DNA of 64,000 nt from Dehalococcoidia bacterium. GTDB lineage: Bacteria > Chloroflexota > Dehalococcoidia > SHYB01. How positions within the stretch are numbered: position 1 is the stretch's first letter; every line of letters begins with the position of its first letter. The stretch covers positions 592,064 to 656,063 of the forward strand of contig OZ242299.1 in assembly GCA_965207995.1 (NCBI GenBank), written 5' to 3'. A program made the position numbers and the translations under genes. Under the pieces are notes generated by a model. The model was given only the letters and a program-made list of their open reading frames with translations. It was not told the origin of the DNA and searched no databases. This document shows, one piece after another, positions 1 through 64,000 of this stretch.

Positions 1-421
1 CGATGCGCTTCTGCTTTCTGCGGCGGCGCAGCCTCTTGAGGGTCTTTCCGGCCCGCCTCGCCATCAGCCGCAGGGGGCCGGGACCGCCCTTCACCGGCTG
101 CAACGGGGCGGGCGGCTCAGGACGCACCAACCCGGACACCGGGCCTGCGTAGACCCGTGCCCCCAGCCGGTACTTGAGCAGGTCGGCGGCCACCAGCGGC
201 AGCCGCCGACCTCCTATCTTTCCCACGACAACAGCGATGCCCAGCAGCCCGAACAGGACGGCCATTCCCATCCGCACCTCGGACGGCCCCACAGGGGCGT
301 AGCGGTACGCGCCGTAAGACAAGGCGCACACCGCCACCACCGCCACGATCTGCGGGAAGGTGAACCACAGCAGCACCCTGTCCTCGGCCTGCACGTGGGT
401 CGGTACCTCGTGTTCTCTCAT
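1..421 (-). CDS. Partial (5' end of gene in window, runs off window start) PrgI-family-like conjugal transfer membrane protein; N-terminus MREHEVPTHVQAEDRVLLWFTFPQIVAV...
   Basis: Hand translation of the minus strand from the ATG at 421 gives 140 codons with no stop in 70% GC DNA. The motif 'P.HV.AEDRVL..FT.PQ' followed by TM helices resembles actinobacterial PrgI/TrbD-like proteins. It is not in the supplied ORF track, which lists a different-frame ORF 117..368 that I consider spurious. Confidence 0.45.
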   Translation of the reverse strand, partial: MREHEVPTHVQAEDRVLLWFTFPQIVAVVAVCALSYGAYRYAPVGPSEVRMGMAVLFGLLGIAVVVGKIGGRRLPLVAADLLKYRLGARVYAGPVSGLVRPEPPAPLQPVKGGPGPLRLMARRAGKTLKRLRRRRKQKRI

Positions 422-445
422 TGCTTTCTCCCTCCTCGCGCCCAC

Positions 446-736
446 TTATTCGGCGTCGTCTTCGGCTTCGGTTTCGGGGTCGGGCACGTCGATCTCCACC
501 GGCGATCCGACGACCGCGTCCATCACCAGCTCCACGACGCCGTAGGCGACCAGGGCCAGGACGATGCCCGCGAGGGCCGTCATCATGGCGCTCTTCCCCC
601 GCTCCATCTGGTGGGGTGCGCCGCTGGCCGTCAGGTACAGGTAGGCTCCGTAGATGAAGAAGCCCACGCCCACGACTCCCACCACGCCCAGCAGGATGCC
701 CACCAGGTTGCTAATCGTCTGTGTAAGGTCTTCCAT
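446..736 (-). CDS. Small two-TM membrane protein, putative T4SS pilin-like (TrbC/VirB2-like) protein
   Basis: 103-aa ORF; the second ATG (736) is preceded by AAGGAG with 10-nt spacing. Two hydrophobic helices and an acidic C-terminal tail; lies between the PrgI-like and VirB6-like genes. Confidence 0.4.
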   Translation of the reverse strand: MEDLTQTISNLVGILLGVVGVVGVGFFIYGAYLYLTASGAPHQMERGKSAMMTALAGIVLALVAYGVVELVMDAVVGSPVEIDVPDPETEAEDDAE

Positions 737-840
737 TTGCTCTTTTCTCCTTCGCATTTCGAGCTTTCCGCTCGTCTTCTATCGGTCGTGGTCCTTCGGT
801 TCAGTTACCTGCACATCGCTTCGCCTCCGTCGTGGTGTCG

Positions 841-1821
841 CTACTCGTTGGCGCTCCTGGGTGCATCGCCTCCCATGTCTCCGCCGCCCGATGGGGTCGC
901 CATCGAAGCAGCCGAGCTGAGGCCGCCCGACGCAGCCGACAATCCCGCGCTGGCCGCAACCGCGCCAACCGCAACGCCTCCCGGTCCTCCCGCCGCTCCG
1001 CCGGCCATCAGCCCGATGGTCCGGGCCGACCGCACCATCGACGCGGGCAGGTTCATGCCGAAGTAGAGGGTGGAGAGCCAGGCGTCGAAGGTCCCTGCAT
1101 TCCCAAGGAGAGACGGCACCCGGGTAGCCATGTAGACGAAGGCCAGGGACATCAGGAGCTTCCACACCAGGTCCTGCACCGGCTCGAAGGCGGCTATCTG
1201 CGCAACCTCGTTCAGGAACCCGAACCCCAACGCCAATGCAATGAGCTGTATGGCCTGCTGGAAGGTGGTGGTCATGAAGAGCCTCAGCCAGTGCCTTCCC
1301 CATCCCGCTGTGTGGGGCAGAATCCACAGCCCCAACGCAATCGGTGCCAGAGCAAGGAGGATGTCGATGAGGGCGAGCCTCAACACCATCTGCACGATGA
1401 CGTAGAGGACGAAGAATCCGTAGACGAGATAGAGAAGGGCCAGCAGCAACGCCATACCCACGCTCCCGGCGTTCACGGCGGTGAGCAGGGTCTTCAGAGT
1501 TGAACGCAGCATGTCCCCTGCGGTTACGTCGAGGGAGGCGGCGACGAAGCCGGAGACGGCGTCGGCAACGTCGATGACCAGGGCGCACCACCACAGGGAG
1601 GACGCCGCGGCCACCAGTCCCAGCACCAGGCGGGGGACCATTTCCCGCCATCCGGCCTGCTGGCGTCCCAGGTGCTCGGACACGATGAACGAGAGGCCCA
1701 TCCAGCCCAGGATGACCACCAGCGCGCCGGAGGTAATGGCCCAGACGACCATCCACGCCTGCTGCACCAGGTCGTGGGCATAGGTGAGGTTTGGGGGAGT
1801 CCCGGTGAGGATGTCGCTCAT
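841..1821 (-). CDS. Polytopic membrane protein, TrbL/VirB6-like conjugal transfer protein with a Gly/Ser/Ala-rich C-terminus
   Basis: 326 aa, five or more predicted TM helices and a low-complexity G/A/S tail typical of TrbL/VirB6; operon position. Confidence 0.5.
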   Translation of the reverse strand: MSDILTGTPPNLTYAHDLVQQAWMVVWAITSGALVVILGWMGLSFIVSEHLGRQQAGWREMVPRLVLGLVAAASSLWWCALVIDVADAVSGFVAASLDVTAGDMLRSTLKTLLTAVNAGSVGMALLLALLYLVYGFFVLYVIVQMVLRLALIDILLALAPIALGLWILPHTAGWGRHWLRLFMTTTFQQAIQLIALALGFGFLNEVAQIAAFEPVQDLVWKLLMSLAFVYMATRVPSLLGNAGTFDAWLSTLYFGMNLPASMVRSARTIGLMAGGAAGGPGGVAVGAVAASAGLSAASGGLSSAASMATPSGGGDMGGDAPRSANE

Positions 1822-1824
1822 GGG

Positions 1825-2442
1825 TTAGCCTCCGCCCCGGCAGTTGTCGGCGTCCTCGCCCGAGGCCCGCTCCACCACCCCGCACAGCGTCCCGTGGACG
1901 CCCTCGATCACCCACCCGGCGAAGGCCCTCGCCCAGCGGGAGGGGTTGAGAGCGGAGAGGATCTTGTCCCAGATGCGTCCCGGCTGGTGGATGGGGACGA
2001 CGGCGTAGAAGTCGCCCCTGGTCCCGTCCTCGGCGGTTGCCAGCATGACCAGCAGGTAGGCCCTGTCGGGGTCCAGGTCGGGCTGCTCGTCCAGCTTGGG
2101 GTACTCCCAGGAGTACTCCCAGCCGTCGGAGCGTTTCTTCTCGCCGCCCCTGACGCTGTACATGGCGGATATCCAGTCGCCGGTGTCGGCGTCTCTGACG
2201 GCGTAGAAGAGGTCTGCAATCTCGCGGTCGAAGAGGGGCCGTGCGACGAACTCGCCGCCCTTCTTGCGCTCCACGAACTCCCGGTCCTCATTGACCATGA
2301 CGATCTCGTCAGTGGGCGGTTCCTGGGCCAGGGCGAGGTTGCTGGCGGGGACGGCCACCAGCGCCCCCAGCAGCAGCGCGATTCCCAGGGGGATGAGCCG
2401 CCCGAATGACCGGAGCTTCGATTTCTGCGCCAAGATGTTCAC
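1825..2442 (-). CDS. Secreted hypothetical protein (signal peptide) in the conjugative gene block
   Basis: N-terminal 'RLIPLGIALLLGALVAVPASNLALAQE' looks like a Sec signal peptide. Its stop is 3 nt from the downstream gene start. Confidence 0.45.
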   Translation of the reverse strand: MNILAQKSKLRSFGRLIPLGIALLLGALVAVPASNLALAQEPPTDEIVMVNEDREFVERKKGGEFVARPLFDREIADLFYAVRDADTGDWISAMYSVRGGEKKRSDGWEYSWEYPKLDEQPDLDPDRAYLLVMLATAEDGTRGDFYAVVPIHQPGRIWDKILSALNPSRWARAFAGWVIEGVHGTLCGVVERASGEDADNCRGGG

Positions 2443-2829
2443 CTCCCTGCGATGTGGTTGACCTCAACTGGTCGAGGCCATCGCAGGAGAGTGTGAACAG
2501 CCGAAGCGCCCCGCATAACTACCCAAAGGCGTACTCACATGTGCGCCCCTGTAGGCCCTTATGGGGAAGCCCCCGTCGTGGTGTAGTGGGGGTGTACAGA
2601 GAAAAGAACTTAGTTGGAAAAATCCAAGTGGGGTCATTTCGTAGCTGATATAGGGGGAAAACCGCCCCTACAGGAGGTGAACAGTGAACACCTCGACTTG
2701 CGGGTACGTTCCTGTCGGCACTTGGACGGACATAGCTGGAAGTTGGAGTTTTCCGAGGTTAGGAAGCAGGGGCCGACTTGGAGACGCCCCGTTGGAAACT
2801 TGGAGATTTGGAGAGAGGAGGCGTGACCG

Positions 2830-3681
2830 ATGAGAAAGAGCGAACCGGTCTTCGAGAAGAGCAGGAGCGTCCAGGACATGCAACACATGCGATTGATGGC
2901 GCTGCTGAACGAACTGGTGCGGGACAAGGGGGTGATGAGGACGTCTCAGCTGTTGGGAGTGGACTACAAGACCCTCACCACCAGCATGGAGCGGGGAAGG
3001 CTATCGAGGCGGATGCGCAGCGTGTTGGAGAAGGCGCTGCTGGAGGGAGGCGGCTCGCCGGCAGCCGAGCAGCGGGAGCGCAACGACGCACTTGAGGGGC
3101 GGCTGACCGAGGTCGCTGGCCGGGTGGACGCGCTGGGCAGGGACCTGAACAAGGGCCTCTCGGCAGTGCGGGACGACGTGAAGGCGCTCAGAGACAGTCA
3201 TGGGCGGCGGCTGGCGCAGCTTGAGTCTGGCCGGAACGTCCAGGACGGGTCGGCGCCGGGCGCGGCAGGGAAGTCCGGGATAGGTACACCGCTCCGGCGG
3301 GAGTTCCCCGACCTGGTGACGGTTGACCCTGCGCCCGACGACGAGGAGGTGTTCGGGGATGCCTGGAAGCTCGTCGTCGAGTGGCGGAAGCTGAAGGAAA
3401 CTCACCCCATCCGGGGCAGAGGTCTTGAGTGGCTGGTTGCCCAGGAGCGGCTGCTGACTGTGGAGCTGGACCTGCTGGAGGAGCACGGCATGACCCTGCC
3501 CCCGGAGACGTATCCGCTGCGCGACTTCGCACGGGACGGGCAGACCAGCTGGCGGAGGACCGCTCTCGCCGACACGCGGAGAGAGCGGGCAAAGCGGGAG
3601 CTTCTGCGCAAGGTGGGGCGTGTCCTGACCTTCGGACTGTGGCGGCTGCCCCGGAACGGCCCGCGAGGAGACCAGCAGTAA
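2830..3681 (+). CDS. HTH-containing coiled-coil protein, putative element regulator
   Basis: N-terminal 'TSQLLGVDYKTLTTSMERG' is a helix-turn-helix; the central region is heptad/coiled-coil-like; family not recognised. Confidence 0.5.
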   Translation: MRKSEPVFEKSRSVQDMQHMRLMALLNELVRDKGVMRTSQLLGVDYKTLTTSMERGRLSRRMRSVLEKALLEGGGSPAAEQRERNDALEGRLTEVAGRVDALGRDLNKGLSAVRDDVKALRDSHGRRLAQLESGRNVQDGSAPGAAGKSGIGTPLRREFPDLVTVDPAPDDEEVFGDAWKLVVEWRKLKETHPIRGRGLEWLVAQERLLTVELDLLEEHGMTLPPETYPLRDFARDGQTSWRRTALADTRRERAKRELLRKVGRVLTFGLWRLPRNGPRGDQQ

Positions 3682-4664
3682 ACACACTTCGGCAATTTTT
3701 TGCGAAGGGGGCCTGTAGGCCCTTATTTGCGCCGCCGCCAGCGTCGATAATGGTGGCACTGTTTGGCTTTCGACCAAGGTTTCCGACCATAGAAACCTGG
3801 GTGCGCGATCCCTGTCGCACGGGCATGACCGCAAGGATGATTCGCTCTCCCGAGGCTGCCCACGAGGGAATGCTGGCGATGCGGAGTTTGACGTTGGTCC
3901 TTCGCAACCAGCGCGGGCCGAACCGGCGGAGCTGACGCAAGGACCTCCGTCCTCGGCTCAGTCCGACGGTTGGAGTTTGACGATGGTCCTCCACCCGCAG
4001 GACAACCGTCCGGTTGATCGGAGTTGATCGCTCCGGTCGCTGGACACCGGTCTGACGGTAGGGATTGATCGCCTCACCGCTGGACGCAGGGGACGGGTGC
4101 GCCTTCTACGGCTCGTCCTCACCGGCTGGTCGGAGTGCGCCTGTCTGTTGCAGACGCGTCATGCGCTCCGACCCGCTACACACGTCCTGCGGCATGGATG
4201 GCGTACAGCTAGGCCGTAGTTTCCACACGCGCCTGTCTGCCGTCTCAGTCAGGCTGGCCGCTTCAATTCTCGCAGCTCCCCAATCCGGCGATCTCCACAG
4301 AGTTCACCCTGGGCCGAAATGCGTCTTTTCTCATCCGCTCCGTCCCCGCGTCCGGCATCCAACCGTGGGCGGAGTGCGTCCTTCGTCAACCGGACCCATC
4401 ACACACAACCCGTGCCACGGATGCCGCGCGGGACAACTAACCGAGGAGGTGCATATGCACACTGAGTAACTGGTAGGCGAGATCAAGGGCGTCTCACCCT
4501 GCTTCGCCAGCCTGACACCCCGGCCTCTCGCATCCATGGCCCCCATAGCAACCAATCCACCCACGGAGACAGTCCCGGACACCGGGACAACCAATTCGAG
4601 CGGGACTGTCTCCATCCCACGGGGGTGGCGGCCGTCCCGCTTCTTCATTGAAAGGAGCATCGAC

Positions 4665-5825
4665 ATGACGACGGCAACCACCACAACGACGAACAAGCGG
4701 ACCAAGAACACGGAGACGACGACGGATGCGGCAGCGACCAAAGAGCGCAGGGGCAGGCCGGAGAGCGAGCTCAGGGCTGCCGCCAGGAGGAAGGGAATTA
4801 CCGTGAAGGAGTTGGCGGCCTTGATGGGCGTGAGCGCAAGCCACCTCTCGCAGGTGGGCACGGGCAAGAAGCCCTGGACCCCCAACCTGCGGGAGAAGGC
4901 CATGGCAGTGCTTGGCGAGGTGCCCGGACAGGGAATCGTCTACCGACAGACCGGCGATGTCAGTTCCGAGAGCACCTTCATTCGCGAGCAGGCTAGGAGC
5001 ATGGGGCTGACCATGCTGGAACTCTCCGACCGGTCGGGAGTGAGCTACGGATACCTCACCCAGATCGCCCGAGGCCGCCGGGCCATGGGCGTGAAGGTGC
5101 AGGCCAGCATCGAGTCGGTGCTTGGGGTGGCGGCCAGGGTCGCACCTGCCAAGCTCGCCAACCGCCAGGGAGAGGTGGTAGACGAGACGCAAAGCAGCTT
5201 TATTCGGGAGCGCGCCCGCGCCCTTGGACTGACCATGAGAGAGCTGGCTCAGAAGGTCGGCGTGTCTGCCAGCTACCTCAGCCAGGTGTCGCGCGGCAAG
5301 AGACACATGGGGGTAAAGCTCCAAGCCAAGGTCGAGGCCGTGCTTGGAGGACACGCGAAGGTCGCGTCGGCCCAGTGCCCCAACCTCGACCAACAGGCCG
5401 TCTGGGACCGGATGAAGGAGCTCGACGTCAGCCAGAACGAGGTGGCCAGGCGGGCGGGCATCAGCTCCGGCCACCTCTCCCAGATCATGAACGGTCAGCG
5501 CAGCCCCTCGGCAGTGGTGCTCCGCAAACTGCACGGGGCGCTGTTCCAGCGGACGAAGGCCGATGAGCGGGTGATGCCCGTGGCGCTGAGGGTCTTGGGC
5601 TGGAAGAAGGGAGATCGCAGCGGGACGGTGGTGCACGGCGCACGAGGCAGGGACGGCACGGCCAGGGGCGGCGCGGTGCGCGTCGGCGGGCGCGTGCCCT
5701 GGGGCGCAAAGGTGGAGTACGCCTTCCGAGCCGGGTACGACGGCAGCGGCAAGGTCTCGGTGGACCACGTGGTGGCGCCGGGCTACTCCGCACTCTTGAC
5801 GCAGCCGCAGGCGGGAGCCGCCTAG
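4665..5825 (+). CDS. Transcriptional regulator with four tandem XRE-type helix-turn-helix domains
   Basis: Four repeats of the pattern '(K)GLT(M/V)(K/R)ELA...GVS.S.LSQ(V/I)..G.R...' at roughly 60-aa spacing. AAAGGAG RBS 7 nt upstream of the ATG at 4665; the track ORF starts further upstream at 4536. Confidence 0.6.
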   Translation: MTTATTTTTNKRTKNTETTTDAAATKERRGRPESELRAAARRKGITVKELAALMGVSASHLSQVGTGKKPWTPNLREKAMAVLGEVPGQGIVYRQTGDVSSESTFIREQARSMGLTMLELSDRSGVSYGYLTQIARGRRAMGVKVQASIESVLGVAARVAPAKLANRQGEVVDETQSSFIRERARALGLTMRELAQKVGVSASYLSQVSRGKRHMGVKLQAKVEAVLGGHAKVASAQCPNLDQQAVWDRMKELDVSQNEVARRAGISSGHLSQIMNGQRSPSAVVLRKLHGALFQRTKADERVMPVALRVLGWKKGDRSGTVVHGARGRDGTARGGAVRVGGRVPWGAKVEYAFRAGYDGSGKVSVDHVVAPGYSALLTQPQAGAA

Positions 5826-6026
5826 CCCGGGCGAAGACGCAGCGCGCCACGGCCTCTGACTGAGGGGGATTCCGGCCCTCGAACGAGGACGGGAGGCTGA
5901 GTTGGTCAACGCGGACCCTGGCTTCCGGGGAGAGGACATCGCACGTCGGTGTCCTCTCCCCGCTCGGCTGCGAATATGCAGTCCCTTCTGCGTATCTGGC
6001 CTGATGCGGCCAAGCGGCCCGCCGGC

Positions 6027-7451
6027 TCAGTGCCCCGCCACTTCTTCGAGGGCGAGCCGTCTGTCCTCGCGGATGGACGTATCCCCGGGTTTGAGGCGAA
6101 TGATCGAGTCGTAGTCCAGCACCGCCTTCCCTGGTTCGCCCAGATCACGGTACAGGGCCGCCCTCTTACGGAGGGACTCGACGTTGTCCGGGTCAAGCGC
6201 AATGGACCGCCCGAAGTCCTCCACGGCCCTGTGGCGGTCACCCAGTTCGACGTGGGCGCGCCCTCTATCGCAGTACGCCATCGAGTCGTCCGGTGAGAGC
6301 TCGACCACCTTGTCGTAGTTCTTGAGCGCTTCCTCGTGCTCCCCCAGCAGAGTCCGGGTGTATCCCCTTCCCGCGTATGCCCCCGCGTTGTCCGGGTCGA
6401 TGTCGATGATGGCGCTGAAGTCCTCGATGGCGCTCTCGTAACGGCCCAGCTCCATCCGGGCGGTCCCCCTGTTGTACAGAACGCGGGTGTTGCCAGGATC
6501 GATGTCGATCACCTTGGTGTAGTCCGCTATGGCCAACTCGTGCCGCTCCAGGCTGGTGTGGGCGAGCCCCCTGGCCGTCAGGGTCTCGCCGTTGTCGGGG
6601 TCGAGTTCCAGGGACCGGTTCAATTCACCTATCGCCTCCTCGTTGCGGTCCAGGCTGCCGAGAGAGACGCCCCTGCCGCGGAGAGCCTCGGCGCTGTCGG
6701 GGTCAAGACTGATGACCGCGTCGAAGTCACCGAGCGCTTCTTCATATCTCCTGAGATTGAGCTTCGTGATTCCCCTGGCGTAGAAGGCCAGGCCGAAGTT
6801 CTGCTCAAGCTCGATGGCCGCGTCGAAATCGGCGTGAGCCTTGTCCATCTCGCCGACCTCGCGGTACGCCATCCCCCTGTGGTAGTGGGCTACGGCCTGG
6901 CCCGGCTCCAGTCCCAGGGAGCTGCTGAAGTCCTCCACCGCCTGGAGGTGCTTTCCCATCACGGCGTAGGTCAACCCCCTGTTGTAGTGGGCGTCGGCAT
7001 CGTCGGGCGCCAGGAGGATGGCCACGTCGAAGTCGTTGAGCGATTCCTCCAGGTTGCCCAGCTCGGCGTTGCATCCTCCCCGGCTGTAGTGCGCTACGGC
7101 ATTGCCGGGAGCCAGCCGGATGGCGGCGTCGTAGTCCGCCACGGCCAGGCGATTCTCCTCCATGGCGGAGTAGACGCGGGCTCTGTCCAGGTAGGCGTCC
7201 GCCTTGTCGGGGTCGAGGGCAATGACCCTGCCGTAGTCCTCCACCGCCCTGCGGTGGTCCCACATCTGTTCGTATGCCAGGCCCCTGGCCGACAGGGCTT
7301 CGCTGTCGCGGGGGTTTGCCTCGATCCGCTCCGTCAGTTGATCCAGCAGCTTGCGACCGCCCTCGCCGACCAGCGCGTCCATGAACATGCGAAATGCGCG
7401 TTCTTCCTCGGACCGCTCCTGCGGGTCCATCTCGTCATGTTCACCTGTCAT
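6027..7451 (-). CDS. Tetratricopeptide-repeat (TPR) protein, about 11 repeats
   Basis: Repeated 'A..Y..RG.A...LG....A..DFD.AI.LDP' 34-aa units throughout. Start chosen at the internal ATG preceded by GGAGGAA; the track start is 7556. Confidence 0.7.
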   Translation of the reverse strand: MTGEHDEMDPQERSEEERAFRMFMDALVGEGGRKLLDQLTERIEANPRDSEALSARGLAYEQMWDHRRAVEDYGRVIALDPDKADAYLDRARVYSAMEENRLAVADYDAAIRLAPGNAVAHYSRGGCNAELGNLEESLNDFDVAILLAPDDADAHYNRGLTYAVMGKHLQAVEDFSSSLGLEPGQAVAHYHRGMAYREVGEMDKAHADFDAAIELEQNFGLAFYARGITKLNLRRYEEALGDFDAVISLDPDSAEALRGRGVSLGSLDRNEEAIGELNRSLELDPDNGETLTARGLAHTSLERHELAIADYTKVIDIDPGNTRVLYNRGTARMELGRYESAIEDFSAIIDIDPDNAGAYAGRGYTRTLLGEHEEALKNYDKVVELSPDDSMAYCDRGRAHVELGDRHRAVEDFGRSIALDPDNVESLRKRAALYRDLGEPGKAVLDYDSIIRLKPGDTSIREDRRLALEEVAGH

Positions 7452-7719
7452 GACGTTCCTCCGATGTGTCTTGATGTCTCGTCGCCGGACTAACTCCGAG
7501 TCGCGGACATGGCTGACCGGGACAGGGCCACGACTCCATCCCGATGCTTTGTCCACCCGGTGCGAACTCTATGATGGTGCAGCCGCTTCCGCGATGCAAT
7601 CCCGGTTTGGCGCTCTGCCCTCCGTCCGGCGCGACGGTGCCTCACAGTCCCGTTTCAGGCGCGTTGCGACAGGGCTGCCTCTCTAAAGGAACGGCCATCT
7701 ATGCCGCCCTCTTTTCGTT

Positions 7720-8079
7720 TCAGCGCCTGCCGTCGCGTCCGTCTCGCTGGCGCGCGGCGCTCCCCCTGGGACTCCGACCCGGGGTGGTCGCGACTTTGGC
7801 AGACGGGTCACTTTCCGCCTCCTCCGGGAGGGTCCATGCGGTCAGCAGGTGGGCGAGGCCTATATCGTCGGCCAGGTCCAGCAGTGCCATCCGGTGCCGG
7901 TAATGGGGCTTCACTCCACCTTCATACCAGCGCCAAACAGTGTAGGGGTAGGTCCCGATGCGACGGGCGATCTCCGCCCATGGCAGGCCGGACTCCTTCT
8001 GAAGCGCTTTCAACCGCTTCGGGAAGTCGGCCGGCAGGACGTAGACCGTTCTGCCGTGGTCTGTCCGTTGTCTCGGCAT
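7720..8079 (-). CDS. Small HTH DNA-binding protein
   Basis: 'LPWAEIARRIGTYPYTVWRWYEGGVKP' helix-turn-helix; 119 aa. Confidence 0.5.
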   Translation of the reverse strand: MPRQRTDHGRTVYVLPADFPKRLKALQKESGLPWAEIARRIGTYPYTVWRWYEGGVKPHYRHRMALLDLADDIGLAHLLTAWTLPEEAESDPSAKVATTPGRSPRGSAARQRDGRDGRR

Positions 8080-8244
8080 CTGGATGGTCCTTCAGAGTAT
8101 CTGCCGGGCGAATCTTTATCCACGTGGGGGATCGCTCGCACCGTCGTCCCATTGTTTCCTAATGGCCCCGTCGCCGAAGATGGTAATCGACCCATCACAC
8201 AGCCTGCGTCTCTTCTACCGGGCCTCCAACTGGTCTGGTGCACT

Positions 8245-11200
8245 TCATTGGTGTGGGGCGGCCCCGGTTGCCGATACGCCGCCGGCATACGTCAACGCGA
8301 ACACCATATCGGAGAGTTCCCGGCGGAACGAGTCGTTGTCGCTGAACTGCTTGTACAGTTCAGCGTGGTCTGCGAGATAGTCGGTGATGGCCCGTTCCAA
8401 GGCCCGGTCGTGCTCGATCCGGGCATTCTGCCGGTCGGAGTTGGCCATAGCGTTCCGGTAGGCCCTGTCCTCTGAAACTTTGGTGGGAAGCTCCTCGGCC
8501 AGCACCTTGTCGATCTTGTCCTGGTCCTTCCACTCGATGTTGCCGAACCGGTCGTTGAACTCCCTTATGATGCTGGAAAGGCGGTCCATCTCCAGCTCCG
8601 GCTTCTGACCGCCGCCCTCGGTTGGGACCGGCCCGATCTCGGCGTCCTCGTCGGCCAACTGGATGGCCTGTACCGCCTGCTTCTCCACCCGGTAGCTGTC
8701 CATGTCTATGGCCTCCAGGATCCCCTTGGACAGGTCGTCCTCCTCTGGGGCGGGCAGCTTGGGAACGAGGAACGTCAGGAAGATGGACAGCCTCTCCCAC
8801 TCGGCATTGGTATAGGGCAGGATGGATGCCAGGAACCCGTAGGTCCGCAGGAAGGACTTCGCCTTGCCCTTGAAGTCCACCTGCCCGTCCTCGTCCAGTT
8901 CCCGGTAGACTGCAACGCAGGCATCGAGAATGGGGTCGAGGCGGTCACGGCTCTCCTTCGCCAAGAACCGCTTCACCAACTCGTCCACCTGAGCCGGGCC
9001 GTAGACCTGGTAACCGTCCAGGGACGCCTTCAGGTCGTGGAGCCGGTCGGGGTCGGTCTCCTCCGAGAGGATGGTCGTGCGGTAGTAGTCGGCGAACGCG
9101 CGCTGCATGGTGTCGGCGTCGTTGGCGAAGTCCAGCACGAAGGCGTTGTCCTTCTTCTGATGCGCCCGGTTGAGCCGTGAGAGGGTCTGCACGGCCCTCA
9201 CGCCCGACAAGGGCTTGTCCACGTACATGGTGTGTAGGAGCGGTTCGTCGTAGCCGGTCTGGAACTTGTCGGCGCACACTAGGAACCTGTAAGGCTCCTC
9301 CTGAATTCTCTCGGCGATGAGATTCGATGAGAAACCGTTGAGCGACGCCTCTGTGACCTTCCCGCCGTTGTACTCGGGCTCACCGGAGAATGCGGCGATG
9401 GCCTGATATGGACTCTTGCGCTCCGCAAGATAGTCACGGATGGCGAAGAAGTAGGTGATGGCCCGCCGGATGCTGCTGGTCACCACCATCGCCCGCGCTT
9501 GTCCCCCTATCTTCTGCAATCCCGCCACCTGCTCGTGGAAGTGGTCCACCATGATCTCCGCCTTGAGGCGGATGGCGTGGTCGTGGTCCTCCACGTAGCG
9601 GCGCAGTTTCTTCCCCGCTCGCTTGGTGTCGAACTCCGGGTCGCCCTCCACCGTCTTCACCAGCCGATAGTAGCTGTTCACCGGCGTGTAGTTCGCCAGC
9701 ACGTCGATGATGAACCGCTCCTCTATGGCCTGCTTCATGGTGTAGGAGTGGAAGGGGAAGTGCCTAGTCTTGTCGCCCTCCGGGACGGGCGCGCCGAATA
9801 TCTCCAGGGTCTTGTTCTTGGGCGTCGCGGTGAAGGCGAAGTAGCTGGCGTTGGCCAGCATCTTCTTGCTCTCCATGATGCGGTTGATCTTGTCCTCGGT
9901 GGTCTCGTCCTCCTCCTCGATACCGGATTCCCCAAGCGCCGTGGACATCGCGGCGGACGTGCGACCGCCCTGGCTGGAGTGCGCCTCGTCGATGATGATG
10001 GCAAAGCTGCGTCCCCGGTGCTCGTTGCCGATGGCGTCCAGGATGAAGGGGAACTTCTGCACCGTGGTAATGGCGATGCGTTTGCCCTGCTGCAAGAAGG
10101 CGCTAAGCTGGGCTGAGGTCTCGGCATGACCGACGACGGAGCCGACCTGGGCGAACTGCTTGATGGTGTCCCGTATCTGCCTGTCCAGCACCCTGCGGTC
10201 GGTGACGACCACCACGGTGTCGAAGATGTGTGCGTCGTCCCGCTCCAGTCCTATCAACTGATGGGCCAGCCATGCGATGGAGTTTGACTTGCCGCTGCCC
10301 GCCGAGTGCTGAATCAGGTACTTGGCTCCGACTCCCGTGGCGGATGCATCCGAAAGCAGACTCCGCACCACCTCCAGCTGGTGGTAGCGGGGCCACATCT
10401 GCTCACGCTTTTTTCGGCCCGTCCTATCGTCCCTGCTCTCGACGATCTGGGCGTAGTTCTCGATGATGTTGACGAGGCTGTCCCGGGTGAGCACCTGCTT
10501 CCACAGGTAGTCGGTCTTGAGGCCGTTCGGGTTGGGCGGGTTGCCCGCACCGTCGTTCCACCCCTTGTTGAAGGGCAGGAACCAGGACGCCTTCCCGTCG
10601 AGCTTGGTGCAGAACCGCACCTCGTGGTCGTCCACGGCGAAGTGGGCCAGGCAGCGTCCAAGCTCGAAGAGCCGCTCCCTGGGGTTGCGGTCCCGCTTGT
10701 ACTGTTCCACGGCGTCGTCTACCGTCTGCTTGGTCAAGCTGTTCTTCAGCTCGAACGTGGCGACGGGCAGACCGTTGACGAACAAGCACAGGTCAAGGGC
10801 TAACTGCGTGTTGTCGTTGCTGTAGCGCAGTTGCCGGGTCACGCTGAAGCGGTTCTGCTCGTACAGGATAGCGGCTCTGTCGTTCCCCGGCGACGGCGTG
10901 CCGTACATCAGGTCGATCAGATACGGACCGTGCTTGATTCCCTTGCGCAGCACATCGACGGTGCCTCGCTTCGTGACCTCTCCTTGCAATCTGGCCAGGA
11001 ACCTGCGCCGTGTGGGGTTCTCATCATCCAAGCCGAGCGATTCGGCAACGACCGGCTGGGTGTCTCGTAGAAAAGCGGAGAGTTGGGTTAGGTCTACGCA
11101 GTACTCGCGGTTGTAGTCCTGAGGGTCACCGCATATCCAGCCCGTGCCGTAGCCGGAAGGCCGTTCGGCTTCCACGCATCCCTGTGACGGGTCGCAGTCA

Positions 11201-11262
11201 GCGCCCGTCATCGCCTCGCAGATGAGGTGTTCAAGGCCCTTCTCGCTTGTGTCGGTGGTCAC
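8245..11262 (-). CDS. hsdR: Type I restriction enzyme R subunit (endonuclease/helicase)
   Basis: 1005 aa. HsdR N-terminal nuclease region, DEAD/DEAH helicase motifs ('SAGSGKS', 'IIDEAHSSQ') and helicase C domain; sits in an operon with hsdM/hsdS. Confidence 0.9.
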   Translation of the reverse strand: MTTDTSEKGLEHLICEAMTGADCDPSQGCVEAERPSGYGTGWICGDPQDYNREYCVDLTQLSAFLRDTQPVVAESLGLDDENPTRRRFLARLQGEVTKRGTVDVLRKGIKHGPYLIDLMYGTPSPGNDRAAILYEQNRFSVTRQLRYSNDNTQLALDLCLFVNGLPVATFELKNSLTKQTVDDAVEQYKRDRNPRERLFELGRCLAHFAVDDHEVRFCTKLDGKASWFLPFNKGWNDGAGNPPNPNGLKTDYLWKQVLTRDSLVNIIENYAQIVESRDDRTGRKKREQMWPRYHQLEVVRSLLSDASATGVGAKYLIQHSAGSGKSNSIAWLAHQLIGLERDDAHIFDTVVVVTDRRVLDRQIRDTIKQFAQVGSVVGHAETSAQLSAFLQQGKRIAITTVQKFPFILDAIGNEHRGRSFAIIIDEAHSSQGGRTSAAMSTALGESGIEEEDETTEDKINRIMESKKMLANASYFAFTATPKNKTLEIFGAPVPEGDKTRHFPFHSYTMKQAIEERFIIDVLANYTPVNSYYRLVKTVEGDPEFDTKRAGKKLRRYVEDHDHAIRLKAEIMVDHFHEQVAGLQKIGGQARAMVVTSSIRRAITYFFAIRDYLAERKSPYQAIAAFSGEPEYNGGKVTEASLNGFSSNLIAERIQEEPYRFLVCADKFQTGYDEPLLHTMYVDKPLSGVRAVQTLSRLNRAHQKKDNAFVLDFANDADTMQRAFADYYRTTILSEETDPDRLHDLKASLDGYQVYGPAQVDELVKRFLAKESRDRLDPILDACVAVYRELDEDGQVDFKGKAKSFLRTYGFLASILPYTNAEWERLSIFLTFLVPKLPAPEEDDLSKGILEAIDMDSYRVEKQAVQAIQLADEDAEIGPVPTEGGGQKPELEMDRLSSIIREFNDRFGNIEWKDQDKIDKVLAEELPTKVSEDRAYRNAMANSDRQNARIEHDRALERAITDYLADHAELYKQFSDNDSFRRELSDMVFALTYAGGVSATGAAPHQ

Positions 11263-11263
11263 G

Positions 11264-11599
11264 CTATCCCTCGTCTCGCATCGGAATGGGGACTTCCCAC
11301 ACTTCCCCTGGATCTATGCCGTCCAGGGCTGCGCGGATGCGCTCCGTTTGCCGCGATATGCGATTCCAATCGGCGTTCATCAGCACCACTACGGCAATTC
11401 GTCTGTTCGACAAGTTCTGCTGGTATCGGAGGTTCTGGTCGGTGGTGACCAACACCTCGAAACCGGCTTCTTCGGCCCTGTCCAGCAAGTCGCCGTTCGA
11501 CAGGACGTCCCAACCGCGCTCCCTGGCCTCTTCGACTTCATGGTTGAAGAGACGAGAGCGCAGCTGTCTGGGCGTGCCGTTATCGAACAGGATGCGCAT
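11264..11599 (-). CDS. DUF5615 (PIN-like) putative toxin, copy 1
   Basis: Starts 'MRILFDNG...' and contains 'VLVTTDQNLRYQQNL', the family signature. Pairs with the upstream DUF433 gene with a 20-nt overlap. Its stop is 1 nt from the hsdR ATG. Confidence 0.75.
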   Translation of the reverse strand: MRILFDNGTPRQLRSRLFNHEVEEARERGWDVLSNGDLLDRAEEAGFEVLVTTDQNLRYQQNLSNRRIAVVVLMNADWNRISRQTERIRAALDGIDPGEVWEVPIPMRDEG

Positions 11600-11828
11600 C
11601 GGCAACCACAAGATCGGCGCGGAGTTCCTGTGCCGCGAACTCCAGGACCTCACTCACCTCAGATTCTGATACTCCTCCAAACCAGTCGATGAAGTCGTAT
11701 ACGGTCGCGCCTCCGGCCAGATTGTCGAAGAGGACGTACAGGGGCAGACGTGTGTTCTTGAACACCCACGCCCCGCTCACCTTGCCTGGGATTTGTTCAA
11801 CCGCCGGGCATTTGCTCCAGTCGATCAT
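11580..11828 (-). CDS. DUF433 putative antitoxin, copy 1
   Basis: 'DWSKCPAVEQIPGKVSGAWVFKNTRLPL' signature. The conserved GAGGTGA RBS is shared with copy 2. Confidence 0.75.
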   Translation of the reverse strand: MIDWSKCPAVEQIPGKVSGAWVFKNTRLPLYVLFDNLAGGATVYDFIDWFGGVSESEVSEVLEFAAQELRADLVVADAHPVR

Positions 11829-11916
11829 GCTGTCACCTCGCTTTCGATTTCCCTGATCCTTCGCCGACTACATACCTTCTGCCATTCGTCCACCTTCCTC
11901 TATTGGCAAGCCTGAC

Positions 11917-12234
11917 TCAGTTGGGGACTTCCCTAAGTTCACCAGGCTGTAGCCCCTCAATGGCGGCGCGAATGTCCTCCACCCACGGCTGAACTATCGG
12001 CCATCTGTTGGAGCGCAGGAGGACGAAGGCTATCTGCCTGCGGCTGAGGACCTGCTGATGCCGCATATTCTGGTCTGCCGTTATCAGCAATTCATAGCCT
12101 GCCGTTTCCGCCTGGTCCAGAAGCTCGCCGTTCGATACCTCCGCCCATCCCCGTTCATCGGCCGTATGTACGTCGTGTTCGGCAAGGTGGTCGCGGAGCG
12201 GCTCGGGTACGTTGTGGTCAAACAGGATTCTCAA
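11917..12234 (-). CDS. DUF5615 (PIN-like) putative toxin, copy 2
   Basis: 'MRILFDHNVP...LLITADQNMRHQQVL'; paralog of 11264..11599. Confidence 0.75.
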   Translation of the reverse strand: MRILFDHNVPEPLRDHLAEHDVHTADERGWAEVSNGELLDQAETAGYELLITADQNMRHQQVLSRRQIAFVLLRSNRWPIVQPWVEDIRAAIEGLQPGELREVPN

Positions 12235-12457
12235 TCTTCACCTTGGCGTCGAGGCTCTGCACCTCGTGTTCCAGAGCAGCCCTAATTTGCCATTCCTTCA
12301 CGCCGGGAAACCAGTCGAGGAAGTCCTTGACGGTGGCTCCCTCTGCGAGATTCCCGAACAGGGCGGATACCGGTATCCTGGTGCCGGTGAACACCCAGGC
12401 TCCGCTCAGTCTGCCGGGTACGCTCTCCACCGCCGGGCATTTGCTCCAGTCCGTCAT
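12218..12457 (-). CDS. DUF433 putative antitoxin, copy 2
   Basis: 'MTDWSKCPAVESVPGRLSGAWVFTGTRIPV'. Its start codon overlaps the hsdS stop (ATGA). Confidence 0.75.
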   Translation of the reverse strand: MTDWSKCPAVESVPGRLSGAWVFTGTRIPVSALFGNLAEGATVKDFLDWFPGVKEWQIRAALEHEVQSLDAKVKIENPV

Positions 12458-13857
12458 CTTGTCACCTCGCTTTCGATTCCAAGCTCTTGCGTATGTTCTT
12501 CGGTGTCGTAGATGCCTTCAACCAAGGCGTTTTGTTGTGGGTCGCCTTCTCCTATTGGAACGTGGTCCTCGGCTTCATCGGGTAGTTGCGCCGCAGCGTC
12601 GCGCACGTCCAGCTTGCCCGTCACCACGTCGGCAATGAGGCGGGTGCGGTACTCCTCCACCAGCTCGACCTGGTGGCGGGCGCGGATGATGGCGCTGTCG
12701 ATGGCGTTGGTAGCCTTGTCGAGATGTTCGACGATGGCTCGCTGCTCGTAGATGGGAGGGACCAATAGCATCGAGGCCCCCAATTCTTCAGCGTTCAAAT
12801 GGGGCTGGGCAGCTCTGGAGCTTGCGGTGATCAATTGGTCGTTTCGCAAGTACGTAGAAAGCAATGCCTGTGCCATGAACTGAGCCATGCAGCCAGTTGC
12901 GGTTACGACTAGATCGTAGCCAGCCACTGCTCCGTCGTAGGCTGTTGGGATGATGGCTGAGTCGGCGGTATAAGCTCCACTCCGAACAACGATGATCTCA
13001 TGCCGCCTTAGCAGAGCGTCGCGGGTCGCTGGTACATCGCTGGGGTCAACACGGATTAGGCCCCTATCAACGATTCGCCCCCGCTCCACGTTGGTTGCGC
13101 GGATGAGTGGTGGTCCATCTACAGATTCGCGCGGAGGCTGTCCTAACCCATACCGGATGCGCCCTAGTGTCTTCAGCCGCCGCACCTCCCAATGCTCCGG
13201 CACGTCGCCGAGCCACTCGACGCCGGAGGGCTTGAGGCGGACGTTGGGGTAGAGGCCGCGGGTCACGGCTTGATTAACGACGGCCTGCCGCTCCTCTTCC
13301 AAGAGAGCAATGAGCTTCCGCTTGGCACTGGTGTACCGCCGTATGCGCCGGTCCACGTAGTCCAGGTAGCGCACGATAGCGTGCTGCTCAGGCAGGGGCG
13401 GGAGAGGGAGGATTCTTTCGTACGCATCGTTGCGGTTTAGTCCCGGCACGGCGGAGTCGTGTGAGAATTGATCCAAGCCCAGTAGCGGCAAGGCGTACGA
13501 CAGCCATCCCAGGTCAGCATTGGTATGGCGGTCATCAATGAAGAACGTAGTATCAATGGCAAATGCATCCCTACCGAGGTAGGAGACCTTACCGAAAGAG
13601 CCCTTGCGTCCGATGATGATGCAGGGGGAAAGTGTGTTGGCAGTATTGTGGACGCCAACCTGACCATTAGAGCCGTAGACAGGTATGTCTCCCTCTGCAC
13701 GGTTTTCTGCGCTCAGGCTGTCTCCATAAGCCAATTGACAGATCTGCTTCAGTCGCCGCACCTCCCAATGCTCCGGCACCTCTTCCAGCCATTCGACGCC
13801 GGAGGGCTTGTAGGCAGGGTAGCTCTTGAGCCGTCCTATGGAATGACTTGCGTTCAT
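12454..13857 (-). CDS. hsdS: Type I restriction-modification specificity subunit
   Basis: Two target-recognition domains, each preceded by the conserved 'KPSGVEWL(E/G)(E/D)VPEHWEVRRLK' repeat, plus conserved central and C-terminal coiled regions. Confidence 0.85.
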   Translation of the reverse strand: MNASHSIGRLKSYPAYKPSGVEWLEEVPEHWEVRRLKQICQLAYGDSLSAENRAEGDIPVYGSNGQVGVHNTANTLSPCIIIGRKGSFGKVSYLGRDAFAIDTTFFIDDRHTNADLGWLSYALPLLGLDQFSHDSAVPGLNRNDAYERILPLPPLPEQHAIVRYLDYVDRRIRRYTSAKRKLIALLEEERQAVVNQAVTRGLYPNVRLKPSGVEWLGDVPEHWEVRRLKTLGRIRYGLGQPPRESVDGPPLIRATNVERGRIVDRGLIRVDPSDVPATRDALLRRHEIIVVRSGAYTADSAIIPTAYDGAVAGYDLVVTATGCMAQFMAQALLSTYLRNDQLITASSRAAQPHLNAEELGASMLLVPPIYEQRAIVEHLDKATNAIDSAIIRARHQVELVEEYRTRLIADVVTGKLDVRDAAAQLPDEAEDHVPIGEGDPQQNALVEGIYDTEEHTQELGIESEVTR

Positions 13858-14096
13858 AGTTCCAACTTACCGAGGAGTTCGTCCACGCTCATTCCGTGAT
13901 GCCGCGCCACACTCTTCAAGATACTCAACAGCGTCTTCACCTTGATCGGGTTGTGTTGTGGGATCACCTCGTGGTGTTCACCGTTGACCTGTGTCGTGAC
14001 CCGCACGTGAGAGCCGCGCTGCCGGACGGCTTCGTAGCCCAGCCGTCGAAGCGACGACTGTAGGGAAGCGCCGCTAACGTCGCGGGGCAATCTCAC
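13854..14096 (-). CDS. hicA: HicA-family toxin (GTG start; GTGA overlap with the hicB stop; ATGA overlap with the hsdS start)
   Basis: '...QRGSHVRVTTQVNGEHHEVIPQHNPIKVKTLLSILK' is a YcfA/HicA-like fold. The track ORF (13854..14171) is N-terminally over-extended. Confidence 0.65.
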   Translation of the reverse strand: MRLPRDVSGASLQSSLRRLGYEAVRQRGSHVRVTTQVNGEHHEVIPQHNPIKVKTLLSILKSVARHHGMSVDELLGKLEL

Positions 14097-14311
14097 GCGA
14101 CCAATACCTCCTCGCGTACGAAGTGCAGCCGGATCAGCTTGGGCCGTCGCATGGTCTCGTCGAAGTAACAATCGACGGCCTCCTTGACGTTGTCGCGCAA
14201 CTCCTCCAGGGAATCTCCCTCCGTGTGGATGCCGTACCCCAGCGCGCTGGCGGTGTATCCGCCGTCCACCTCATCTTCGCTGACCTCAAAGATGATCTCG
14301 GTCTCAGACAT
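14093..14311 (-). CDS. hicB: HicB-family antitoxin (UPF0150 fold, no DNA-binding extension)
   Basis: 72 aa 'IFEVSEDEVDGGYTASALGYGIHTEGDSLEELRDNVKEAVDCYF'; it sits upstream of and overlaps hicA. Confidence 0.65.
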   Translation of the reverse strand: MSETEIIFEVSEDEVDGGYTASALGYGIHTEGDSLEELRDNVKEAVDCYFDETMRRPKLIRLHFVREEVLVA

Positions 14312-14352
14312 TGGCTCCTCCTATCGGAATGGTTTTCTCTTGGGGCGGAACG

Positions 14353-16329
14353 CTATCTCCCATCCGACGACCCACCCGCGACCAGTATCTCCGCCAACAG
14401 CCCATCCGTCTCGTGCTCCAGGGCCAGAATGTCGGCTCGTATCTCCTCCAGGGGTCGGAGCGGCTGGGGCTTGTAGAAGTGACGGGTGAAGCTGATCTCG
14501 TAGCCGACCTTCACGCTGCCGGGCTTGTACCAGGCATCGGGAGAGTAAGGTAGCACCTCGCGGCGGAGGAATGCCTCGATGCTGCCCTCTTCCAACAGAG
14601 ACACCTGCTCTGTGTCGCGCAGATCGGTGTCCGGCTCGTACTCCACCACGGCGGGCTTACCTTTGATGGTTGCCGCAAACAGCCCGCACAGCGGGTCTGC
14701 CTCCACGTCACTCTTGTGGACCCTCTTTATTACCGGCGGCGCGGTCTCAGACCGCTTGCCGTCTTCTTTGAGCGCCCTGATCTCTTTCGCCGAGTAGACC
14801 TGTTCCGGGTCGATACCCTCTATTCTCAGGGACCGCTCTACTGTGACCTTCCAGTAGCCGAAAGCCTCGTTGGGGAATATCTTCGACTGCTCAGTCTCCT
14901 CAAAGGCAAGGAAGGCATCGCAAATTCGGCGAATGTCCTCGTCGGAAAGCTCACAGTTCTTGTTGCCAAGGTTCTTGCGAAGAGGACGGAACCATTGGGT
15001 CGCGTCGATGAGCTGCATCTTGCCCCGGCGGTGGGCCGCCTTGCGGTTGCTCAGCACCCAGATGTAAGTGGCGATGCCGGTGTTGTAGAACATGTTTAGG
15101 GGCAGGGCGACGATGGCCTCCAGCCAGTCGTTCTCGATGATCCAACGTCGGATGTTGCTCTCGCCCTGCCCAGCGTCACCGGTGAAGAGGGAACTACCGT
15201 TGTGCACCTCGGCGATGCGGCTGCCCATGTCCGTGTTCCGCTTCATCTTGCTGAGCATGTTGGCCAGGAACATCATCTGGCCGTCGCTGGAACGGGTGAT
15301 GAGGGAGTAGTCAGCATCGCCGCCATGCTCGACGAGGAAGCGGCGGTCCATGATGCCGGACCGGCCGCCCATGCGCTCCAGGTCGGTCTTCCAACTCTTG
15401 CCGTAGGGCGGATTGGAGAGCATGAAGTCGAACTCTTCGGCAGGGAAGGTATCGGCGGCCAGAGTGGAGCCGAACCCTATGTTGTCGGCCTCGACACCCT
15501 CTCCCTTCAGGATCAGATCGGCCTTACTGATGGCATAGGTTTCCGGGTTAACTTCCTGTCCGTAGAGGTGAACGGAAACCTCCTTGCCCTTCTCACCAGC
15601 CAGTTCCGTCAGCGTCTCTTCGGCAACCGTCAGCATCCCGCCGGTGCCGCACGCGCCGTCGTATACCAGGTAGGTGCCGGACCGGACCTGCTCGGCCACG
15701 GGCAGGAAGATGAGGCGGGCCATAAGCTGCACCACGTCACGCGGCGTGAAGTGCTCTCCCGCCTCCTCGTTGTTCTCCTCGTTGAATCGCCGGATCAGCT
15801 CCTCGAAAACCGTGCCCATTCCGTGGTTGTCCAAGCCGTCCAGCCGCACCGACCCGTCGCCGTTGAGGACCGGCTGCGGGCTAAGGTTGATGGAGCTGTC
15901 CAGGAACTTCTCCAACAGGAAGCCGAGGGCGTCGGCGTCCACCAGCGTCGGAATCTGGTTGCGGAATTTGAACTTGTCCAGCACTTCCTGGATGTTGGGA
16001 GAGAAGCCGTCGAGGTACGCCTCGAAGTCGGTTCGCAGTTGCTGTTGCCGACCGCGTGATGCAAGGTCCCGGAGGCGGAAGGGCGAGGTGTTGTAGAAGG
16101 CTTGGCCGGAGGCCTGGCGAAGGGCGGCGTCCTGGTTGGTGATGCCCGCGCCGTCCAACTGCTCTTTCATGCGAAGCACCGCATCCTTGGTCGGCTCCAG
16201 CACGGCGTCGAGCCGCCGTATCACCGTCATGGGCAGGATGACGTCGCGGTACTTGCCGCGAACGTAGACGTCCCGCAGCACGTCGTCGGCGATGCCCCAT
16301 ATGAAGCCGCTGATGTTGAGTGCGCTCAC
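14353..16329 (-). CDS. hsdM: Type I restriction-modification N6-adenine DNA methyltransferase subunit
   Basis: HsdM N-terminal domain, AdoMet motif 'YDGACGTGGML', catalytic 'NPPYG'; 658 aa with a C-terminal extension. Confidence 0.9.
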   Translation of the reverse strand: MSALNISGFIWGIADDVLRDVYVRGKYRDVILPMTVIRRLDAVLEPTKDAVLRMKEQLDGAGITNQDAALRQASGQAFYNTSPFRLRDLASRGRQQQLRTDFEAYLDGFSPNIQEVLDKFKFRNQIPTLVDADALGFLLEKFLDSSINLSPQPVLNGDGSVRLDGLDNHGMGTVFEELIRRFNEENNEEAGEHFTPRDVVQLMARLIFLPVAEQVRSGTYLVYDGACGTGGMLTVAEETLTELAGEKGKEVSVHLYGQEVNPETYAISKADLILKGEGVEADNIGFGSTLAADTFPAEEFDFMLSNPPYGKSWKTDLERMGGRSGIMDRRFLVEHGGDADYSLITRSSDGQMMFLANMLSKMKRNTDMGSRIAEVHNGSSLFTGDAGQGESNIRRWIIENDWLEAIVALPLNMFYNTGIATYIWVLSNRKAAHRRGKMQLIDATQWFRPLRKNLGNKNCELSDEDIRRICDAFLAFEETEQSKIFPNEAFGYWKVTVERSLRIEGIDPEQVYSAKEIRALKEDGKRSETAPPVIKRVHKSDVEADPLCGLFAATIKGKPAVVEYEPDTDLRDTEQVSLLEEGSIEAFLRREVLPYSPDAWYKPGSVKVGYEISFTRHFYKPQPLRPLEEIRADILALEHETDGLLAEILVAGGSSDGR

Positions 16330-16679
16330 TGGCTCGTCATGCTCCTATAGGCTGCCTTGACCATCTGGTCGAGGGCGACGGCGGCTTGTTCGTTGAGACG
16401 AGGGTCGGAGTGTAGGCAGGAAGATATCACCGCCAGCGGCTCCGGCTCCTCCCCGGCAGACGGGTTCCTGAGAAATCGGTTCACGTCCAGCCCCGACCAG
16501 GTCGCCAGCGCCGCCAGGCCGTTCACGTCGGGGTGTCTGCCTTGAGCCATACGAGTCAAGGTGGAGGCGCTTATGCCGCACTCCTCCGCCACCTGCTTCC
16601 AGGTGCATCGACGGGCCTGCCTCTCCGTGTCCAACGCGGCGAAGAAGGCGTCGCCGTCGAACCTAGCTGTCCTAGCCAT
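16326..16679 (-). CDS. XRE-family HTH regulator overlapping the hsdM start (controller-like)
   Basis: 'TWKQVAEECGISASTLTRMAQGRH' helix-turn-helix; ATGA overlap with hsdM. Confidence 0.7.
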   Translation of the reverse strand: MARTARFDGDAFFAALDTERQARRCTWKQVAEECGISASTLTRMAQGRHPDVNGLAALATWSGLDVNRFLRNPSAGEEPEPLAVISSCLHSDPRLNEQAAVALDQMVKAAYRSMTSQ

Positions 16680-16822
16680 GTTTCTCTCCTCGGCGGGTAC
16701 ACGCCACAGATGGCTGTCACCTGAGGCTGGTGTGCATTGCTCATTTGATTATCGCAACTGTATAATTCGTTTGCAATAGGAGGGGATTCATCCACTCCAA
16801 GAGCTATGCCGCTCAGCGGTTA

Positions 16823-16878
16823 TGGCTCTAGCTCCTAGGACTCTGGAAGAATGACTTACGCAGACTACTTCAAAGGTG
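16823..16878 (+). repeat. Upstream direct-repeat copy of the cas3 translation-start region (about 85% identical to 17307..17365)
   Basis: Alignment: tatggctctagctcctaggactctggaagaatgacttacgcagactacttcaaagg versus aatggctctagcgtataggacttggaagagatgacttacgcaggcttcttcaagaagg. Confidence 0.7.
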
Positions 16879-17306
16879 GTATCCACCTCTTTACCGTGCT
16901 CAACGGATCGTCAACGCCCTAAACCCGTGGAAATAAATGGGGCCGCGACTTAGTTGGTCGCGGATACAGAGAGTTCTCCTGCTGCTGATCGCATAACCTG
17001 AGTGCTTCAATGGAGCCTCCTGGTGAGGAGGGTTGCTGAGGGAGACAGGAGATGGTATGCTTATCTAAGGTTCACTCACGTTATTAGTAATATGTTTCTG
17101 ACTGAGGGGTAGTGTACATGGAGAAACGAGAGAACGCAAGAAGAGTTTGCTTTGAGGCTTTCCACTCAAGACGCGATGAAGATCTTGAGGGCGGTGCATC
17201 ACTTACCATCTGTCGCAGTTCGTCGAAGTTCACCATCGAGTCCGAAGAGAGGGTAGAGCAATTCGGACCAAGATGCCCGCGCCGAGTGCCAAGAGCTCTG
17301 CCGGTC

Positions 17307-17365
17307 TCCGATAATGGCTCTAGCGTATAGGACTTGGAAGAGATGACTTACGCAGGCTTCTTCAA
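17307..17365 (+). repeat. Downstream copy of the direct repeat; contains the genuine cas3 RBS and start codon
   Basis: See the copy at 16823..16878. A 428-bp AT-rich segment lies between the two copies. Confidence 0.7.
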
Positions 17366-19745
17366 GAAGGCGACCGGATTCGATCCCTACCCGTACCAGG
17401 CTAAGCTCGTCGAAAGCGATGGGAAGTTCTCGCTCCTGAGAGTACCGACCGGGTCGGGTAAGACCGAAGCTGTGATCCTGGGGTGGCTCTATCTCCGTTG
17501 CGAGTGCGCGAACGCCGCCCCGCCGCGCAGGTTGGTCTACTGCCTGCCGATGCGGACACTGGTGGACCAGACCGTCCGCCGGGTTGAGAAGTGGCTTGTG
17601 AATCTGCGTATGACGGACGATGTTGGGGTTGTCACGCTCATGGGCGGAGAGCCGCGCAAGCAGTGGTACTTGGAGCCTGAGAAGCCGTTCATTGTCGTGG
17701 GAACTCAGGACATGCTGCTGTCCCGCGCCCTGAACCGTGGGTACGGCATGGGCTACAACATGTGGCCTGTGGAGTACGGACTGCTGAACAACGACTGCCT
17801 GTGGGTTATGGACGAGATCCAGCTCATGGCAAACGGCCTGCCCACGTCAACACAACTGGCGGGACTGCGGGACAAGCTGGATACCTTCGGACCGGCCCGG
17901 AGCATCTGGATGTCGGCAACGGCCCGCCCCGACTGGTTGGACACCATTGACCATCGCCGCCCTGGGGCGGAGCAGGTAATGGAGCTTGGCCCCGCCGACC
18001 TTGCGGACGCTCGCTTAGGTAATCGTCACAGCGCCCAAAAGATAGTGACTAGAGTCAAGAGGCAGAAGGAGGTAGCCGCACTCATCGCGGAGAAGCACGT
18101 GTTGGGCACATTGACGCTGGCGATAGTCAACACGGTCGAGCGCGCACAGAAACTCTACGCCGAGCTGGTCAAACCTCGGAACAAGTTACTCCCGGACGTC
18201 GAGAAAGTCTTAGTGCATTCGCGTTTCCGAGAGGATGACCGGCAGAGGAAGCAAGGCCGAATCGATGCGTCTCTCAGTTGTGCAGGCCGGGTCGTAGTCG
18301 CGACACAGGCGGTCGAGGCGGGGGTGGATATCTCGGCGCGTACGCTGATAACTGAGATTGCGCCTTGGGCGTCGATGGTGCAACGGTTTGGCCGGTGCAA
18401 CCGCGAGGGTAAGTACGAGTATGGGGACGTCCTGTGGTTGGATGTGGAAAAGGACACCGCTCCATATGACTCGGATGACGTTGAGCACGCCCGCGGAATC
18501 ATGGAATCCCTGGAAGGTAAGTCTGTTGGGCCTGCTGCGCTTGAAGATATGGGCAACGAGATGAAGGACCCTGACCACGCCATCGTCATTCGTAGGCGAG
18601 ACGTGGTGGGGCTTTTCGACACGACGCCGGACTTGTCGGGGAGCTATTTGGACGTGTCGCAATACATCCGTGGGACGGAAGAGACGGGCGTAACGATATT
18701 CTGGCGCGATGTTCCAGAGGACTATCCAGACGAGGGAGAGCCGAGGCCACGCCATAACGAGACGGTGAGCGTGCCCCTTGGCGACTCAAGGGGCGGCCCA
18801 AAGGGAATCAAGGACTACTTGGATAGTAACCGCAAGGCGTGGATATGGGACTTCTTGGACAGTCAGTGGCGGGAGATTCGGTCTCGCGAGGTTTATCCCG
18901 GCATGACGCTGATGCTGGATGCGAACCAAGGCGGATATGACCCTGATTCGGGCTGGGACGTTTCCGGGAAAGATCGGGTGGAACCTGTGTCGGCTCAAGG
19001 AGAGAACTGGGAACCAGTGCCGGAAGGTCAGGGTTCGGAGCCGACGAACACGTCACAGCGAAAGTGGGTGAGCCTGTCAGACCACTCCCGTCATGTGGAA
19101 GCGGAGGCACTCGTCATCCTTCACGCGATGTCTGAGCAATTCGAGCCCGGCGTCCTCGAAGCAGTGGCGCTAGCGGCACTGTATCACGATGCTGGTAAGG
19201 CACACCCGGCATTCCAGGAAATGTTGCATAAAGATGGCGAATGCCCTCCTGGAGGGGTTTTACTAGCCAAGAGTCGAGGTAACGGAAGGATGGATCGCCG
19301 TCATTTCCGGCATGAGTTGGGCAGTGCATTGGCGTTGTTGAAGCACGCCCACATATCGACCGACGGCATGCGCGACCTCGCCGCGTACTTGGCAGCAACA
19401 CATCATGGAAAGGTCAGGCTCGGCATAAGGTCTCTGCCGGGGGCGCGGACAGGAAACAAGGATAGCAGCCCGGACCCGGACAACCTGTTGGGGTATCCGA
19501 TGTCAGCGCCTGAGACGCTGCCGGCTGTGGATCTAGGCAAAGGGCTTCTCGTACCCAAGACGACTCTGGATGTGTCAGTAGCCCGGATGGGGATGGACGA
19601 GAACGAGAGGCGGTCATGGCTGGAGCGGAGCCTAACGCTATTGGAGCGCTACGGACCGTTCAGGCTTGCCTACTTGGAAGCGCTAGTACGTGCTGCCGAC
19701 ATGCGGGCTAGTGCGAAGGAGCAGGGGGAGGAGACCGCAGAATGA
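17334..19745 (+). CDS. cas3: Cas3 helicase with C-terminal HD nuclease domain (type I-G/I-U architecture)
   Basis: N-terminal DEAD-box helicase motifs ('VPTGSGKT', 'VMDEIQLM') and helicase C; C-terminal HD motifs ('HSRHVEAEA', 'LYHDAGKAH', 'THHGKVR'). Confidence 0.9.
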   Translation: MEEMTYAGFFKKATGFDPYPYQAKLVESDGKFSLLRVPTGSGKTEAVILGWLYLRCECANAAPPRRLVYCLPMRTLVDQTVRRVEKWLVNLRMTDDVGVVTLMGGEPRKQWYLEPEKPFIVVGTQDMLLSRALNRGYGMGYNMWPVEYGLLNNDCLWVMDEIQLMANGLPTSTQLAGLRDKLDTFGPARSIWMSATARPDWLDTIDHRRPGAEQVMELGPADLADARLGNRHSAQKIVTRVKRQKEVAALIAEKHVLGTLTLAIVNTVERAQKLYAELVKPRNKLLPDVEKVLVHSRFREDDRQRKQGRIDASLSCAGRVVVATQAVEAGVDISARTLITEIAPWASMVQRFGRCNREGKYEYGDVLWLDVEKDTAPYDSDDVEHARGIMESLEGKSVGPAALEDMGNEMKDPDHAIVIRRRDVVGLFDTTPDLSGSYLDVSQYIRGTEETGVTIFWRDVPEDYPDEGEPRPRHNETVSVPLGDSRGGPKGIKDYLDSNRKAWIWDFLDSQWREIRSREVYPGMTLMLDANQGGYDPDSGWDVSGKDRVEPVSAQGENWEPVPEGQGSEPTNTSQRKWVSLSDHSRHVEAEALVILHAMSEQFEPGVLEAVALAALYHDAGKAHPAFQEMLHKDGECPPGGVLLAKSRGNGRMDRRHFRHELGSALALLKHAHISTDGMRDLAAYLAATHHGKVRLGIRSLPGARTGNKDSSPDPDNLLGYPMSAPETLPAVDLGKGLLVPKTTLDVSVARMGMDENERRSWLERSLTLLERYGPFRLAYLEALVRAADMRASAKEQGEETAE

Positions 19746-21898
19746 GCCACGTCTTGGAGTTGCGGGGATGCACGCCGGAGCCTTTGATGTCGTATCTGAA
19801 AGCGCTCGGTATCTTCCGGCTGGTGGCGCAGCAGAGAGACAAGGGCGCCCGTGCTTGGTGGCGTAACGACAAGTTTATGCTAAGTTCGTCGTTGGACAGA
19901 GGTGCTCTGGTGGACTTCTTCCTAGAGGAGTATAGACCAACGCCCATCATGTCCCCGTGGAACCGCGGCAGCGGATTCTACCCGAAGGATAACTCCAAGG
20001 CCATGGAGGTCATTTTGGAGTTGGAGTCACCGAGATTCCAGCGTTGGCATGAGGTGGTTTCCATAGCCAAGAGGATAGTGTCTAAGGGTGATGGGCTTAA
20101 GCAGCAAGGACTCAAAGAGTGGGTGCTTGCCCAGTGCAGGGCCGAGTTCCCCGACGACGCACTGGACTGGCTTGATGCGACGTACGTCCTTACCGCAGAT
20201 GGAGCGAAGTTCCCACCCCTTCTAGGTACAGGCGGCAACGACGGACGGCTGGAATTCAGCAACAACTTCATGCAGAACGTGGTCTACGCATTGAACATAG
20301 ATGACCAACGCAACGGGGCTTCGGTGGCTCAGAGTCGTCTCATTGCTGCCTTGTTCAACGAGGGTTCTCCGCAACTCATGAAGAAGCGTTCGACGGGGTT
20401 CTACAATCCTGGAAGCGTGGGGGGTGCCAACGCATCCGTGGGGTTCAACGATGATGCACTGACCAACCCCTGGGACTACGTGTTCATGTTCGAAGGTGTC
20501 CTTCTGTTCGCCGGCGCGGCAGCTCGGAGACTGTCATCGCAAACATCGTCCAAAGCGATATTCCCATTCACCGTAGACAGTTCCGCTGCCGGGTATGGAA
20601 CGTCCGCAGACTCCGAATATGGGGACTCTTCTAGGGCCGAGTTCTGGGCTCCCCTATGGGACCAACCCACCAAAATCCAGGAATTGGATCACCTGGTTTC
20701 GGAGGGGCGCGCCCAGATGGGGAGGCGCCAGGGAGCAAATGGAACGGACTTTGCCAGAGCAGTCATCGGCCTGGGGACGGAGCGCGGGGTTCGGCAGTTT
20801 CAGCGATACGGATTCATGGTACGGAACGGATTGGCGTATCTGGCCGCTCCATTGGGTCGATTCTACACCCCGGACCACGAGGCATCGGAGCGTGCCAACC
20901 TCGCCGACGTACTGTTCGATCTGGATGTGTGGCTGAACAGTCTTCGGCGCAACGCGTCCGGTAATAGAGGGCCGGCCGGCCTTGGCACAGTCCTGAGGCA
21001 GGTCGAGGATGCAATCATAGAGTTTTGCCAACGAGGAAGACCGCACGAGCTTCAGAATGTGTTGATCGCAGTGGGACGCGCCGAGCGGTGGGTGGCGGTC
21101 TCGGGGCTGCGGGAAAACGTCAGCCCACTCAGCAATCTCTCGCCTAAGTGGTTTGATCAAGCCAATGATGACTCCGTCGAATTCAGGGCGGCCAAGGCTA
21201 TGTCATCTATCCTTCAGGAGCCGACTTCAGGAATAGGCCCAATCAGGTGGAACTTGGAGCCCGTTAGAGTGCCTCAGCGACGCTTAGAGTGGGCTACGGA
21301 CAGCACATCGTTCGTATGGACCGGGGGTGATCCGTTGGCCAACATGCTTGCCGTGCTGGAACGCCGTTGCATTGAAGGAAAGATGCACGGTATTCAGAGT
21401 CGCCACCCGCCACTTAACGCAGCGTACTCGGCCAATTTGAGTGACATCGTGTCATTCCTGAACGGTAATGTAGATGATCAGCGCATAGCTGACCTCTCAT
21501 TGCCGCTGTCATTCGTTCACTACTGGCAGCGCCCAGCGCCGAACAATTTCCAGCAGGAACCGCCGGTCGATTTGCCGGTTGCGTACGCGGCGATGAAGCT
21601 GACGTTGCTGACCGGAGAATTCAAGTGCCTGGAGTTCGGTCCTGGTGTGGACATCGCCATGGAGCCATCCATGCTGGCGATGCTGCGCGCGGGTAGAGTG
21701 AGCAGCGCTTATCGGGTGGCATGTAGGCGTCTGAGCGCGTCGGGACTACGACCTTTGTCAGAAGCCCCTGGCATAAGTGATGGATCAAAGCAGGGGCGAC
21801 GGATAGCGGCGGCGTTGTTGTTTCCACTGGACGAGGGTGCATACTGTGCCCTTGCTCATCGTGCACTGCGCAAGCCGAACGGACGCGAAACCGGATAA
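19742..21898 (+). CDS. csx17: Csx17 (Cas8u2) large subunit of the type I-G effector complex
   Basis: 718 aa; N-terminal 'GCTPEPLMSYLKALGIFRLVAQQ' is typical of Csx17. ATGA overlap with cas3, and it sits in a I-G operon context. Confidence 0.8.
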   Translation: MSHVLELRGCTPEPLMSYLKALGIFRLVAQQRDKGARAWWRNDKFMLSSSLDRGALVDFFLEEYRPTPIMSPWNRGSGFYPKDNSKAMEVILELESPRFQRWHEVVSIAKRIVSKGDGLKQQGLKEWVLAQCRAEFPDDALDWLDATYVLTADGAKFPPLLGTGGNDGRLEFSNNFMQNVVYALNIDDQRNGASVAQSRLIAALFNEGSPQLMKKRSTGFYNPGSVGGANASVGFNDDALTNPWDYVFMFEGVLLFAGAAARRLSSQTSSKAIFPFTVDSSAAGYGTSADSEYGDSSRAEFWAPLWDQPTKIQELDHLVSEGRAQMGRRQGANGTDFARAVIGLGTERGVRQFQRYGFMVRNGLAYLAAPLGRFYTPDHEASERANLADVLFDLDVWLNSLRRNASGNRGPAGLGTVLRQVEDAIIEFCQRGRPHELQNVLIAVGRAERWVAVSGLRENVSPLSNLSPKWFDQANDDSVEFRAAKAMSSILQEPTSGIGPIRWNLEPVRVPQRRLEWATDSTSFVWTGGDPLANMLAVLERRCIEGKMHGIQSRHPPLNAAYSANLSDIVSFLNGNVDDQRIADLSLPLSFVHYWQRPAPNNFQQEPPVDLPVAYAAMKLTLLTGEFKCLEFGPGVDIAMEPSMLAMLRAGRVSSAYRVACRRLSASGLRPLSEAPGISDGSKQGRRIAAALLFPLDEGAYCALAHRALRKPNGRETG

Positions 21899-21925
21899 AG
21901 TGGCCGAACAATAATCAGGAGGTTC

Positions 21926-22930
21926 TTGAACATGACGATTGATTGGAAGCAAATGGACGGTGTTCCACGCCTCCTAATGGAGGCTGAGCTGAGACCAGTA
22001 CAGGGTACGCGGTTCCAGCCCACGGGTTTTCCTGATCTTGGTGCTGCTACGTATGAAGCCGTCGGCAAGGTCGATATGGTATTGGTCGAGTCGGCGCAGT
22101 CCATGGCCAATCGAATGGAAGCCGTTTGCTGGGACGAAGAGAACGAGTCTCCGCCCTCCGTACTCAATGGAATGCCTTACGTCTCAGTGGCCCTATGGGA
22201 CAGTGGCAGCTCCACCAATTCGATCCTGGAAGCTCACAGGCTCAACTCCCCCTACATCATGCGTGATGAGGATTTCGCGGCCAAAATCCGGGATGAGGCA
22301 GGGCTACCAGGTCGAAAAGAGAAGGAAGAGGTCGGAGAGTTTAATCGTGCGGCCCTTGCCAAGGCGGTGTTCAAGTATGACCCAGGCTCCGTGCTGCATG
22401 GGGTCTTCTTGGAAAAGCTGCTCGGACTCGCCCGGCTCCAGCGCTGCCTGTCCGGGTTCGTAGAGGCCTGCAACTCCAATGTTGCGGACAGCGGCGGCGT
22501 CAAGAACGACCGGATCGCTCCCTCGCCAGGGTCTTTGAGGCAGATAGGTTTGGAGGTTAGCGCTGCGGAAGGTTACGGCAACGTTCCATTCCACCGTACA
22601 GAATACACCGCTGAGCTTATCACCGCCTACTTCAACCTGGATTTGGCGCAGATTCGGGCCTATGGGTTGGGCGAGAGTGCAGAGCGGTTCCTGGTCACAT
22701 TAGCGTTGTGGAAGGTGCGTAAGTTCTTGGAAACTGGGTTGCGACTGCGGACGGCTTGCGACCTGGATGTTTGCGGCGGCCTGAATGTCACGCGGCCTCA
22801 AGGGTTCGACGTACCGCTAACATCAGATCTGACGGCCAGTCTCCCAAGGCTCATAGAGGCGTGCGCCTCCGAAGGGTTGTTCGCAGACCCCCCCGTAACG
22901 CAGCTTACGTTCGAGAAGAAGGGCAAGTAG
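21926..22930 (+). CDS. csb1: Csb1 (Cas7 group RAMP) of type I-G
   Basis: 334 aa, glycine-rich RAMP-like; position after csx17. Confidence 0.8.
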   Translation: MNMTIDWKQMDGVPRLLMEAELRPVQGTRFQPTGFPDLGAATYEAVGKVDMVLVESAQSMANRMEAVCWDEENESPPSVLNGMPYVSVALWDSGSSTNSILEAHRLNSPYIMRDEDFAAKIRDEAGLPGRKEKEEVGEFNRAALAKAVFKYDPGSVLHGVFLEKLLGLARLQRCLSGFVEACNSNVADSGGVKNDRIAPSPGSLRQIGLEVSAAEGYGNVPFHRTEYTAELITAYFNLDLAQIRAYGLGESAERFLVTLALWKVRKFLETGLRLRTACDLDVCGGLNVTRPQGFDVPLTSDLTASLPRLIEACASEGLFADPPVTQLTFEKKGK

Positions 22931-22936
22931 TCTGCC

Positions 22937-24412
22937 GTGGTTGCGATCAAATTCACGTTCACGGCCAACCGCTACCATGCCACCCAGTGGGGCAGGCATG
23001 TCAATGAAGGTGTGTTGGAGTGGCCGCCGTCTCCGTGGAGGATTCTACGGGGCATCGTCGCGACTTGGCATCGCACACTGCCCGACATCCCAACTGAACG
23101 TGTCCGTTCCATACTTGGAGCGCTGGTGTCCGAGTATCCAAAGTTCCACTTACCCGCAGCGTCCACAGGCCACACCCGACACTACATGCCTTACAGCGAC
23201 GGGACGCGGAAGAGAACGACACTGGTGTTGGACCCGTTCGTGGCAGTTCAACCCAAGAAGTCCCTGTTCGCAATCTGGCCAAACGTCAACTTGGACTCGC
23301 AGCAATGGAGTGACCTAGAGCGCATTCTTAGCAGCATGCCGTATCTGGGACGCGCCGAGTCATGGGTGACTGCGGAACTCACATCGAATCATCTCGATCC
23401 CAACTCCTATGTTCTGGATAATAGTGCACTTCCGGATAGCGATGTAGAGGTCGTACGGACGCTGGTGCCTAACAACGGCATTGGCCTAGATGAGTTGCAG
23501 GTGGAGACGTCTACCCTCAGGAGTAAAGGGCGCATCGACCCGGAAGGTACACACTGGCGTTCGTACGTACGCAGGCGCGACTGCTTCACGTCTTTCCAAA
23601 CCAAGCGATCACGACGGGCCGCTGGCGGTGAAGATGCGACAGTGATCCGGTTTGCCCTGTCCGGCAAGGTCTTGCCAATGGCCTTCGACACCCTCCGTTG
23701 GGGCGAGTTGGCCCGCAAGTGCGCAATGTCCCAGTACGGCAGAAACAATGATGGGGGAGTATCCCAATTCTTGTCAGGCAAGGACCCCTCTGGAACACCG
23801 CTAAAGGGACATAGACACAGCTTCTACATGCCAACTGATGAAGATGGCGACGGGAGACTGGATCACCTAACGATTTGGACACCGGGCGGGCTCACTGAAG
23901 AAGAGTTTCGAGCCCTCGTATCGATAAGCACTCTCAATCCCGGCCGCAACCTTGAGCCAATTCAGATGGTCTACCAAGGCCACGGCGTCGCCGATGATTT
24001 CGTCGGGGTCTCCCGATTATTCAACAGTTCGAGGGTATGGAGGTCACTAACGCCTTACGTCCTGACCCGGCATGTCAAGTTCCGAGGGCCGCTGGATGAG
24101 AACGGACGAAAGACGATGGCCGATGGCCCCGAGGAACAGATCGCCCGCGAAGTGTCGTTGCGCTGGTCAGGGGGCCTTAGACTGGTAAGTGTGGCGATCC
24201 ATAACCAGCGCGATTCTATCGTGCCGATGAAGGAAGGGAGGTCGAATGGGTTTCGACCCTTTGATTTCTTCACTTACAGACGGGGAGGAGGTTCCAATGG
24301 CGGAGGGGTATTCAACTTCAAGCTAGAGTTCGACTGTCCGGTTCAAGGGCCTTTGGCGCTGGGCTTCGCTTGTCATCAAGGTCTGGGCATTTTCGTTCCT
24401 GAAGGGTCTTAG
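22937..24412 (+). CDS. csb2: Csb2 (Cas5/Cas6-like fusion) of type I-G
   Basis: 491 aa; the 'EWPPSPWR' N-terminal motif is characteristic of the Csb2/Cas5 group; position fits. Confidence 0.8.
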   Translation: MVAIKFTFTANRYHATQWGRHVNEGVLEWPPSPWRILRGIVATWHRTLPDIPTERVRSILGALVSEYPKFHLPAASTGHTRHYMPYSDGTRKRTTLVLDPFVAVQPKKSLFAIWPNVNLDSQQWSDLERILSSMPYLGRAESWVTAELTSNHLDPNSYVLDNSALPDSDVEVVRTLVPNNGIGLDELQVETSTLRSKGRIDPEGTHWRSYVRRRDCFTSFQTKRSRRAAGGEDATVIRFALSGKVLPMAFDTLRWGELARKCAMSQYGRNNDGGVSQFLSGKDPSGTPLKGHRHSFYMPTDEDGDGRLDHLTIWTPGGLTEEEFRALVSISTLNPGRNLEPIQMVYQGHGVADDFVGVSRLFNSSRVWRSLTPYVLTRHVKFRGPLDENGRKTMADGPEEQIAREVSLRWSGGLRLVSVAIHNQRDSIVPMKEGRSNGFRPFDFFTYRRGGGSNGGGVFNFKLEFDCPVQGPLALGFACHQGLGIFVPEGS

Positions 24413-24416
24413 AAGT

Positions 24417-26135
24417 ATGGCGACTACTACGCTCCCCGACTCCCAATTGCCGGACTTGGTCCCTGCCCGGATGCTCAACGAGTATGCCTACTGCCCACGG
24501 CTCGCCTACTTGGAATGGGTGCAGGGCGAGTTCGCCGACAGCGTGGATACTGTTGAAGGCCGCTTCCAGCACCGGAGGGTGGATCGTCCATCGGGAACAC
24601 TCTCTACCCCTCCCACCAAGGATGCGGAGGATAGGTCTTCAGACGATGAGGATGCCGTGCATGAGACCATCCACGCCCGCTCAGTTCTGGTGTCCGACCA
24701 TGCGCTAGGCGCGATTGCACGCATTGACTTGGTAGAAGGGGAGGGCAGCCTTGTCACCCCGGTGGACTACAAGCACGGCAAGGCTCCCGACTTGCCGGAA
24801 GGGGCTTGGGAGCCGGAACGAGTCCAGGTGTGCCTACAGGGACTGCTCCTACGCGCCAACGGCTACACCTGCAATGAAGGAATGCTCTACTTTGTCGAGT
24901 CCCACCACCGAGTACCTGTTCCCTTCGACGATGCCCTGGTTGCCCGGACACTCGAACTGCTGTCGGACATCAGGGATATGGCTAGATCTGGGCAAATCCC
25001 ACCCCCTTTGGTGGACAGTCCCAAGTGTCCCAGATGTTCCCTGGTAGGCATCTGCCTCCCCGACGAGGTGAACTTCATATCAGCCAATGGTCAGACCGTC
25101 AGGGCAGATGATGTCCGCCGTCTGACGCCAGCAAGGGATGACGCAATCCCTGTTTACGTGCATTCCCAGGGGGCAGTTGTAGGTAAGTCGGGCGACCAGT
25201 TGGAAGTGAAGCAAAAGGGACAGGTCTTGCAGAGAGTTCGCTTGATGGAAGTCTCCAATTTGTCCCTCTTCGGCAATGTCCAGGTCACCGCCCAAGCTCT
25301 TCGGGAACTATGCAACCGAAACATACCAGTCTGCCACTTCACCTATGGTGGCTGGTTCAACGGCATCACCACAGGAATGAGCCACAAGAACGTGGAATTG
25401 CGCTCCCGCCAATACTTGGGGGCAATGGCTACCGAAACAGCCTTGACCATATCAAGGCAGATAGTCTTCGGAAAGATAAAGAACTGCCGGACTCTCCTGC
25501 GCCGGAATCATCGGGACCCTCCCGTTGCCATCTTGGCAGAGTTGAACCGCCTAGCCGACAGCGCACGAAACGCGGCTTCCGTGGATACACTTCTGGGGAT
25601 CGAAGGAGCTGCGGCCCGGACCTACTTCTCCGAGTTTGAAGGTATGATCAAGTCTGATTCCTTGGAGTTCGACTTCCATGGACGCAACCGGCGTCCTCCT
25701 AGAGACCCGGTAAACGCTGTTCTCTCGTTTCTCTACGCCATGCTGATCAAGCAAGCCACGGTAACGGCTTTGGCCGTGGGGTTTGACCCTTACCTGGGCT
25801 TCTATCATCAGCCCAAGTACGGAAAGCCAGCGCTATCTTTGGATATGGTGGAGGAGTTCAGGCCCCTGATTGCCGACTCCGTGTGCCTGACCCTCATCAA
25901 CAACGGAGAGTTGGGAGCGGAACACTTCATAGTACGGGGAGACGCTGCGGCACTGACTCAGGCCGGTCGCCGCAAAGTCATCGAAGCTTGGGAGCGACGT
26001 ATGGATACGTTGGTTACACACCCGCTATTCGGGTACTCGGTCAGCTACCGACGCATCCTGGAGATCCAAGCACGGCTGCTCTCGCGGCACTTGCTGGGCG
26101 AGCTGCCTGCGTACCCCGTATTCAGGACGAGGTAG
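24417..26135 (+). CDS. cas4/cas1: Cas4-Cas1 fusion protein
   Basis: N-terminal Cas4 RecB-nuclease motifs with Fe-S cysteines ('YCPRLAYLEW', 'CPRCSLVGIC'); C-terminal Cas1 integrase fold. Confidence 0.85.
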   Translation: MATTTLPDSQLPDLVPARMLNEYAYCPRLAYLEWVQGEFADSVDTVEGRFQHRRVDRPSGTLSTPPTKDAEDRSSDDEDAVHETIHARSVLVSDHALGAIARIDLVEGEGSLVTPVDYKHGKAPDLPEGAWEPERVQVCLQGLLLRANGYTCNEGMLYFVESHHRVPVPFDDALVARTLELLSDIRDMARSGQIPPPLVDSPKCPRCSLVGICLPDEVNFISANGQTVRADDVRRLTPARDDAIPVYVHSQGAVVGKSGDQLEVKQKGQVLQRVRLMEVSNLSLFGNVQVTAQALRELCNRNIPVCHFTYGGWFNGITTGMSHKNVELRSRQYLGAMATETALTISRQIVFGKIKNCRTLLRRNHRDPPVAILAELNRLADSARNAASVDTLLGIEGAAARTYFSEFEGMIKSDSLEFDFHGRNRRPPRDPVNAVLSFLYAMLIKQATVTALAVGFDPYLGFYHQPKYGKPALSLDMVEEFRPLIADSVCLTLINNGELGAEHFIVRGDAAALTQAGRRKVIEAWERRMDTLVTHPLFGYSVSYRRILEIQARLLSRHLLGELPAYPVFRTR

Positions 26136-26137
26136 AC

Positions 26138-26428
26138 ATGCGCAATCGATTCTTGGTGTGCTACGATGTGTCCGATCCCAAACGCCTGAGTCGGACGTAC
26201 AAGAAGATGACCGGGTTCGGCGAGCCAGCACAATACTCTGTATTCATTTGTGACCTGTCGCCGAAGGAAAGGGTATTGCTGGAAGTCGCACTCACGGAGA
26301 TTCTGAACCTGAAGGAGGATCGAGTGTTGATAGTGGACATGGGACCTTCCGAGGGCCGAGGAAGTGAGAGTGTTACGATCTTGGGGAATGCTCGTGAAAT
26401 GCCCCGGCGGTCAGTGGTGATTGTGTGA
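26138..26428 (+). CDS. cas2: Cas2
   Basis: 'MRNRFLVCYDVSDPKRLSRTYKKMTGFGEPAQYSVFICDL' is a classic Cas2 N-terminus. The start is 3 nt after the cas4/cas1 stop. The track ORF 25883..26428 is an N-terminal over-extension. Confidence 0.85.
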   Translation: MRNRFLVCYDVSDPKRLSRTYKKMTGFGEPAQYSVFICDLSPKERVLLEVALTEILNLKEDRVLIVDMGPSEGRGSESVTILGNAREMPRRSVVIV

Positions 26429-26620
26429 ATAACAAGAGGTCTGAACCCGTCGACGAGAGGTCCAGAGGTGATGTAATCCCCTTGCACCTCTCGCAGCAAA
26501 TCAACCAAGAGTCGTCCCGTTTTGGTTGGTTTGGATGGGAGCAGTTGCAAATTACCGCACCGTCAGCTCAAAAGGTTCACGATTCGGGCGCAAAGAGGCC
26601 GAATTTAGTGGCAAATAGCT
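26429..26620 (+). promoter_or_regulatory. CRISPR leader (about 190 bp between cas2 and the first repeat)
   Basis: Position, and the same orientation as the repeats, which end in ATTGAAGC. Confidence 0.5.
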
Positions 26621-29600
26621 CCTTCCATCGCTGAAAGGCGATGGCCCCATTGAAGCACGAGGGCAACGTCTTCCCTGCTCAGGCCATAGGTACCTTCCAT
26701 CGCTGAAAGGCGATGGCCCCATTGAAGCTAGTAGATCGGCTTGTCTACCCCTACCACGGCCCGGCGGCCTTCCATCGCTGAAAGGCGATGGCCCCATTGA
26801 AGCAGCGTCACAGGAAATGAGCTAGTCCTCCGCCGAGGTACCTTCCATCGCTGAAAGGCGATGGCCCCATTGAAGCGGGCCGGATTCTCCGCCGACGATG
26901 ACCCAAGAGATCGACCTTCCATCGCTGAAAGGCGATGGCCCCATTGAAGCATACCCGTCAGAAGTCAACAGGTCCCGATGCTGCTGCCTTCCATCGCTGA
27001 AAGGCGATGGGCCCCATTGAAGCACTTCCCAGCCCGCCCGCTTCAGCAGCCCTACAAAGCCTTCCATCGCTGAAAGGCGATGGCCCCATTGAAGCTACCA
27101 GGTCGACTACTTCATTCGTCCGGTCCTGAATCCTTCCATCGCTGAAAGGCGATGGCCCCATTGAAGCCAGCCGAATCCGCCCCCGGCGCGCGTCCGGCTC
27201 TTCGGCCTTCCATCGCTGAAAGGCGATGGCCCCATTGAAGCGACTGTGACAGAACCCTGTCGCCCGCGTAGAGATACACCTTCCATCGCTGAAAGGCGAT
27301 GGCCCCATTGAAGCGTGGCTGGCCCATAGCCGCCCGTCCCCAGCTGTAGCGCCTTCCATCGCTGAAAGGCGATGGCCCCATTGAAGCTTGATGGCCGCTT
27401 TCTGGGCGGGCTTGAGATCCACGCCTTCCATCGCTGAAAGGCGATGGCCCCATTGAAGCTCACCCCTGTTTTCAGGCCTCTAGTAAGGGCTTGCCTACCT
27501 TCCATCGCTGAAAGGCGATGGCCCCATTGAAGCTACAGCACCGGCTTTTTCGCGGTGTTTACCGATCAGCCTTCCATCGCTGAAAGGCGATGGCCCCATT
27601 GAAGCTCGTCCACCCGCCACACACCCCCATCAAGATAAACCCCCTTCCATCGCTGAAAGGCGATGGCCCCATTGAAGCGGTCTGAGTGAGCGTGTCGATG
27701 GTGCCAAGGCTGCGGCCTTCCATCGCTGAAAGGCGATGGCCCCATTGAAGCTCGGTAGCGGCGACCGTCTCCCCGCCGTCAATTGCCCGCCTTCCATCGC
27801 TGAAAGGCGATGGCCCCATTGAAGCACCGGAGGGGGTAGGAATGAACATCCTCCCTGGCTGCCTTCCATCGCTGAAAGGCGATGGCCCCATTGAAGCCGT
27901 ATCGGACTTCGTCCTGGGCAAGCCTGGCCTCAACCTTCCATCGCTGAAAGGCGATGGCCCCATTGAAGCTTAATGTCGTCGACCGAGAGGGTGGCGCGCC
28001 CTGTGCCTTCCATCGCTGAAAGGCGATGGCCCCATTGAAGCTGGCAATCGCCACAGGCTCCCGCGCCGCCGGTTCCAACCTTCCATCGCTGAAAGGCGAT
28101 GGCCCCATTGAAGCCATCATCTCGCGGCGCTGTTCGCTGTGGTGGGCCAGCCTTCCATCGCTGAAAGGCGATGGCCCCATTGAAGCCTGGCTGATGGTTC
28201 CGTCTGCGGACCTTCCCGACGCCTTCCATCGCTGAAAGGCGATGGCCCCATTGAAGCGTGAACGTGCTTATCATGCCATGCTGTCGGGACGTGCCTTCCA
28301 TCGCTGAAAGGCGATGGCCCCATTGAAGCGCGGTGGCCTCCTGCCTCTCTAGACAGTCTGCCCAAACCTTCCATCGCTGAAAGGCGATGGCCCCATTGAA
28401 GCCCATTTCAGTTGTCCTCCTTGTGTTTTTGGGTTTGGGTCCTTCCATCGCTGAAAGGCGATGGCCCCATTGAAGCGCCGGGACCTTCACCAACTCGTCG
28501 ATCCGCCAAGTGCCTTCCATCGCTGAAAGGCGATGGCCCCATTGAAGCCTGGAAGAGATCAAGACGCTCAAGACGCTGGAGCTGAACCTTCCATCGCTGA
28601 AAGGCGATGGCCCCATTGAAGCTAGTGCGGGGCGCCACGCGCCTGGACCTCCACGCCCCAGCCTTCCATCGCTGAAAGGCGATGGCCCCATTGAAGCTAG
28701 TGCGGGGCGCCACGCGCCTGGACCTCCACGCCCCAGCCTTCCATCGCTGAAAGGCGATGGCCCCATTGAAGCCGCTTCAGCTCCGTCACGTCCATCGTGG
28801 GGTTGCCCACCTTCCATCGCTGAAAGGCGATGGCCCCATTGAAGCGGCTCTTGACCACGCCGACACCGACGACGAGGGTGCGGCCTTCCATCGCTGAAAG
28901 GCGATGGCCCCATTGAAGCCCGGCATTCCGCGCGCCCTGGTGCATGCGTCTGTACTTCCTTCCATCGCTGAAAGGCGATGGCCCCATTGAAGCTGTTCTC
29001 ATGATCATCGCGCACCGAGCTGGCCCAGGGGGACCTTCCATCGCTGAAAGGCGATGGCCCCATTGAAGCTGCCGAAGCCCGCGACGCGCCTGTGCTGATC
29101 CTCGACGACCTTCCATCGCTGAAAGGCGATGGCCCCATTGAAGCGGTGCACTAGCTCAACCATCGGCAGCGTCGTCATGGTGCCTTCCATCGCTGAAAGG
29201 CGATGGCCCCATTGAAGCGTGGCCCACTGCGAAGTCAACAACGAGTCCTTCCTCCGGCCTTCCATCGCTGAAAGGCGATGGCCCCATTGAAGCCCTATAC
29301 ATGGTCTCGTACACCGCCTCGGCTGTGTACCCCTTCCATCGCTGAAAGGCGATGGCCCCATTGAAGCAGCGTCGTCCCCGCCCCCACGGTGAGCTGGCCC
29401 GTGGACCTTCCATCGCTGAAAGGCGATGGCCCCATTGAAGCAAGGCGTTCAGCAGAGGGCCAAGGGCCGATAGCAACCCTTCCATCGCTGAAAGGCGATG
29501 GCCCCATTGAAGCACGGAGGGCGACCTCGCGTCGTGCTACGTCCCGGCCCACCCTTCCATCGCTGAAAGGCGATGGCCCCATTGAAGCGACGACACCAGC

Positions 29601-30111
29601 TGGGCGGGCACCGAGGTGACCGTGACCTTCCATCGCTGAAAGGCGATGGCCCCATTGAAGCTGCGATCAGCGTCCTTCTGCGACCCTGATCGGGTGCTCG
29701 TGCGGCAGGACGACGACCTTCCATCGCTGAAAGGCGATGGCCCCATTGAAGCGCGCCCGTGGAAGATGAACCGGCCCTGCGTCTCCGTGGCCTTCCATCG
29801 CTGAAAGGCGATGGCCCCATTGAAGCTGCAACCGCTCATTGGTCATCCTCTCGGCTTTGTCGAGATCCTTCCATCGCTGAAAGGCGATGGCCCCATTGAA
29901 GCACGTTGGCGACCGGGTATTCGACCCGACGGACAAGTCCTTCCATCGCTGAAAGGCGATGGCCCCATTGAAGCGTCATCCACTATGAGCAAATCATTGG
30001 CAACGCTGACCCTTCCATCGCTGAAAGGCGATGGCCCCATTGAAGCGAGAAGTTGGCTGACAAGTTAGACCAGTGGGCGGAGGAGCCTTCCATCGCTGAA
30101 GGGCGATGGCC
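26621..30111 (+). CRISPR. CRISPR array, 48 repeats and 47 spacers. Repeat: CCTTCCATCGCTGAAAGGCGATGGCCCCATTGAAGC (36 nt, internal hairpin CCATCGC/GCGATGG).
   Basis: Counted by eye: repeat starts at 26621, 26693, 26769, and so on through 30076. Spacers are 35-40 nt, except one of 55 nt (29662..29716). There is one identical consecutive spacer pair, one repeat with an extra G, and a degenerate terminal repeat. Confidence 0.97.
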
Positions 30112-30154
30112 CCATTGAAGCTCCCAGCCGACGAAGACGTAGCTGTCTCATCCC

Positions 30155-30862
30155 TCAATTGCATCCAAATCGACAGCCCATGAGAAGCGGACTTTGTTGT
30201 GTCGATTGGAAGACGGATAACTCGAACATCTCATAGGCGAGGATGCTCTTCACCTCGGGGAAGCCGTAGCTGATCCGCCCGATGTAGGGGCCGATCACGT
30301 CCGAGCAGAGGAACTGGCACTGGATGAGATAGGTGAGGTACTGGTCGAAGGCGCGCTCCAGGTCGTCGGGGAGCGGCTCCATTTCCTTCCAGGCGATGTC
30401 GCGGCCCGCGTACCAGCGGCGCGACAGGGCCTCCTCGACCAAGGCCGGCGTCTCGTCCGACCATACCTCGTACTTGTACTCGATCTCGCGGTGCCCGCCC
30501 CACTTCGGCGACATCTTCTCGCGCAAATCCACCGGCAGCAGCGGGTACGACTTCACGTAGCGGACCTGCGTCAGGTGCGGCTCGCCGACTTCGGGCGGGT
30601 CGCCGATGTGGCTGACCTCGTTGACCGCGCTCCACGTCAGGCCGCGCTCGTCGACCCGCGCCTTCATGCCCCACGCCGTCCAGATGCCCTCGCTCAGCGG
30701 CTTGCCGATCCAGTCGCTGAACCGCCCCTCGCGGATCTTGATCGCCTGCGGGTGCTGGTCGAGCTTCTCGGCGATCTCCTCCGCGGTGGGCAGGGAGTCG
30801 ATCTCGATGGGGCGCGTGCGGTAGATGTCGACGCGCTGGGGCTCGCGCTTGCGTTCGGCCAT
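30155..30862 (-). CDS. Truncated N-terminal paralog of the downstream ferritin-like diiron oxygenase-like protein (probable pseudogene at an island boundary)
   Basis: Residues about 120-220 align with residues about 108-215 of the 30885..32051 protein (shared 'KYEVWSD...LEPLP..LER'). Similarity ends at 'ELSVFQSTQ', 44 nt from the CRISPR array end, before the DESRH metal-binding region. Confidence 0.5.
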   Translation of the reverse strand: MAERKREPQRVDIYRTRPIEIDSLPTAEEIAEKLDQHPQAIKIREGRFSDWIGKPLSEGIWTAWGMKARVDERGLTWSAVNEVSHIGDPPEVGEPHLTQVRYVKSYPLLPVDLREKMSPKWGGHREIEYKYEVWSDETPALVEEALSRRWYAGRDIAWKEMEPLPDDLERAFDQYLTYLIQCQFLCSDVIGPYIGRISYGFPEVKSILAYEMFELSVFQSTQQSPLLMGCRFGCN

Positions 30863-30884
30863 GACTCTATCCCGCCGGCGGCGC

Positions 30885-32051
30885 CTAGAAGGGGGCCTCG
30901 CGCGGCAGGAGGCACGTGTCCCAGCGGGGCACGCCGGCGAGCTCCATCCGTTTCAGGTAGTTCTCGACGACCACCGCCCAGAACTCGCGGTAGGCCTCCC
31001 AGCCCTTCTCCATGTTCGCCGTGCCGCCGGCGGCGAGCACCGCCCACGGCTCGATCAGGCTGGGCGCGATGAGCAGGTTGAAGCCCGTCGCGCCGGCCTC
31101 GCCGACCGCGGCCAGGTAGTTCACCAGCTCAAAGGCCTCGTCGCGCCTGTCCTTCGGCGCATTCTCCAGGAAGTACTTGAGGTGCAGCGTGCCGTAGGAG
31201 ACGTGCCGCGCCTCGTCTTGCATCACCCGGCGGAAGATCTGCTTGTCGCAGTTGTTGCGGCCCAGGAACTCGCCGAAGCGGAAGAGGTCGAGCACCACCG
31301 CCTCGCCGAGGATCTGCACGTGATAGGAGTAGGCCAGGAAGTCCATCCAAGGCCGCGACGGCGTCACCTTCCGCGTCGTCTCCGACGGCAGCGCCGTCGT
31401 CTCCGGCGTCGTCTGCAGGATGCCCTCCGCCGTCGGGTCGACGCCGGGGCCGCCACCGTTGGCGAACATCCGCTTGACGAAGACCTCCATGTGCCGCGAC
31501 TCGTCGACGCACTGCGTCGAGAGGAACATCCGCGCCTCCGGGAAGGAGGGGTCCATCCGCGACATGTAGGTGGGCAGATTGTCCGTGGGGGTGAACTCGA
31601 CGGCGTGGAGGAAGCAGACGAACTGGCAGACCGAGCGCTCCAACTCCTCCGGCAGCGGCTCGAGGTCGCCCCAGGGGATGTCGCTCGTTGCGCTCCACTG
31701 CCGCGACAGCGCCTCGTCGAGCAGGCTCTCGAGGTTGTCCGACCAGACCTCGTACTTGTTGCCCATCTGGTAGGCGAAGCGCGGGTCGGAGGCCGCGAAG
31801 GCGACCTCGCGGTCGGCGCCGGCGCCCTCCTCCGGTATCAGGTCGGGGCGGGCGCGGTTCGTCTCGAAGAACGTCACCCCGCGCCGCGTCGGCTCGAACT
31901 GCCGCCCCCACGACCCCCACGACTCCCCGCCGATCGGGTCGTCGGTGAACCACGGGCCGGGCTCGTAGTCGCCCGCCCGCCACCGCTTCACCTGCGGCAG
32001 ATTCAGAATCCGCTCCGTCGACTCCGCAAGAGTAGGTGGGCTATACGCCAT
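30885..32051 (-). CDS. Ferritin-like diiron-carboxylate oxygenase family protein (AurF-like suggestion, low certainty)
   Basis: 388 aa from the ATG with an AAAGGGAG RBS (track start 32258). Contains 'DESRHMEVF' (an E..H diiron ligand motif) and later 'DEARHVSYG'. Confidence 0.5.
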   Translation of the reverse strand: MAYSPPTLAESTERILNLPQVKRWRAGDYEPGPWFTDDPIGGESWGSWGRQFEPTRRGVTFFETNRARPDLIPEEGAGADREVAFAASDPRFAYQMGNKYEVWSDNLESLLDEALSRQWSATSDIPWGDLEPLPEELERSVCQFVCFLHAVEFTPTDNLPTYMSRMDPSFPEARMFLSTQCVDESRHMEVFVKRMFANGGGPGVDPTAEGILQTTPETTALPSETTRKVTPSRPWMDFLAYSYHVQILGEAVVLDLFRFGEFLGRNNCDKQIFRRVMQDEARHVSYGTLHLKYFLENAPKDRRDEAFELVNYLAAVGEAGATGFNLLIAPSLIEPWAVLAAGGTANMEKGWEAYREFWAVVVENYLKRMELAGVPRWDTCLLPREAPF

Positions 32052-32241
32052 CAGCCGCGCTCCCTTTAGAAAACTCCCGCGCCGGGGTCTGTCTAGCATA
32101 CGGTGCGCGCGGGCGCGGCGGTAGGGGGCAGAGGACTCTGTTTGACGGCGAAGAACGCATGTGCTACCTTCCGTAGATGATGACGGTTGGACGCCATAAG
32201 GCCATCGCGATACGAGTGAACCTCGGCCCGAGAATTGAACC

Positions 32242-33147
32242 ATGGTTGTAGAGGTCACTCACATTGGTTTCAGCGATGAGTCTCACTGGAACGAGAGTAG
32301 ATATCGTAGTCTCGCTCTCATTACTCTCGATAAGGCCAACCTCGCCGAGCTCGTAGCCGCGTCACGGCAACTCCTGGCTCAATCGAGCCTCAGAGAGTTT
32401 TCGTGGAAGGAATTACGTAGTGACAACCGCCGTACTGCAGCAGAACGACTTTGCTCCTTTGCAGTCGACTATGCTTGCAAGGGGAAGCTCCGAATTGACA
32501 TCCTCATCTGGGACATTCAAGACTCCCGTCACAAAATCCAAGGCAGGGATGATACTGCAAACCTTGCGCGCATGTATTACCGCCTCATTTCGCATGTGAT
32601 AAGGAACCGCTGGCCCAGCGGATCCATCTGGCAACTGTTCGTGGATGAACGTAATGACATCGATTGGCAGGAACTAGAAAGTTATCTGCCGTCGCGCCCC
32701 AAAAGAAACAGGGACCAGGGACAGCTACTTCAGAGGGCCAGCCAGTACTACAAACCTCGGGTTGAACAGGCAGTGTCGGCAAACGCACCGCTAGTTCAAA
32801 TCGCAGACTTGTTCGCTGGCCTTGCCGCCTTTTCGTGGAACGAGCATGCGGCATACGAGAGATGGAAAGGCCAGTCTGACATGTTCTCGCTGATGTTCAG
32901 CGATGCAAAGCCTTCGGAGCTATCGAAGAGTCAGACCCACAAGGCCCGCACACTCCTGCATTTCACAACTTATTGCAAGCCAAGGATCGACATTAGCCAC
33001 AAGGCCGGAGAGGGCCTTCGAACTCCTGTCCCAAAGAGCCCGATTAACTTCTGGCGCTACGTACCACAGCACGAGAAAGACAAGGCGCCGCTACGGCATC
33101 AATCGTCTTCCGATAATCGTCTTCGTGGATACCGTCGAATGGGATAA
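32242..33147 (+). CDS. DUF3800 domain protein
   Basis: N-terminal 'FSDES' and C-terminal 'LVQIADLFAG' are DUF3800 hallmarks. Local GC is clearly lower than the flanks. Confidence 0.7.
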   Translation: MVVEVTHIGFSDESHWNESRYRSLALITLDKANLAELVAASRQLLAQSSLREFSWKELRSDNRRTAAERLCSFAVDYACKGKLRIDILIWDIQDSRHKIQGRDDTANLARMYYRLISHVIRNRWPSGSIWQLFVDERNDIDWQELESYLPSRPKRNRDQGQLLQRASQYYKPRVEQAVSANAPLVQIADLFAGLAAFSWNEHAAYERWKGQSDMFSLMFSDAKPSELSKSQTHKARTLLHFTTYCKPRIDISHKAGEGLRTPVPKSPINFWRYVPQHEKDKAPLRHQSSSDNRLRGYRRMG

Positions 33148-33475
33148 CTGGTACCTCCACGTGCCTTGGCGGAGAATATCGCCCCCCCACCACGACACCC
33201 GCCCCTTCCCCATCCCCACCCACGCGCAGCCCTAGCCTCGTTCTCCCCCCGGAGACCTTGCAAATGCGGCCGCGGGCTGCGTTGACGTTGGCACACCCCT
33301 CCCGGCCCCCCGCCCTCACCCCTGCCTCTCCCAGCGGAAGAGGGGGCAGGGCGCCCCACCCCACCCGTCTTTCAGCTTGCCCACGCCTCCTCTCGCTGTT
33401 GCCGCCGCTTCCGATACCACGTAACATCTGCCCATATCCGGCGAGGCCGCCCTCCGCGGCCCGAAAGGAAGCGTC

Positions 33476-34021
33476 ATGGCCAAGATCGAGCTCCTCGACC
33501 CCACCGGCGTCATGCCCGCGGTCAAGAAGACCGAGACCCCCACCCTCGACACCATCGACGGCAAGCGCATCGGCTTCCGCGTCGACTGGGCCAACTTCGA
33601 CATCTTCTGCAACGAGGTCGACGCCCACCTCAAGGAGAACTACGAGCCCCTCGAGGTCAGGCACTACTACCCCACCAGCCGCAGCCAGACCGACGCCGCC
33701 GGCGCGAAGGAGTTGTCCGACTTCGTCGACAGCGTCGACGCCGTCGCCGTCGGCCTCGCGGCCTGAGGCTCCTGCACCGCGTGGAGTGTCCACGACACGA
33801 TTAGCGTCAACGAGCAGGGCAAGCCGACCGTCCTCATGGTCACCTCCGAGTTCGTCAAGCTGGCCGAGAGCCTGCTGCGCGCCCGCAACCGCAGCGACAT
33901 CCCCATGGTCGTCCTGCCCCATCCCTTCGAGCCGCTGCCCAAGGACGACATCAAGGCGCTGGCCAAGGAGAAGTACGAGGCCGTCGCCAGGGCGCTGACC
34001 GACGGCGAGACCAGCGCCTAG
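33476..34021 (+). CDS. UGSC-family selenoprotein candidate, read through the in-frame TGA at 33764-33766 (motif GLAA-U-GSC-TAW)
   Basis: Track ORFs 33476..33766 and 33836..34021 are in the same frame and separated only by one TGA. AAAGGAAG RBS. TGA sits in a U-x-x-C redox-type motif. A 6-bp perfect stem (CGTGGA gtg TCCACG) begins 14 nt downstream. Confidence 0.6.
33780..33794 (+). promoter_or_regulatory. Putative bacterial SECIS-like hairpin downstream of the in-frame UGA
   Basis: CGUGGA-GUG-UCCACG hairpin with a G/U apical loop 14 nt 3' of the UGA, matching the spacing of bacterial SECIS elements. Confidence 0.4.
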
Positions 34022-34030
34022 GAGGCCCCG

Positions 34031-35089
34031 ATGTCCGACCCCACCCTGACGGCGGAGGTCGTCGCCCTCGACGACGACTCCATCGAGGCCGTCTATGAGC
34101 GCGCCGCCGACCTCGGCTGGATCGACGGCCTCCCGATCATCCCGCCGACGCCCGACCGCGTGAAGCGGATGATGGCCGGCGTCAACCGCGGCCCACAGGA
34201 CAACGTCGCCAACATCCCGCCCAACAACGCCCCGGCGACCATCGAGAAGATCGCGATCAACGCCGTCATGGCGGGCTGCAAGCCGGAGTACATGCCGGTC
34301 GTGGTCAGCGCCCTTGAGGCCTGCGCCGACCCCCAGTTCAACCTTTACGCGCTCAACACCACCACCAGCAGCGTCGGCCAGTTGGTCATCGTCAACGGCC
34401 CCATCCGCAACGAGCTGGAGATCAACTGCGGCTACAGCGTCTTCGGCGGGGCCAACGCCCGCGCCAACACCACCATCGGGCGTGCCGTGCGCCTGGTCAT
34501 GCGGAACGTCGGCGGTTCCATCGAGGGCATCGTCAGCAAGAGCACCATGGGCAACCCCCTGCGCATCACCGGCTGCGTCGGCGAGTGGGAGGAGCAGAGC
34601 CCCTGGCCGGCGCTCAGCGTCCAGCGGGGCCTCGCGGAAGGCCAGGACGCCGTCACCGTCTTCGGCGCGCAGGGCACCCTCAACCTCCAGGACGTCGCGT
34701 GCAAGACGGCGGCGGGCCTGCTCACCGTCCTCGCGCACTCCATCGACTGCTCGGCCACCAACATGGTGCTCGGCAAGCTGGAGTCGGCGCAGGTGCTACT
34801 CGCGCTCTGCCCCGACTTCGCCTACATCGTCGCCCGCGACGGCTGGTCGGTCGAGGACGCGCGCCAGTTCATCTTCGAGCAGACCAGCGCCGTCCCCCTT
34901 GACCGCTGGCCCGAAGAGCTGCACGGCCCCATGGAGGAGCGCGGGCGCATCGTCAACGGCGTCGTGCCCATGGCGGCCGACCCCGACCAGTTCCTCATCA
35001 TCGTCAACGGCGGACTCGGCGGACTCCACGCCATCGCGTGCCACTCCTTCGCGGAGACCGATGCCGTGACCCGCCCCATCGTGCGCTAG
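34031..35089 (+). CDS. Hypothetical protein, probably co-transcribed with the selenoprotein gene
   Basis: 352-aa ORF beginning 10 nt after the upstream stop; no recognised family. Confidence 0.55.
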   Translation: MSDPTLTAEVVALDDDSIEAVYERAADLGWIDGLPIIPPTPDRVKRMMAGVNRGPQDNVANIPPNNAPATIEKIAINAVMAGCKPEYMPVVVSALEACADPQFNLYALNTTTSSVGQLVIVNGPIRNELEINCGYSVFGGANARANTTIGRAVRLVMRNVGGSIEGIVSKSTMGNPLRITGCVGEWEEQSPWPALSVQRGLAEGQDAVTVFGAQGTLNLQDVACKTAAGLLTVLAHSIDCSATNMVLGKLESAQVLLALCPDFAYIVARDGWSVEDARQFIFEQTSAVPLDRWPEELHGPMEERGRIVNGVVPMAADPDQFLIIVNGGLGGLHAIACHSFAETDAVTRPIVR

Positions 35090-35129
35090 CACCCGCTCCC
35101 AAGACGAATCCAAAGCCTAGGAGGCAATC

Positions 35130-35924
35130 ATGGCGGACTCGCTGCTCGGCCTGGAAGATAAGGTCTGCCTCGTCACCGGCGCGGGGCAGGGCATGGGCGA
35201 GGGGATCGCCACCGTGCTCGCCGAGGCCGGCTGCCACGCGGCAATCGTCGACCTGAACACGGAGCGAGCCGAGCGCGTCGCTGACAAGATCCGCGGCATG
35301 GGCCGCCGGGCCATCGCCCTCACCGCCGACGCCCGGTCGGAGGACGCGATACAGCAGATGGTGGAAGACACCGTGTCCGAGCTCGGCGGGCTCGATATCG
35401 GCGTCTGCAACATCGGCGGTTTGAGCGAGGAGCGCGCCGCGCTGGTAGTCGAGTCGTCGCTCGCCTTCTGGGACTACGTGGTCGATCAGAACCTCCGCGC
35501 GACCTACCTCTGCTCCCGCGAGATGGCCAAGTCGATGATCGGGCGCGAGGTAAAGGGCACCATCATCAACATCGCCTCGATCAGCGGGCTGCGGGCGTCG
35601 GCGCGGATCTCGCCCTACGGCGCGTCGAAGGCCGGAATCATGCACTACACCCAGACGCTGGCCATTGAGCTCGCCCAGTACGGCATCCGCGTCAACTGCG
35701 TCTCCCCGGCCTCGATCAACACGCCGGAGGCCCTCGGCCACTCCGGACGGACGGAGATGGACGCCTCCGTCATCCCCATCGGGCGCGCGGGGCAGCCGGA
35801 GGACATCGGCTACCTCGTCGCCGTCCTCGCCTCCGACCGCGCCGGCTACGTCACCGGCCAGACCATCCACGCCGACGGCGGCCTCAGCTGCACCTCGGCC
35901 CGCCCCCAGATGGCGGGCGGCTAG
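35130..35924 (+). CDS. SDR-family NAD(P)-dependent oxidoreductase
   Basis: 'VCLVTGAGQGMGEGIA' Rossmann motif; catalytic 'YGASKAG'. Confidence 0.85.
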   Translation: MADSLLGLEDKVCLVTGAGQGMGEGIATVLAEAGCHAAIVDLNTERAERVADKIRGMGRRAIALTADARSEDAIQQMVEDTVSELGGLDIGVCNIGGLSEERAALVVESSLAFWDYVVDQNLRATYLCSREMAKSMIGREVKGTIINIASISGLRASARISPYGASKAGIMHYTQTLAIELAQYGIRVNCVSPASINTPEALGHSGRTEMDASVIPIGRAGQPEDIGYLVAVLASDRAGYVTGQTIHADGGLSCTSARPQMAGG

Positions 35925-35930
35925 CGCGGC

Positions 35931-36941
35931 ATGCTCGAACGCATCGGGGTCAACCTCACCCTGCGGGAGGACCGCCCGGTCTCCGAGATCGTCGAGTTCG
36001 TCCAGCGGCTCGAAGGCGCGGGCTACGACTCGGTGTGGGTCGGGGAGTCGTGGGGCCGCGAGCTCTTCATCATGCTCACCGCGCTGGCGTGCAACACGTC
36101 GCGCATCCAGATCGCGGCCGGCATCGCCAACGTCTTCAGCCGCACCCCCGGGCTCGTGGCGCAGTGCGCCGCCACCCTCGACGACGTCTCGAACCAGCGG
36201 GCCATCCTCGGCCTGGGCACGAGCGGGGCCAAGGTCATCCGAGACTGGCACGGCGTCCCCTACGACCGTCCAATGCAGCGGACGCGGGAGTACATCGAGA
36301 TCGTCCGCCTGGCGCTCAGCGGGCAGCGGGTCAACTACGACGGCGATATCTACCAGCTGCGCGACTTCAGGATCGCCACCAAGCCCCCGCGCCCCGACAC
36401 CCCCATCTTCGTCGCCTCGCTGGGCCCCAAGAACGTCCGGCTCACCGGCGAGCTCGCCGACGGCTGGGCCCCGCTCTACGTCTCGCCCAACTACCTGCCC
36501 CAGTGGCGGACCTGGCTCGCGGAGGGCGCGCAACAGTCCGGCCGCGACCCAGGCAACATCGACCTGCGCCCCTACGTCGTCGCCTGCGTGGACGACGACA
36601 CCCAGGTGGCGCGCAAGCTCATCAAGGGCCACCTCGCCTTCTACATCGGCGGCATGGGCCGTTACTACCGCGACCTCATCGCGAAGTACGGCTACGTCGA
36701 GGAGACCGACCGCATCGCCGACCTCTGGTCGAAGTTCGAGCGGGAGGAGGCCGCCGGCGTCGTCACCGACGCCATGGTCGACGAGTTCTGCGCCGGGGGC
36801 ACCGCGGAGCAGGCCCGCCAAAAGCTCGCCGACCTCGCGGAGAAGGGCCTGGACTCGCCCGTCCTCTACGTCCCCAACCGCTCGCCGATGGAGACGATGC
36901 TGCGCACCGTCGACGAGCTGGCGCCGGCGAAGTTCCGCTAG
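35931..36941 (+). CDS. LLM-class (luciferase-like) F420/flavin-dependent oxidoreductase
   Basis: TIM-barrel LLM signature 'GYDSVWVGESWGRE...ILGLGTSG'. Confidence 0.85.
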   Translation: MLERIGVNLTLREDRPVSEIVEFVQRLEGAGYDSVWVGESWGRELFIMLTALACNTSRIQIAAGIANVFSRTPGLVAQCAATLDDVSNQRAILGLGTSGAKVIRDWHGVPYDRPMQRTREYIEIVRLALSGQRVNYDGDIYQLRDFRIATKPPRPDTPIFVASLGPKNVRLTGELADGWAPLYVSPNYLPQWRTWLAEGAQQSGRDPGNIDLRPYVVACVDDDTQVARKLIKGHLAFYIGGMGRYYRDLIAKYGYVEETDRIADLWSKFEREEAAGVVTDAMVDEFCAGGTAEQARQKLADLAEKGLDSPVLYVPNRSPMETMLRTVDELAPAKFR

Positions 36942-36950
36942 CCCGGCGCC

Positions 36951-38243
36951 TTGTACCTCCCGTCGTTCCGCCTGACACCACCGGAATCGATCCTGGGGCG
37001 GCGCGTCTTCTACGGATGGTGGATCGTCGCCGCCGCCTTCGGCCTGACCTCGATGATCTCGGGGTTCTACTTCCTCGGCTATTCCGCCTTCGTGAATCCC
37101 CTCTCCGAGACGTTCGACGTGGGCGTCGACCGCATCGGGCTCGTCTTCGGCATCTCAAGCTCCGTCGCCGCCGTTTTCGGCCTGGCGGCGGCGCGGCTGA
37201 GTCCCCGTCTGATGACCTTCGCCGGCGTGCTCATGATGGGCGGCGGCTTCCTGCTGGTGGGACGGGCCGAGTCGTTCCTGCTCTACGCCTTCATCCAGAC
37301 GGTACTCGTCGCCACCGGCGGCTTCATGGTGGTGATGTACGGCTCGGGGTCGATCATCAACAACTGGTTCGCCAGACGCCGAGGGCTCGCCTTCGCCATC
37401 GGCATGACCGGAGTCAGCTTCGGCGCCGTCCTGGTCAACCTGACGCAGTTCCTCATCGACAAGATCGGATGGCAAGACGCGACGCTGATCCTTGGCGGGA
37501 TCGTGCTCGCCGTGGGCCTCCCGCTGGCCGCGATCATGCGGGCGCGCCCCGAGGACGAAGGGCTGCTGCCCGACGGGGACCCGCCGCGCCCCGGCGTCAC
37601 CGCGCCCGCGGCGCGGGCCGCACCTACCTCGCCCGCCTATGCCGGTTTCACCCTGCGGGAGGCCCTGTCCACGCGGGTCTTCTGGGTGATGAGCGCCGCC
37701 TTCCTGGCGCGGAACTTCGTCACCACCGGCTTCGGCTTCTGCTTCATCCCCGCCATCGAAAACAAGGGCTTCACCGCCGCCGCCGGCGCATCGGTGCTGA
37801 TCGTCTTCGCCGTGATGACCGTGCCCAGCCGGCTGACCTCGGGCTACCTTGGCGACCTCTGGCGGCGCAACGTCGTCGCGGGCGTGATGATGGCGGGCAT
37901 CGCGGCGTCGATGCTGATCATGGTCTGGGCGGAGACGCTGGCCGTCATCATCATCTTCCTCTTCATCTACGGCTCCTTCTGGGGCGGGATCGGCGGCGCC
38001 ATGTCGATGGCCCTCCGCGGCGAGTTCTTCGGACGCCGGAACTTCGCCGCCATCGCCAGCGTCACCACGCTCGTCATCGGGCTCGGCGAGATCGCGGGCC
38101 CGACCGTCGCCGGACGCATCTTCGAGGAGACCGGCTCCTTCCAACTGGCCTTCGTCGCCTTCGCCATCGCCGCCCTCCTCTCCGCCATCGCCCTCCTCTC
38201 CCTCCGCCCCCCGCGGCGCCAACGAAATCGGCCAACAGACTAA
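36951..38243 (+). CDS. MFS transporter (paralog of 45607..46857)
   Basis: 12 predicted TM helices; the N-terminal 'RRVFYGWWIVAAAFG' parallels 'GRIFYGWWIAGAAAV' of the paralog. Start codon uncertain (TTG at 36951). Confidence 0.75.
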   Translation: MYLPSFRLTPPESILGRRVFYGWWIVAAAFGLTSMISGFYFLGYSAFVNPLSETFDVGVDRIGLVFGISSSVAAVFGLAAARLSPRLMTFAGVLMMGGGFLLVGRAESFLLYAFIQTVLVATGGFMVVMYGSGSIINNWFARRRGLAFAIGMTGVSFGAVLVNLTQFLIDKIGWQDATLILGGIVLAVGLPLAAIMRARPEDEGLLPDGDPPRPGVTAPAARAAPTSPAYAGFTLREALSTRVFWVMSAAFLARNFVTTGFGFCFIPAIENKGFTAAAGASVLIVFAVMTVPSRLTSGYLGDLWRRNVVAGVMMAGIAASMLIMVWAETLAVIIIFLFIYGSFWGGIGGAMSMALRGEFFGRRNFAAIASVTTLVIGLGEIAGPTVAGRIFEETGSFQLAFVAFAIAALLSAIALLSLRPPRRQRNRPTD

Positions 38244-38298
38244 CGCTGCTTGACGATACTTCTATGCTCTATTAATAGAATCAAGAGGTTGGGCTGCG

Positions 38299-38799
38299 AT
38301 GAACTTCCAGATCGGCGGCAAGCAATATGAGGTGGCGCGGGAGGACGTGCTGAACGCCACGCGCGGCCGGATGCCCGAGACCGCCGACGGGCGGCACAAG
38401 TACTTCGTCAAGCTCCACGGGCGCCACTACCCCATCAAGCAGGTCGTCCAACTGACCACCGGTCTGAAGCCGCTTGAATTCACCTCGCAATACGCGCTTG
38501 GAATCCTCACCGCGCTGGACTTCGACATCTCCGATCGTTCCTCTCTCGGTCCGGCGTCTCCCGGCGACTCCAATGGCGGACAAGCACTGCGGCTTCTCGT
38601 CGTATTCGAGACCGATGAGGACGGCTGGGAAGTAGCAAGCTGCCCGACCCTGCCGGGCTGTCACAGCCAGGGCCGGACGAGAAGCGAAGCGCTAGCGAAC
38701 ATCCAGGAGGCCATCAGAGGCTACCTCGCGAGCATGCGCGAGCATGGCCTGCCCACTCCTCCCTCTTCAGAATTTGAAGTCTTGGACATGACCGCGTAG
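38299..38799 (+). CDS. Protein with an N-terminal unknown domain fused to a C-terminal HicB-like (UPF0150) fold
   Basis: C-terminal 'LRLLVVFETDEDGWEVASCPTLPGCHSQGRTRSEALANIQEAIRGYL' matches the HicB-fold consensus. The N-terminal ~100 aa are unrecognised. There is no DNA-binding tail. Confidence 0.6.
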   Translation: MNFQIGGKQYEVAREDVLNATRGRMPETADGRHKYFVKLHGRHYPIKQVVQLTTGLKPLEFTSQYALGILTALDFDISDRSSLGPASPGDSNGGQALRLLVVFETDEDGWEVASCPTLPGCHSQGRTRSEALANIQEAIRGYLASMREHGLPTPPSSEFEVLDMTA

Positions 38800-39020
38800 T
38801 GGCCCGCTTGCCTGTGCTATCGGGCGACGAGTTCGTCCGGACAGTCGCCAAGATCGGATTCGCCCTCGACCGCACCGAGGGCAGCCACATGATCTTGCTA
38901 GGGCGGACGGGAAGGAGGCTCTCCGTCCCACGGCACAAGGAGCTAGGCCGCGGCTTGCTGCGGGCGCTGATCCGAGACGCCGGCCTGACGCGGGAAGAGT
39001 TCCTCGACCTGCTCCGTTAG
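38799..39020 (+). CDS. hicA: HicA-family toxin (GTG start overlapping the upstream stop)
   Basis: 73 aa 'EFVRTVAKIGFALDRTEGSHMILLGRTGRRLSVPRHKELGRGLLRALIRDAGLTREEF' matches the YcfA/HicA signature. Confidence 0.65.
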   Translation: MARLPVLSGDEFVRTVAKIGFALDRTEGSHMILLGRTGRRLSVPRHKELGRGLLRALIRDAGLTREEFLDLLR

Positions 39021-39091
39021 ACCCTCCTCTCCCTCCGCCCCCCGCGGCGGCGTTGACCCCGCCCCGCACCGGCCGCTAGGGTGGCCGCGTT

Positions 39092-40198
39092 ATGCGCGTC
39101 GAGCGGCTCGCCGTCACCACCATCGACCTGCCCATCGACCTCGACCTGGGCGCGAGGTACGGCACGCTGTCCACCCTGCGCTACGTCGTCGTCGGCCTGA
39201 CCGGCACGGGCGGCGAGCGCGGCGTCGGCTTCACCTTCGCCATGCGGCCCGGCGGCGGCGACGCCGTCGCCCGCACCGTCGCGGCGGTCGAGGGCGCCGT
39301 CGTGGGGCTCGACCCCGCCGACACCGACGCGAACTGGGACGCCCTGCGCGCCGAGGTCGAGCGCGTTACGTCGGCGGAAGGAGGCGCGCCGGACGATTCC
39401 GAGGGGACCGCGGCAGCGTCCATGTCGGCGCTCGACGTCGCTCTCTGGGACCTGCTCGGCAAGGCCGAGGGCGCGCCCGTGCACCGCCTCCTCGGCGCGC
39501 AGCGGGAGACCGTCCCCACCTACGCCAGCTACGACATGTGGGAGTCCGTCCCCGACCGCGACGCCGCCCGCGCCGCCAAGGCGTTCGTCGACGGGGGCTT
39601 CGACGCCGTCAAGGTCCGCACCGGCGGCTCCAGAGACCCCGACGCGGAGGCCCGCCGCGTCGCCATCGTGCGCGAGGCCATCGGCCCCGACGTGCAGCTC
39701 ATGTACGACGCCCTGCAGTACTACACCGAGGACGAGGCCGTCGCCATCGCCCGCGCCCTCGAGCTCTACGACCTGACCTGGGTCGAAGACCTGCTGCCGG
39801 AGCGGAACGTCGAGGGCTACGCCCGCGTCCGCGACGCCGTCGGCGTGCCCATCACCACCGGCGAGAGCACGCGCTTCCCCGAGGGGCTGCGGCGGCTCGT
39901 CGAGGCCGGCGCCGTCGACATCCTCATGATCGACGGCAAGGAGGCGGGCGGCATCACGCCGTGGATGCGAGTGGCGCGGGAGGCGGGCGGCCTGCCCATC
40001 GTCAGCCACATCATGCCCGAGATCAGCGCCCCGGTCATCGCCGCGCTCCCCAACGGGATGATTCTCGAATGGTTCCCGTGGAGCTTCGGCCTTTTCGAGA
40101 CGCCCCCGGCCGCCGAGCGCGGCCGCTACCGCCTCCCCGCCGAGCCGGGCTTCGGCCTGCGCTACCGCCCCGACCTCCTCGCCCGCCTGTTCGGCTAG
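39092..40198 (+). CDS. Mandelate racemase/muconate lactonizing enzyme (enolase superfamily) protein
   Basis: Capping plus barrel domains with metal ligands in the expected spacing ('KVRTG', 'LMYDALQ', 'EDLLP'). Confidence 0.8.
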   Translation: MRVERLAVTTIDLPIDLDLGARYGTLSTLRYVVVGLTGTGGERGVGFTFAMRPGGGDAVARTVAAVEGAVVGLDPADTDANWDALRAEVERVTSAEGGAPDDSEGTAAASMSALDVALWDLLGKAEGAPVHRLLGAQRETVPTYASYDMWESVPDRDAARAAKAFVDGGFDAVKVRTGGSRDPDAEARRVAIVREAIGPDVQLMYDALQYYTEDEAVAIARALELYDLTWVEDLLPERNVEGYARVRDAVGVPITTGESTRFPEGLRRLVEAGAVDILMIDGKEAGGITPWMRVAREAGGLPIVSHIMPEISAPVIAALPNGMILEWFPWSFGLFETPPAAERGRYRLPAEPGFGLRYRPDLLARLFG

Positions 40199-40208
40199 CG
40201 CCGAGGGC

Positions 40209-41240
40209 CTAGTAGCCCTTCTCCTTGTCCACCACGTGGCGCATGGGCTCGCCGTCGATGTAGCGGCGGAGGTTGGCGGCGAACTCCTTGGCTACCTGGT
40301 AGCCGTAGTCGGTGACCGAGGCCGACGCGTGGGGCGTGATGATCACGTTGTCGAGGTCCCAGAGCGGGCTGTCCTTGTCCAGCGGCTCGTTCTCCACGAC
40401 GTCGAGCGCCGCGCCGGCGATCTCGCCGCTCTTCAGCGCCTCCGCCATCTCCGCCTCGACGACCTGCACCCCCCGCGCGATGTTGATGAAGACGGCGGTC
40501 TCCTTCATCGCCCGGAACTCCGCCGCCCCGATGATGTCGATCGTCTCCGGTATCGACGGCAGGGCGAGGACGACGTAGTCCGACTCCCCGAGCATCTCGT
40601 GGAGCCCGTCGGGGCCGTAGAGCTGGTCGACGTAGGGCGGCGGGTCGCCCGCCGAGCGTTTGTTGGCCAGGACGCGCATGTCCAGGCCCTTGCACAGCTT
40701 GGCCACCTCGCTGCCGATGCGCCCCAGGCCGATCACGCCCACCGTCCGGCCCGCGACCATCATGCTGCGGCTCCGCTGCCAAAGGTGGCTCTGCTGGTTG
40801 ATGACGTAGCCGCGGATCCCCTTCGAGAAGACGATGATCATGCCCAGCACGTACTCGGCGATGGCGTGGGAGTTGAAGCCGCCCATGTTGGTGAGAATGA
40901 TGGGGTTCTCCCACACGCCGGAGCCGCGGTCCTCGAAGTACTGCTCGATGCCCGCGCCGATGTTCTGCACCCAGCGGAGCTTGGGCGCCCGCGCGACCGC
41001 GTTGTGGGGCAGGACCAAGGCCACGATGACCTCGGCCTCGGCCATCGCTTCGAGCATGCCGTCGGGCAGCTCCTCGTTTTCCGGCGGGCCGGCGAGCCCG
41101 GCGTGCCGCGCCTGCCGCCGCTCCACCGACTCGTAGTACGGGACGCGCGTAACATCCGCCTCGGGGCAGACCTCGCGGATCACCTCCACGGCATCCTCCC
41201 CAAGCATCGGCGCGACAACCAGCACATTAACCCGGCGCAT
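40209..41240 (-). CDS. D-isomer-specific 2-hydroxyacid dehydrogenase (NAD-binding)
   Basis: 'GRTVGVIGLGRIGSEVAKL' NAD-binding motif and the catalytic R/E/H arrangement. Confidence 0.85.
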   Translation of the reverse strand: MRRVNVLVVAPMLGEDAVEVIREVCPEADVTRVPYYESVERRQARHAGLAGPPENEELPDGMLEAMAEAEVIVALVLPHNAVARAPKLRWVQNIGAGIEQYFEDRGSGVWENPIILTNMGGFNSHAIAEYVLGMIIVFSKGIRGYVINQQSHLWQRSRSMMVAGRTVGVIGLGRIGSEVAKLCKGLDMRVLANKRSAGDPPPYVDQLYGPDGLHEMLGESDYVVLALPSIPETIDIIGAAEFRAMKETAVFINIARGVQVVEAEMAEALKSGEIAGAALDVVENEPLDKDSPLWDLDNVIITPHASASVTDYGYQVAKEFAANLRRYIDGEPMRHVVDKEKGY

Positions 41241-41448
41241 GACCCCTCCTCCACCGGACTATCGCGGCTAGGGTAGCCACGCCCGCCGCCCCCGTCCACC
41301 GCCGCGCCCCGCCGGGGACCCGTGCAGCGTTGCCACCTTCGGGCGGCAAGCTCGCGGCGGGGCAGCCAGTGGATGATTGCCACTGACATCGCTATATTGC
41401 CTATGTGCGATGCACTCGCTAGGGTTCGACCGAACATATGGAGGCTCT

Positions 41449-42816
41449 ATGCCGCGCAGCGACCTTCCATTCGGTAGTGAATTCTCCCCCGCCCAGGTCG
41501 AACTTCCCGCGCTCCTAGAACTGGCCTCGGAGCACGGGCCGGACTGGAAGTCCTTCGAGGCATCTGTGCGGGACCGGTACTTGGCCGGCCACAAGACTTC
41601 CAACTACAACAGAAATAAGCTCGCCAACAACACCAAGCTCTCCCTCCGCGCCTATGGCCTCATCGGCGAGGATGACACTACGCTAACTGAAGTAGGCCAG
41701 GCTTTGCACGGTCTGCGACACGACGAGGCTGCCCTCTATAGAGCGTTTGCTCAACACATTCTGAAGAACCGCCAAGGCATGAACTTCGTGCAGTGCATCC
41801 TCGACATGCAGGCCGCCGGGGAGAACATCAACCTCAATGCGCTGCGCCGCGGACTCGAAGAACGGAACCTTGCCGTTCCGCGTGGCGGCAAGCATATGAG
41901 TACGCTCCGCCTGTGGCTCGAAAAGGCTGGCGTCTTCGTCTCCGGGTATCGCGTCGACCAATCGCGGCTCAACGAGATCCTGGGGGTAAAGATCGAGGAG
42001 TTCGAGGCGATCGCAACCTTCACTGCTGAGCAGCGCGCCTACCTCAAAACGCTCGCCAACATGGGTGGCGGGGGACCGCACGCCTCGAACGATATCGAGC
42101 GCCTCGCCACCGCCACCTATGGCATCGCCTTCAACGAAAAGGGCCTTCCGAAGCAGGTCCTCTATCCGCTCCGGGACGCGGGCTATATCGATCTGGAACG
42201 CGGTACGAAGCAGGCCGGGCGCGGCGCAAAGCCCTTTCTCGTCACCGCCACAGACAAGTTGGCGGCGGACGTCATCACTCCACTGATCGATCAAATCGAG
42301 CAGCAGTCCCACGCCGACCTCCGTCCCTTGCTCCGGAAGCCGCTCCATGAGATCCGCGCGGAGCTACGCTCTAGAGACCGCCATATCCGGGGCCTTGCGC
42401 TCGAGGCGCTCGCCTTCAAGTTGATGCGCCTGATCGACTTGGACTACGTAGCCACCCGCCTCCGCGGAAGCGCCACCGGCGGAGTCGAGGTCGACCTGAT
42501 CTTCGAAAGCGACCGGCTTGCGTTCCCCCGCTGGCAGATCCAGTGCAAGAACACGCCCAGCGTTTCGGTCGACGATGTAGCGAAGGAAGTCGGCCTCACC
42601 CATTTCCTGGAGAGCAACGCCATCGTCGTGGTCTCGACCGGGGCGGTTGGAAGCGACGCCCGTCGGTTCGCCGATACAATTGCTACCGAATCCGGCTTGC
42701 GTCTCGTCATGATGGACGGCGCTGATCTTGAACGTATTGAGACAAATCCCGCGTACATCGCCGAGGTTTTCGATCGAGAGTCCCACCGCGCTTTGCTTTG
42801 CAGACCCTTGAATTGA
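41449..42816 (+). CDS. Mrr-like restriction endonuclease catalytic-domain protein with a large N-terminal uncharacterised domain
   Basis: C-terminal 'GLALEALAFKLMRLIDLDYV...GGVEVDLIFES...WQIQCKN' resembles the Mrr_cat D-(D/E)xK core. GGAGG RBS before the ATG at 41449 (track start 41377). Low-GC island. Confidence 0.6.
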   Translation: MPRSDLPFGSEFSPAQVELPALLELASEHGPDWKSFEASVRDRYLAGHKTSNYNRNKLANNTKLSLRAYGLIGEDDTTLTEVGQALHGLRHDEAALYRAFAQHILKNRQGMNFVQCILDMQAAGENINLNALRRGLEERNLAVPRGGKHMSTLRLWLEKAGVFVSGYRVDQSRLNEILGVKIEEFEAIATFTAEQRAYLKTLANMGGGGPHASNDIERLATATYGIAFNEKGLPKQVLYPLRDAGYIDLERGTKQAGRGAKPFLVTATDKLAADVITPLIDQIEQQSHADLRPLLRKPLHEIRAELRSRDRHIRGLALEALAFKLMRLIDLDYVATRLRGSATGGVEVDLIFESDRLAFPRWQIQCKNTPSVSVDDVAKEVGLTHFLESNAIVVVSTGAVGSDARRFADTIATESGLRLVMMDGADLERIETNPAYIAEVFDRESHRALLCRPLN

Positions 42817-42828
42817 TGAGCAACCGCG

Positions 42829-43680
42829 ATGCAGTCCGTTCTATCGCCCTGGGCTGAAACATTTGACGCCTTCGCGCGGTCAGTCCATCGCAGCGCCATC
42901 ATCGTTGCTCCGTTTATCACTGAGCAGCCTCTCCAGCGATTCGCCTCATTGCTCCATGGAGCAAACCGTCCTCAAGTCAACTTGCTTACCAACTTGGCGA
43001 CGGACAGTTTGCTCCAAGGCTCTCTTGACGCCACCGCGATAGCCGAGTTTTGCAGAGCATTCCCCACAACAACCGTCCGGCACCTTCCCGGATTGCATGC
43101 CAAGGTGTACGTGGCCGATGATCACACCGCAATAATCACTTCCGGGAACCTTACGAATAGCTCGCTCTACCACAATTACGAATACGGAATCCAGGTCCGA
43201 GACCCCAGCGCGGTTCTCGCAATCGCCAGAGACGTAACGGAATATGGAGGCCTGGGAGCGCAAGTCTCCCTTGCTGAATTAGACCACCTTGCGGGGCTTT
43301 CCGAAGTCCTGAGGAATAGGTATGCCAATACGCTGAAGTCCGCTCGGACAAGGTTCCGGAAGGAATTCGAAGAACAGCTAGAGACCACCACCGAAGCGCT
43401 GCGGCAACTGAGAGGGAAACCAGGAGAAAGCACAAACTCGATTTTCAGCAGGACGATCTTGTACCTGTTAAGGAAAGGGCCTCTGACGACAGAAGAGCTC
43501 CATCCCTTGATAAGCAACATCCACCCCGATCTTTGCGACGACCGCGTGGAGAGAGTCATCAACGGGGTACGCTTCGGTCGCGAATGGAAGCATCGAGTGA
43601 GGAGCGCCCAAGGCAGATTGAAGCGCAATGGACTTATCGAGCTTACTGGTTCGGAATGGCGGCTGGTCTCAAGAGAATGA
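42829..43680 (+). CDS. PLD-family (HxK..D) nuclease-like protein
   Basis: 'HAKVYVADDHTAIITSGNLTNSS' fits the HxK(x)4D(x)6 G(S/T)xN phospholipase-D/Nuc motif. A single HKD copy. The C-terminal half is unrecognised. Confidence 0.6.
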   Translation: MQSVLSPWAETFDAFARSVHRSAIIVAPFITEQPLQRFASLLHGANRPQVNLLTNLATDSLLQGSLDATAIAEFCRAFPTTTVRHLPGLHAKVYVADDHTAIITSGNLTNSSLYHNYEYGIQVRDPSAVLAIARDVTEYGGLGAQVSLAELDHLAGLSEVLRNRYANTLKSARTRFRKEFEEQLETTTEALRQLRGKPGESTNSIFSRTILYLLRKGPLTTEELHPLISNIHPDLCDDRVERVINGVRFGREWKHRVRSAQGRLKRNGLIELTGSEWRLVSRE

Positions 43681-43810
43681 CCTCGTCGTAGACCCCTTCG
43701 CCGGAAGTTGTACCACCGGCGAGGTCTGCGAGCGAGTCAAACGCCGTTGGGCCTGCATCGAGCTTGTGCGTGACTATTGCGAGGCCGCGCTTGGGCGCTT
43801 CGCCCGGGAT
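43676..43810 (+). pseudogene. Remnant C-terminal fragment of an N4/N6 DNA methyltransferase (PF01555-like)
   Basis: 'DLVVDPFAGSCTTGEVCERVKRRWACIELVRDYCEAALGRF' matches the conserved C-terminal 'lvlDPFaGSGTTg...GiEi...y...a..R' block. The rest of the enzyme, including the DPPY motif, is absent. Confidence 0.55.
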
Positions 43811-44123
43811 CCAAAAGAGACAGGCAAGCCTGCCACGAGCCCGGAAGCTCCCTACAACTACTACCGCGCCCCCCGGCCGGGCATCTTGTGGAATGGGAAC
43901 ATCGACGACCCACTGCCCGAGGACGGCGGCAAGCAGCGCCCTCTTCCGCCACCCTCACTAGTGTCCAAGTCGTCCAGCGGCTCCGTCCCTCCGAGGGCTT
44001 CGGAGAAGCCATCTAGGCCGTAGCGACACCGGCCCCTTCCGCGTCCGCGCTCGGCTCCCTACCATGTTGCCATGCGTCCCCCCCGCCGCCCTCTGGGGAC
44101 GCGTGTTACGGTAGATCAAGGCA

Positions 44124-44957
44124 ATGTCGCTACACAATCACATTACTCCCCAGGAATACCTTAAGCACTTCGCTCCCTCTCAATATCCAGAACAGATCTG
44201 GAGATATGATAAACAGGGAGACGCCCCAAAGTTGCTCCCGATTAAAGTGGCGGGGCAGAGGAAGGGTTTTCACCCTTCGAAGGAGGAGAGGCGGCTGTTT
44301 GGGATTGAAAGGTCCGCTTTAGCTGCTCTCAATCAGCTACGTGACCATTCGAAAATAGATGAGGTTGGTCGAGTTGCCATAGGGAATTACTTAGCCACAA
44401 TGATGGCCAGGACCGAGCGGACGAGATTCAAGATGGCTGACTATCTCTCTGAAGACATCTCCAGTATAAGGAATCACCCTGAATCATGGGCGATGAAGTG
44501 GAACGTGCCAATGAAGCCAATGCTCAAGATTTTGGGAGATATTGAGGAAAACTTGCAGGGTAATCCACTCCGGACGAAGGAGACCATCCTGAATCAAGCC
44601 CTGTACCTTCCAGAGGTGCTAGACCACCTTGTAGACATGAATTGGCAGGTCTTTACGGTAACCTCGTCTGAGCGGTTCCTAACCAGTGACAATCCGGTTT
44701 TCATAGGTACCAACGGATTGAAGCCCCCGCATGGAGAGTTTCTTTTCCCTCTTGCATCTGAGAGTGTACTGGTAGGAAGTTGGCAGAACCCCAAGCGGAG
44801 TCTCACTTACCGGTCTGCCTCCTTGCAATTCATCAAGGAAATCAACCGATATACGGCTTCAGGAGCGGATCGTTGGCTGTATTTCCACCAGCGTGCGGGT
44901 TGGGTGACCAAAGTTATTCAGAACCCGTCAACCCGAGTCGGTCGAGAACCCATATAG
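44124..44957 (+). CDS. DUF4238 domain protein
   Basis: N-terminal 'HITPQEYLKHF' and central 'LTSDNPV' motifs typical of DUF4238; low-GC island. Confidence 0.65.
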   Translation: MSLHNHITPQEYLKHFAPSQYPEQIWRYDKQGDAPKLLPIKVAGQRKGFHPSKEERRLFGIERSALAALNQLRDHSKIDEVGRVAIGNYLATMMARTERTRFKMADYLSEDISSIRNHPESWAMKWNVPMKPMLKILGDIEENLQGNPLRTKETILNQALYLPEVLDHLVDMNWQVFTVTSSERFLTSDNPVFIGTNGLKPPHGEFLFPLASESVLVGSWQNPKRSLTYRSASLQFIKEINRYTASGADRWLYFHQRAGWVTKVIQNPSTRVGREPI

Positions 44958-45290
44958 CCATTCTTAGAAACCGACGAAGCCGCCAAACTCGTCGCCCACG
45001 GCGTCCTCCCCTGTAGAGGCGCGTCGCGACGCGCCCGTTCCCCCACCGGTGCCAACCCCACCGTTCGCCTCTCCACGGTCAATTCGCGAATCGCCTCGCC
45101 CCCTCCACCCTCCCCCGGCGCGCGCTCACCGCGCGGGACCGTGAGAAATCGTCGTCGAAACGTCGCGCAACGGCGGCCGAAAGGCCGGTGACGGTAGCGC
45201 AGCCGCTGACGAATGGTGACCCAATCGCCGCCAACGACGGCCCGGCCGGCATCGCGCAACAGAGTAGCCGGTGGCGCACCGGCCCCAAAA

Positions 45291-45394
45291 AACGCTCACG
45301 GCGCTCACGAACGTTCACCAACGTTCACGACTTAACAGAAGTGGCCGCGCCGATAACGCTCACGAGCGCTCACCAACGTTCACGAACGCTCACG
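45291..45394 (+). repeat. Two clusters of four tandem 10-bp direct repeats, consensus AACG(C/T)TCAC(G/C)
   Basis: aacgctcacg gcgctcacga acgttcacca acgttcacga ... aacgctcacg agcgctcacc aacgttcacg aacgctcacg. About 210 bp upstream of the MFS gene at 45607. Confidence 0.7.
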
Positions 45395-45606
45395 ACATGC
45401 ACGGTACGTCGGCGGGAAGACCGGGCGGACCGCGGCACGCAACCCCCGGCGTCCCGCGCCGCCACAGACCCCGTGGTACCATCGGCGCGCCCGCGCGTCG
45501 GCGCGGGCCAGGGAGACGGCGCGTGACGGTCACGCTGGACTGGCGGCTGGTCGAGATGGGGTGCCTGGAAGCCTGCCCCGTCTTCGGCTAGGGGCCGGCG
45601 GCGGAC

Positions 45607-46857
45607 GTGCCGGGCCGCATCTTCTACGGCTGGTGGATCGCCGGCGCGGCCGCCGTGCTCGCCGCGATGGGCATGGGGTTCATCGCCTTCGGCTTCGGCG
45701 TCTTCCTCCTGCCGCTCGAAGCCGAGTTCAACACCACGCGCAGCCAGATCTCGCTGATCGCGGCGTTCACCGCGCTGGAGGGCGCGGCGCTGGGCCCCCT
45801 CCAGGGTCACTTCGTCGACCGGTACGGGCCGCGCCCCGTCATGTTCCTCGGCATCTTCCTCGGCGGCCTCGGCTTCATCCTGCTCAGCTTCGCCGAGACG
45901 CTGGCCCTCGTCTTCGTCTTCTGGATCCTGTTCGTCGCCGTCGGCAACGGGATGGGGCTCATCTCCCCGCCGCTCACCGCGATCGCCCGATGGTTCAACC
46001 GGCACCGCGGCATCGCCTTCGGCATCGCCGGCACGGGCATGAGCCTGGGCGCGCTCCTCGTGCGCTTCGTCGACGCGCTCATCGAGGGCGCGGACTGGCG
46101 GATGGCGGCCCGCGTGCTCGGCATCATCATCATCGCCGTCGGCCTGCCCCTCGCCGCCATGATGCGCTCGCGGCCCCAGGACTACGGCCAGCTTCCCGAC
46201 GGCGCCGCCGCCCCGCCCGGGTCGGCGCCCCAGGCCACGGCGACCGGATTCTCCGTCGGGGAGGCCGTCCGTACCAAGTCGTTCTGGCTCATGAGCGCCT
46301 CCTTCGGCTTCAGGAACGCCATCATCACCACCATGACGACGCACTTCGTGGCGGCGATGGTCGAGGACCGCGACCTCACCTCAGCGACGGCGGCCGAGAT
46401 CATCGGGCTGGGCGGCCTTCTCGGCATCGCAGGGCGGTTGGGCGGCGGCTTGCTCATCGACCGGCTCAATCCCCGGTACGTGGCGACGGGCATCGCCCTG
46501 ATGCTCGCCGGATCGATGTGGCTCCTACTCTGGGCCCACGAGCTGTGGCAGGTCGCCCTCTTCATGGTTGTCTACGCCTTCTCCTGGGGCGCCGGAGGGA
46601 GCACAATGTTCGCCCTTCGAGCGACCTACTTCGGCACCAGGAGCTTCGCCACGATCTCGGGCCTCATGATCACGGTGCAGACCCTCTGCGGCCTCGCCGG
46701 CGTCACCGCCGCCGGCATCGTCTTCGACCTCCGCGGCAGCTACGACCTTGCCTTCGCCGGCCTCATCGTCGTCGGCGCGCTCGGCGCAGTCACCATGTTC
46801 CTCGCGCGCCAGCCCAAGCCGCCGGACGGCAGGAACCTCAGCTTCGCGCCGGAGTAG
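45607..46857 (+). CDS. MFS transporter
   Basis: 12 TM helices; MFS motifs; GTG start. Confidence 0.8.
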   Translation: MPGRIFYGWWIAGAAAVLAAMGMGFIAFGFGVFLLPLEAEFNTTRSQISLIAAFTALEGAALGPLQGHFVDRYGPRPVMFLGIFLGGLGFILLSFAETLALVFVFWILFVAVGNGMGLISPPLTAIARWFNRHRGIAFGIAGTGMSLGALLVRFVDALIEGADWRMAARVLGIIIIAVGLPLAAMMRSRPQDYGQLPDGAAAPPGSAPQATATGFSVGEAVRTKSFWLMSASFGFRNAIITTMTTHFVAAMVEDRDLTSATAAEIIGLGGLLGIAGRLGGGLLIDRLNPRYVATGIALMLAGSMWLLLWAHELWQVALFMVVYAFSWGAGGSTMFALRATYFGTRSFATISGLMITVQTLCGLAGVTAAGIVFDLRGSYDLAFAGLIVVGALGAVTMFLARQPKPPDGRNLSFAPE

Positions 46858-46938
46858 GCGCCTTAAACCTCTCCCCCTCTGGGGGAGATTGAGAGAGGGC
46901 GCGCGCCGTCAGGCGCGCGGGTAGGGAAAGCCGAAAGG

Positions 46939-49371
46939 CTAGCCCGCCGGCGTGGCCGGCGAGCTGTGGTGCCAGACGGCGATGCCCCGCTCGGCGAGCG
47001 AGCGGAGCTCATCGTCGGCGTAGCCGACCTCGCGGAGGACGGAGGCGGTGTCGTAGCCGAAGGGGGCGGCGATCTCGGAGCGGCCCGGCGTCCGCGACAG
47101 CTTGACTGGCGGCCCTTGGCGCCACATCGACCAGCCCTCGTGATGCTCGTGGTGGACGCGGAGCCCGCACGCCTCGACGACGGGGTCGGTGAGGAAGAAC
47201 TCCTCCTGGTCGCCGGTGTCGGCGCGGACGCAGGCGACGCCGGCGGCGCGGAGGTCGGCCTCCCATTCGTCGGCGCTACGGGTGGCAAATACCATGGAAA
47301 GATCGGCGACGAGCTGGTCGTCGAAGCGGGCGCGGGCTTCCGTCGTGTCGAAGCGCGGATCGGCGGGCAGGTCGAGCGCCCGGCGCAGGCGGTCCCAGTC
47401 GTCGCCGGTCGGTGCTTCGAGGAAGACCCAGCCCTCCTTGGCCCGGTAGAGGCGGCTCAGCGCGTGCGTGCCGCGCAGCGCGCGGTCGAGCTCGCGCCGC
47501 GCCGGCTTACCCTCGTAGCGGATGAAGTCGTCGGAGCACATGTAGCAGTTGCTCATCACCATCGTCGTCTCGAGGTACTGGCCCTTGCCGGTGCGCTGCC
47601 GGTGGTAGAGGGCCATGGCGAGCGCGGCCCCGACGGCGAGCGCCGACGTGACGTCGGGGGAGCCTTCGTTGGCGCGTCGCAGCCGCTCGCCCTGGGCGAT
47701 GATCTCGTCGACGCCCATCTCGACGTCGTTGGGCGGCGGCTCATTGCCCCGGCCCACCTGCCACCACTGGCCGCCGCTCAGCGCTCCGCCGATGGGGTGG
47801 AAGGCGGCGCGGCCCGCGCCGGGCCCCGTCGAGCCGTAGGAGCCGGCGTAGTGGTAGATGATCGAGGGATTGATGGTGCGCACCGTCTCGTAGTCGATGC
47901 CGCATCGCTCCGGCGCCTGACCCCGCATGTTGTGCATCAGCGCGTCGGCCTTGGCGACGAGCTTGTGCACCGCGGCGCGGCCCTCCTCCGTCTTGAGGTC
48001 GATGACGACGCTCTCCTTGCCCTGGAAGGTGAAGCCGAGGCCGTTGCTCATGGGGCGGAACTCGTCGCCGCCGGGCGGCTCGATCTTGATGACCCGCGCG
48101 CCGAGGCCGGCGAGCAGCGTGGTGCCCACCGGTGCGGCGAGCCACGTCGAGAAGTCGAGGATGGTCGTGCCTTCGAGGGGCGGCGCGGACGGGGGTGCGC
48201 CATCGACCGGCGGCGGGAGTGGGAGAGGGTCGGGCAGCGGGTCGGCGTCGTGCTCGCCGAGCAGCGGCGCGGGCGCGCCGATGACCGACGGCGTGTCGGA
48301 GAACTTGATCAGCGGGCCGATCTGCTGCGTCGCCCCGGCGGCGGGATCGTCGATCTCGACGACGCCGCCGTTGTGCAGCACCACCGGATGGTCCATCGCC
48401 TGCTGCGTACTGATGATCTTGTCGGCGGCCACGCCTTTCTCCTGGAAGACGTCGAGCCACTCGTCGGCGGTCTTGGTGAGCATCGCCGAGACGATCATGC
48501 GGTGCAGGTGGATCTGGTCGCCGAGGTCCTTCCACCCGAAGGGCGCACCGGCGAAGCGGGGATCGTCGTAGATGTGGCTGAGGCCCATGGCGTCGATCCA
48601 GAGCGGAAAGAGGCGGGCGGCCATGTTCGCCATCTGGAGCCACTGGCCGTCCTTGCACCGGACGACCATGTAGGGGAAGTTGACCGAGCCGCCGGCGCGC
48701 GCCGGGCCCGGCGGCTCCGTCACCGGCCCGAGCAGCCCCTTGTCGACCTGCCGCCGCACCGAGCTGAACATGTCGTAGGCGGTGACCGAGCCGTACATGC
48801 TCGCTTCGAGGTGCTGTCCGAGCCCGGTGCGCTCCCGCGAGATGAGCGCCGCGGAGACGGCTTGGAGCAGTGTATTGACCGTGGCCCACGACGCGTTCGG
48901 ACGCACGCGCAAGGAGGGCTCATCGCGGCCCACCTCGACCTGGAACTTGAGCGGGACGCCGCCCTTGGCCTCGACAATGGAACCGTAGGGCGGGAGGTCG
49001 GCGTAGTCGCCGTCGGCGGCGAAGGCGACGATCGAGGCGTGGATGAGGCGCGGGTTGATCTCGGCCAGGCGCGCGGGGTCAAGGCCGAGCCGGGCCGCGT
49101 CGGCGTTGCGGGCGCTCTCCACGACCACGTCGACACGGCGCGCGAAGTCGTCGAGCCGGGTGCGGCCCGTTTCGCTCTCGAGGTCGAGCACGATCCCCCG
49201 CTTGCCGCGGTTCCACATGATCCACGCGGGCATCGACCGGAAGGGGTCGCCGCCGGGGCGCTCGGCCTTGATGACCTCCGCGCCGTTGTCGGCCATGATC
49301 ATCGTGGCGAGGCTGCCCGCCATCCCCTCCGACAGATCGAGAACGCGGATACCCTCGAAGATCGTGCTCAT
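46939..49371 (-). CDS. Tandem-duplicated (fused) family III CoA-transferase (CaiB/BaiF-type)
   Basis: Two complete CoA-transferase III units: 'IRVLDLS.GMAGS...GAEVIKAERPGGDPFR' and 'TTILDFSTWLAAP...GARVIKIEPPGGDEFR'. Confidence 0.85.
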   Translation of the reverse strand: MSTIFEGIRVLDLSEGMAGSLATMIMADNGAEVIKAERPGGDPFRSMPAWIMWNRGKRGIVLDLESETGRTRLDDFARRVDVVVESARNADAARLGLDPARLAEINPRLIHASIVAFAADGDYADLPPYGSIVEAKGGVPLKFQVEVGRDEPSLRVRPNASWATVNTLLQAVSAALISRERTGLGQHLEASMYGSVTAYDMFSSVRRQVDKGLLGPVTEPPGPARAGGSVNFPYMVVRCKDGQWLQMANMAARLFPLWIDAMGLSHIYDDPRFAGAPFGWKDLGDQIHLHRMIVSAMLTKTADEWLDVFQEKGVAADKIISTQQAMDHPVVLHNGGVVEIDDPAAGATQQIGPLIKFSDTPSVIGAPAPLLGEHDADPLPDPLPLPPPVDGAPPSAPPLEGTTILDFSTWLAAPVGTTLLAGLGARVIKIEPPGGDEFRPMSNGLGFTFQGKESVVIDLKTEEGRAAVHKLVAKADALMHNMRGQAPERCGIDYETVRTINPSIIYHYAGSYGSTGPGAGRAAFHPIGGALSGGQWWQVGRGNEPPPNDVEMGVDEIIAQGERLRRANEGSPDVTSALAVGAALAMALYHRQRTGKGQYLETTMVMSNCYMCSDDFIRYEGKPARRELDRALRGTHALSRLYRAKEGWVFLEAPTGDDWDRLRRALDLPADPRFDTTEARARFDDQLVADLSMVFATRSADEWEADLRAAGVACVRADTGDQEEFFLTDPVVEACGLRVHHEHHEGWSMWRQGPPVKLSRTPGRSEIAAPFGYDTASVLREVGYADDELRSLAERGIAVWHHSSPATPAG

Positions 49372-49380
49372 GCCGTTGGT

Positions 49381-50253
49381 CTAGGCCTCCTTGCCCTGGG
49401 ACAGCTCAGGCCAGAGACGGAGCGCCGTCCCGCCGAGGTACGCCGCGCGGTCGGCGGACGAAAGCCCAGCAGTGGCCTCCTCCGCCAGCCCCAACAGCTC
49501 AGCGTAGGAGCGGTCGTGCGTCTGGGAGTAGTCCGAGCCCCACATCAGGCGATCCGAGCCGAAGCGCTCGACGAGCGTCTCCATGAACTGGCGCGCGCCG
49601 CTCGCTTCCTCGGCCCGTTCCAGAAGGTTCGACGACACCTTCAGGTTCAGGTTGGGGAAGTCGACGAGGGCGAAGTGCTCCGGCGCGTTCACGTAGGGCG
49701 GCCCGCCCTCGAGGTTGGGAAAGGCGAAGTGGTCGAGGGCGACCGGGATGTCCGGGTAGCGTTGTAGGATATTCCGAAGCTGCCCCAGCTGGTTGGGCAA
49801 CATCGCGATCACGACGGGCATGCCAAGCTCCGCCGCCGTCTCCCATACGGGGAAGGAACTCGGCGCATCGAGCCACGTCGCGAGCGGCTTGGTGATGGTG
49901 AAGAGCCGCACGGCCCGCGCCCCGCGCTCGGCCCAGGAGCGGAGCGTGCCGGCGGGGTCCGGCGCCTCCAGGTCGACGATGACCACGCTGGAGAAGCGGT
50001 TGGGATAGACCGAGGCCGAGTCGACGACGTAGGCGTTGTCGTAGGAGTAGGCGCCCATGGCCTGGACGAGGAGCGCGCCGTCGACCCCTGCGCCGTCCAT
50101 GACCTCCAAGAGCTGCTCGGCGCTGGCGGGGACGTCCTCGAACCAGGACGCCGGGCGGCGGTCGTCGCCGGTCCCCTGGTCGAGCCCGTAGGGCTGCAAG
50201 GGGTACTTCGCTTTGTCGGGGGCGATGATGTGGGAATGGGTGTCGATGATCAT
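49381..50253 (-). CDS. Amidohydrolase-family (TIM-barrel metal-dependent hydrolase) protein
   Basis: 'MIIDTHSHI' metal-binding start; amidohydrolase-2-like length. Confidence 0.75.
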   Translation of the reverse strand: MIIDTHSHIIAPDKAKYPLQPYGLDQGTGDDRRPASWFEDVPASAEQLLEVMDGAGVDGALLVQAMGAYSYDNAYVVDSASVYPNRFSSVVIVDLEAPDPAGTLRSWAERGARAVRLFTITKPLATWLDAPSSFPVWETAAELGMPVVIAMLPNQLGQLRNILQRYPDIPVALDHFAFPNLEGGPPYVNAPEHFALVDFPNLNLKVSSNLLERAEEASGARQFMETLVERFGSDRLMWGSDYSQTHDRSYAELLGLAEEATAGLSSADRAAYLGGTALRLWPELSQGKEA

Positions 50254-50459
50254 GCGGCGGCCCTCATGGCTTCACTTGTAGGCCCTTGAAGCGCCCTTTG
50301 CGGCGCACGAGCCCGCATAGGGTAGCGCCCCTTGAGTCCGAGGCCAACCGCGCCGGGCAGGCGACGCGGCCTCCTTCTGTAAGGCCGTGTCCGAGCGCGT
50401 GATAGACTCGCTCCGCGCTCCCGCCTTACACGGCGGCGCGGGCGCTTGAAGGAGCCCCT

Positions 50460-51749
50460 TTGTTCCGAAGCCGCAAGCAGCGCACGTCCGAGCCTTCTCC
50501 TCCCCGGACGCAGCGCAGCCTCCCACGATCCGGCGGGACCCAAGCCTCCGTACGCGACGCGCTGGGCGACCCCCAGTTCCGCCGCTACAACCTCAGCTTC
50601 GGGGCGAGCGCGCTCGGCTTCACCTCCACCATCGTCGTCACCGGCTGGCTGATGTACGACCTGACCGGCTCGACGTTCCAACTCGGCGCGGTGATGTTCG
50701 TCCTCGGCGCGGTGCAGGCGGTCATTGCGCCCATCGGCGGCGTCGTCGCCGACCGTCTGGACCGGCAGAACTGGATCGTCGGGTCGCAGGGCGTCAACAT
50801 GATCGGCGTCGTCGTCGTGGGAACCATCGTGGCGACGGGCAACGTCGAGACGTGGCACCTCTACGTGCACGCCGGCCTCTTTGGGGCGGTCGCCGCGGTG
50901 CACATGCCCACGCGGCAGGCCTACCTCTTCGACATCGTGGGCAAGCGGGCCATCGCCAGCGCCATGGCGATCAACCAATCGACGGTCAGCGTCATCCGCC
51001 TCAGCTCGCCGGCCCTCTCAGGGCTCCTGATCGCGGGGGCCGGTCCGCAGAGCGTCTACTTCCTGGCCACGGGCGGCTACATCCTCTCGATGTTCATCGT
51101 GAAGTTCCTCGTGCGCCGCCAGGAGCGGCCGCCGGTGCGCGCGAAGGAAACGCCGTTCGAGACCATGAAGCAGGGCTTCGCTTACGTGCGGCGGGACAAG
51201 GCGATCTTCTGGGTGCTCATGGCGCTCGTCACGGGCACCGCCGTCGGCCTGCCTTTCCGTGAGCTGATGCCGGCCTACGCCGAGGACATCATGGGCTTGG
51301 GGCCGCGCGGCTTCGGCCTGCTGCTGATGATGCTCGGCGTCGGCGCGCTGGCGGGCAGCATCGCGATCACCGCCACGGCGAACCGGCTGCACAAGGGCCG
51401 GTTGCTCATCGCGGCGACACTGGTGTGGGGCGTGGCGCTGATCGGGCTGTCGGCCGCGCCGAACCTGGCGGTCGCGATACCCGTGATCATCGGGCTGGGC
51501 GCCCTGAGCATGGGGCTACTCATCGTGGCGAACATCCTGGCGCAGACCTATGTGGAGGAGGAGTTCCGGGGCCGCGTGATGAGCTTCATGATGCTCTCCT
51601 TTTCGGCGCTGCCCGTCGGCTCCCTGCTCTTGGGGTCGATCGCCGAGTTCATCGGCCTGCGCTGGTCGCTCGCCATTTCCGGCGCCGCCCTCCTGACGAT
51701 GATGACCTACCTCGGGGCCGTCCGCGGCGAGCTGCGCAGCCTCCGCTAG
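50460..51749 (+). CDS. MFS transporter (EntS/MFS_3-like)
   Basis: 12 TM helices; start uncertain (TTG). Confidence 0.75.
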   Translation: MFRSRKQRTSEPSPPRTQRSLPRSGGTQASVRDALGDPQFRRYNLSFGASALGFTSTIVVTGWLMYDLTGSTFQLGAVMFVLGAVQAVIAPIGGVVADRLDRQNWIVGSQGVNMIGVVVVGTIVATGNVETWHLYVHAGLFGAVAAVHMPTRQAYLFDIVGKRAIASAMAINQSTVSVIRLSSPALSGLLIAGAGPQSVYFLATGGYILSMFIVKFLVRRQERPPVRAKETPFETMKQGFAYVRRDKAIFWVLMALVTGTAVGLPFRELMPAYAEDIMGLGPRGFGLLLMMLGVGALAGSIAITATANRLHKGRLLIAATLVWGVALIGLSAAPNLAVAIPVIIGLGALSMGLLIVANILAQTYVEEEFRGRVMSFMMLSFSALPVGSLLLGSIAEFIGLRWSLAISGAALLTMMTYLGAVRGELRSLR

Positions 51750-51768
51750 CGGCGGGCGCTACGCTACA

Positions 51769-52539
51769 ATGCCCGCCGCCGGCGCGCCCGCCCCAGAACC
51801 GATGGACTACACCGCAGACGAAGTCGCCATCCCGACGAACGCGGGAGACGTCGAGGGCTTCCTCGCCGTCCCCGATGGCGCCGGGCCGCACCCCGGCGTC
51901 ATCGTCCTCCACGAGGTCTTTGGCTTCACCGACTACCCCCGCGACGTCGCCCGCCGCTTCGCGCAGATGGGCTACGCCGCGCTCGCCATCAACCTCTTCT
52001 CCCGCCTCGCCACCATGGAGGAGCTGCGCGACCGAGAGACGCAGTCGTGGTGCTACTGGATGCTCGACGACCCGCAGGCGGTGCGGGACATGGAGGCCGG
52101 CATGGAGATGCTGCGCCGGCAGCCGTCAGTCGATGCCGACGCCATCGGCGTCGCCGGCTTCTCGATGGGCGGGCGCATCGCGCTCCTCTTCGCCACCTAT
52201 GCCGCCGACCTTGGCGCCTGCGTCGACGTCTACGGCGGGGCCATCTATCACCACCTCACGCGGGAGAAGCCGGAGCACCCCCTCGACCGGTTCAGGCACA
52301 TCAAGTGCCCCGTCCTCGCCATCGTTGCCGACGACGACCCGTTGATCTCAATCAAGGACCGCGACCGGATGCGCGGCGAGCTTGAGCGTTGGGACATCCC
52401 GCACGAATGGGTCGTGTTCGACGGCGGGAAGCACAGCTTCATGAACCACACGATCCCCAAGGCCTACGACCACGAGCGCAGCGAGCGCGCCTGGGGGCTC
52501 ATCGACCGGTTCCTCAGCGAGCACCTGCGCTCCGGCTAG
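51769..52539 (+). CDS. Dienelactone hydrolase family protein
   Basis: 'GVIVLHEVFG' and 'GVAGFSMGG' nucleophile elbow; DLH-like length. Confidence 0.8.
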   Translation: MPAAGAPAPEPMDYTADEVAIPTNAGDVEGFLAVPDGAGPHPGVIVLHEVFGFTDYPRDVARRFAQMGYAALAINLFSRLATMEELRDRETQSWCYWMLDDPQAVRDMEAGMEMLRRQPSVDADAIGVAGFSMGGRIALLFATYAADLGACVDVYGGAIYHHLTREKPEHPLDRFRHIKCPVLAIVADDDPLISIKDRDRMRGELERWDIPHEWVVFDGGKHSFMNHTIPKAYDHERSERAWGLIDRFLSEHLRSG

Positions 52540-53180
52540 GTGAGCCGGGTGTAGGGGATGTTGCACCAGAGGCGCAGCGATTTCGGCGTCTTGCTCAGCG
52601 TCGGCGGGATAGGGCCGCGGGACCGGCCGGCGTCGTCGTTGGGGTTCTCGTAGACCACCAGGTACTTCGCCTGCCAGGGCTTGGGGTTGATCGCCGCGTA
52701 GCGGGCGCAGCCGGTGTGCCGGCGGTGCTCCATGACCTCGTGGACGTGCACCTCGTCGTACCACTTGTTGAAGTCGGCCTCGGCGTCCGGATCGACGCAG
52801 TCGGTCATCACGAGCACGACACTCCCCGCCCGGGGCCGGCCGGCCTCGCCGAATTCGGAGAGCTTGGTGTAGGTCCCGTTGAGCGCACGCACGGAGGACG
52901 GGCGCGGCTCGGCGGAGTGTGCGGCGATGGCCTTCCCAAGCTCCACCTGCGCCTGGTCGGCGTCGGCGCGCGGCGTCTGGTAGAGCGAGAGATAGCGCGT
53001 CTCCGCGGGAGCCTGGGCCTGGCCGAAGACGTGGAAGCGGTCGGCGGTGGTGAAGAGACCGGAGCCGAGGATGGCGGGCCGGTGCTCCTTGTCCTGCCAG
53101 CGGTTCCAATCGTCCTCTTGGTCCGGCACCGCCGGTGAATTCATGACGATCATCAGCCCGCTGTGTTCGGTCCCGTCCAT
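52536..53180 (-). CDS. Hypothetical protein with two internal ~90-aa repeats (possibly EthD/Dabb-like alpha+beta barrels)
   Basis: Repeated 'E(D/A)D(W/F)N(R/K)W.D.EH' blocks; family uncertain. Confidence 0.45.
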   Translation of the reverse strand: MDGTEHSGLMIVMNSPAVPDQEDDWNRWQDKEHRPAILGSGLFTTADRFHVFGQAQAPAETRYLSLYQTPRADADQAQVELGKAIAAHSAEPRPSSVRALNGTYTKLSEFGEAGRPRAGSVVLVMTDCVDPDAEADFNKWYDEVHVHEVMEHRRHTGCARYAAINPKPWQAKYLVVYENPNDDAGRSRGPIPPTLSKTPKSLRLWCNIPYTRLT

Positions 53181-53340
53181 GGCGCGCCTCCGGCGGAACG
53201 TCTCGATCCGTCCCCGCCCCAGGCGCCGAGTATGGCGCGGGCCGCGACGGTGTCAAGCGGGGAGGGCTGCAACGCGGCATGGCATACTACGCGCCCGGCA
53301 CACGCATACACCAAGCGGCCCTGCGCGGAAGGAGACGGCG

Positions 53341-54000
53341 ATGATTCGGCGAACGATGCTCTTCACGGTGCGCGACGACGCCCCCGCGGCGGACGTGGAC
53401 CATCTCGAAGCCCTCACTCGCGCCACGGTAGGCGAGATCGAGGGCGTCGCGCGGATCGGGCTGGGGCGCAACGAGGCGCCCGGCCCCTGGTCGCACGTCT
53501 GGGACATGGACGTCGCCGACCTCGAGACCGTCCGGCGCTACGGGCCGAGTCCCTACCACATGGACTTCCTCGTCCCGCTCTACAACCCCGCCTCGGAAAC
53601 GGCCGTGGTGAGCAGGCTCGATTACCTCTGGTACGAGCCCATCGCCTCAGTCGCCGAGGGCGCCGACGACCCCATCCGCCGCGTCATGTTCTTCCAGATG
53701 GACGACGCCGCCACCGAGGCCCAGACCACCGAGTTGGAGGATCTGCTGCAGGAGCTTGGCCGGCGCGTCGACGGCCTCCCTAACTGGGCTGTCTCTCGCC
53801 GCCTATCGGAGGGCAACCGGTCGGGGTGGACGCACTGCTGGGAGACCGAGTTCGACGGTCCCGCCGGCCTCAAGGCCTATAGTGACGACGTCTTTCACCG
53901 CGAGACCGTCACGCCCTATTTCCTCGACCCCGAGAAGAAGATCGTCAAAGGAGCGGCCCTGGGGATCTACCGCCCCGGCGCTACCCTCATCGCCAGCTAG
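53341..54000 (+). CDS. Tandem Dabb (stress-responsive alpha/beta-barrel) domain protein
   Basis: Two Dabb units each ending in a 'Y..HP.H/F..FL' type motif. GGAAGGAG RBS before the ATG at 53341. The track ORF 53047..54000 is over-extended. Confidence 0.65.
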   Translation: MIRRTMLFTVRDDAPAADVDHLEALTRATVGEIEGVARIGLGRNEAPGPWSHVWDMDVADLETVRRYGPSPYHMDFLVPLYNPASETAVVSRLDYLWYEPIASVAEGADDPIRRVMFFQMDDAATEAQTTELEDLLQELGRRVDGLPNWAVSRRLSEGNRSGWTHCWETEFDGPAGLKAYSDDVFHRETVTPYFLDPEKKIVKGAALGIYRPGATLIAS

Positions 54001-54009
54001 CGCGCGGCG

Positions 54010-54966
54010 CTACGACGTCAACCGCGCCCAGTTTTCCTTGCCGATCAGGATCAGGTCGAGGTCGGGCAGGGGCAGCCTCCAAAAGCCGTCCCGCGACGCC
54101 TTGGCGTCGGCGAACGGCCAGCCGCTGGCGAAGAGGACCCGCTCCGCGCCGATGCGCCCGATCAGCGCGGCGAGCTTGCGGGCGGCGAGCTCCGCAGTGC
54201 CGGGAGGGGCGGCGTCGGAAGGTTCGGCAACGAGCGGCGGCAGCGCGAACGAGAGATCGACGCAGGCGTCGGGCAGGCGGCCGATCGTTTCCAGCAGGTC
54301 GCGCTCGCCGGCGTCGGCAAGCTCGGGAGTCCAGCCCAGCGCCCCGAACACGACTCGCGCGCGAGGGAAATCGCGCAGCGTCCACCCGAACGTCACCGGC
54401 CTGCCGAGGGTTGAGTCGCCGCCGGCGTGGTAGGCGGGAGGCGCGCAGAGAATGGGCGCGCCGACGTCCTGGCAGTAGTCGAAGAGGGCATGGTAGCGGC
54501 GGTCCCTGCCGTCGATGCCAGCACTGGCCGGCGAGATGAAGATCGCCGAGGCGCCGGCGCGCAGCCGGGCCTCCGCCTCCTCCAGCATCTCGCGCTCGGT
54601 CATGCGGGCGGGGTCGACGCCGCAGGAGACGGCCAGATCCTCCCGCTCCACGGCTTCGGCGAGGGCCGCCGCGTTGCGCTCGGCGATGGCCTCGAGATAG
54701 TCGGCGGCGGCCTCTTCCTCCCTGGCGATGGGATTGGGGTCGTGCTCGGGAATGGCGTCGATCCGCGCCTGATAGGGTGCCCACGGAACGTGGACGACGC
54801 CGTTGACCCCGACCACGTCCGGGCCGCGGGCCTCCAGTAGCGCGTCGAAGGCGGCGCCGAGGTCTTCATCCTCGTCGTCAGACACGCCGCCGTCGAGCGC
54901 CGCGAGGGCGCGCTCGCGGGTGGGGAAGGGGTAGGCGTGGGCGTCGGTTATGTCGAGATCGGGCAT
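54010..54966 (-). CDS. Amidohydrolase-2-like TIM-barrel protein (low certainty)
   Basis: Length and scattered metal-ligand His/Asp positions; weak assignment. Confidence 0.45.
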   Translation of the reverse strand: MPDLDITDAHAYPFPTRERALAALDGGVSDDEDEDLGAAFDALLEARGPDVVGVNGVVHVPWAPYQARIDAIPEHDPNPIAREEEAAADYLEAIAERNAAALAEAVEREDLAVSCGVDPARMTEREMLEEAEARLRAGASAIFISPASAGIDGRDRRYHALFDYCQDVGAPILCAPPAYHAGGDSTLGRPVTFGWTLRDFPRARVVFGALGWTPELADAGERDLLETIGRLPDACVDLSFALPPLVAEPSDAAPPGTAELAARKLAALIGRIGAERVLFASGWPFADAKASRDGFWRLPLPDLDLILIGKENWARLTS

Positions 54967-55063
54967 GGCGTGCCCCTAGAATACGCCCGCGAAACACGGC
55001 GGCAAAGACGGCGAAGAGACGCGTGCTATACTCGCGCCGCTTCCTCTTGGCTAGGGATGTTTC

Positions 55064-56188
55064 ATGGCGAAGACGGGCCGCGACTACCAGGTGATTTCGG
55101 CCGACTCGCACGTCGTCGAGCCCCCCGATCTTTGGGACGTCTGGCTGGAATCGAAGTTTCGTCCCAACGCCCCCAAGCTGATGAAGGACCCCGCCGGGGG
55201 CGACGCCTGGCTCTACGACCCCAAGGGCAAGCCCGAGCCGTTGGGGCTCGTGACCGTCATGGGGCGCAAGTTCGAGGACTTCAGCTGGAACGGCGTCCGC
55301 TACGGCCACGAGATCCGGCCCGCCTGCTACGAAGGCGAAGCCCGCATCGCAGCCCTCGACGAGGATGGCGTCGACGCCGAGTTCCTCTACCCGCCGATGC
55401 GCGCCATCGCCACGTTCATGGGATACGAGGACGCCGACCTCCAGCTTGCCGGCATCCGGGCCTACAACCGCTGGGTCCGCGAAGGCTTCTGCGCCGCCGA
55501 CCCCGAACGGCTCTTCCCCATCGCGGCGATCCCCAACGTGGGGATCGAGGCGTCCGTCGCCGAGCTATACGCCCTGCGGAAGGCGGGGTTCCGGGGCGTC
55601 ATGCTGAAGGCGTGGCCGTCGGGCGGCGAGGCGCTGAGCGAGGCCGACGACCCGTTCTGGGCCGCCGCCGAGGAGACGGAGACGCCGGTGAGCCTGCACG
55701 TCTGGCTGGCGAGCCAGCTCGATAAGCAGCGCCCCTTCGCGCCGGGCGTCAAGCCCGCCGTCGGCGCCACCAACTTCAAGCACACCATGGAGCTCATGGT
55801 GGAGATGATCTTCAGCGGAGTCTTCGACCGCTACCCCGATCTGAAGATCGTTGCGGCGGAGTGCGGCGCGGGATGGATTCCCTTCTTCATGTACGAGCTC
55901 GACGACCGCTACTGGCGCAACCGCACCTGGTCGGGCCTCACGTTGAAGAAGCTCCCCAGCCGCTACTTCAAGGACAACTGGACGGTCACGTTCATCCAAG
56001 ACCGCATGGCGATCGAGAACCGCTACGACGTCGGCATCGACAACATGTGCTGGTCCACCGACTTCCCCCACCACCCCAACGACTGGCCCTACTCGCGCAA
56101 GGTGATCGAGGAGCACTTCGTCAACGTGCCCGAGGCCGAGAAGCGCCGCATCGTGTGCGATAACGCCGTCGACCTCTACGGCCTCTAG
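55064..56188 (+). CDS. Amidohydrolase-2 family protein (ACMSD-like decarboxylase/hydrolase)
   Basis: 'VISADSHVVEP' metal motif; 'WSTDFPH' C-terminal motif. Confidence 0.8.
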   Translation: MAKTGRDYQVISADSHVVEPPDLWDVWLESKFRPNAPKLMKDPAGGDAWLYDPKGKPEPLGLVTVMGRKFEDFSWNGVRYGHEIRPACYEGEARIAALDEDGVDAEFLYPPMRAIATFMGYEDADLQLAGIRAYNRWVREGFCAADPERLFPIAAIPNVGIEASVAELYALRKAGFRGVMLKAWPSGGEALSEADDPFWAAAEETETPVSLHVWLASQLDKQRPFAPGVKPAVGATNFKHTMELMVEMIFSGVFDRYPDLKIVAAECGAGWIPFFMYELDDRYWRNRTWSGLTLKKLPSRYFKDNWTVTFIQDRMAIENRYDVGIDNMCWSTDFPHHPNDWPYSRKVIEEHFVNVPEAEKRRIVCDNAVDLYGL

Positions 56189-56198
56189 GCCGCGCGCC

Positions 56199-57065
56199 GT
56201 GGGCGTCCTCGACGGCAAGAGCGTGATCGTCACCGGCGCCGGCCGCGGTCTGGGCCGCGCCTATGCCGTCTTCGTGGCCCGCGAGGGCGCGCGCGTCGTG
56301 GTCAACGACGTCGACGGCGACGAGGCCGAGAAGACGGCGCGCGAGATCGCGCAGGCGGGCGGCCAGGGGGCCGCCCACACCGGCAACGTCGGCGACTGGG
56401 CCGTCGCCGCCGAACTCGTCGAAGTCTGCGCGTCGCGGTTCGGCGGGCCCGACGCCGTGGTCAACAACGCCGGCGTCACCCACGCGGCGCCCTTCGAGCA
56501 AGAGACCGAGGAGTGGCTCGACCGCATCGTCGAGGCCAACCTCAAGGGCACGTTCGCCGTGGCCCACCACGCCGCCAAGCGCATGATAGAGCGGCGGAGC
56601 GGCAGCATCGTCAACGTCACGTCGGGGGCGCAAGCCGGCTATCCCCAGCGGTCGGCCTACGCCGCTTCGAAGGCGGCGGTGGCGGCCATGACCTACACCT
56701 GGGCGCTGGAGCTGGCGCCCTACGGTGTCCGGGTCAACGCCGTCTCCCCCACCGCCCAGACCCACATGTCCGACCCGCTCCCCGCGGGCGCCGAGCCGCC
56801 GCCGCTGCGCAGGCCGGAGAACGTGGCGCCATTGGTGACCTATCTGGCCAGCGACGCGGCGAGCCGGGTCACCGGCCAGGTGGTGCGGCTCGACCGGAAC
56901 GTGCTGAGCCTCTTCTCGCACCCCAGGCCCACCGCATCGACCGTGAACCTGCAGGGCTGGACGGTCGAAGCCATCCAAGAGCACTTCGCCAGGACCGTCG
57001 GTGCGCGGCTCGAACCGATCGGGGTCACCGCGCGCAGCTACCAGTTCCCGCACGGTCTGGTGTAG
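56199..57065 (+). CDS. SDR-family oxidoreductase
   Basis: 'VIVTGAGRGLGRA' and 'YAASKAAV' motifs; GTG start. Confidence 0.85.
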   Translation: MGVLDGKSVIVTGAGRGLGRAYAVFVAREGARVVVNDVDGDEAEKTAREIAQAGGQGAAHTGNVGDWAVAAELVEVCASRFGGPDAVVNNAGVTHAAPFEQETEEWLDRIVEANLKGTFAVAHHAAKRMIERRSGSIVNVTSGAQAGYPQRSAYAASKAAVAAMTYTWALELAPYGVRVNAVSPTAQTHMSDPLPAGAEPPPLRRPENVAPLVTYLASDAASRVTGQVVRLDRNVLSLFSHPRPTASTVNLQGWTVEAIQEHFARTVGARLEPIGVTARSYQFPHGLV

Positions 57066-57163
57066 CCTCGGGGGCCTTCTCCCTTGGACGGCGCCCCGGC
57101 CGCCCCTGTCGCTAGGGGTGACACGGAGACGGCCGGAGCGCGTCCGAGAGAAGGAGGAGGAGC

Positions 57164-58234
57164 CTAGCTGAGGATGCCTTCTTCCCGTAGGAGGTCCTGC
57201 GTTCCGCGCAGGTCCTCCAGGTCGCTGAGATCGATGTCAGGTGGGTCCAACGTGCTCAGCGGCGGCACACCTTCGGGAGAGGCAATGCCCTCGACTAGAG
57301 GAAATTCGTAGGTCTCGGTGGCGAAGTAGGTCTGCGCCTCTTCGCTCAGCATCCAATCGATGAAGACCCGCGCGGCTTCTAGATCGTTCGTGCCCTTGAT
57401 GATGCCCACGCCGGCGACGTTCACCAGCGCGCCGGGGTCACCGCCCCCATAGTAGAAGTTGCGGGCAGTGAAGCCCTCGCCTTCGGACGCGAGGAAGCGG
57501 TGCAGGTAGTAGTGGTTGACGAACCCCACCTCTACCTCGCCGGCGGCGACGGCGGCCACAGTGGGCGTGTTCTTCGCGTAGGCGATGGGGTCGTTGGCCA
57601 CGATGCCGCGCAGCCAGTCGCGCGCGCCTTCCTCTCCGAGCTGGACGCGGAGGGCGGTGACGAAGGCTTGGAACGAGCCGTTCGTCGGAGGCCAGCCGAT
57701 GCGTCCCTTCCACTTGGGGTCGGTAAAGCCCAGGATCGAGTCCGGCAGGTCGTCGGGGGAGAGGCTCTCTGTGTTGTAGACCACGACGCGGGCGCGGCCC
57801 GAGGTCCCGACCCATTCGCCCTTGGGCGAGCGGAAGCGGGGGTCGACGCGGTCAAGGTATTCGGCGGGCAGCGTGTCCAGCACACCCTCCAGCGAGAGTG
57901 CGCCGAGCGCGCCGGCATCTTGGAGCAGGACGACGTCGGCGGGCGTGTTGTCGCCCTCTTCCAGAATCTGTGCGGCGATGGCGCCGGTACCGGCGTAGCG
58001 CGTTCGGACGCGGATGCCGGTGGCCTCGCTAAAGGCCTCGATGGCGGGCCCGACGAGGTTCTCGTTGCGGCCGGAGTAGAGAACGATCTCGGTGCCTTCC
58101 AAGGATTCGGTGGGGTCGCCGCCGTCGCAAGCGGCGAGGACAATCGAGACGGCGAGGACGGCGGCGAGCACAACGCTCAGGCGGAGTGAAGAGGGGGTTA
58201 GCACGGTTACCTCTGGCGGTAGTTTTTCACACAC
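57164..58234 (-). CDS. ABC transporter periplasmic substrate-binding lipoprotein (iron(III)/SBP family 1-like)
   Basis: Lipoprotein signal 'LAVSIVLAAC'; two-lobe SBP fold length. Confidence 0.7.
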   Translation of the reverse strand: MCEKLPPEVTVLTPSSLRLSVVLAAVLAVSIVLAACDGGDPTESLEGTEIVLYSGRNENLVGPAIEAFSEATGIRVRTRYAGTGAIAAQILEEGDNTPADVVLLQDAGALGALSLEGVLDTLPAEYLDRVDPRFRSPKGEWVGTSGRARVVVYNTESLSPDDLPDSILGFTDPKWKGRIGWPPTNGSFQAFVTALRVQLGEEGARDWLRGIVANDPIAYAKNTPTVAAVAAGEVEVGFVNHYYLHRFLASEGEGFTARNFYYGGGDPGALVNVAGVGIIKGTNDLEAARVFIDWMLSEEAQTYFATETYEFPLVEGIASPEGVPPLSTLDPPDIDLSDLEDLRGTQDLLREEGILS

Positions 58235-58346
58235 AGCATTTAACTATGTGCATACGAATTTTCAAACGCGGAGTATCCAACCACAGGGGTTATGGGCTTG
58301 TCAACCCCCCACCGCCAATCTCCTTGCAGCGACGAGGGACGAGGAG

Positions 58347-58529
58347 CTACTGACGGCGGCGAAGGCGGTCGGCGAGTTGCTCGGCCCAGCCGGAGAGCGT
58401 CGACTCCAAGTCGGCGCCGCAGTGGGGGCATTCGAAGTCGCCGTAGCGCAGGCGCGTGGCGCAGATCGGACAGCGCTCGATCTGCTCGAGGCTGTTGAGG
58501 ATGGTGTCGATCTCTTCTCGTGAGGCCAC
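58347..58529 (-). CDS. Possible small zinc-ribbon protein (CxxC...CxxC) immediately downstream of tRNA-Pro
   Basis: GTG-start 60-aa ORF 'VASREEIDTILNSLEQIERCPICATRLRYGDFECPHCGADLE...'. The longer track ORF 58347..58631 overlaps the tRNA and is rejected. Confidence 0.3.
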   Translation of the reverse strand: MASREEIDTILNSLEQIERCPICATRLRYGDFECPHCGADLESTLSGWAEQLADRLRRRQ

Positions 58530-58533
58530 GCCG

Positions 58534-58611
58534 CTCCGCGAGATGGTCGGGGCGCTGGGATTCGAACCCAGGACCTCCACGTCCCAAACGTGGCGCGCTA
58601 ACCGGACTGCG
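58534..58611 (-). tRNA. tRNA-Pro (anticodon TGG), CCA encoded
   Basis: Reverse complement CGGGGCGTAGCGCAGTCCGGTTAGCGCGCCACGTTTGGGACGTGGAGGTCCTGGGTTCGAATCCCAGCGCCCCGACCA; the cloverleaf folds by eye. Anticodon loop TTTGGGA gives UGG. Confidence 0.85.
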
Positions 58612-58686
58612 CTACGCCCCGAAACCTGCATCTCCAGAATAGGGGCGGCCTCGAAGCAGGGTCAAGCCGCTGAGCCGGCCGCGCGG

Positions 58687-59553
58687 TCAGGGCAGGGCGT
58701 CGGCGAGGCGGCCGATCTGTTCGAGGTCGGGGACGGCCGGCGAGAGGGTAAGCTCGTCCATGCCGATGCCCTCGTAGCCACGGACCGTGGCGCGGACCGC
58801 CTCCGGCGTGGCGATGACGTTGTCGGCGATCATCTTCGCCCGGTCGCCGAGGAAGCCGTAGTAGCTCGTCAGATAGGCGTCGGACCGGGCCTTGGCGTCG
58901 GGGCCGAGGGCGAAGTAGGCGAGCCCGGCGAGGCGCGGCTCGCCCGCTCTTTCCGCCTCTCGCCACTGCTCGACCACCTTCTTGAAGATGGCGTCGACGA
59001 TCTGCGGAGGCGCGCCGCCGCCGGAGATGTAGCCGTCGGCGTAGCGGGCGGCGCGGCGCACCGCCCCGTGCGATGTCCCGCCGATCAGCAACTCCGGCCC
59101 GCCGGGTCGGCCCGGCGACGGCCCCATGGGCCCCGCGCCGTCGGCGGCGGGTTCACCCGCCCAGATTCCCTTCATCGTCTGCAGCATCTCCTCGAAGCGC
59201 CTGCCTCGACCGGCCAAATCCGCCTCGGCGGCGGCAAAGTCGTCGGCGCGCCCGCCGATACCGAGCCCAAGGGTAAGCCGCCCGCCGGAAAGCACGTCGA
59301 GGCTGGCGGCCTGCTTGGCGAGGATTCCGGCACTGCGCAGCGGCGCGAGCAGCACCGACGTCATCAGCCGCACCCGCTTCGTCACCGCGGCGGCCGCGGC
59401 GAGCGCGATCAGCGGCTCGTAGTTGTCGAACACCAGCCGGTCGAGCGCGCCGACGCTGGAGAACGGCCCGGCCTCGACCTTGCGCGCCCAGTCGAGGATG
59501 CGTTCCCCGGAGATACCGGGAATGGTGGCGGGTAGCCCGACGCCGACCTTCAT
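58687..59553 (-). CDS. LLM-class F420-dependent oxidoreductase
   Basis: 'MKVGVGLPA...' start; 'GGRLTLGLGIGG' LLM signature. ATG at 59553; the track start 59643 is over-extended. Confidence 0.85.
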   Translation of the reverse strand: MKVGVGLPATIPGISGERILDWARKVEAGPFSSVGALDRLVFDNYEPLIALAAAAAVTKRVRLMTSVLLAPLRSAGILAKQAASLDVLSGGRLTLGLGIGGRADDFAAAEADLAGRGRRFEEMLQTMKGIWAGEPAADGAGPMGPSPGRPGGPELLIGGTSHGAVRRAARYADGYISGGGAPPQIVDAIFKKVVEQWREAERAGEPRLAGLAYFALGPDAKARSDAYLTSYYGFLGDRAKMIADNVIATPEAVRATVRGYEGIGMDELTLSPAVPDLEQIGRLADALP

Positions 59554-59593
59554 GATGATTGCTCCGATGTAACAGCCGCCGGCAGCCCAAAAG

Positions 59594-60526
59594 CTACCCA
59601 GTGAACTGGGGCATGACCTCTTCGGTGAACTTCTGCAGCGCATCCCAGTTGAAAGGGGGCCGGATCGCGATGTTCACGTTCTCCGCACCGCCGGCGGCGT
59701 AGACGCCGAGCCGTTCGGCGACCTCGCTCGCCGTGCCCATCAGCATCCCATCGCCGACGGGGCGCCGGTGGCCCTTCCAGCTATCGGAGAAGCGCGACCG
59801 TATCGCCTCCGCCTCGGCCTCGTCGACACCCATGTAGAAGCCGACGTTGACGCTCCGCTCGATGGACGCCGGGTCCCGGCCCTCCTTGTCGCACCAGTCG
59901 TCGAGGACGCCGTTCAGCTCCTCGAACTGCGAGGCGGGAATATAGGCGGCGTTCCAGCCGTCGGCGTACCGCGCCGCGATGCGGAGGGTACGCTTGCGCC
60001 CCATGCCGCCCACCCACACCGGCAGCTTCGACTGCACCGGCTTGGGGTTATTGATGGCGTCCACGACGCGAAAGTAGCGCCCCTCGAACGTGGTGCGCTC
60101 CTGCGTCAGCAAGCCCTGCACGATCTGCATGCTTTCGTCGAGCATGTCGAGCCGTTCGCGATTTGGGCCGTACTCGTAGCCGTAGGCCTCGTACTCGGCG
60201 CGGTGCCAGCCCGCCCCGATGCCGAGGTTGGCCCGTCCGTGGGAGATGTGGTCGATGGTGGTGATCATCTTGGCCAACAGACCGGGAGGCCGGTAGCCGG
60301 GCGTGAAGACCAGGCACCCGAGGCGGGCGCGGTTGGTGTCGGCGGCGAGGGTGGCGAAGGCCGAGACCGTCTCGTAGGTCACGCTTTCCCCGTCGATGTA
60401 GGGCGCTTCGTAGAAGTGGTCCCACACCGAGATCCAGGCATAGCCGTGCTCGTCGGCGAAGCGCCAGGCGCGCCGCAGATCGTCGAACGAGCAGTCCTGC
60501 TGCCCGGTGTGCATGCCGATCTTCAA
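59594..60526 (-). CDS. LLM-class F420/flavin-dependent oxidoreductase
   Basis: 'MKIGMHTGQ' start; 'GRANLGIGAGWHRAEYEAYG' LLM block. Confidence 0.85.
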   Translation of the reverse strand: MKIGMHTGQQDCSFDDLRRAWRFADEHGYAWISVWDHFYEAPYIDGESVTYETVSAFATLAADTNRARLGCLVFTPGYRPPGLLAKMITTIDHISHGRANLGIGAGWHRAEYEAYGYEYGPNRERLDMLDESMQIVQGLLTQERTTFEGRYFRVVDAINNPKPVQSKLPVWVGGMGRKRTLRIAARYADGWNAAYIPASQFEELNGVLDDWCDKEGRDPASIERSVNVGFYMGVDEAEAEAIRSRFSDSWKGHRRPVGDGMLMGTASEVAERLGVYAAGGAENVNIAIRPPFNWDALQKFTEEVMPQFTG

Positions 60527-60538
60527 GGGGTCCTCACT

Positions 60539-60838
60539 CTAGTCCTCAGGCAGGCCGGAGATTCTGCGCAGCAGGTTGTAGGGGTAGATGCCGGTGTCGT
60601 GAGCGTCGCTCCAGAGCAGCTGCAGCGCGTAGCGTCCGACGGGCATGTGGTCTAACGCCTCGACGTTTTGGGGCACCTCACCGGGGCCGACCATCCGCTT
60701 CCCGGTGAGCTCATGGACGCAGGCGGCGCAGGGGCAGGCCCCCCGCAATTCGAGGTGCTCGATGACGGCGTGTTCGCCGTCATCCCACTCGATGTGGACG
60801 CCGTCGGGCCGCAGCGCCACCGACTTCGGAACGTGCAC
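60539..60838 (-). CDS. DUF971 domain protein
   Basis: 'LQLLWSDAHDTGIYPYNLLR' is the typical DUF971 C-terminal block. Confidence 0.6.
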   Translation of the reverse strand: MHVPKSVALRPDGVHIEWDDGEHAVIEHLELRGACPCAACVHELTGKRMVGPGEVPQNVEALDHMPVGRYALQLLWSDAHDTGIYPYNLLRRISGLPED

Positions 60839-60845
60839 CCGCCGC

Positions 60846-61499
60846 CTACTCCTGCTCCGAGGCCGGACGGCGCGAACGGAGCTCCTCCCAGATGTCTTCG
60901 GGAGTCAGCCCGGCGTCGGCCAGCAGGACGAGGCTGTGGAACCAGAGATCGGCCACCTCGTGCACCGTCTCTTCCTTGACGCCGTTCTTGGCGGCGATGA
61001 CCGCCTCGCCCGCCTCTTCGAGCACTTTCTTGCCGATGCGGTCCACGCCCTCGGTCAGGAGCTTGGCGACGTAGCTGCCCTCCGGCCGGTCGCGCTTCCG
61101 CTGCTCGATGGTCTCGAAGAGCTCGGCGACGATGTCGCGGGCGCCGGTGTCGAACTCGATGTCGCCCACGGCGACCTGTCTACCGTCTAGGTCTTGGAAG
61201 AAGCAGGTGGGCTTGCCGGTGTGGCACGCGGGACCCGCGGGATCGCCCTTCAGCACCAGCGTGTCCCCGTCGCAGTCGACCTCGATGCGCTCGACGCTGA
61301 TGACGTTGCCCGACGTCTCGCCCTTGCGCCACAGCGATCGGCGGCTGCGGCTGTAGAACCACGCCTCGCCGGTCTCGATGGTCTTGGCCAGCGATTCAGG
61401 GGACATATACGCCACCATCAGGATCTCGTTCGTGCGGCGGTCCTGCGCGATGGCGGGGATCAGACCCTGCTCGTTCAGCTTGAGCTTCATGTCGTTCAT
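60846..61499 (-). CDS. hisIE: Bifunctional phosphoribosyl-AMP cyclohydrolase / phosphoribosyl-ATP pyrophosphatase
   Basis: HisI block 'GLIPAIAQD...VDCDGDTLV...ACHTG' followed by a HisE helical domain. Confidence 0.9.
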   Translation of the reverse strand: MNDMKLKLNEQGLIPAIAQDRRTNEILMVAYMSPESLAKTIETGEAWFYSRSRRSLWRKGETSGNVISVERIEVDCDGDTLVLKGDPAGPACHTGKPTCFFQDLDGRQVAVGDIEFDTGARDIVAELFETIEQRKRDRPEGSYVAKLLTEGVDRIGKKVLEEAGEAVIAAKNGVKEETVHEVADLWFHSLVLLADAGLTPEDIWEELRSRRPASEQE

Positions 61500-61555
61500 C
61501 CGGCGCCCAACGGCACCGTAATCAGGATAGCACCACCGCGGTTACGCCGGAGGCA

Positions 61556-62059
61556 TCAGGCGGGGCGGCGGGGGAGCATGAACGTCCGCAGGTAGCTGAG
61601 CACGGTCTCGCCGCGCTGGTTGCTCGCCTCCGTCCGCACCTTCACGATGCCGCGGTCCGGACGGCTGGCCGAGGCCCGCACCTCGAGCACCTCGGTTTCC
61701 GCGTAGATCGTGTCGCCGATGAAGGTCGGAGCGTGGTGGTCGACGCGCTCGAACCCCAGATTCGCGATCGTGTTGCCGCTGAGATTGGGGACGCTCAGGC
61801 CGACGGCGATGGCGAAGACGAGGATGCCGTTGACCAGCACCCGGCCATGCTGCGAGGCGGCGGCGTACTCGGCGTCGAGGTGGAGCGGCTGCGGGTTCGA
61901 CGTCCAGTAGCAGAACTGGTCGGCGGCCGCCTGCGAGATCGTGCGGCCCGGCCAATGGCGGAACCGGTCGCCGACGTGCACGTCGTCCAAGTACCGCTCG
62001 AAGAAGTCGCGAAAGTCGTGTTCCATGGCGTTCCCCGTGACCGCCACGCAGCCGGTCAT
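61556..62059 (-). CDS. MaoC-family (hotdog) dehydratase
   Basis: 'FAIAVGLS', 'HAPTFIGDT', 'ASNQRGETV' motifs; the start may be the ATG at 62026. Confidence 0.8.
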   Translation of the reverse strand: MTGCVAVTGNAMEHDFRDFFERYLDDVHVGDRFRHWPGRTISQAAADQFCYWTSNPQPLHLDAEYAAASQHGRVLVNGILVFAIAVGLSVPNLSGNTIANLGFERVDHHAPTFIGDTIYAETEVLEVRASASRPDRGIVKVRTEASNQRGETVLSYLRTFMLPRRPA

Positions 62060-62142
62060 TGCAGCCCATTCTGCGCCGCCCCCGCCAAGCGGTGCAACTG
62101 CTTTGACAGCTTTTCCAGGGCGCGGCTATAGTCTCGGCGACC

Positions 62143-62922
62143 ATGCCCTACGCCCCCGTCAACGGTATCGAGCTCTTCTACGAGGTCGAAGGTTCGGGCA
62201 TTCCCGTCGTGCTCTGCCACGGCGTCGGCGGCAACCATCTGAGCTGGTGGCAGCAGGTCCCCGTGCTGGCCCAACGCTACACCTGCGTCATCCTCGACCA
62301 GCGCGGCTTCTGCAACACCAAGCTGCCGGAGGGCGGCCCCTACGCCGAAGCCTTCGCCGACGACGTCCTCGGCCTGCTCGACCACCTGGGTCTGAGCGAG
62401 CCCGCCTTCCTCGTCGGCCAATCGATGGGCGGACGGACGACGCTCGACTTCGCCCGGCGCTACCCCGAGCGCACGCGCGGGATCGTCCTCGCCGACACGC
62501 TGGCCAACCTGCGCTCACCCGCGCTCGACACGGCGCGGCGGGAGGCGAGCGAAGCGGTGGGCGCCGACCGCTTGCGCGCCGCGCTCTCGGAAACCACGTG
62601 GCGGGAGCGGCCCGATCTCGGCTTCCTCTACAAGCTCATCCGCGGCTACAACAAGCCACGTCCCAAGACCTTCTATTGGAAGAACAACGTCCCCGGCGCC
62701 ACCGCCGCCGACCTCGCCGGCTTCGCCATCCCCGCGCTCTTCATCGCTGGGGCCGAGGACCGCATCGCGCCGCCCGTCGCCATCCGCATGGGCTACGAGA
62801 TGTTCCCCGACGCCCGATGGTTGGAGGTGCCCGGCGCGGGCCACTCCGTCTACTTCGAGAAGCCCGACGTCTTCAACGCGGCGCTGCTCGACTTCTTCTC
62901 GGAGTGCGAGACCGGCCGCTAG
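62143..62922 (+). CDS. Alpha/beta hydrolase fold protein
   Basis: 'VVLCHGVGGN', nucleophile 'GQSMGG', C-terminal 'GAGHSV'. Confidence 0.8.
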   Translation: MPYAPVNGIELFYEVEGSGIPVVLCHGVGGNHLSWWQQVPVLAQRYTCVILDQRGFCNTKLPEGGPYAEAFADDVLGLLDHLGLSEPAFLVGQSMGGRTTLDFARRYPERTRGIVLADTLANLRSPALDTARREASEAVGADRLRAALSETTWRERPDLGFLYKLIRGYNKPRPKTFYWKNNVPGATAADLAGFAIPALFIAGAEDRIAPPVAIRMGYEMFPDARWLEVPGAGHSVYFEKPDVFNAALLDFFSECETGR

Positions 62923-63848
62923 CGCGGGAAGAGGGCGCGCAACGCCTCCTCGCTCGAATAGCGGTACGAGAAGCCCGTCTGCGCGCAGAAGCGCGCATTG
63001 TCGACGACCCACGGGTACATGACGTACCGCAGGCCCACGGCGGAGCCGGACCCCTGCAGGCGGGCGTGCCACGTCGCCTCCAGCAACGGCGCGATGAGCA
63101 AGTAGGGAAGTGTGACCATCCGCCGGTTGGCGAGGCCGGCAAGGTCCGAGTAGCGGATGAAGCCGTCCCCGGCGGTGTTGAAGACGCCGCGCGCCCGCCG
63201 CTCGATGGCGTGAACGAAGATACGGATGAGGTCGTCTTCGTGCATGAACTGCGTCAGGGGGTCGTGGCCGGCGACGCGAAGCATCGAGCGCCGGAAGATC
63301 GTAGCGCCGGCCGCGTCATGGCTGCCCGGGCCGATCACGGGGCAGCCGCGCAGGATGGTGACGTTCGTCGCGGGATGCTCCTCGGCGAATTCCTGGAAAA
63401 CGCGGTCCGCCACCGCCTTGTAGCGGGAATAGAGAAAGGCGTCGTTGGGCCGCAGCGGCGACGCCTCCTTCAGCGGCTCGGGATTGTCGGGGTGCGCGCC
63501 GTAGGCGGTGGAGCTGCTCATGTAGACGGCCTGCTCGACGCCGGCGGCGCGGCAGGCATCGAGAAAGTTGTGGGCGCCGTCCAGGCCCACCGCTCGGACG
63601 CGCCGGTGGTCGCGCGATGACCCAACCACAAACGCGAGGTTCACCGCCGTGTCCACGCGCTCCTTCTCGAATACCTCGGCGAAGGGAGTGGCAACGTCCT
63701 GGTGGTAGAAGCGCAGCTTGGCGGGGGAATCGCTCGGCGGGCGGAAGTCGACGCCGACGATAGTCTCCACGTCGTCGTGCTCCGCGAGGCGGGCGACAAG
63801 CCGGGAGCCCAGATACCCCGACGAACCGGTTACGGCAATGCGGCGCAT
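62919..63848 (-). CDS. NAD-dependent epimerase/dehydratase family protein
   Basis: 'IAVTGSSGYLGSRLV' Rossmann motif; 'YSRYK' catalytic motif. Confidence 0.85.
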   Translation of the reverse strand: MRRIAVTGSSGYLGSRLVARLAEHDDVETIVGVDFRPPSDSPAKLRFYHQDVATPFAEVFEKERVDTAVNLAFVVGSSRDHRRVRAVGLDGAHNFLDACRAAGVEQAVYMSSSTAYGAHPDNPEPLKEASPLRPNDAFLYSRYKAVADRVFQEFAEEHPATNVTILRGCPVIGPGSHDAAGATIFRRSMLRVAGHDPLTQFMHEDDLIRIFVHAIERRARGVFNTAGDGFIRYSDLAGLANRRMVTLPYLLIAPLLEATWHARLQGSGSAVGLRYVMYPWVVDNARFCAQTGFSYRYSSEEALRALFPR

Positions 63849-64000
63849 GGCGACATTCTACGCCGGAAACGGCGGCGGCGAGGGGCCGAAATTCTGATTG
63901 ACACCCCTTCCGAACGGGGCCTAGACTTAACCGAACGGTGCAGGCCGCTGCGGGGCCCCCGCCGGCTTGGGCGGGGGCTTCTGTATGTCAGGCTCCCGAC

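Follow-up and report, generated by a model that had tools for sequence, protein, structure and literature searches.

Gene content and junctions

The window (the whole stretch of 64,000 nucleotides analyzed here) contains ten co-oriented genes on the minus strand, running from position 16679 to 8245, in which a type I restriction-modification (R-M) system is interspersed with toxin-antitoxin (TA) pairs. Domains were assigned by Pfam, and junctions were read directly from the nucleotide sequence. The gene order is XRE / hsdM / hicB-hicA / hsdS / DUF433-DUF5615 / DUF433-DUF5615 / hsdR. This order, with TA modules between all R-M subunit genes, had been proposed by the first-pass annotation and is borne out by the sequence, by Pfam, and by a structure match for HicB. 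In the direction of reading, the features are:

16748..16776, minus strand: candidate promoter of sigma-70 type (TTGCAA-17-GATAAT, TG upstream), ~70 nt before the XRE start codon
16326..16679, minus strand: XRE-type helix-turn-helix regulator, 117 aa, first operon gene (Pfam HTH_31 1.3e-6, HTH_3)
14353..16329, minus strand: hsdM, type I methyltransferase subunit, 658 aa (N6_Mtase 3.7e-54, HsdM_N 9.9e-22; PADLOC MTase_I 2.3e-241)
14093..14311, minus strand: putative HicB-like short antitoxin, a single-domain protein of 72 aa lacking a DNA-binding domain (structure model and neighborhood)
13854..14096, minus strand: HicA toxin, 80 aa, GTG start (HicA_toxin 4.1e-9, 36.9 bits against a cutoff of 27)
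12454..13857, minus strand: hsdS specificity subunit, 467 aa, two target-recognition domains (Methylase_S, two stretches; PADLOC Specificity_I 1.2e-99)
12460..12478, minus strand: module leader copy 1, 19 nt, inside the hsdS 3' end
12218..12457, minus strand: DUF433 (COG2442) antitoxin, module 1, 79 aa (DUF433 5e-14)
11917..12234, minus strand: DUF5615 (COG4634 / Mut7-C-group PIN-like) toxin, module 1, 105 aa (DUF5615 6.6e-7, 29.6 bits against a cutoff of 23.8; PIN_10 4e-4)
11831..11849, minus strand: module leader copy 2, the identical 19 nt, within the 88-nt inter-module gap
11580..11828, minus strand: DUF433 antitoxin, module 2, 82 aa (DUF433 3.6e-9)
11264..11599, minus strand: DUF5615 PIN-like toxin, module 2, 111 aa, ATG at 11599 (by similarity to module 1; Pfam score 21.4 bits, just under the 23.8 cutoff)
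8245..11262, minus strand: hsdR restriction/translocase subunit, 1005 aa (HSDR_N 1.9e-20, SWI2_SNF2 1.7e-26, ResIII, T1R_D3-like; TIGR00348 2.9e-61)

Overlaps between neighboring genes measure 4 to 20 nt, and the gaps are 41 and 88 nt, plus a 1-nt spacing before hsdR. At the XRE/hsdM junction, a 4-nt GTGA overlap contains the GTG start codon of hsdM; a 41-nt spacer carrying an AGGAGG ribosome-binding site then leads to hicB. The hicB stop and the hicA GTG start share a GTGA, and ATGA overlaps join hicA to hsdS (hicA stop, hsdS ATG) and hsdS to the first DUF433 gene, whose leader and ribosome-binding site lie within the 3'-terminal hsdS codons. Antitoxin and toxin genes overlap by 17 nt in module 1, where the toxin starts with TTG, and by 20 nt in module 2. 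The second toxin stop is followed by a single nucleotide and the GTG of hsdR, whose Shine-Dalgarno sequence falls within the codons for the toxin's C-terminal tail, PIPMRDEG. Most overlaps are as first described, the exception being the regulator/hsdM junction, given earlier as ATGA. The TA genes lie inside the operon, chained to hsdS and hsdR via overlapping stop/start codons.

From the gene packing and a consensus promoter scan, we infer that a promoter upstream of XRE may drive all ten genes as a single transcript. The candidate listed above is the sole sigma-70-like site on the minus strand within 7900-17400; since this site count is not above that in shuffles, the scan is weak evidence for co-transcription, and the consensus may not apply to a Chloroflexota-like host. 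Orthologs of the regulator (81-97% identical) occupy the equivalent position in four related loci (L001, L002, L004, and L014). The regulator has no sequence match among solved structures, hence none to RptR, whose crystal structure has been reported (PMC12255303).

The toxin-antitoxin modules

The 72-aa ORF preceding hicA has no match in Pfam, NCBIfam, or PADLOC. Its AlphaFold (AF2) model (pLDDT 82) consists of three strands, a helix, and a strand, and its best Foldseek matches are the HicB-like structures 1wv8, 2yzt, and 3k6q (probability 0.99-1.0, TM 0.54-0.61). For relatives with 82% and 90% identity, 12 of the 16 places listed have a called HicA gene next downstream, with a 4-nt overlap in nine of these pairs and a 14-nt gap in three. 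JGI names one relative "RNase H-like HicB family". Fold match and HicA neighbors in other genomes together support its assignment as a predicted HicB-like antitoxin. HicA itself is an RNase toxin; its RGSH motif aligns, in a weak alignment (E 0.84), with the RGSH of the solved HicA 9svk.

DUF433 proteins are winged-helix antitoxins and DUF5615 proteins PIN-like nuclease toxins, which form VapBC-like pairs. Earlier described as about 60% identical, the two copies in the window measure 56% for DUF433 and 54% for DUF5615 (E 9e-39). The shared ribosome-binding region holds up: an identical 19-nt leader, aatcgaaagcgaggtgaca, precedes each DUF433 start, copy 1 containing GAGGTGA, the Shine-Dalgarno sequence of the first DUF433. 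The same leader stands upstream of DUF433 in L001 (both modules), L004, L005, L007, L014, L008, and L012. Both window toxins possess D6, E43, and D54, the invariant residues of the DUF5615 family; judging from these and from RGSH in HicA, both toxin types look intact. PADLOC has no model that fits any of the six TA proteins, so they are not recognized defense candidates.

The two modules had been taken for a tandem duplication, which is not supported. In neighbor-joining (NJ) trees, their toxins fall in separate clades, DUF5615_1 with the L004 toxin (clade B) and DUF5615_2 with those of L001 (first module), L014, L005, and L003 (clade A). Each module is closer to single-copy modules of other genomes than to its neighbor (DUF433_1 is 86% identical to the L004 copy, and DUF433_2 70-74% identical to those of L003, L005, L014, and the first L001 module), and the syntenic L001 carries both modules in reverse order.

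By their gene neighborhoods, both module types are ordinary free-standing pairs elsewhere. Relatives of hicBA adjoin sox or serA/nuo genes in other genomes, and among the matches listed, DUF433 lies directly upstream in 71 of 71 metagenomic DUF5615 relatives and hsdR downstream in 0 of 49, a search in which tblastn detects only HsdR that is detectably window-like. Again among the matches listed, a single clade takes in all 15 DUF5615 toxins embedded in R-M operons and leaves out 71 of the 73 free-standing ones, in an unbootstrapped NJ tree of ~105 residues that sets genomes (embedded) against metagenomes (free). Two free-standing modules nest in this clade, and one of them, between carboxylase genes (L081), is nearly identical to the L065 copy.

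Cargo slots in related operons

We compared the operon with 80 related type I R-M loci from many phyla (HsdM 69-94% identical). Where all three subunit genes were mapped, 63 of 65 loci carry cargo at the hsdM-hsdS (M-S) and/or hsdS-hsdR (S-R) junction; both slots are filled in 48, and two (L026 and L038) are bare, with an hsdS-ATGA-hsdR junction. The slot ORFs, 238 of 297 of them co-oriented, form 187 sequence clusters. Pfam content of the M-S slot comprises GmrSD_N (14), ThsB_TIR (9), HicA (6), HerA (5), SIR2, Fic, and others; that of the S-R slot comprises DUF433 (14), DUF5615 (8), Macro (7), DarT (6), Schlafen-like (5), M78+HTH (5), and AAA_21 (4), besides DUF4411, BrnT, and PIN. HicB/HicA occurs only in the M-S slot, and 14 of 16 Pfam-matched DUF433 ORFs sit in the S-R slot.

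The arrangement is not specific to one strain. L001 has an identical ten-gene layout, DUF433(-DUF5615) occupies the S-R junction of at least 13 related loci, an hsdS-ATGA-DUF433 junction recurs in 11 of 13, and the 1-nt spacing between toxin stop and hsdR start recurs in L001, L003, L005, and L058. With a layout common to L001 and junctions recurrent in many loci, from several phyla, the ten-gene arrangement is far beyond chance. An arrangement unique to this strain combined with inactive toxins is not what we found, because relatives share it and catalytic-type residues are conserved in both toxin types.

The cargo itself varies. L001, L002, and L004 share the window's flanking genes, marking one chromosomal site, and differ in cargo and hsdS (HsdS of the window and L001 is only 43% identical, HsdM 94%). 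There is one module in L002; in L004, hicB is broken, hicA is missing, and a different gene of 416 aa is present. Broken toxins occur in L002, L006, and L016, and antitoxin-only remnants in L053 and L072. Given these varying relatives, remnants, and bare operons, cargo appears to turn over freely and the operon is not locked, which speaks against the proposal that addiction prevents the loss of individual R-M genes.

Interpretation

Embedding of such genes in type I R-M operons has already been published, for PrrC, DarTG2, and DUF433-PIN_10, and as "guilt-by-embedding". PrrC is embedded in EcoprrI (PMC12707154). DarTG2 of EPEC, placed between hsdS and hsdR and controlled by a repressor that the first gene encodes, confers phage defense (PMC12255303). 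PIN-like toxins, including DUF433-PIN_10, have been described as coupled to type I R-M (PMC5499597, section 17), the COG2442-PIN pair VapBC10 is a working TA pair (PMC3834315), and 96.7% of type I R-M-embedded genes are co-oriented (bioRxiv 10.1101/2024.01.29.577857).

We consider it probable, with moderate confidence, that the locus is a horizontally mobile type I R-M operon with three type II TA modules as second-line-defense and stabilizing cargo in two recombination-prone slots. The M-S slot would hold the short-HicB/HicA pair and the S-R slot the two diverged DUF433/DUF5615 pairs, presumably captured and stacked through recombination at the junctions rather than duplicated in place, with hsdS translation predicted to be coupled to hicA and that of hsdR to the second DUF5615. 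As co-regulated, abortive-type defense and island stabilizers, the modules may act upon operon loss or the shut-off of host expression by a phage: once the labile antitoxins had decayed, HicA and the PIN-like toxins would cleave RNA and arrest the cell. The abortive-infection layer suggested by the first-pass annotation is consistent, by analogy, with PrrC and DarTG2.

Neutral or selfish hitch-hiking would account equally well for cargo turnover, broken toxins, and antitoxin-only remnants. The modules could be addiction modules in permissive, highly expressed, recombination-prone junctions that persist because they are hard to lose and play no role in defense or R-M beyond incidental stabilization, which we regard as rather unlikely. 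As generalists, both kinds of module also occur in housekeeping contexts, their proteins lack PADLOC matches, syntenic relatives differ in cargo, decayed copies exist, and COG2442 has no conserved neighbor other than PIN (Makarova 2009, PMC2701414). However, recognized defense genes (GmrSD, ThsB, DarTG, HerA/SIR2) rather than random cargo dominate the slots, the ATGA and 1-nt junctions are kept exactly at only 73% HsdM identity, the embedded toxins cluster together, and embedded DarTG2 and PrrC are proven in defense (PMC12255303, PMC12707154).

That same clustering, the strict slot preference, and the conserved junctions could instead indicate toxins that are restrained by, or sense, the R-M complex and fire upon its inhibition by a phage anti-restriction protein, with PrrC as precedent (PMC12707154); on this view, the DUF433/DUF5615 lineage of the S-R slot would have adapted specifically to the R-M family of the window. 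We judge this improbable: every toxin comes with a cognate antitoxin and does not depend on an R-M partner, free-standing modules occur inside the embedded clade, and the clade, besides the limits of its tree and sampling, could reflect mere co-inheritance with the operon. More doubtful still, and in our view very improbable, is that the small ORFs are kept mainly to set the amount or timing of HsdS/HsdR relative to HsdM, for example to delay restriction while establishing in a new host. Translation of hsdS is chained to hicA and that of hsdR to DUF5615_2, the Shine-Dalgarno sequences of hsdR and DUF433 are encoded by the toxin and HsdS tails, and EcoKI hsdM/hsdS are normally coupled directly (PMC3510504). 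Yet operon compaction commonly yields coupling as a by-product, and both bare operons and operons with 1.5-6 kb of unrelated cargo in equivalent slots keep the same hsd genes; therefore, no particular small ORF is needed. That TA expression would be tied to subunit stoichiometry, as proposed, follows reasonably from the coupling, but this is unlikely to be what the modules were selected for, since equivalent slots hold dozens of unrelated cargo genes.

Rather than a new kind of system, the operon in the window is a further example of restriction operons carrying extra defense cargo.

Operon Organization

Ten minus-strand genes, running from 16679 to 8245, make up the operon; we list them here in transcription order with their best domain matches.

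16326-16679, minus strand: XRE-type HTH regulator (117 aa); Pfam HTH_31/HTH_3
14353-16329, minus strand: hsdM; Pfam N6_Mtase (3.7e-54) and HsdM_N (9.9e-22), PADLOC MTase_I (2.3e-241)
14093-14311, minus strand: hicB-like ORF (72 aa); no Pfam match
13854-14096, minus strand: hicA; Pfam HicA_toxin, 36.9 bits (cutoff 27)
12454-13857, minus strand: hsdS; Pfam Methylase_S in two stretches, PADLOC Specificity_I (1.2e-99) over residues 10-424
12218-12457, minus strand: DUF433 of module 1; Pfam DUF433 (5e-14), above cutoff
11917-12234, minus strand: DUF5615 of module 1; Pfam DUF5615, 29.6 bits (cutoff 23.8), and PIN_10 weakly
11580-11828, minus strand: DUF433 of module 2; Pfam DUF433 (3.6e-9), above cutoff
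11264-11599, minus strand: DUF5615 of module 2; Pfam DUF5615, 21.4 bits, below the 23.8 cutoff
8245-11262, minus strand: hsdR; Pfam HSDR_N, SWI2_SNF2, ResIII and T1R_D3-like, TIGR00348 (2.9e-61)

For the three Hsd subunits, PADLOC and NCBIfam agree with the Pfam assignment. By domain content, namely an HsdM with methyltransferase and N-terminal domains, a two-TRD HsdS, and an HsdR with a nuclease and an SF2 translocase, the operon is predicted to encode a type I restriction-modification (R-M) system. The gene order and the toxin-antitoxin (TA) pairs intercalated between the hsd genes, as proposed in the first-pass annotation, hold up against Pfam and a direct reading of the junctions, with small corrections.

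The regulator and hsdM overlap by GTGA (rather than the ATGA reported before, since hsdM starts with GTG), and a 41-nt gap containing AGGAGG precedes hicB. The remaining short junctions read as previously described: GTGA at hicB/hicA, ATGA at both hicA/hsdS and hsdS/DUF433 of module 1, and a single nucleotide between the stop codon of the module 2 toxin and the GTG start of hsdR. Within the modules, DUF433 and DUF5615 overlap by 17 nt (module 1) and 20 nt (module 2), and the modules are 88 nt apart. Neither of the operon's two intergenic gaps (41 and 88 nt) contains a terminator-like site, and Rfam finds no RNA family within the operon.

At two junctions, a coding sequence and the next gene's ribosome-binding site share the same nucleotides. 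The last codons of hsdS (..GIESEVTR) coincide with the DUF433 leader and its GAGGTGA Shine-Dalgarno (12454-12478), and the Shine-Dalgarno of hsdR (GAGGGA) is encoded by the PIPMRDEG tail of the module 2 toxin (11264-11290). Because the HsdS and toxin tails read through the next Shine-Dalgarno, the chain of translational coupling is preserved around the insert. Toxins without the PIPMRDEG tail (module 1 of the window and those of the related loci L004, L065, and L068) lie 16-18 nt from hsdR or from a spacer. ORF ends running through the following ribosome-binding site also occur in the related loci L001, L003, L005, and L058.

The ten genes may be read as one transcript from a promoter upstream of the XRE gene, where the only sigma-70-like site on the operon strand between 7900 and 17400 gives a weak candidate at 16776-16748. 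RptR, the RMS-proximal transcriptional regulator of another R-M system, is a 79-aa, four-helix protein with a published crystal structure (PMC12255303). We considered whether the XRE protein is an RptR and rejected this, as a phmmer search of its 117 aa against all PDB chains returned no RptR match at E<=1 and Pfam assigns it to HTH_31/HTH_3; judged by sequence, the two appear analogous in position only.

Cargo Slots in Related Operons

A scan with the window HsdM, taking one genome per species, yielded 80 loci with 69-94% identity, spread over Chloroflexota, Latescibacterota, Nitrospirota, Acidobacteriota, Proteobacteria, and archaea. When the window proteins were mapped onto these loci, hsdM, hsdS, and hsdR were all placed in 65. 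More than 150 nt of extra sequence is found at both the hsdM-hsdS (M-S) and the hsdS-hsdR (S-R) junctions in 48 of these 65, and all except two (L026 and L038, which are bare) carry cargo in at least one slot. The median insert measures 1.6 kb at M-S and 1.0 kb at S-R. The slots of the 80 loci contain 297 ORFs in 187 sequence clusters (154 singletons), with 238 of the ORFs co-oriented. Many of these clusters have no Pfam family among those listed, making the slots a dense source of uncharacterized candidate defence genes.

Cargo at the two junctions, as counts of Pfam families in the 80 loci
M-S slot: GmrSD_N 14, ThsB_TIR 9, HicA 6, HerA/DUF87 5, SIR2_2 3, YhcG/DUF1016 3, Fic 3
S-R slot: DUF433 14, DUF5615 8, Macro 7, DarT 6, Schlafen AlbA_2 5, Peptidase_M78 with HTH 5, AAA_21 4, DUF4411 3, BrnT 3, PIN 3

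In this R-M family, then, each of the two junctions is a general slot for defence and TA cargo, and the three TA modules of the window are one filling among many.

Locus L001 (a Dehalococcoidia MAG, HsdM 94% identical) has the same ten genes, and its synteny with the window takes in the cas operon as well as a TPR gene downstream; the junctions themselves recur in further loci. L002 and L004 share the flank of the window but not its cargo: L002 carries a single module whose toxin is frameshifted, and L004 has one module, a broken hicB, and a 416-aa gene in the place of hicA. At least 13 loci have DUF433 (with or without DUF5615) at the S-R junction, 11 of 13 with the hsdS-ATGA-DUF433 arrangement, and 10 have hicBA or hicB remnants at M-S. 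L001, L003, L005, and L058 likewise have a single nucleotide separating the toxin stop from the hsdR start, and the bare operons read hsdS-ATGA-hsdR.

Several embedded TA modules are decaying. A hicB without hicA occurs in L053 (11970-12167) and L072 (12658-12870) and a frameshifted hicB in L004 (12001-12200), and DUF5615 genes with frameshifts or stop codons occur in L002 (14160-14505), L006 (14898-15208), and L016 (19761-20075). Some of these defects may stem from errors in long-read assembly, given that the L002 hsdR looks split too.

The DUF433/DUF5615 Modules

A TA pair of COG2442 (DUF433) and a PIN-like protein was predicted by Makarova et al. in 2009 (PMC2701414), and Matelska et al. 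(2017) classified the pair with the PIN-like partner in COG4634 of the Mut7-C group (PMC5499597). The window pairs, called TA modules earlier, are predicted to be VapBC-like modules of this kind (DUF433/COG2442 with DUF5615/COG4634): besides the Pfam domains, both toxins keep D6, E43, and D54, which are invariant in 15 members of the DUF5615 family, and DUF433 lies directly upstream of DUF5615 in all 71 metagenomic relatives with enough upstream sequence among the matches listed. PDB sequence searches with DUF433 and with DUF5615 gave chance matches only, and a DUF5615 model, built from an alignment of just the two window copies, has a pLDDT of 57.

The first-pass annotation described the two modules as a tandem duplication with about 60% identity and a shared ribosome-binding region. 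The shared region is real, in that both modules have an identical 19-nt leader (aatcgaaagcgaggtgaca); identity is somewhat lower, at 56% for DUF433 and 54% for DUF5615. Duplication in situ is rejected. Neighbour-joining trees group module 2 with the first module of L001 and with L014, L005, and L003, and group module 1 with L004, with the second module of L001 and L060 as sister. The order of the two module types is reversed between the window and L001, and other relatives carry one type or the other by itself. Hence the two modules are stacked, diverged paralogues rather than a recent local copy; recombination at the leader they share and at the conserved DUF433 5' end probably stacked them. 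We also considered the leader as a general feature of DUF433 modules and discarded this, since the long motif occurs in 0 of 67 free-standing modules among the matches listed; leader-like sequence is present only in L088 and L129, the two free-standing modules whose DUF433 proteins are closest to those of the window (77% and 70%, likewise among the matches listed).

The neighbours of at least 80 metagenomic relatives of the toxin (48-60% identical) were examined. Among the matches listed, downstream sequence of 600 nt or more is available for 49, none with a detectable hsdR, and upstream sequence of 1.2 kb or more for 42, none with an hsdS. Together with the sox or serA/nuo neighbours of the close hicBA relatives, this shows that outside the R-M operons the two kinds of module are ordinary free-standing TA pairs. 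All 15 R-M-embedded toxins fall into one clade, which among the matches listed includes just two free-standing members, L081 and L088. These two are not overlooked R-M contexts, as L081 sits between carboxylase genes and L088 near an IS element. The clade could come from joint inheritance with the operon or from a degree of adaptation to it, and we treat it as a lead only, because the tree is short and without bootstrap, and its embedded and free-standing samples (the latter among the matches listed) come from different collections.

The HicBA Pair

The earlier hicB-hicA call is borne out. HicA scores above the Pfam threshold, and its RGSH motif lines up with the one in the solved HicA 9svk, albeit in a weak alignment (E 0.84). 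The histidine of the HicA Gly-Ser-His motif is catalytic. For the HicB-like ORF, sequence searches of Pfam, NCBIfam, PADLOC, and PDB gave nothing, and a profile of 9 homologues reached TTHA1756 only at E 0.63, so the assignment relies on the structure model. The AlphaFold model (pLDDT 82) shows one domain, with three strands followed by a helix and a further strand; its best structural matches are 1wv8 (TTHA1013), 2yzt, and 3k6q (probability 0.99-1.0, with weak E-values of 0.025-0.14). Going by this model, the 72-aa ORF is predicted to be a short HicB with the HicB partial RNase H-like fold.

The genomic context of its relatives fits this assignment. For two HicB-like relatives, which share 82% and 90% identity with the window protein, a called HicA gene comes next in 12 of 16 places, with a 4-nt overlap in 9 of those 12, among the matches listed. 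Close relatives of hicBA elsewhere adjoin sox or serA/nuo genes. The family comprises 3384 matches, the best 120 of which are at least 79% identical and come from several phyla (Chloroflexi, Gemmatimonadota, and Gammaproteobacteria). This short-HicB family (P0001-P0120; loci L161-L176) is unusually conserved, yet matches no Pfam model. One relative has been named an "RNase H-like HicB family" protein by JGI, and some NCBI records label members "2-oxoisovalerate dehydrogenase", apparently a propagated misnomer.

Like known HicAB systems, the window pair has a HicA Pfam domain with RGSH and a small HicB-fold partner upstream that overlaps it by 4 nt. It differs in that the canonical HicB has a C-terminal RHH or HTH DNA-binding domain: at 72 aa, with a single-domain model and no HTH or RHH Pfam match, the window protein has none and resembles the short stand-alone HicB-like proteins of the TTHA1013 type. 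Lacking this domain, it presumably cannot autoregulate.

The Surrounding Defence Island

The operon is part of a defence island that combines R-M and CRISPR-Cas. A region of about 22 kb (8000-30000) has 56-62% G+C, whereas the rest of the window is mostly at 64-75%; this low G+C is consistent with horizontal acquisition of the island.

17334-26428, plus strand: type I-G/I-U-like cas operon, divergent from and back to back with the R-M operon
26621 to about 30122: CRISPR array, 47 repeats of CCTTCCATCGCTGAAAGGCGATGGCCCCATTGAAGC

The cas operon encodes a Cas3 with a C-terminal HD domain, a GSU0053-family protein, and a Cas4-Cas1 fusion. Long ORFs called at 26958-27431 and 27930-29138 are spurious, as they lie inside the array. 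Elsewhere in the window, there is a tRNA gene at 58547-58621.

In the XRE-cas3 intergenic region, about 490 nt are bracketed by a 46-nt direct repeat (16797-16842 and 17289-17334, 80% identical), one copy abutting the candidate R-M promoter and the other ending where cas3 starts. In L001 there is only one copy, and the intergenic region is far shorter. This points to a shared control region that has undergone an insertion or duplication, or possibly to a common operator. Also between XRE and cas3, at about 17003-17016 on the minus strand, 13 of 14 nt match the CRISPR repeat at its 3' end (GGCTCCATTGAAGC); the local alignment score of 23 is marginal against shuffled sequences (95th percentile 19, maximum 24) and may be due to chance.

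Comparison with Known Systems

The nesting of TA and defence genes in type I R-M operons is not a new category, with PrrC, DarTG2, PIN-like toxins, and guilt-by-embedding already documented. One close precedent is DarTG2-RRDM, in which DarTG2 lies between hsdS and hsdR under a repressor encoded by the first gene and protects against phage; the S-R site has been termed a recombination hotspot for defence systems (PMC12255303). Both operons have a type II TA system between hsdS and hsdR, co-oriented, with a small DNA-binding regulator first, and DarT/Macro pairs fill the S-R slot in 6-7 of the window-related loci. In contrast to DarTG2-RRDM, the window has HicBA and two DUF433/DUF5615 modules as cargo, fills its M-S junction as well, starts with a 117-aa XRE HTH regulator with no detectable RptR similarity, and lacks an M48 peptidase gene. 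The hosts also differ, being Gammaproteobacteria for DarTG2-RRDM and Chloroflexota-like for the window type.

In 2017, Matelska et al. (PMC5499597, section 17) described transcriptional coupling of PIN-like toxins with subunits of type I R-M systems, for example in a Belliella baltica operon with DUF433-PIN_10, HsdM, HsdS, and GmrSD. That operon likewise unites a DUF433 antitoxin and a Mut7-C-group PIN-like toxin with hsd genes, but the window toxin matches DUF5615 (COG4634-type) best and PIN_10 weakly, and the window has two stacked modules and a full hsdR. Such R-M-coupled arrangements were found not to be conserved between close species (PMC5499597), whereas the succession of hsdS-ATGA-DUF433 and toxin stop, 1 nt, hsdR recurs across many loci here. 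VapBC10 of Synechocystis PCC 6803 (ssr2962/slr1767) is a COG2442(DUF433)-PIN pair for which toxicity, neutralization, and ClpXP-dependent activation were demonstrated (PMC3834315). Here too DUF433 is directly upstream of, and overlaps, the toxin gene; VapC10, however, is a canonical PIN protein in a free-standing pair with its own promoter, while the window toxins are of the reduced Mut7-C/COG4634 kind and sit inside another operon.

More generally, the guilt-by-embedding study (Payne et al. 2024, bioRxiv 10.1101/2024.01.29.577857) used genes embedded in type I R-M, BREX, DISARM, and Hma systematically for gene discovery and found that type I R-M operons often hold nested genes, 96.7% co-oriented and many of them defensive. 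The window operon fits this picture of embedded defence and TA cargo, which lies between hsd genes, on the same strand, and recurrently. GmrSD-like cargo is common in both data sets (here in the M-S slot), while HicBA and DUF433/DUF5615 are not singled out by Payne et al. Particular to the window are the short hicBA at M-S and the two stacked DUF433/DUF5615 modules at S-R, together with the conserved junction architecture in the R-M family and an apparent clustering of the embedded toxins.

Possible Roles of the Embedded Modules

On top of the observed packing, co-orientation, recurrence, cargo diversity, and intact motifs, we propose that the TA modules, presumably co-transcribed, most likely act as an abortive-type defence layer and island stabilizer. 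The ten genes would be expressed as one transcript from the promoter upstream of XRE, with the XRE protein taking the part played by RptR or C proteins in other R-M systems. The antitoxins, including the short HicB without DNA-binding domain, would depend on operon transcription. Upon phage shut-off of expression or loss of the island they would decay, and HicA and the PIN-like toxins would then arrest the cell, yielding a second, abortive-type layer as well as a stabilized island. This proposal leans on the precedents of DarTG2 (PMC12255303), PrrC (PMC12707154), and the often defensive nature of embedded genes (bioRxiv 10.1101/2024.01.29.577857).

Other explanations have to be weighed against it. 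The turnover of the cargo, the decayed copies, and the absence of PADLOC matches (none of the six window TA proteins matches a PADLOC v2 model) would equally suit purely selfish hitch-hikers, for which the precedents just named are the counterweight. The idea in the first-pass annotation that the TA genes couple Hsd subunit stoichiometry starts from the tight junctions; it is weakened by the finding that the same slots hold unrelated cargo of 1.5-6 kb, or none.

The modules might also be guardians like PrrC, the anticodon nuclease embedded in the EcoprrI type IC locus (PMC12707154). As predicted for the window, PrrC is a latent RNA-cleaving toxin within a type I R-M operon that serves as second-line abortive defence, but it is a single ABC-ATPase-nuclease silenced by the R-M complex, whereas the window toxins each have their own small antitoxin. 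The conserved ATGA and 1-nt junctions, the toxin tail that doubles as hsdR ribosome-binding site, and the near monophyly of the embedded toxins are the grounds for a bolder version, in which the S-R DUF433/DUF5615 modules are a lineage specialized for this R-M family and functionally linked to it, either gating HsdR synthesis or, like PrrC, standing guard and firing upon a block of restriction. We regard this version as improbable. If it were true, two stacked, diverged modules might offer a wider trigger range or resistance to phage antitoxin mimics.

Significance of the Operon Family

Whichever role prevails, this R-M family forms a natural series of near-isogenic operons with zero to three TA modules at fixed junctions, and the window, L001, L002, and L004 even share one chromosomal site. 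Such a series is well suited for testing whether embedded modules provide an abortive layer, stabilize the island, or alter the ratios of the Hsd subunits. In addition, its 187 cargo clusters, many without family assignment, offer a compact hunting ground for new defence genes.

What the first reader, a model, noticed from the sequence alone, without database searches (positions are those of the whole stretch)
33476..35089. Apparent UGSC-family selenoprotein: in-frame TGA in a U-G-S-C motif with a SECIS-like hairpin
Track ORFs 33476..33766 and 33836..34021 share one frame and are separated by only a TGA codon, in ~70% GC DNA where long same-frame ORF pairs are otherwise unlikely to arise by chance. 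Read through, the product is 181 aa with the TGA in 'GLAA-U-GSC-TAW', a selenocysteine redox motif of the kind that gives the UGSC (seleno)protein family its name. Fourteen nucleotides downstream of the TGA there is a perfect hairpin, CGUGGA-GUG-UCCACG, with G/U in its apical loop. That spacing and shape fit bacterial SECIS elements. A 352-aa uncharacterised gene follows 10 nt later and is likely a functional partner. Standard gene callers will split or truncate this locus.
Basis: partly seen in the sequence, partly recalled or inferred. Interest (0 to 1): 0.75.

Follow-up and report, generated by a model that had tools for sequence, protein, structure and literature searches.

The report
UGSC selenoprotein gene plus partner
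A small redox-protein gene in a Dehalococcoidia genome almost certainly reads its internal TGA as selenocysteine; the family (UGSC) is already known, but the gene is almost always next to, or fused with, a large uncharacterised enzyme family, which gives a testable idea of its function.

Summary
Window 33476..34021 is one reading frame with a single TGA (33764-33766) in GLAA-U-GSC-TAW. Read through, it matches Pfam PF24696 (UGSC) end to end.

All 55 related loci examined carry TGA at this codon, followed by a conserved C-terminal half. Cys-containing homologues also exist.

The hairpin CGUGGA-GUG-UCCACG (33780-33794) meets all four published bacterial SECIS constraints. Its synonymous sites are nearly frozen across phyla, while neighbouring codons for equally conserved residues vary freely. 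One relative shows a compensatory U-A to C-G change in the stem.

The 352-aa downstream gene follows UGSC in 47 of 49 loci and is fused to it in many proteins. It belongs to a family of more than 6,000 proteins with no Pfam model and no close solved fold.

A predicted structure of a Cys homologue has five beta-alpha units and draws only flavodoxin/Rossmann-type fold matches, not thioredoxin. Profile comparisons place the Sec on the Sec of the PrdB/GrdB reductase selenoproteins.

UGSC has been a published selenoprotein family since 2007-2008, so this is a new member of a known kind. Sec machinery could not be checked in this genome.

The parts
33476..34021 (+). UGSC-family selenoprotein gene, 181 codons including one Sec codon, stop TAG
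   Evidence: One frame with a single TGA. PF24696 match 1-171/172 at 114 bits. The N-terminus MAKIELLDPTG is conserved in L001-L007.
33764..33766 (+). In-frame TGA read as selenocysteine (U97) in the U-G-S-C motif
   Evidence: TGA at the homologous codon in 49/49 genome loci and in L051-L056. It aligns to Cys in Cys-form homologues.
33780..33794 (+). SECIS hairpin: stem 33780-33785 / 33789-33794, apical loop GUG 33786-33788
   Evidence: It meets the four bSECIS constraints of PMC13188914: 3-nt loop, 6-bp stem, G then U at the start of the loop, 19 nt from UGA, and -7.8 kcal/mol. Synonymous sites are frozen. One compensatory U-A to C-G change and two G-C to G-U changes occur in relatives.
33767..34018 (+). 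C-terminal half of the protein (84 aa), which standard gene callers lose or truncate
   Evidence: Conserved in all relatives (T123, F126, L129 at 90% or more, P148 invariant). 237 representative proteins match it at E<=1e-3, including full-length Cys forms and fusions.
34020..34025 (+). AGGAGG ribosome-binding site of the partner gene, overlapping the UGSC stop codon
   Evidence: Read directly from the sequence. Its function is inferred.
34031..35089 (+). Partner gene, 352 aa, from an uncharacterised family (probably 'Unknown_1' of Zhang & Gladyshev 2008)
35130..38243 (+). Three tightly spaced downstream genes: SDR (35130..35924), luciferase-like monooxygenase (35931..36941) and MFS transporter (36951..38243). 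Probably one operon, but specific to this clade.
   Evidence: Pfam hits. Gaps are 40, 6 and 9 nt. The same order occurs only in the close relatives L001-L006 and L056; other clades have different neighbours.

Best explanation
This is a genuine selenoprotein gene of the known UGSC family, in a Dehalococcoidia (Chloroflexota) genome.

Recoding. The UGA at 33764-33766 is recoded to selenocysteine by a minimal bacterial SECIS hairpin, CGUGGA-GUG-UCCACG, that starts 13 nt downstream inside the coding sequence.

The protein. The product is a 181-aa protein with the redox pair U97-x-x-C100. A predicted structure of a Cys-form homologue has five beta-alpha units and matches only flavodoxin/Rossmann-type folds. 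It places the motif between strand 3 and the first turn of helix 3.

The partner. The protein does not act alone. It is the small subunit of a two-component enzyme whose large subunit is the 352-aa product of the next gene. In other lineages the two are a single polypeptide.

Inferred mechanism. The Sec-bearing domain is a remote homologue of the Sec domain of the PrdB/GrdB 'selenoprotein B' reductases, with the Sec in the same position. By analogy, the selenolate attacks a substrate held by the partner subunit. Cys100 then resolves the adduct into a selenenylsulfide, which a cellular dithiol system re-reduces.

Status of each step:
- Shown: family membership, conservation of the TGA, RNA-level constraint on the hairpin, the gene linkage and the fusions.
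- Inferred: actual Sec insertion in this organism, physical complex formation, the reductase chemistry and the substrate.

The confidence given (0.85) is for the selenoprotein call and the functional link to the partner. The PrdB-like chemistry alone I put at about 0.3.
For: Family: PF24696 full length, E 1e-32; all 22 read-through relatives also hit it.

Sec:
- TGA in 49/49 loci from Chloroflexota, Actinomycetota, SAR324, Rokubacteria and one MAG labelled Bordetella, followed by G[S/A]CTAWSVHD and a conserved C-terminal half.
- Five of six partner homologues, chosen without regard to UGSC, also have a TGA-split UGSC gene directly upstream.
- Cys forms exist.

SECIS:
- All four published constraints are met.
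- Ala+5 is GCG in 46/46 distinct sequences and Ser+7 is AGT in 43/46, while Gly+1 and Thr+4 use three or four codons each.
- Cys forms vary in the residues that Sec forms keep invariant, so the invariance is an RNA constraint.
- An Ala to Ser change (GCG to TCG) keeps the stem, and L054 has a compensatory U-A to C-G change.

Sec use in the lineage: the source genomes of L015 and L020 are listed with 49 and 46 selenoproteins (PMC13326102).

Partner: adjacency in 47/49 loci. Fusions include P0254, whose residues 195-525 are 36% identical to the window's partner at E 9e-63.

PrdB/GrdB link:
- 23 of 48 Cys-form family members hit TIGR01917 (best E 2.6e-5). 16 hit GrdF, 12 hit TIGR01918, 6 hit GrdH and 3 hit PrdB. 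No unrelated family recurs in more than 2 members.
- hhalign of the family against GOS PrdB/GrdB sequences gives 84.6% probability, E 6.8e-6. The first Cys of CGSC falls on the Sec, and the G-x-P-T-V strand is in register.
- The Prd mechanism is taken from PMC11229817.
Against: - No selA, selB, selD or tRNA-Sec was seen. The window has none, and the genome outside it could not be searched.
- The distant loci were probably found through the peptide pattern CTAWSVHD, which overlaps the SECIS, so '49/49 TGA' is biased toward Sec forms.
- Covariation is thin, one compensatory pair, because the hairpin is almost invariant. L011 and L012 carry a G.G mismatch.
- The PrdB/GrdB homology is remote. The Sec-form alignment gives only 22.5% hhalign probability. 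Only 3 of 22 Sec forms hit TIGR01917.
- The partner shows no similarity to the pyruvoyl subunits PrdA/GrdE. It has no invariant Cys or Ser.
- One partner homologue (L050) has no UGSC gene in the 4 kb upstream or in the little contig that remains downstream.
- The structural model is of a 32%-identical homologue, not of the window's protein.
Confidence: 0.85

Rival explanations
1. The TGA is a true stop. The locus is either a decayed Cys-form gene (a pseudogene) or two separate small genes, and the downstream frame is open by chance in GC-rich DNA.
For: Gene callers treat it this way. An ATG exists at 33836. TGA is used as a normal stop elsewhere in the window. No Sec machinery has been demonstrated.
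Against: The same TGA occurs in 55 independent assemblies across at least four phyla, with the downstream 84 aa under protein-level conservation. GC3 is 0.95 downstream of the TGA. 13 of 50 sequences lack any in-frame ATG in the 39 codons after the TGA. The C-terminal half completes the Pfam domain. A conserved SECIS is present.
Confidence: 0.03
2. UGA is reassigned genome-wide to a standard amino acid (Gly or Trp), as in some uncultured bacterial lineages, so the residue at position 97 is not Sec.
For: Core genes in the window rarely stop with TGA. Among ORFs with GC3 of at least 0.8 the stops are TAG 23, TGA 7 and TAA 4.
Against: No in-frame TGA is needed in any other gene. The SDR and the luciferase-like monooxygenase match their Pfam models nearly end to end (1-236/236 and 20-313/314) as ordinary ORFs. 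The only other in-frame TGA with high GC3 on both flanks (45807, minus strand) looks like the antisense frame of a real gene. TGA ends well-supported genes in the window (HsdR, HsdS, Cas3) and ends UGSC genes in relatives. The site aligns with a redox Cys and carries a SECIS.
Confidence: 0.01
3. Sec insertion is real, but UGSC is a free-standing, general thiol/selenol oxidoreductase with a thioredoxin-like fold, as the literature suggested. On this view the neighbouring 352-aa gene is only a frequent neighbour or a client protein, not a catalytic partner.
For: PMC2398784 describes UGSC as 'likely' having a Trx-like fold. UxxC motifs are typical of redox proteins. One partner homologue has no UGSC nearby. 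Other neighbours vary widely between clades.
Confidence: 0.1

Closest known systems
UGSC-containing protein / UGSC family (Pfam PF24696; NCBIfam NF041046 'UGSC family (seleno)protein'); described in PMC1976440 (2007) and PMC2398784 (2008)
   Same: Full-length domain match. U-G-S-C motif at the same position. Both Sec and Cys forms exist. The SECIS lies immediately downstream of the UGA. A fusion with a second conserved domain ('Unknown_1') was already reported. The function is unknown, and the 2026 review PMC13188914 still lists it so.
   Different: This clade (GLA[A/N]-U-G-S/A-C-TAWSVHD) scores 75-90 bits against NF041046, below its 125-bit equivalog cutoff, so the NCBI model would not name it. 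Whether 'Unknown_1' is this 352-aa family could not be verified, because the published figure is held only as an image.
Selenoprotein B of the D-proline, glycine, sarcosine and betaine reductases (PrdB, GrdB, GrdF, GrdH; TIGR01917, TIGR01918, TIGR04483)
   Same: A U-x-x-C motif follows a hydrophobic beta-strand and precedes a helix, with a G-x-P-T-V strand 20 residues after the Sec. Profile-profile alignment puts Sec on Sec. The weak HMM hits are recurrent and specific. Like PrdB, UGSC works as a small Sec subunit paired with a larger subunit encoded next to it (PMC11229817).
   Different: Scores are far below the family cutoffs (15 bits against 602). UGSC is shorter, 181 aa against about 240 (PrdB) or about 430 (GrdB). 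The partner is unrelated to PrdA/GrdE, and there is no sign of a pyruvoyl-forming Cys. The hosts are largely SAR202-type Chloroflexota and Acidimicrobiia MAGs rather than amino-acid-fermenting clostridia. No grdA, prdC or prdH-like genes are nearby.
CGGC domain (Pfam PF08821), a putative redox domain with a Cys-Gly-Gly-Cys motif
   Same: 7 of 22 UGSC relatives give weak hits (best E 0.0086). The motif shape is similar, and relative L054 has U-G-G-C.
   Different: All hits are below threshold, and there is no evidence of a shared partner or function.
Thioredoxin-fold UxxC/CxxU selenoproteins (Trx-like, Prx-like, SelW-like)
   Same: The redox motif has Sec and Cys two residues apart at the start of a helix.
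   Different: The predicted fold is five beta-alpha units with flavodoxin/Rossmann-type matches, not a thioredoxin fold.

Membership tests
UGSC family (Pfam PF24696) | Domain match above the Pfam gathering score over the whole model | tested here: met
   114 bits against a cutoff of 25, E 1.1e-32, residues 5-175 on profile 1-171/172.
UGSC family (Pfam PF24696) | [U/C]-G-S-C motif at the conserved position, with Sec/Cys pairs among homologues | tested here: met
   The window has U-G-S-C. Cys forms have C-G-S-C at the aligned column, with C104, G105 and C107 each conserved in at least 90% of 48 representatives. A pairwise alignment with P0126 puts C on U.
NCBIfam NF041046 UGSC_fam (equivalog) | Score at or above the curated 125-bit cutoff | tested here: not met
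   89.9 bits. Six other Sec-form relatives tested score 75-90 bits, while GDCGSCTSW-type Cys forms score 131-148. The window's protein is therefore in a sister clade outside the equivalog.
Bacterial selenoprotein gene (bSECIS model, PMC13188914 Fig. 2) | Apical loop of 3-9 nt, upper stem of 4-16 bp, G in the first two loop positions, 16-37 nt between UGA and the loop, MFE <= -7.5 kcal/mol | tested here: met
   The loop is GUG (3 nt), the stem is 6 bp, the spacing is 19 nt and the energy is -7.8 kcal/mol. The RNAalifold consensus energy is -7.55.
Bacterial selenoprotein gene | TGA and the downstream coding region conserved in homologues from other organisms | tested here: met
   49/49 loci plus 6 further loci. 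The C-terminal half is conserved.
Bacterial selenoprotein gene | Host encodes SelA, SelB, SelD and tRNA-Sec | not testable with these tools
   None is in the 64-kb window or in the flanks of the loci. Indirect support: the source genomes of L015 and L020 are listed with 49 and 46 selenoproteins.
PrdB/GrdB selenoprotein B family (TIGR01917, TIGR01918, TIGR04483) | Score above the family cutoff | tested here: not met
   15.1 bits against 602.2. Only remote homology: 23 of 48 relatives hit at E<1, best 2.6e-5, and hhalign gives 84.6%.
PrdB/GrdB selenoprotein B family | Paired with a pyruvoyl proprotein subunit (PrdA/GrdE) | tested here: not met
   The partner and 39 of its homologues match no Pfam family consistently even at E<=5. 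The partner has no NCBIfam hit and no invariant Cys or Ser.
Thioredoxin-fold oxidoreductases | Thioredoxin fold | tested here: not met

The most novel reading that the evidence does not exclude
Probability: 0.3. Interest if true: 0.7.

Novelty: new member of a known kind. Interest (0 to 1): 0.4.

Why it matters
UGSC-containing proteins are among the most abundant selenoproteins in aquatic metagenomes (255 Sec forms in GOS; PMC2398784), yet they still have no assigned function (PMC13188914).

This locus adds no new kind of element. It does show three useful things:

1. A whole clade of Sec forms falls below NCBI's naming threshold and is split or truncated in public protein sets. Selenoproteome counts for Dehalococcoidia-type genomes are therefore underestimates.
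2. The family is tied, by adjacency across phyla and by repeated fusion, to a family of more than 6,000 proteins that has no Pfam model and no solved relative.
3. The Sec domain looks like a cut-down PrdB/GrdB rather than a thioredoxin. This turns 'unknown redox protein' into a specific hypothesis that can be tested by co-expression.

Tried and rejected
- Single-sequence folding of 33755-33835 is not better than shuffles (z +0.65), so it was not used as evidence.
- Rfam found no SECIS or other family near the site.
- The word-indexed protein search with the read-through sequence returned only two truncated hits.
The C-terminal half and a Cys homologue were used instead.
- PDB sequence searches gave nothing significant for the partner protein (one marginal hit, E 0.011), its profile, or the two UGSC profiles.
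- The two adjacent minus-strand ORFs of 467 and 658 aa, which have SelA/SelB-like sizes, turned out to be HsdS and HsdM.
- The AIRS-domain gene near UGSC in L052 looks like PurM by eye, not SelD.
- The published 'Unknown_1' alignment is held only as an image, and the UGSC section of the GOS sequence file was cut off.
- Promoter and terminator scans of 33100-39100 found nothing.
- A scan of the window for other in-frame TGA sites with coding-like GC3 on both sides found only this site, plus antisense artefacts.
Full report
**1. The observation**

Window 33476..34021 (+) is one reading frame broken only by TGA at 33764-33766. The read-through product is 181 aa, with the TGA in ...DAVAVGLAA-U-GSC-TAWSVHD.

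Small corrections are needed. The gap from the TGA to the stem is 13 nt, not 14, and 19 nt to the loop. The next gene starts 9 nt, not 10, after the TAG, and an AGGAGG overlaps that stop. Local GC is 0.60-0.69.

**2. Is it more than chance?**

On its own the hairpin is weak evidence. The 81-nt region folds no better than shuffles (z +0.65). A perfect hairpin of at least 6 bp with SECIS geometry occurs in 3.0% of shuffles and after 3.4% of all UGA triplets on the + strand of the window.

The comparative evidence is what counts. A scan of one genome per species returned 49 loci from Dehalococcoidia/SAR202, Acidimicrobiia and other Actinomycetota, SAR324, Rokubacteria and one MAG labelled Bordetella. 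All 49 have TGA at the homologous codon, followed by G[S/A]CTAWSVHD and a conserved C-terminal half.

There is a bias to note. The distant loci were probably retrieved through the peptide pattern CTAWSVHD, which overlaps the hairpin, so '49/49' over-represents Sec forms.

An independent sample avoids that bias. Five of them have a TGA-split UGSC gene directly upstream.

In this genome real genes have GC3 of about 0.9. The two flanks of this TGA score 1.0 and 0.95, and the only other in-frame TGA in the window that comes near this (45807, minus strand) reads as the antisense frame of a real gene.

**3. What the gene is**

With U replaced by C, the protein matches Pfam PF24696 'UGSC family' over the whole model (114 bits against a cutoff of 25). 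It matches NCBIfam NF041046 'UGSC family (seleno)protein' at 89.9 bits, below that model's 125-bit cutoff. Six other Sec-form relatives tested also score 75-90 bits, whereas GDCGSCTSW-type Cys forms pass. The window's gene is therefore in a sister clade of the NCBI equivalog but inside the Pfam family.

An exhaustive search with the C-terminal half found 237 representative proteins at E<=1e-3. They include full-length Cys forms with C-G-S-C at the aligned position. One of them, P0126, is 32% identical over 171 aa and reads GLAACGSCTAWS. This is the Sec/Cys pair criterion that the field uses (PMC13188914).

**4. The SECIS**

The published bacterial model requires a 3-9 nt apical loop, a 4-16 bp upper stem, a G in the first two loop positions, 16-37 nt between UGA and the loop, and an MFE of -7.5 kcal/mol or lower (PMC13188914). 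The element here has a GUG loop, 6 bp, 19 nt of spacing and -7.8 kcal/mol. All constraints are met.

RNAalifold on 46 distinct sequences returns this hairpin as the only conserved structure.

The strongest signal is at synonymous sites. Third-position entropy is 0-0.41 bit for codons +5 to +10 (GCG TGG AGT GTC CAC GAC). It is 1.25-1.63 bit for Val-5, Gly+1, Ser+2 and Thr+4, three of them invariant residues and the fourth nearly so. AGT for Ser in 43 of 46 sequences stands out, since real genes in this genome have GC3 near 0.9.

Cys-form homologues vary freely in these residues (TSWTVHD, SRWVLHD, TMWTVEE...). The invariance of TAWSVHD in Sec forms is therefore an RNA constraint rather than a protein one.

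Among 36 distinct 36-mers from 56 sequences the stem changes as follows:
- An Ala to Ser replacement (GCG to TCG) keeps the stem.
- Two changes are G-C to G-U.
- L054 (U-G-G-C, ARCIRD) has a compensatory U-A to C-G change plus one U.U mismatch.
- L011 and L012 have one G.G mismatch.

**5. Sec machinery**

No tRNA-Sec or sel gene lies in the window or in any locus flank. The ORFs with SelA/SelB-like sizes are HsdS and HsdM.

There is indirect support. BSepDB lists 'Dehalococcoidia bacterium UBA1141' (source of L015) with 49 selenoproteins and 'Dehalococcoidia bacterium 10f4566d-...' (source of L020) with 46, among the richest bacteria known (PMC13326102).

A genome-wide reassignment of UGA is unlikely, because TGA terminates well-supported genes here and in relatives.

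**6. The partner**

The 352-aa gene (34031..35089) has a homologue downstream of UGSC, on the same strand, in 47 of 49 loci. It is immediately adjacent in most of them. The two exceptions are L028 and L035, where 1 kb or less of contig remains after UGSC.

In L022 the two genes form one ORF. Among representative proteins there are many fusions of about 530-565 aa with a Cys-form UGSC domain followed by the partner domain (P0168, P0181, P0184, P0212, P0225, P0226, P0244, P0254). P0254 residues 195-525 are 36% identical to the window's partner, E 9e-63. A 'UGSC/Unknown_1' fusion was reported in 2008 (PMC2398784). It is probably the same domain, but the published figure is held only as an image.

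The family has more than 6384 members at E<=1e-3, all unnamed and none with a Pfam domain. Forty diverse members give no consistent Pfam hit even at E<=5.

**7. How UGSC probably works**

Scanning 48 Cys-form members against NCBIfam gives a specific pattern. 23 hit GrdB (TIGR01917, best E 2.6e-5), 16 hit GrdF, 12 hit TIGR01918, 6 hit GrdH and 3 hit PrdB. No unrelated family recurs in more than two members. The window's own protein hits TIGR01917 at E 0.008, with residues 79-164 on profile positions 327-410.

I built an alignment of GOS PrdB/GrdB selenoproteins from the 2008 supplement. hhalign against the UGSC family gives 84.6% probability and E 6.8e-6. The first Cys of CGSC falls on the Sec of U-P-x-C, and the G-x-P-T-V strand, 20 residues after the Sec, is in register. 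The Sec-only alignment gives the same register at 22.5%.

In D-proline reductase the Sec of PrdB attacks the substrate carbon held on the partner subunit PrdA (PMC11229817). By analogy I propose that U97 attacks a substrate bound by the 352-aa subunit, that C100 resolves the adduct to a selenenylsulfide, and that a dithiol system re-reduces it. This step is inference. The partner is unrelated to PrdA/GrdE, and no substrate is indicated.

Neighbouring genes differ by clade: SDR, luciferase-like monooxygenase and MFS here; 2-hydroxyacid dehydrogenase and GFO/IDH/MocA oxidoreductase in L051 and L055; an aminotransferase, an acyl-CoA synthetase or CoA-transferases elsewhere.

**8. Rivals**

- Pseudogene or two genes: excluded by conservation across phyla, by the conserved C-terminal half, and by 13 of 50 sequences lacking any in-frame ATG in the 39 codons after the TGA.
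- Reassigned UGA: excluded as described in section 5.
- Free-standing thioredoxin-like redox protein with an incidental neighbour: argued against by the fold, the fusions and the PrdB/GrdB signal. It is not fully excluded, because one partner homologue (L050) has no UGSC in the sequence available around it.

**9. Novelty and verdict**

The UGSC-containing protein has been a published selenoprotein family since 2007-2008 (PMC1976440, PMC2398784). It has Pfam and NCBIfam models, and the 2026 review still lists it as being of unknown function. This locus is a new member of a known kind.

In the closest relative's contig the gene was called as 95 aa + 61 aa, and the same split is seen in L051-L055.

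The work here adds three points beyond the literature I could read: the near-obligate link to a large unmodelled family, the non-thioredoxin fold, and the PrdB/GrdB-type placement of the Sec. All three are computational and need the experiments listed under next steps.

Noticed in passing
window 26621-29588: CRISPR array of about 40 repeats with unit CCTTCCATCGCTGAAAGGCGATGGCCCCATTGAAGC and a period of about 72-75 nt. The 402-aa ORF at 27930..29138 (-) and its 'HNF-1A_C' Pfam hit are artefacts of the array.
   Followed up: partly
window 17334-26135: A cas operon next to the array: Cas3 (helicase + HD), a 718-aa unannotated protein, a GSU0053-type Cas protein, a 491-aa unannotated protein, and a Cas4-Cas1 fusion. 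The layout looks like type I-U. No cas2 was looked for.
   Followed up: partly
window 8245-16329 (-): Type I restriction-modification system: HsdR (1005 aa), HsdS (467 aa) and HsdM (658 aa). Together with the CRISPR-Cas locus it forms a defence island of lower GC (0.57-0.62, against 0.66-0.71 elsewhere).
   Followed up: partly
whole window, ORFs with GC3 >= 0.8: Stop-codon use is dominated by TAG (23 TAG, 7 TGA, 4 TAA). As far as I recall, GC-rich bacteria usually favour TGA. Most of the TGA stops lie in the defence island or on doubtful ORFs. Whether avoidance of TGA relates to heavy Sec use in this lineage is unknown.
   Followed up: partly
L022 (JACPQD010000025.1) and L054 (JACPQD010000029.1): One Chloroflexi MAG (NC_groundwater_644) carries two paralogous systems. 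One has UGSC (U-G-A-C) fused in frame to the partner. The other is a separate U-G-G-C gene with a variant SECIS (CGCGGU-GUA-UCCGCG) upstream of its own partner.
   Followed up: partly
L009, L020, L021, L023, L024, L038: In these SAR202-type loci about 0.5-1.9 kb separates the end of UGSC from the partner gene, so another gene or insertion may sit between them. The intervening sequence was not examined.
   Followed up: no
SAR202-type loci (L014-L041): Recurrent neighbours are a flavin-reductase-like gene immediately upstream on the same strand (19 loci), a luciferase-like monooxygenase about 2.5 kb downstream (23 loci), and two subunits that look like a TPP-dependent decarboxylase upstream on the opposite strand (17-20 loci). 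The names come from reading representative sequences by eye; no family scan was run on them. This may be lineage synteny rather than a functional link.
   Followed up: no
window 32242-33147 (+) and 33148-33475: A DUF3800 gene (weak hit, 21.9 bits against a cutoff of 21) precedes a 330-nt non-coding stretch rich in C/G runs upstream of the UGSC start. No promoter-like or terminator-like site was detected there.
   Followed up: no
window 58544-58621 (-): tRNA-Pro (anticodon TGG), the only tRNA in the window.
   Followed up: yes

Follow-up and report, generated by a model that had tools for sequence, protein, structure and literature searches.

The locus described here raises the question of how a restriction endonuclease gene comes to be followed by a PLD-type nuclease gene and the stump of a DNA methyltransferase gene, and of what kind of restriction such an arrangement could carry out. 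It lies in a window (the whole stretch of DNA that was analysed) of 64,000 nucleotides from a Dehalococcoidia bacterium, in a block flanked by a 2-hydroxyacid dehydrogenase gene and an MFS transporter gene. The GC content is 0.50-0.64 over 41250-45000 and 0.68-0.73 in the flanks; by gene, it is 0.61 in the endonuclease (R), 0.55 in the PLD gene, 0.50 in a DUF4238 gene and 0.70 in the adjoining MFS gene. The lower-GC block proposed by an initial annotation of this DNA is thus borne out by the GC profile, and the four ORFs placed in it exist as described, according to their coordinates and to Pfam. The features of the block are the following:

41449..42816, + strand: R, restriction endonuclease of a type II restriction-modification (R-M) pair, 455 aa (Pfam, family comparison)
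41449-42483, + strand: N-terminal region of R, conserved in the endonuclease family
about 42391-42735, + strand: Mrr_cat (PD-QxK) nuclease domain of R, the C-terminal ~115 aa (PF04471, E=1.3e-9)
42480..42500, no strand: recombination crossover inside R, at about codon 347 (60-bp identity profile)
42772..43677, no strand: segment without counterpart in the syntenic R-M allele (blastn against L001/L002, tblastn)
42829..43680, + strand: gene of the PLD-wH nuclease, 283 aa (PLDc_2, E=2.1e-10; PADLOC, NCBIfam, AlphaFold2)
43096-43149, + strand: HKD motif of the PLD protein (H90 to N107), with a single HxK(x)4D (H90/K92/D97)
about 43414-43677, + strand: C-terminal winged helix of the PLD protein, Mrr_N type (model, weak Mrr_N matches)
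43678..43969, + strand: remnant of a PF01555 methyltransferase (M), codons ~254-350 (Pfam, blastn, tblastn)
43970..45084, no strand: second variable slot, which replaces L001 10432-12035 and holds a DUF3644 gene in L004
44124..44957, + strand: DUF4238 gene, 277 aa, GC 0.50 (PF14022, E=1.2e-22)

R starts at the ATG located behind GGAGG at 41449, the TTG at 41377 being merely the mechanical start of the ORF. The Mrr-type catalytic core that had been placed at its C-terminus is confirmed by the PF04471 match, and the core residues E347-V-D349 and Q365-C-K367 are kept. However, the preceding ~300 aa, taken before for an unrecognised region and a possible sensor, are a conserved region of an endonuclease family that is widespread, highly conserved (71-92% identity over the best 120 matches) and normally paired with M. 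In L001/L002, L003 and L005 an intact PF01555 gene comes after the relative of R, and the R of the window is 85-89% identical to those of the intact pairs in L001 and L005. Weak fold matches of R were found with the type IIS enzymes FokI, N.BspD6I and PaqCI, and its N-terminal region is presumably the DNA-recognition part. R was also considered as an Mrr-type (type IV) enzyme: Mrr_cat is present, but the Pfam search detected no Mrr_N domain in R and its family normally has a methylase partner, so that R is a conventional restriction endonuclease and not an enzyme of Mrr type.

The PLD gene begins 12 nt past the stop codon of R, and its product consists of a single-HKD nuclease domain, a helical linker and a winged helix (PLD-wH). 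The single PLD-nuclease motif reported for this protein was found again, as part of HxK(x)4D(x)6GSxN, in which H90, K92, D97, S105, G106 and N107 are invariant among 35 aligned family members. In the AlphaFold2 model (pLDDT 91), helices 202-214, 221-231 and 252-266 form a winged helix together with beta-hairpin wings, and Foldseek matched the model with Nuc, NucT, Zucchini and the nuclease domain of SauUSI (E 1e-4 to 3e-6). Weak matches to Mrr_N, below the Pfam threshold, were obtained for 9 of 23 C-terminal domains of the family (best E 0.002); a profile of this domain gave no sequence match to DpnI in the PDB. By analogy with other single-HKD nucleases, PLD-wH is most likely a homodimer. The family comprises 246 clusters at 50% identity (E<=1e-30); its gene is often solitary between housekeeping genes, and one clade has a 71-aa Cys-rich partner alongside it. 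The best PADLOC/NCBIfam model for the PLD domain is DrmC of DISARM, of which only the HKD core aligns, a winged helix standing at the C-terminus instead. An assignment to DrmC was rejected, given that the score with NF038319, 50.8 bits, is short of the cut-off of 133 and that there are no DrmA, DrmB, DrmMI or DrmD/E neighbours. The protein stands as a good candidate for a modification-dependent nuclease, as had been predicted.

The methyltransferase is reduced to its C-terminal end, in agreement with the initial annotation: the ORF 43628-44023 (131 aa) matches only positions 178-219 of the 221 of PF01555 (E=1.7e-10). Motif I (DPFAGS) is found at 43691-43708; neither the catalytic motif IV nor the target-recognition region is left, and the first retained M codon is overlapped by the stop codon of the PLD gene. 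No second M homologue was found within the 64-kb window. L001 and L002 are syntenic relatives with a backbone 94-95% identical in nucleotides to the window, and at the same site they carry R (456 aa) and an intact PF01555 M (360 aa), so that the picture of a degraded R-M system whose nuclease has outlived its methylase is sustained. An intact type II R-M system was discarded for the window itself: R is present, but M lacks motif IV and only codons ~254-350 remain. M is a beta-class enzyme with TSPPF at motif IV, which is more typical of N4-cytosine than of N6-adenine methylases, whereas the published data on PLD-wH enzymes concern m6A; this counts against the explanation favoured below.

Comparison with L001 reveals how the methylase was lost. 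The segment 42772-43677 of the window replaces L001 9324-10139, a stretch made up of the 3'-terminal 48 bp of R, the spacer and codons 1-253 of M. L004, an independent assembly, has an identical layout of R, PLD gene and remnant at the matching chromosomal site, and the arrangement is therefore not an assembly artefact. Two alternative alleles occur at one site, between the same dehydrogenase and MFS flanks: R-M in L001, and R-PLD-ΔM (ΔM being the truncated M) in the window and L004. The 60-bp identity profile showed that the window is a recombinant of both, since 41781-42500 matches the R-M allele of L001 at 98-100% identity and 42501-44060 matches the R-PLD-ΔM allele of L004 at 97-100%, whereas past the crossover the identity of the window to L001 falls to 70-83%.

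The conservation of the gene trio in other genomes was also checked. The R-PLD layout recurs in at least three other genome contexts, as R-PLD-ΔM in L006 and L090/L091 and as R-PLD in L008; the DUF4238 gene is not kept next to R-PLD. L006 and L090 share one junction (PLD stop, CAA(A)TC, M codon 248), and the junction of the window and L004 is the same minus about 25 nt. The R-PLD-ΔM loci derive from one ancestral junction just before motif I of M, the junctions at M codons 248 and 254 being one event by descent. Right-hand junctions across the family map to M codons 206, 248, 254 and 258; together with one left-hand junction at about codon 257, they all lie shortly upstream of motif I. The flanks have another history: the R copies linked to PLD genes group with the local R-M alleles and not together (R of the window is 89% identical to R of L001 and 73% to that of L090, which is 90% identical to R of the intact pair in L003), and the same holds for the ΔM remnants. 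Because the flanks track the local R-M lineage, the cassette spreads by homologous recombination.

In a census of 46 non-redundant PLD loci that are informative on both sides, 32 (70%) directly adjoin a piece of M, of R or of an alternative MTaX1-HNH_2 endonuclease, and about 30% have no R-M remnant; an M with both motif IV and motif I stands beside PLD in none of the 46. The PLD tree has R-linked genes in at least three separate positions. R is found beside PLD-wH in 6 of 53 loci with an informative upstream flank, and in L062 the upstream R bears a large internal deletion; most PLD-wH genes are without R and adjoin M fragments, HNH fragments or housekeeping genes. The M fragments end anywhere from residue 48 to 257, and the distinct truncation points that abut the cassette number at least 17 on its left side and at least 15 on its right. 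The fragments diverge with an omega of 0.05-0.17, often far less than the adjoining PLD, which indicates that they were functional until recently. That the PLD gene destroyed the methylase gene, and that this pattern recurs family-wide, could not be seen from the sequence of the window, on which the initial annotation was made.

The endonuclease left behind has not remained unchanged. Its N-terminal region is under purifying selection (omega 0.1-0.18), while the omega of the nuclease domain is 0.27-0.35 when R of the window and L004 is compared with R-M alleles (0.30-0.35 for the copy of the window), against 0.02-0.07 among the R-M alleles themselves. At positions with a family consensus of at least 95%, R of the window deviates at 14 of 66 in the nuclease domain; the departures in the five PLD-linked R genes are 14, 14, 8, 18 and 5, those in three R-M alleles 1, 1 and 1, and the family median is 0 (90th percentile 2). 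Every PLD-linked R thus has excess substitutions in its nuclease domain. In all five loci the ORF is intact, the catalytic residues are kept and omega is below 1, and judging from these features R may still be active, in which case it would need a methylase elsewhere in the genome. We infer that the orphaned R has lost activity and that its nuclease domain is degenerating.

The explanation that we favour, with a probability of about 0.55, is that an R-M locus was switched from methylation-sensitive to probably methylation-dependent (type IV-like) restriction by the allelic replacement of M with PLD-wH. The starting state was a chromosomal type II R-M locus with R (N-terminal region and Mrr_cat) and M, a beta-class PF01555 amino-methyltransferase. 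A segment encoding a solitary nuclease, with a PLD domain joined to an Mrr_N-like winged helix, entered by homologous recombination through one crossover within R and a second in the 3' part of M, so removing M codons 1-253 and leaving the PLD gene directly behind R. The winged helix probably reads methylated DNA in the manner of type IV enzymes, and such a nuclease could not coexist with the methylase that it displaced. The locus would then cut marked instead of unmarked DNA, as the DpnII and DpnI cassettes of pneumococcus do, and the orphan R would no longer be fully active. Methylation dependence of PLD-wH is probable by analogy, and we infer its specificity for the product of M.

In Streptococcus pneumoniae, DpnI and DpnII have been described as cassettes that take each other's place at a single locus (Lacks et al. 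1986, via PMC2993543). As far as that account reaches, the likeness is close: related strains carry an R-M system or a solitary nuclease at one locus (methyl-dependent in the case of DpnI, presumably so here), and the two mutually exclusive states are alleles with common flanking homology that are exchanged by recombination. Unlike the cassettes of that account, the homology arms are here the R-M genes themselves, and replacement inside the operon has left R orphaned and M reduced to a stump; the nuclease is PLD-wH and not PD-(D/E)XK-wH as in DpnI; complementary specificity, a feature of the pneumococcal pair, is here a prediction; and the pattern spans many phyla and two R-M operon types. The type IV reading is probably supported by published PLD-wH enzymes, which by their description resemble the family found here. 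The PLD-wH fusions Aba4572I and CbaI were proposed as type IV candidates in a study of 27 members (Front Microbiol 2024; PMC11037411): CbaI showed Dam-dependent toxicity, the behaviour of Aba4572I was anomalous, and purification succeeded with neither. Both have, like the protein of the window, an N-terminal PLD and a C-terminal winged helix in about 280 aa (a comparison by description), and their sources include Chloroflexi-type MAGs. The neighbourhoods published there (amino-MTase then PLD-wH, restriction endonuclease then PLD-wH) match both of the configurations observed here, and self-restriction by the neighbouring MTase was a concern of its authors. The families of PLD-wH and DUF4238 are already known, so the block is not wholly uncharacterised as first thought. 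Truncated neighbouring MTase genes, recombinational spread and decay of the orphan R were not reported in PMC11037411. Mrr of E. coli (type IV) resembles PLD-wH in joining an Mrr_N-type winged helix to a nuclease domain, and R of the window uses the Mrr_cat fold; PLD-wH differs from Mrr in its PLD-type nuclease and its reversed domain order.

The same arrangement could result from hotspot turnover without functional conflict, R-M operons being frequent sites of landing and replacement in defence islands, PLD being one defence gene more that came to replace part of an R-M system, and its specificity being unrelated to the methylase. We regard this as unlikely, if the most tenable of the alternatives. 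The adjoining slot also changes (DUF4238 here, DUF3644 in L004, another gene in L001), compared with L001 there is an additional HicAB pair 2.5 kb upstream, beyond the PLD stop codon there are no conserved element ends, and the loci without R-M remnants point in the same direction. However, the link is to one methylase family in two operon types (R-M and M-MTaX1/HNH), it holds in both gene orders, in both orientations and with PLD divergence down to 40% identity, no intact M stands beside PLD, and young M fragments next to an old PLD lineage require repeated capture. A selfish, homing-like element is also improbable. In this case PLD-wH would attack cells or alleles with an intact methylase, its target being either the motif I region of the M gene or a chromosome methylated by M. 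Repair from the PLD-bearing allele would carry the cassette into R-M operons across phyla, the homology being supplied by R and the 3' part of M or, alternatively, by the 5' part of M together with the HNH gene. The junction immediately 5' of DPFAGS, the most conserved motif of M, would fit this, as would its presence in R-M lineages that share no more than 73-80% identity and whose flanks were renewed from the resident operon, the crossover footprint in the window and the many truncation points abutting the cassette. Nevertheless, common descent and recombination explain the shared junction, the truncation series tracks the PLD tree and fits later nested deletions, and there are no conserved target or end sequences. 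A homing endonuclease gene with host function preserved was rejected, as M is truncated in every case and not preserved as in classical homing. To our knowledge, moreover, there is no homing endonuclease of the PLD family; if true, this explanation would make the cassette a gene drive directed at an epigenetic system, and PLD-wH the first homing-type nuclease of that family.

Two further proposals attribute a function to the pieces that flank PLD. R and PLD could be a two-protein module, with the N-terminal region of R as recognition or sensor subunit and PLD as effector, R being kept because it is needed. The intact R ORFs of the five PLD-linked loci, the low omega of that region and the placement of both genes 0-80 nt apart in one orientation agree with it, but the scarcity of R beside PLD-wH, the deletion in L062 and the grouping of PLD-adjacent R copies with local R-M alleles make it very unlikely. 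Least probable of all is that the pieces of M, such as the 131-aa motif-I fragment of the window and the ~100-aa motif-IV fragments of other loci, are small proteins with a function of their own, which would serve the PLD nuclease as regulators or in the manner of an antitoxin. The window, L004 and L090 have an open ΔM ORF, and N-terminal pieces keep their low omega even between L055 and L064, which share a right-hand junction. Yet ΔM is frameshifted in L006 and absent in L008 and from many other loci, the lengths vary widely, and repeated replacement of the flanks from functional alleles would give a low omega just as well.

The variable contents of the second slot, on the other hand, show that the four genes are not a single module, while the block as a small defence hotspot is supported. 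The DUF4238 protein was correctly recognised: PF14022 matches it at full length (profile positions 2-280 of 281) with 81 bits against a cut-off of 27. PADLOC matched no model to this protein. DUF4238 has been validated, with an E. coli protein, as a single-gene anti-phage system of the P2 prophage hotspot (PMC9122126), with which the gene shares, in a comparison at family level, the Pfam family, the single-gene form and the location in a variable hotspot. Judged by its family, it is a putative anti-phage cargo, separate from R-PLD-ΔM, in the neighbouring variable slot.

The 3.6-kb block of lower GC in the window is a small defence hotspot, made up of a disrupted restriction-modification (R-M) system, the nuclease responsible for the disruption and a defence gene independent of both. 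All four reading frames listed in the initial annotation are found there, and the lower GC that it reported also holds (0.50-0.64 in the island against 0.68-0.73 in the flanks). The observation of the island is confirmed and its earlier interpretation is partly supported: the broken R-M system stands, and neither the novel sensor domain nor the single four-gene module does.

Genes of the island in the window
41449-42816: R, Mrr_cat endonuclease gene, 455 aa; ATG after GGAGG; Pfam Mrr_cat on the final ~115 residues, E=1.3e-9
42829-43680: PLD, 283-aa single-HKD nuclease with a C-terminal winged helix (PLD-wH); Pfam PLDc_2, E=2.1e-10
43628-44023: ORF of 131 aa with the remnant of the methylase M; PF01555 profile positions 178-219 of 221 only, E=1.7e-10
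44124-44957: DUF4238 gene, 277 aa; full-length Pfam DUF4238, E=1.2e-22

The mechanical ORF start of R is a TTG at 41377, and the PLD protein has a single HxK(x)4D motif. The GC content is 0.61 in R, 0.55 in PLD, 0.50 in DUF4238 and 0.70 in the adjoining MFS gene. In PADLOC and NCBIfam, the PLD core gave DrmC-like matches below threshold only, the M stump gave methyltransferase matches, and R and DUF4238 gave no match. tRNA genes, direct repeats and inverted repeats were sought at the island bounds and none was convincing; a promoter/terminator scan of the island returned counts no higher than those of shuffled controls. Across the 64 kb of the window the GC content averages 0.642, less than the 0.68-0.73 in the vicinity of the island, which implies further stretches of lower GC within the window.

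R belongs, as the endonuclease, to a mobile type II R-M pair and is not a solitary Mrr-type enzyme, because its relatives adjoin an intact PF01555 methyltransferase in three unrelated contexts (the syntenic loci L001/L002, and L003 and L005 elsewhere), where a member of the R family is followed, ~10 nt on, by an intact M of 355-361 aa. The R family is large and exceptionally well conserved: the best 120 matches to R are 455-468 aa long and 71-92% identical across their full length, and the N-terminal 330 residues are conserved as strongly as the nuclease domain. The structure search that had been proposed for the two unknown domains was run with AlphaFold2 and Foldseek, and it placed a winged helix in the C-terminal half of the PLD protein and only weak type IIS matches to the N-terminal region of R. 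The model of R, of moderate confidence (pLDDT 72), is helical with winged-helix-like units, and its top matches are the enzymes FokI, N.BspD6I and PaqCI; the sequence of R gave no match against the PDB. The proposal of a novel sensor in this region was not borne out, since it is conserved throughout the R-M endonuclease family and has these type IIS fold matches. On the basis of the model, it is best read as a putative DNA-recognition domain.

The loss of M can be followed in close relatives. The source of L001/L002 is 94-95% identical to the window in nucleotides across a ~14 kb backbone, and here R, M and a gene for 306 aa are enclosed by the 2-hydroxyacid dehydrogenase and MFS genes that also enclose the island in the window. 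Window 42772-43677 takes the place of L001 9324-10139, which spans the end of R, the spacer and codons 1-253 of M. The 3' end of M is retained at 43678-43969, and 43970-45084, with DUF4238, replaces a second L001 segment. A second relative, L004, has at this same locus R, a PLD gene that is 99% identical and an M stump, with DUF3644 where the window has DUF4238. In a 60-bp identity profile, window 41781-42500 is 98-100% identical to L001, and 42501-44060 is 97-100% identical to L004 but just 70-83% to L001; this clean identity switch is a crossover at R codon ~347, where the catalytic core begins. The window R is moreover a mosaic of at least three sources, because identity to each of the three close relatives amounts to just 73-87% in a patch at 41541-41780 (R codons ~31-110), whereas the sequence around it is 95-100% identical to L001.

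The same order of genes, with R, PLD and a truncated M, recurs in L006 and L090/L091, whose neighbourhoods differ and whose PLD genes are 68-72% identical to that of the window, so the search for the gene set in other genomes, suggested earlier, was positive. A Dehalococcoidia MAG (L008) has R and PLD in another neighbourhood, with a PLD identity to the window within that range and no stump detected. The junction in L006 and L090 consists of the PLD stop, CAA(A)TC and M codon 248 (MLTEPGD...), and that of the window and L004 is the same junction less ~25 nt between two GAC triplets. The R of the window shares 89% identity with its counterpart in the intact pair of L001, 85% with that of L005 and 73% with those of L006 and L090; the R of L090 matches that of the L003 intact pair at 90% identity, and the M stumps group like their R genes. 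A single ancient insertion followed by co-divergence was rejected, since the R and M-stump flanks group with local intact R-M alleles whereas PLD and its junction do not. A stump cannot regenerate an intact M. On the simplest interpretation, PLD and its junction have moved among diverged resident R-M operons via homologous recombination in R and in the M 3' end, and the crossover in the window would be the footprint of one such transfer. Conserved DNA past the PLD stop codon, sought as cassette ends, was absent. Sequenced plasmids contained no member of the PLD family, and only distant PLD domains were found, on Agrobacterium and Rhizobium plasmids.

The effect on the endonuclease was assessed by omega (a dN/dS-type rate ratio) and by counting departures at the 66 nuclease-domain columns conserved at >=95% in the R family.

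Omega of R in the nuclease domain (codons 346-449) and in the N-terminal region
Among R-M alleles: nuclease domain 0.02-0.07; N-terminal region 0.08-0.11
Window or L004 against R-M alleles: nuclease domain 0.27-0.35; N-terminal region 0.09-0.18
Window against L004: nuclease domain 0.17; N-terminal region 0.15

The PLD-linked R genes depart at 14 columns in the window, 14 in L004, 8 in L006, 18 in L008 and 5 in L090; each of the three R genes that have an intact M departs at 1, and the family has a median of 0 and a 90th percentile of 2. Wherever M has been replaced, the constraint on R is thus relaxed or altered, specifically in the nuclease domain, which is the outcome expected if full R activity were no longer tolerated. 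The catalytic E-V-D and Q-C-K residues are retained in PLD-linked R, which is not yet a pseudogene. In L062, the R upstream of PLD has a big internal deletion.

A metagenome scan with the PLD profile gave 80 loci, and six-frame profile searches for R, M and other neighbours also covered the earlier loci and the window. Dereplication at 97% left 65 PLD groups, for 46 of which both flanks are informative; in 32 of these 46 (70%), PLD lies directly against part of an R-M gene. Two configurations dominate. In configuration B, that of the window, the Mrr_cat R is followed by PLD and by a C-terminal fragment of M that begins at M codon 206, 248, 254 or 258. Configuration A consists of an N-terminal fragment of M (ending at residue 48 to 257), usually a 71-aa Cys-rich ORF, PLD, and an MTaX1 + HNH_2 endonuclease gene (Pfam) whose 5' truncation, very variable in extent, abuts the PLD stop codon. 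There are variants in which PLD has the reverse orientation and is flanked by the M fragment and the small ORF (L039, L040, L045), or in which the small ORF comes after PLD (L028, L086, L088). In L016 (1275-1457), PLD is followed by an R fragment, without an M fragment, that starts at codon 337, near the window crossover (codon ~347), and is 78% identical to the window R; the contig ends there. Just 5' of motif I (DPFAGS) lie both the end of the longest M piece upstream of PLD, at ~257, and the starts of the pieces downstream of it, at 206-258. Profile searches of the PLD loci found no M with both motif IV and motif I beside PLD; in L056, a distant PF01555 paralogue lies 3 kb from it. The possibility that the M pieces are poorly aligned full-length genes was rejected, as there is no space between the fragments and PLD and no motif I region near. 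At other loci PLD is solitary between housekeeping genes (polA, pfkB, tig, dnaG, carB) or lies beside defence genes (SIR2-STAND, Schlafen). In a neighbour-joining tree of the PLDs, the R-linked loci fall at >=3 separate places, interspersed with M/HNH-linked ones.

Several neighbours deserve a mention in their own right. The Cys-rich ORF (MRCECQKPG...ERCDxCERF...GGxCxYD; L017 757-966, L055 4768-4974, L073 928-1137 and ~40 other loci) is absent from the window; it stands alone directly upstream of PLD in one large clade, and occasionally downstream. It has 147 homologues, all small proteins, and no Pfam match. In L073 it had been considered as the C-terminus of an M variant, which was rejected because it is a separate 71-aa ORF family. 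The M family also pairs with another endonuclease, MTaX1 (PF20296) + HNH_2 (PF13391), in L027 2718-3503, L042 2397-3182 and L055 5831-6565, and it is this gene that is 5'-truncated and abuts the PLD stop codon in most PLD loci. In L093 (511-3168), a solitary PLD-wH gene is immediately preceded by an IS (rve) and a group II intron reverse transcriptase, neither of which is present in the otherwise identical L092. A second R-M system (Eco29kI-type endonuclease and PF01555-like methylase) is found on the opposite strand beside the intact pair of L003 (11606-13539).

The M N-terminal fragments, compared between loci, have an omega of 0.05-0.17, and their dN is often several-fold below that of the adjacent PLD (e.g. 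0.024 against 0.50 for L061-L080). Because of these values, either the fragments were functional until a short time ago or functional alleles keep renewing their flanks, beside a PLD lineage that is old; on both accounts PLD has become associated with M many times over. A function of the fragments in their own right is a poor fit, as their lengths are variable, that of L006 has a frameshift and L008 has none.

The AlphaFold2 model of the window PLD-wH is confident (pLDDT 91, pTM 0.86). In a structure search, residues 1-145 matched NucT, Nuc and Zucchini, which are nucleases with a single HKD motif, as well as the nuclease domain of SauUSI, a type IV enzyme. After this domain, two long helices lead to a winged helix at ~200-280. 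The C-terminal domain has weak Mrr_N matches in 9 of 23 members (best E 0.002), and its profile had no match among PDB sequences, neither to DpnI nor to any other reader domain; the PLD profile found generic PLD enzymes only. The family is compact, with 246 clusters (50% identity, E<=1e-30), nearly all of 275-300 aa; a separate search gave 956 proteins.

It is proposed, in agreement with the data, that one locus switches between two opposite kinds of restriction: the R-M allele would mark host DNA and cut unmarked DNA, and in the PLD-wH allele the mark would be lost and marked DNA would probably be cut. This proposal is based on the nuclease-plus-reader architecture of PLD-wH, on the solitary occurrence of its gene, on the strict absence of an intact M beside it, and on two published parallels. 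CbaI, a PLD-wH enzyme, is toxic in Dam+ E. coli and not in Dam- (PMC11037411), and the neighbourhoods described in the same work, an amino-methyltransferase (CGATCG-like) followed by PLD-wH and a restriction endonuclease followed by PLD-wH, correspond to configurations A and B, likened by architecture and neighbourhood description. DpnI and DpnII are alternative cassettes at a single locus (PMC2993543). The authors of the PLD-wH study raised the self-restriction problem posed by an adjacent methylase (PMC11037411); in the PLD family studied here this puzzle is answered, as the methylase genes beside PLD are truncated. Two rivals to the proposed switch are kept. The more radical one is that PLD-wH is a selfish, homing-like drive against the methylase, and the more mundane one is that the hotspot simply turns over and PLD has no functional connection with the methylase.

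Motif IV of M is TSPPF, which we take to suggest N4-cytosine and not N6-adenine methylation. CGATCG, the specificity predicted for a methylase beside a PLD-wH (PMC11037411), occurs 13 times in the window against 35 expected (z=-3.7) and is among the three most under-represented palindromic hexamers. Palindrome avoidance was rejected as a specificity clue, as CTCGAG, GGGCCC and most GC-rich palindromes are also depleted in the window. L008 was considered as the published CbaI locus and rejected, since there is no Leu-tRNA ligase gene beside R.

None of the single parts of the island is of a new kind: type II R-M systems, DUF4238 and PLD-wH candidates for type IV enzymes are all known. We could not find a prior description of the placement of PLD-wH inside an R-M operon, of its family-wide tie to truncated methylase genes, of evidence that it spreads by recombination, or of the matched decay of the orphan endonuclease. 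The conflict between methylases and methyl-dependent nucleases has hitherto been argued mainly from transfer experiments and the single DpnI/DpnII example; here there is a natural, widespread record of it at the sequence level, in which a single nuclease family lies time and again within the remains of a single methylase family, traces of recombination can be seen and the orphan restriction enzyme is seen at several stages of decay. Closely related strains with R-M or R-PLD alleles at one locus offer a testable system, and they open the questions of whether populations keep complementary "cut unmarked" and "cut marked" immunity and of the fate of a restriction enzyme once its methylase is lost. 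Annotation pipelines will call such loci "methyltransferase + nuclease" pairs even where the methylase is merely a stump.

DUF4238, which has the lowest GC, sits in a second variable slot, where L004 has DUF3644 and L001 yet another gene, and at other loci it does not accompany R-PLD, so that the four genes do not form the single module envisaged earlier. One DUF4238 protein, of a P2 prophage hotspot, protects E. coli from T7 (PMC9122126). It is this variable, unlinked slot and the anti-phage relative that lead us to regard the block as a hotspot. Another small mobile insertion lies at a distance of 2.5 kb from the island: at 38221-39021, ~800 bp are inserted with respect to L001 between MFS and MR_MLE genes, with genes for a HicB-like antitoxin (38299-38799) and a HicA toxin (38799-39020). 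Finally, the intergenic sequence between the island and the MFS gene, in a region common to L001, contains at 45291-45403 three overlapping copies of a ~31-nt unit of 10-nt repeats (ACGCTCACGA / ACGTTCACCA).
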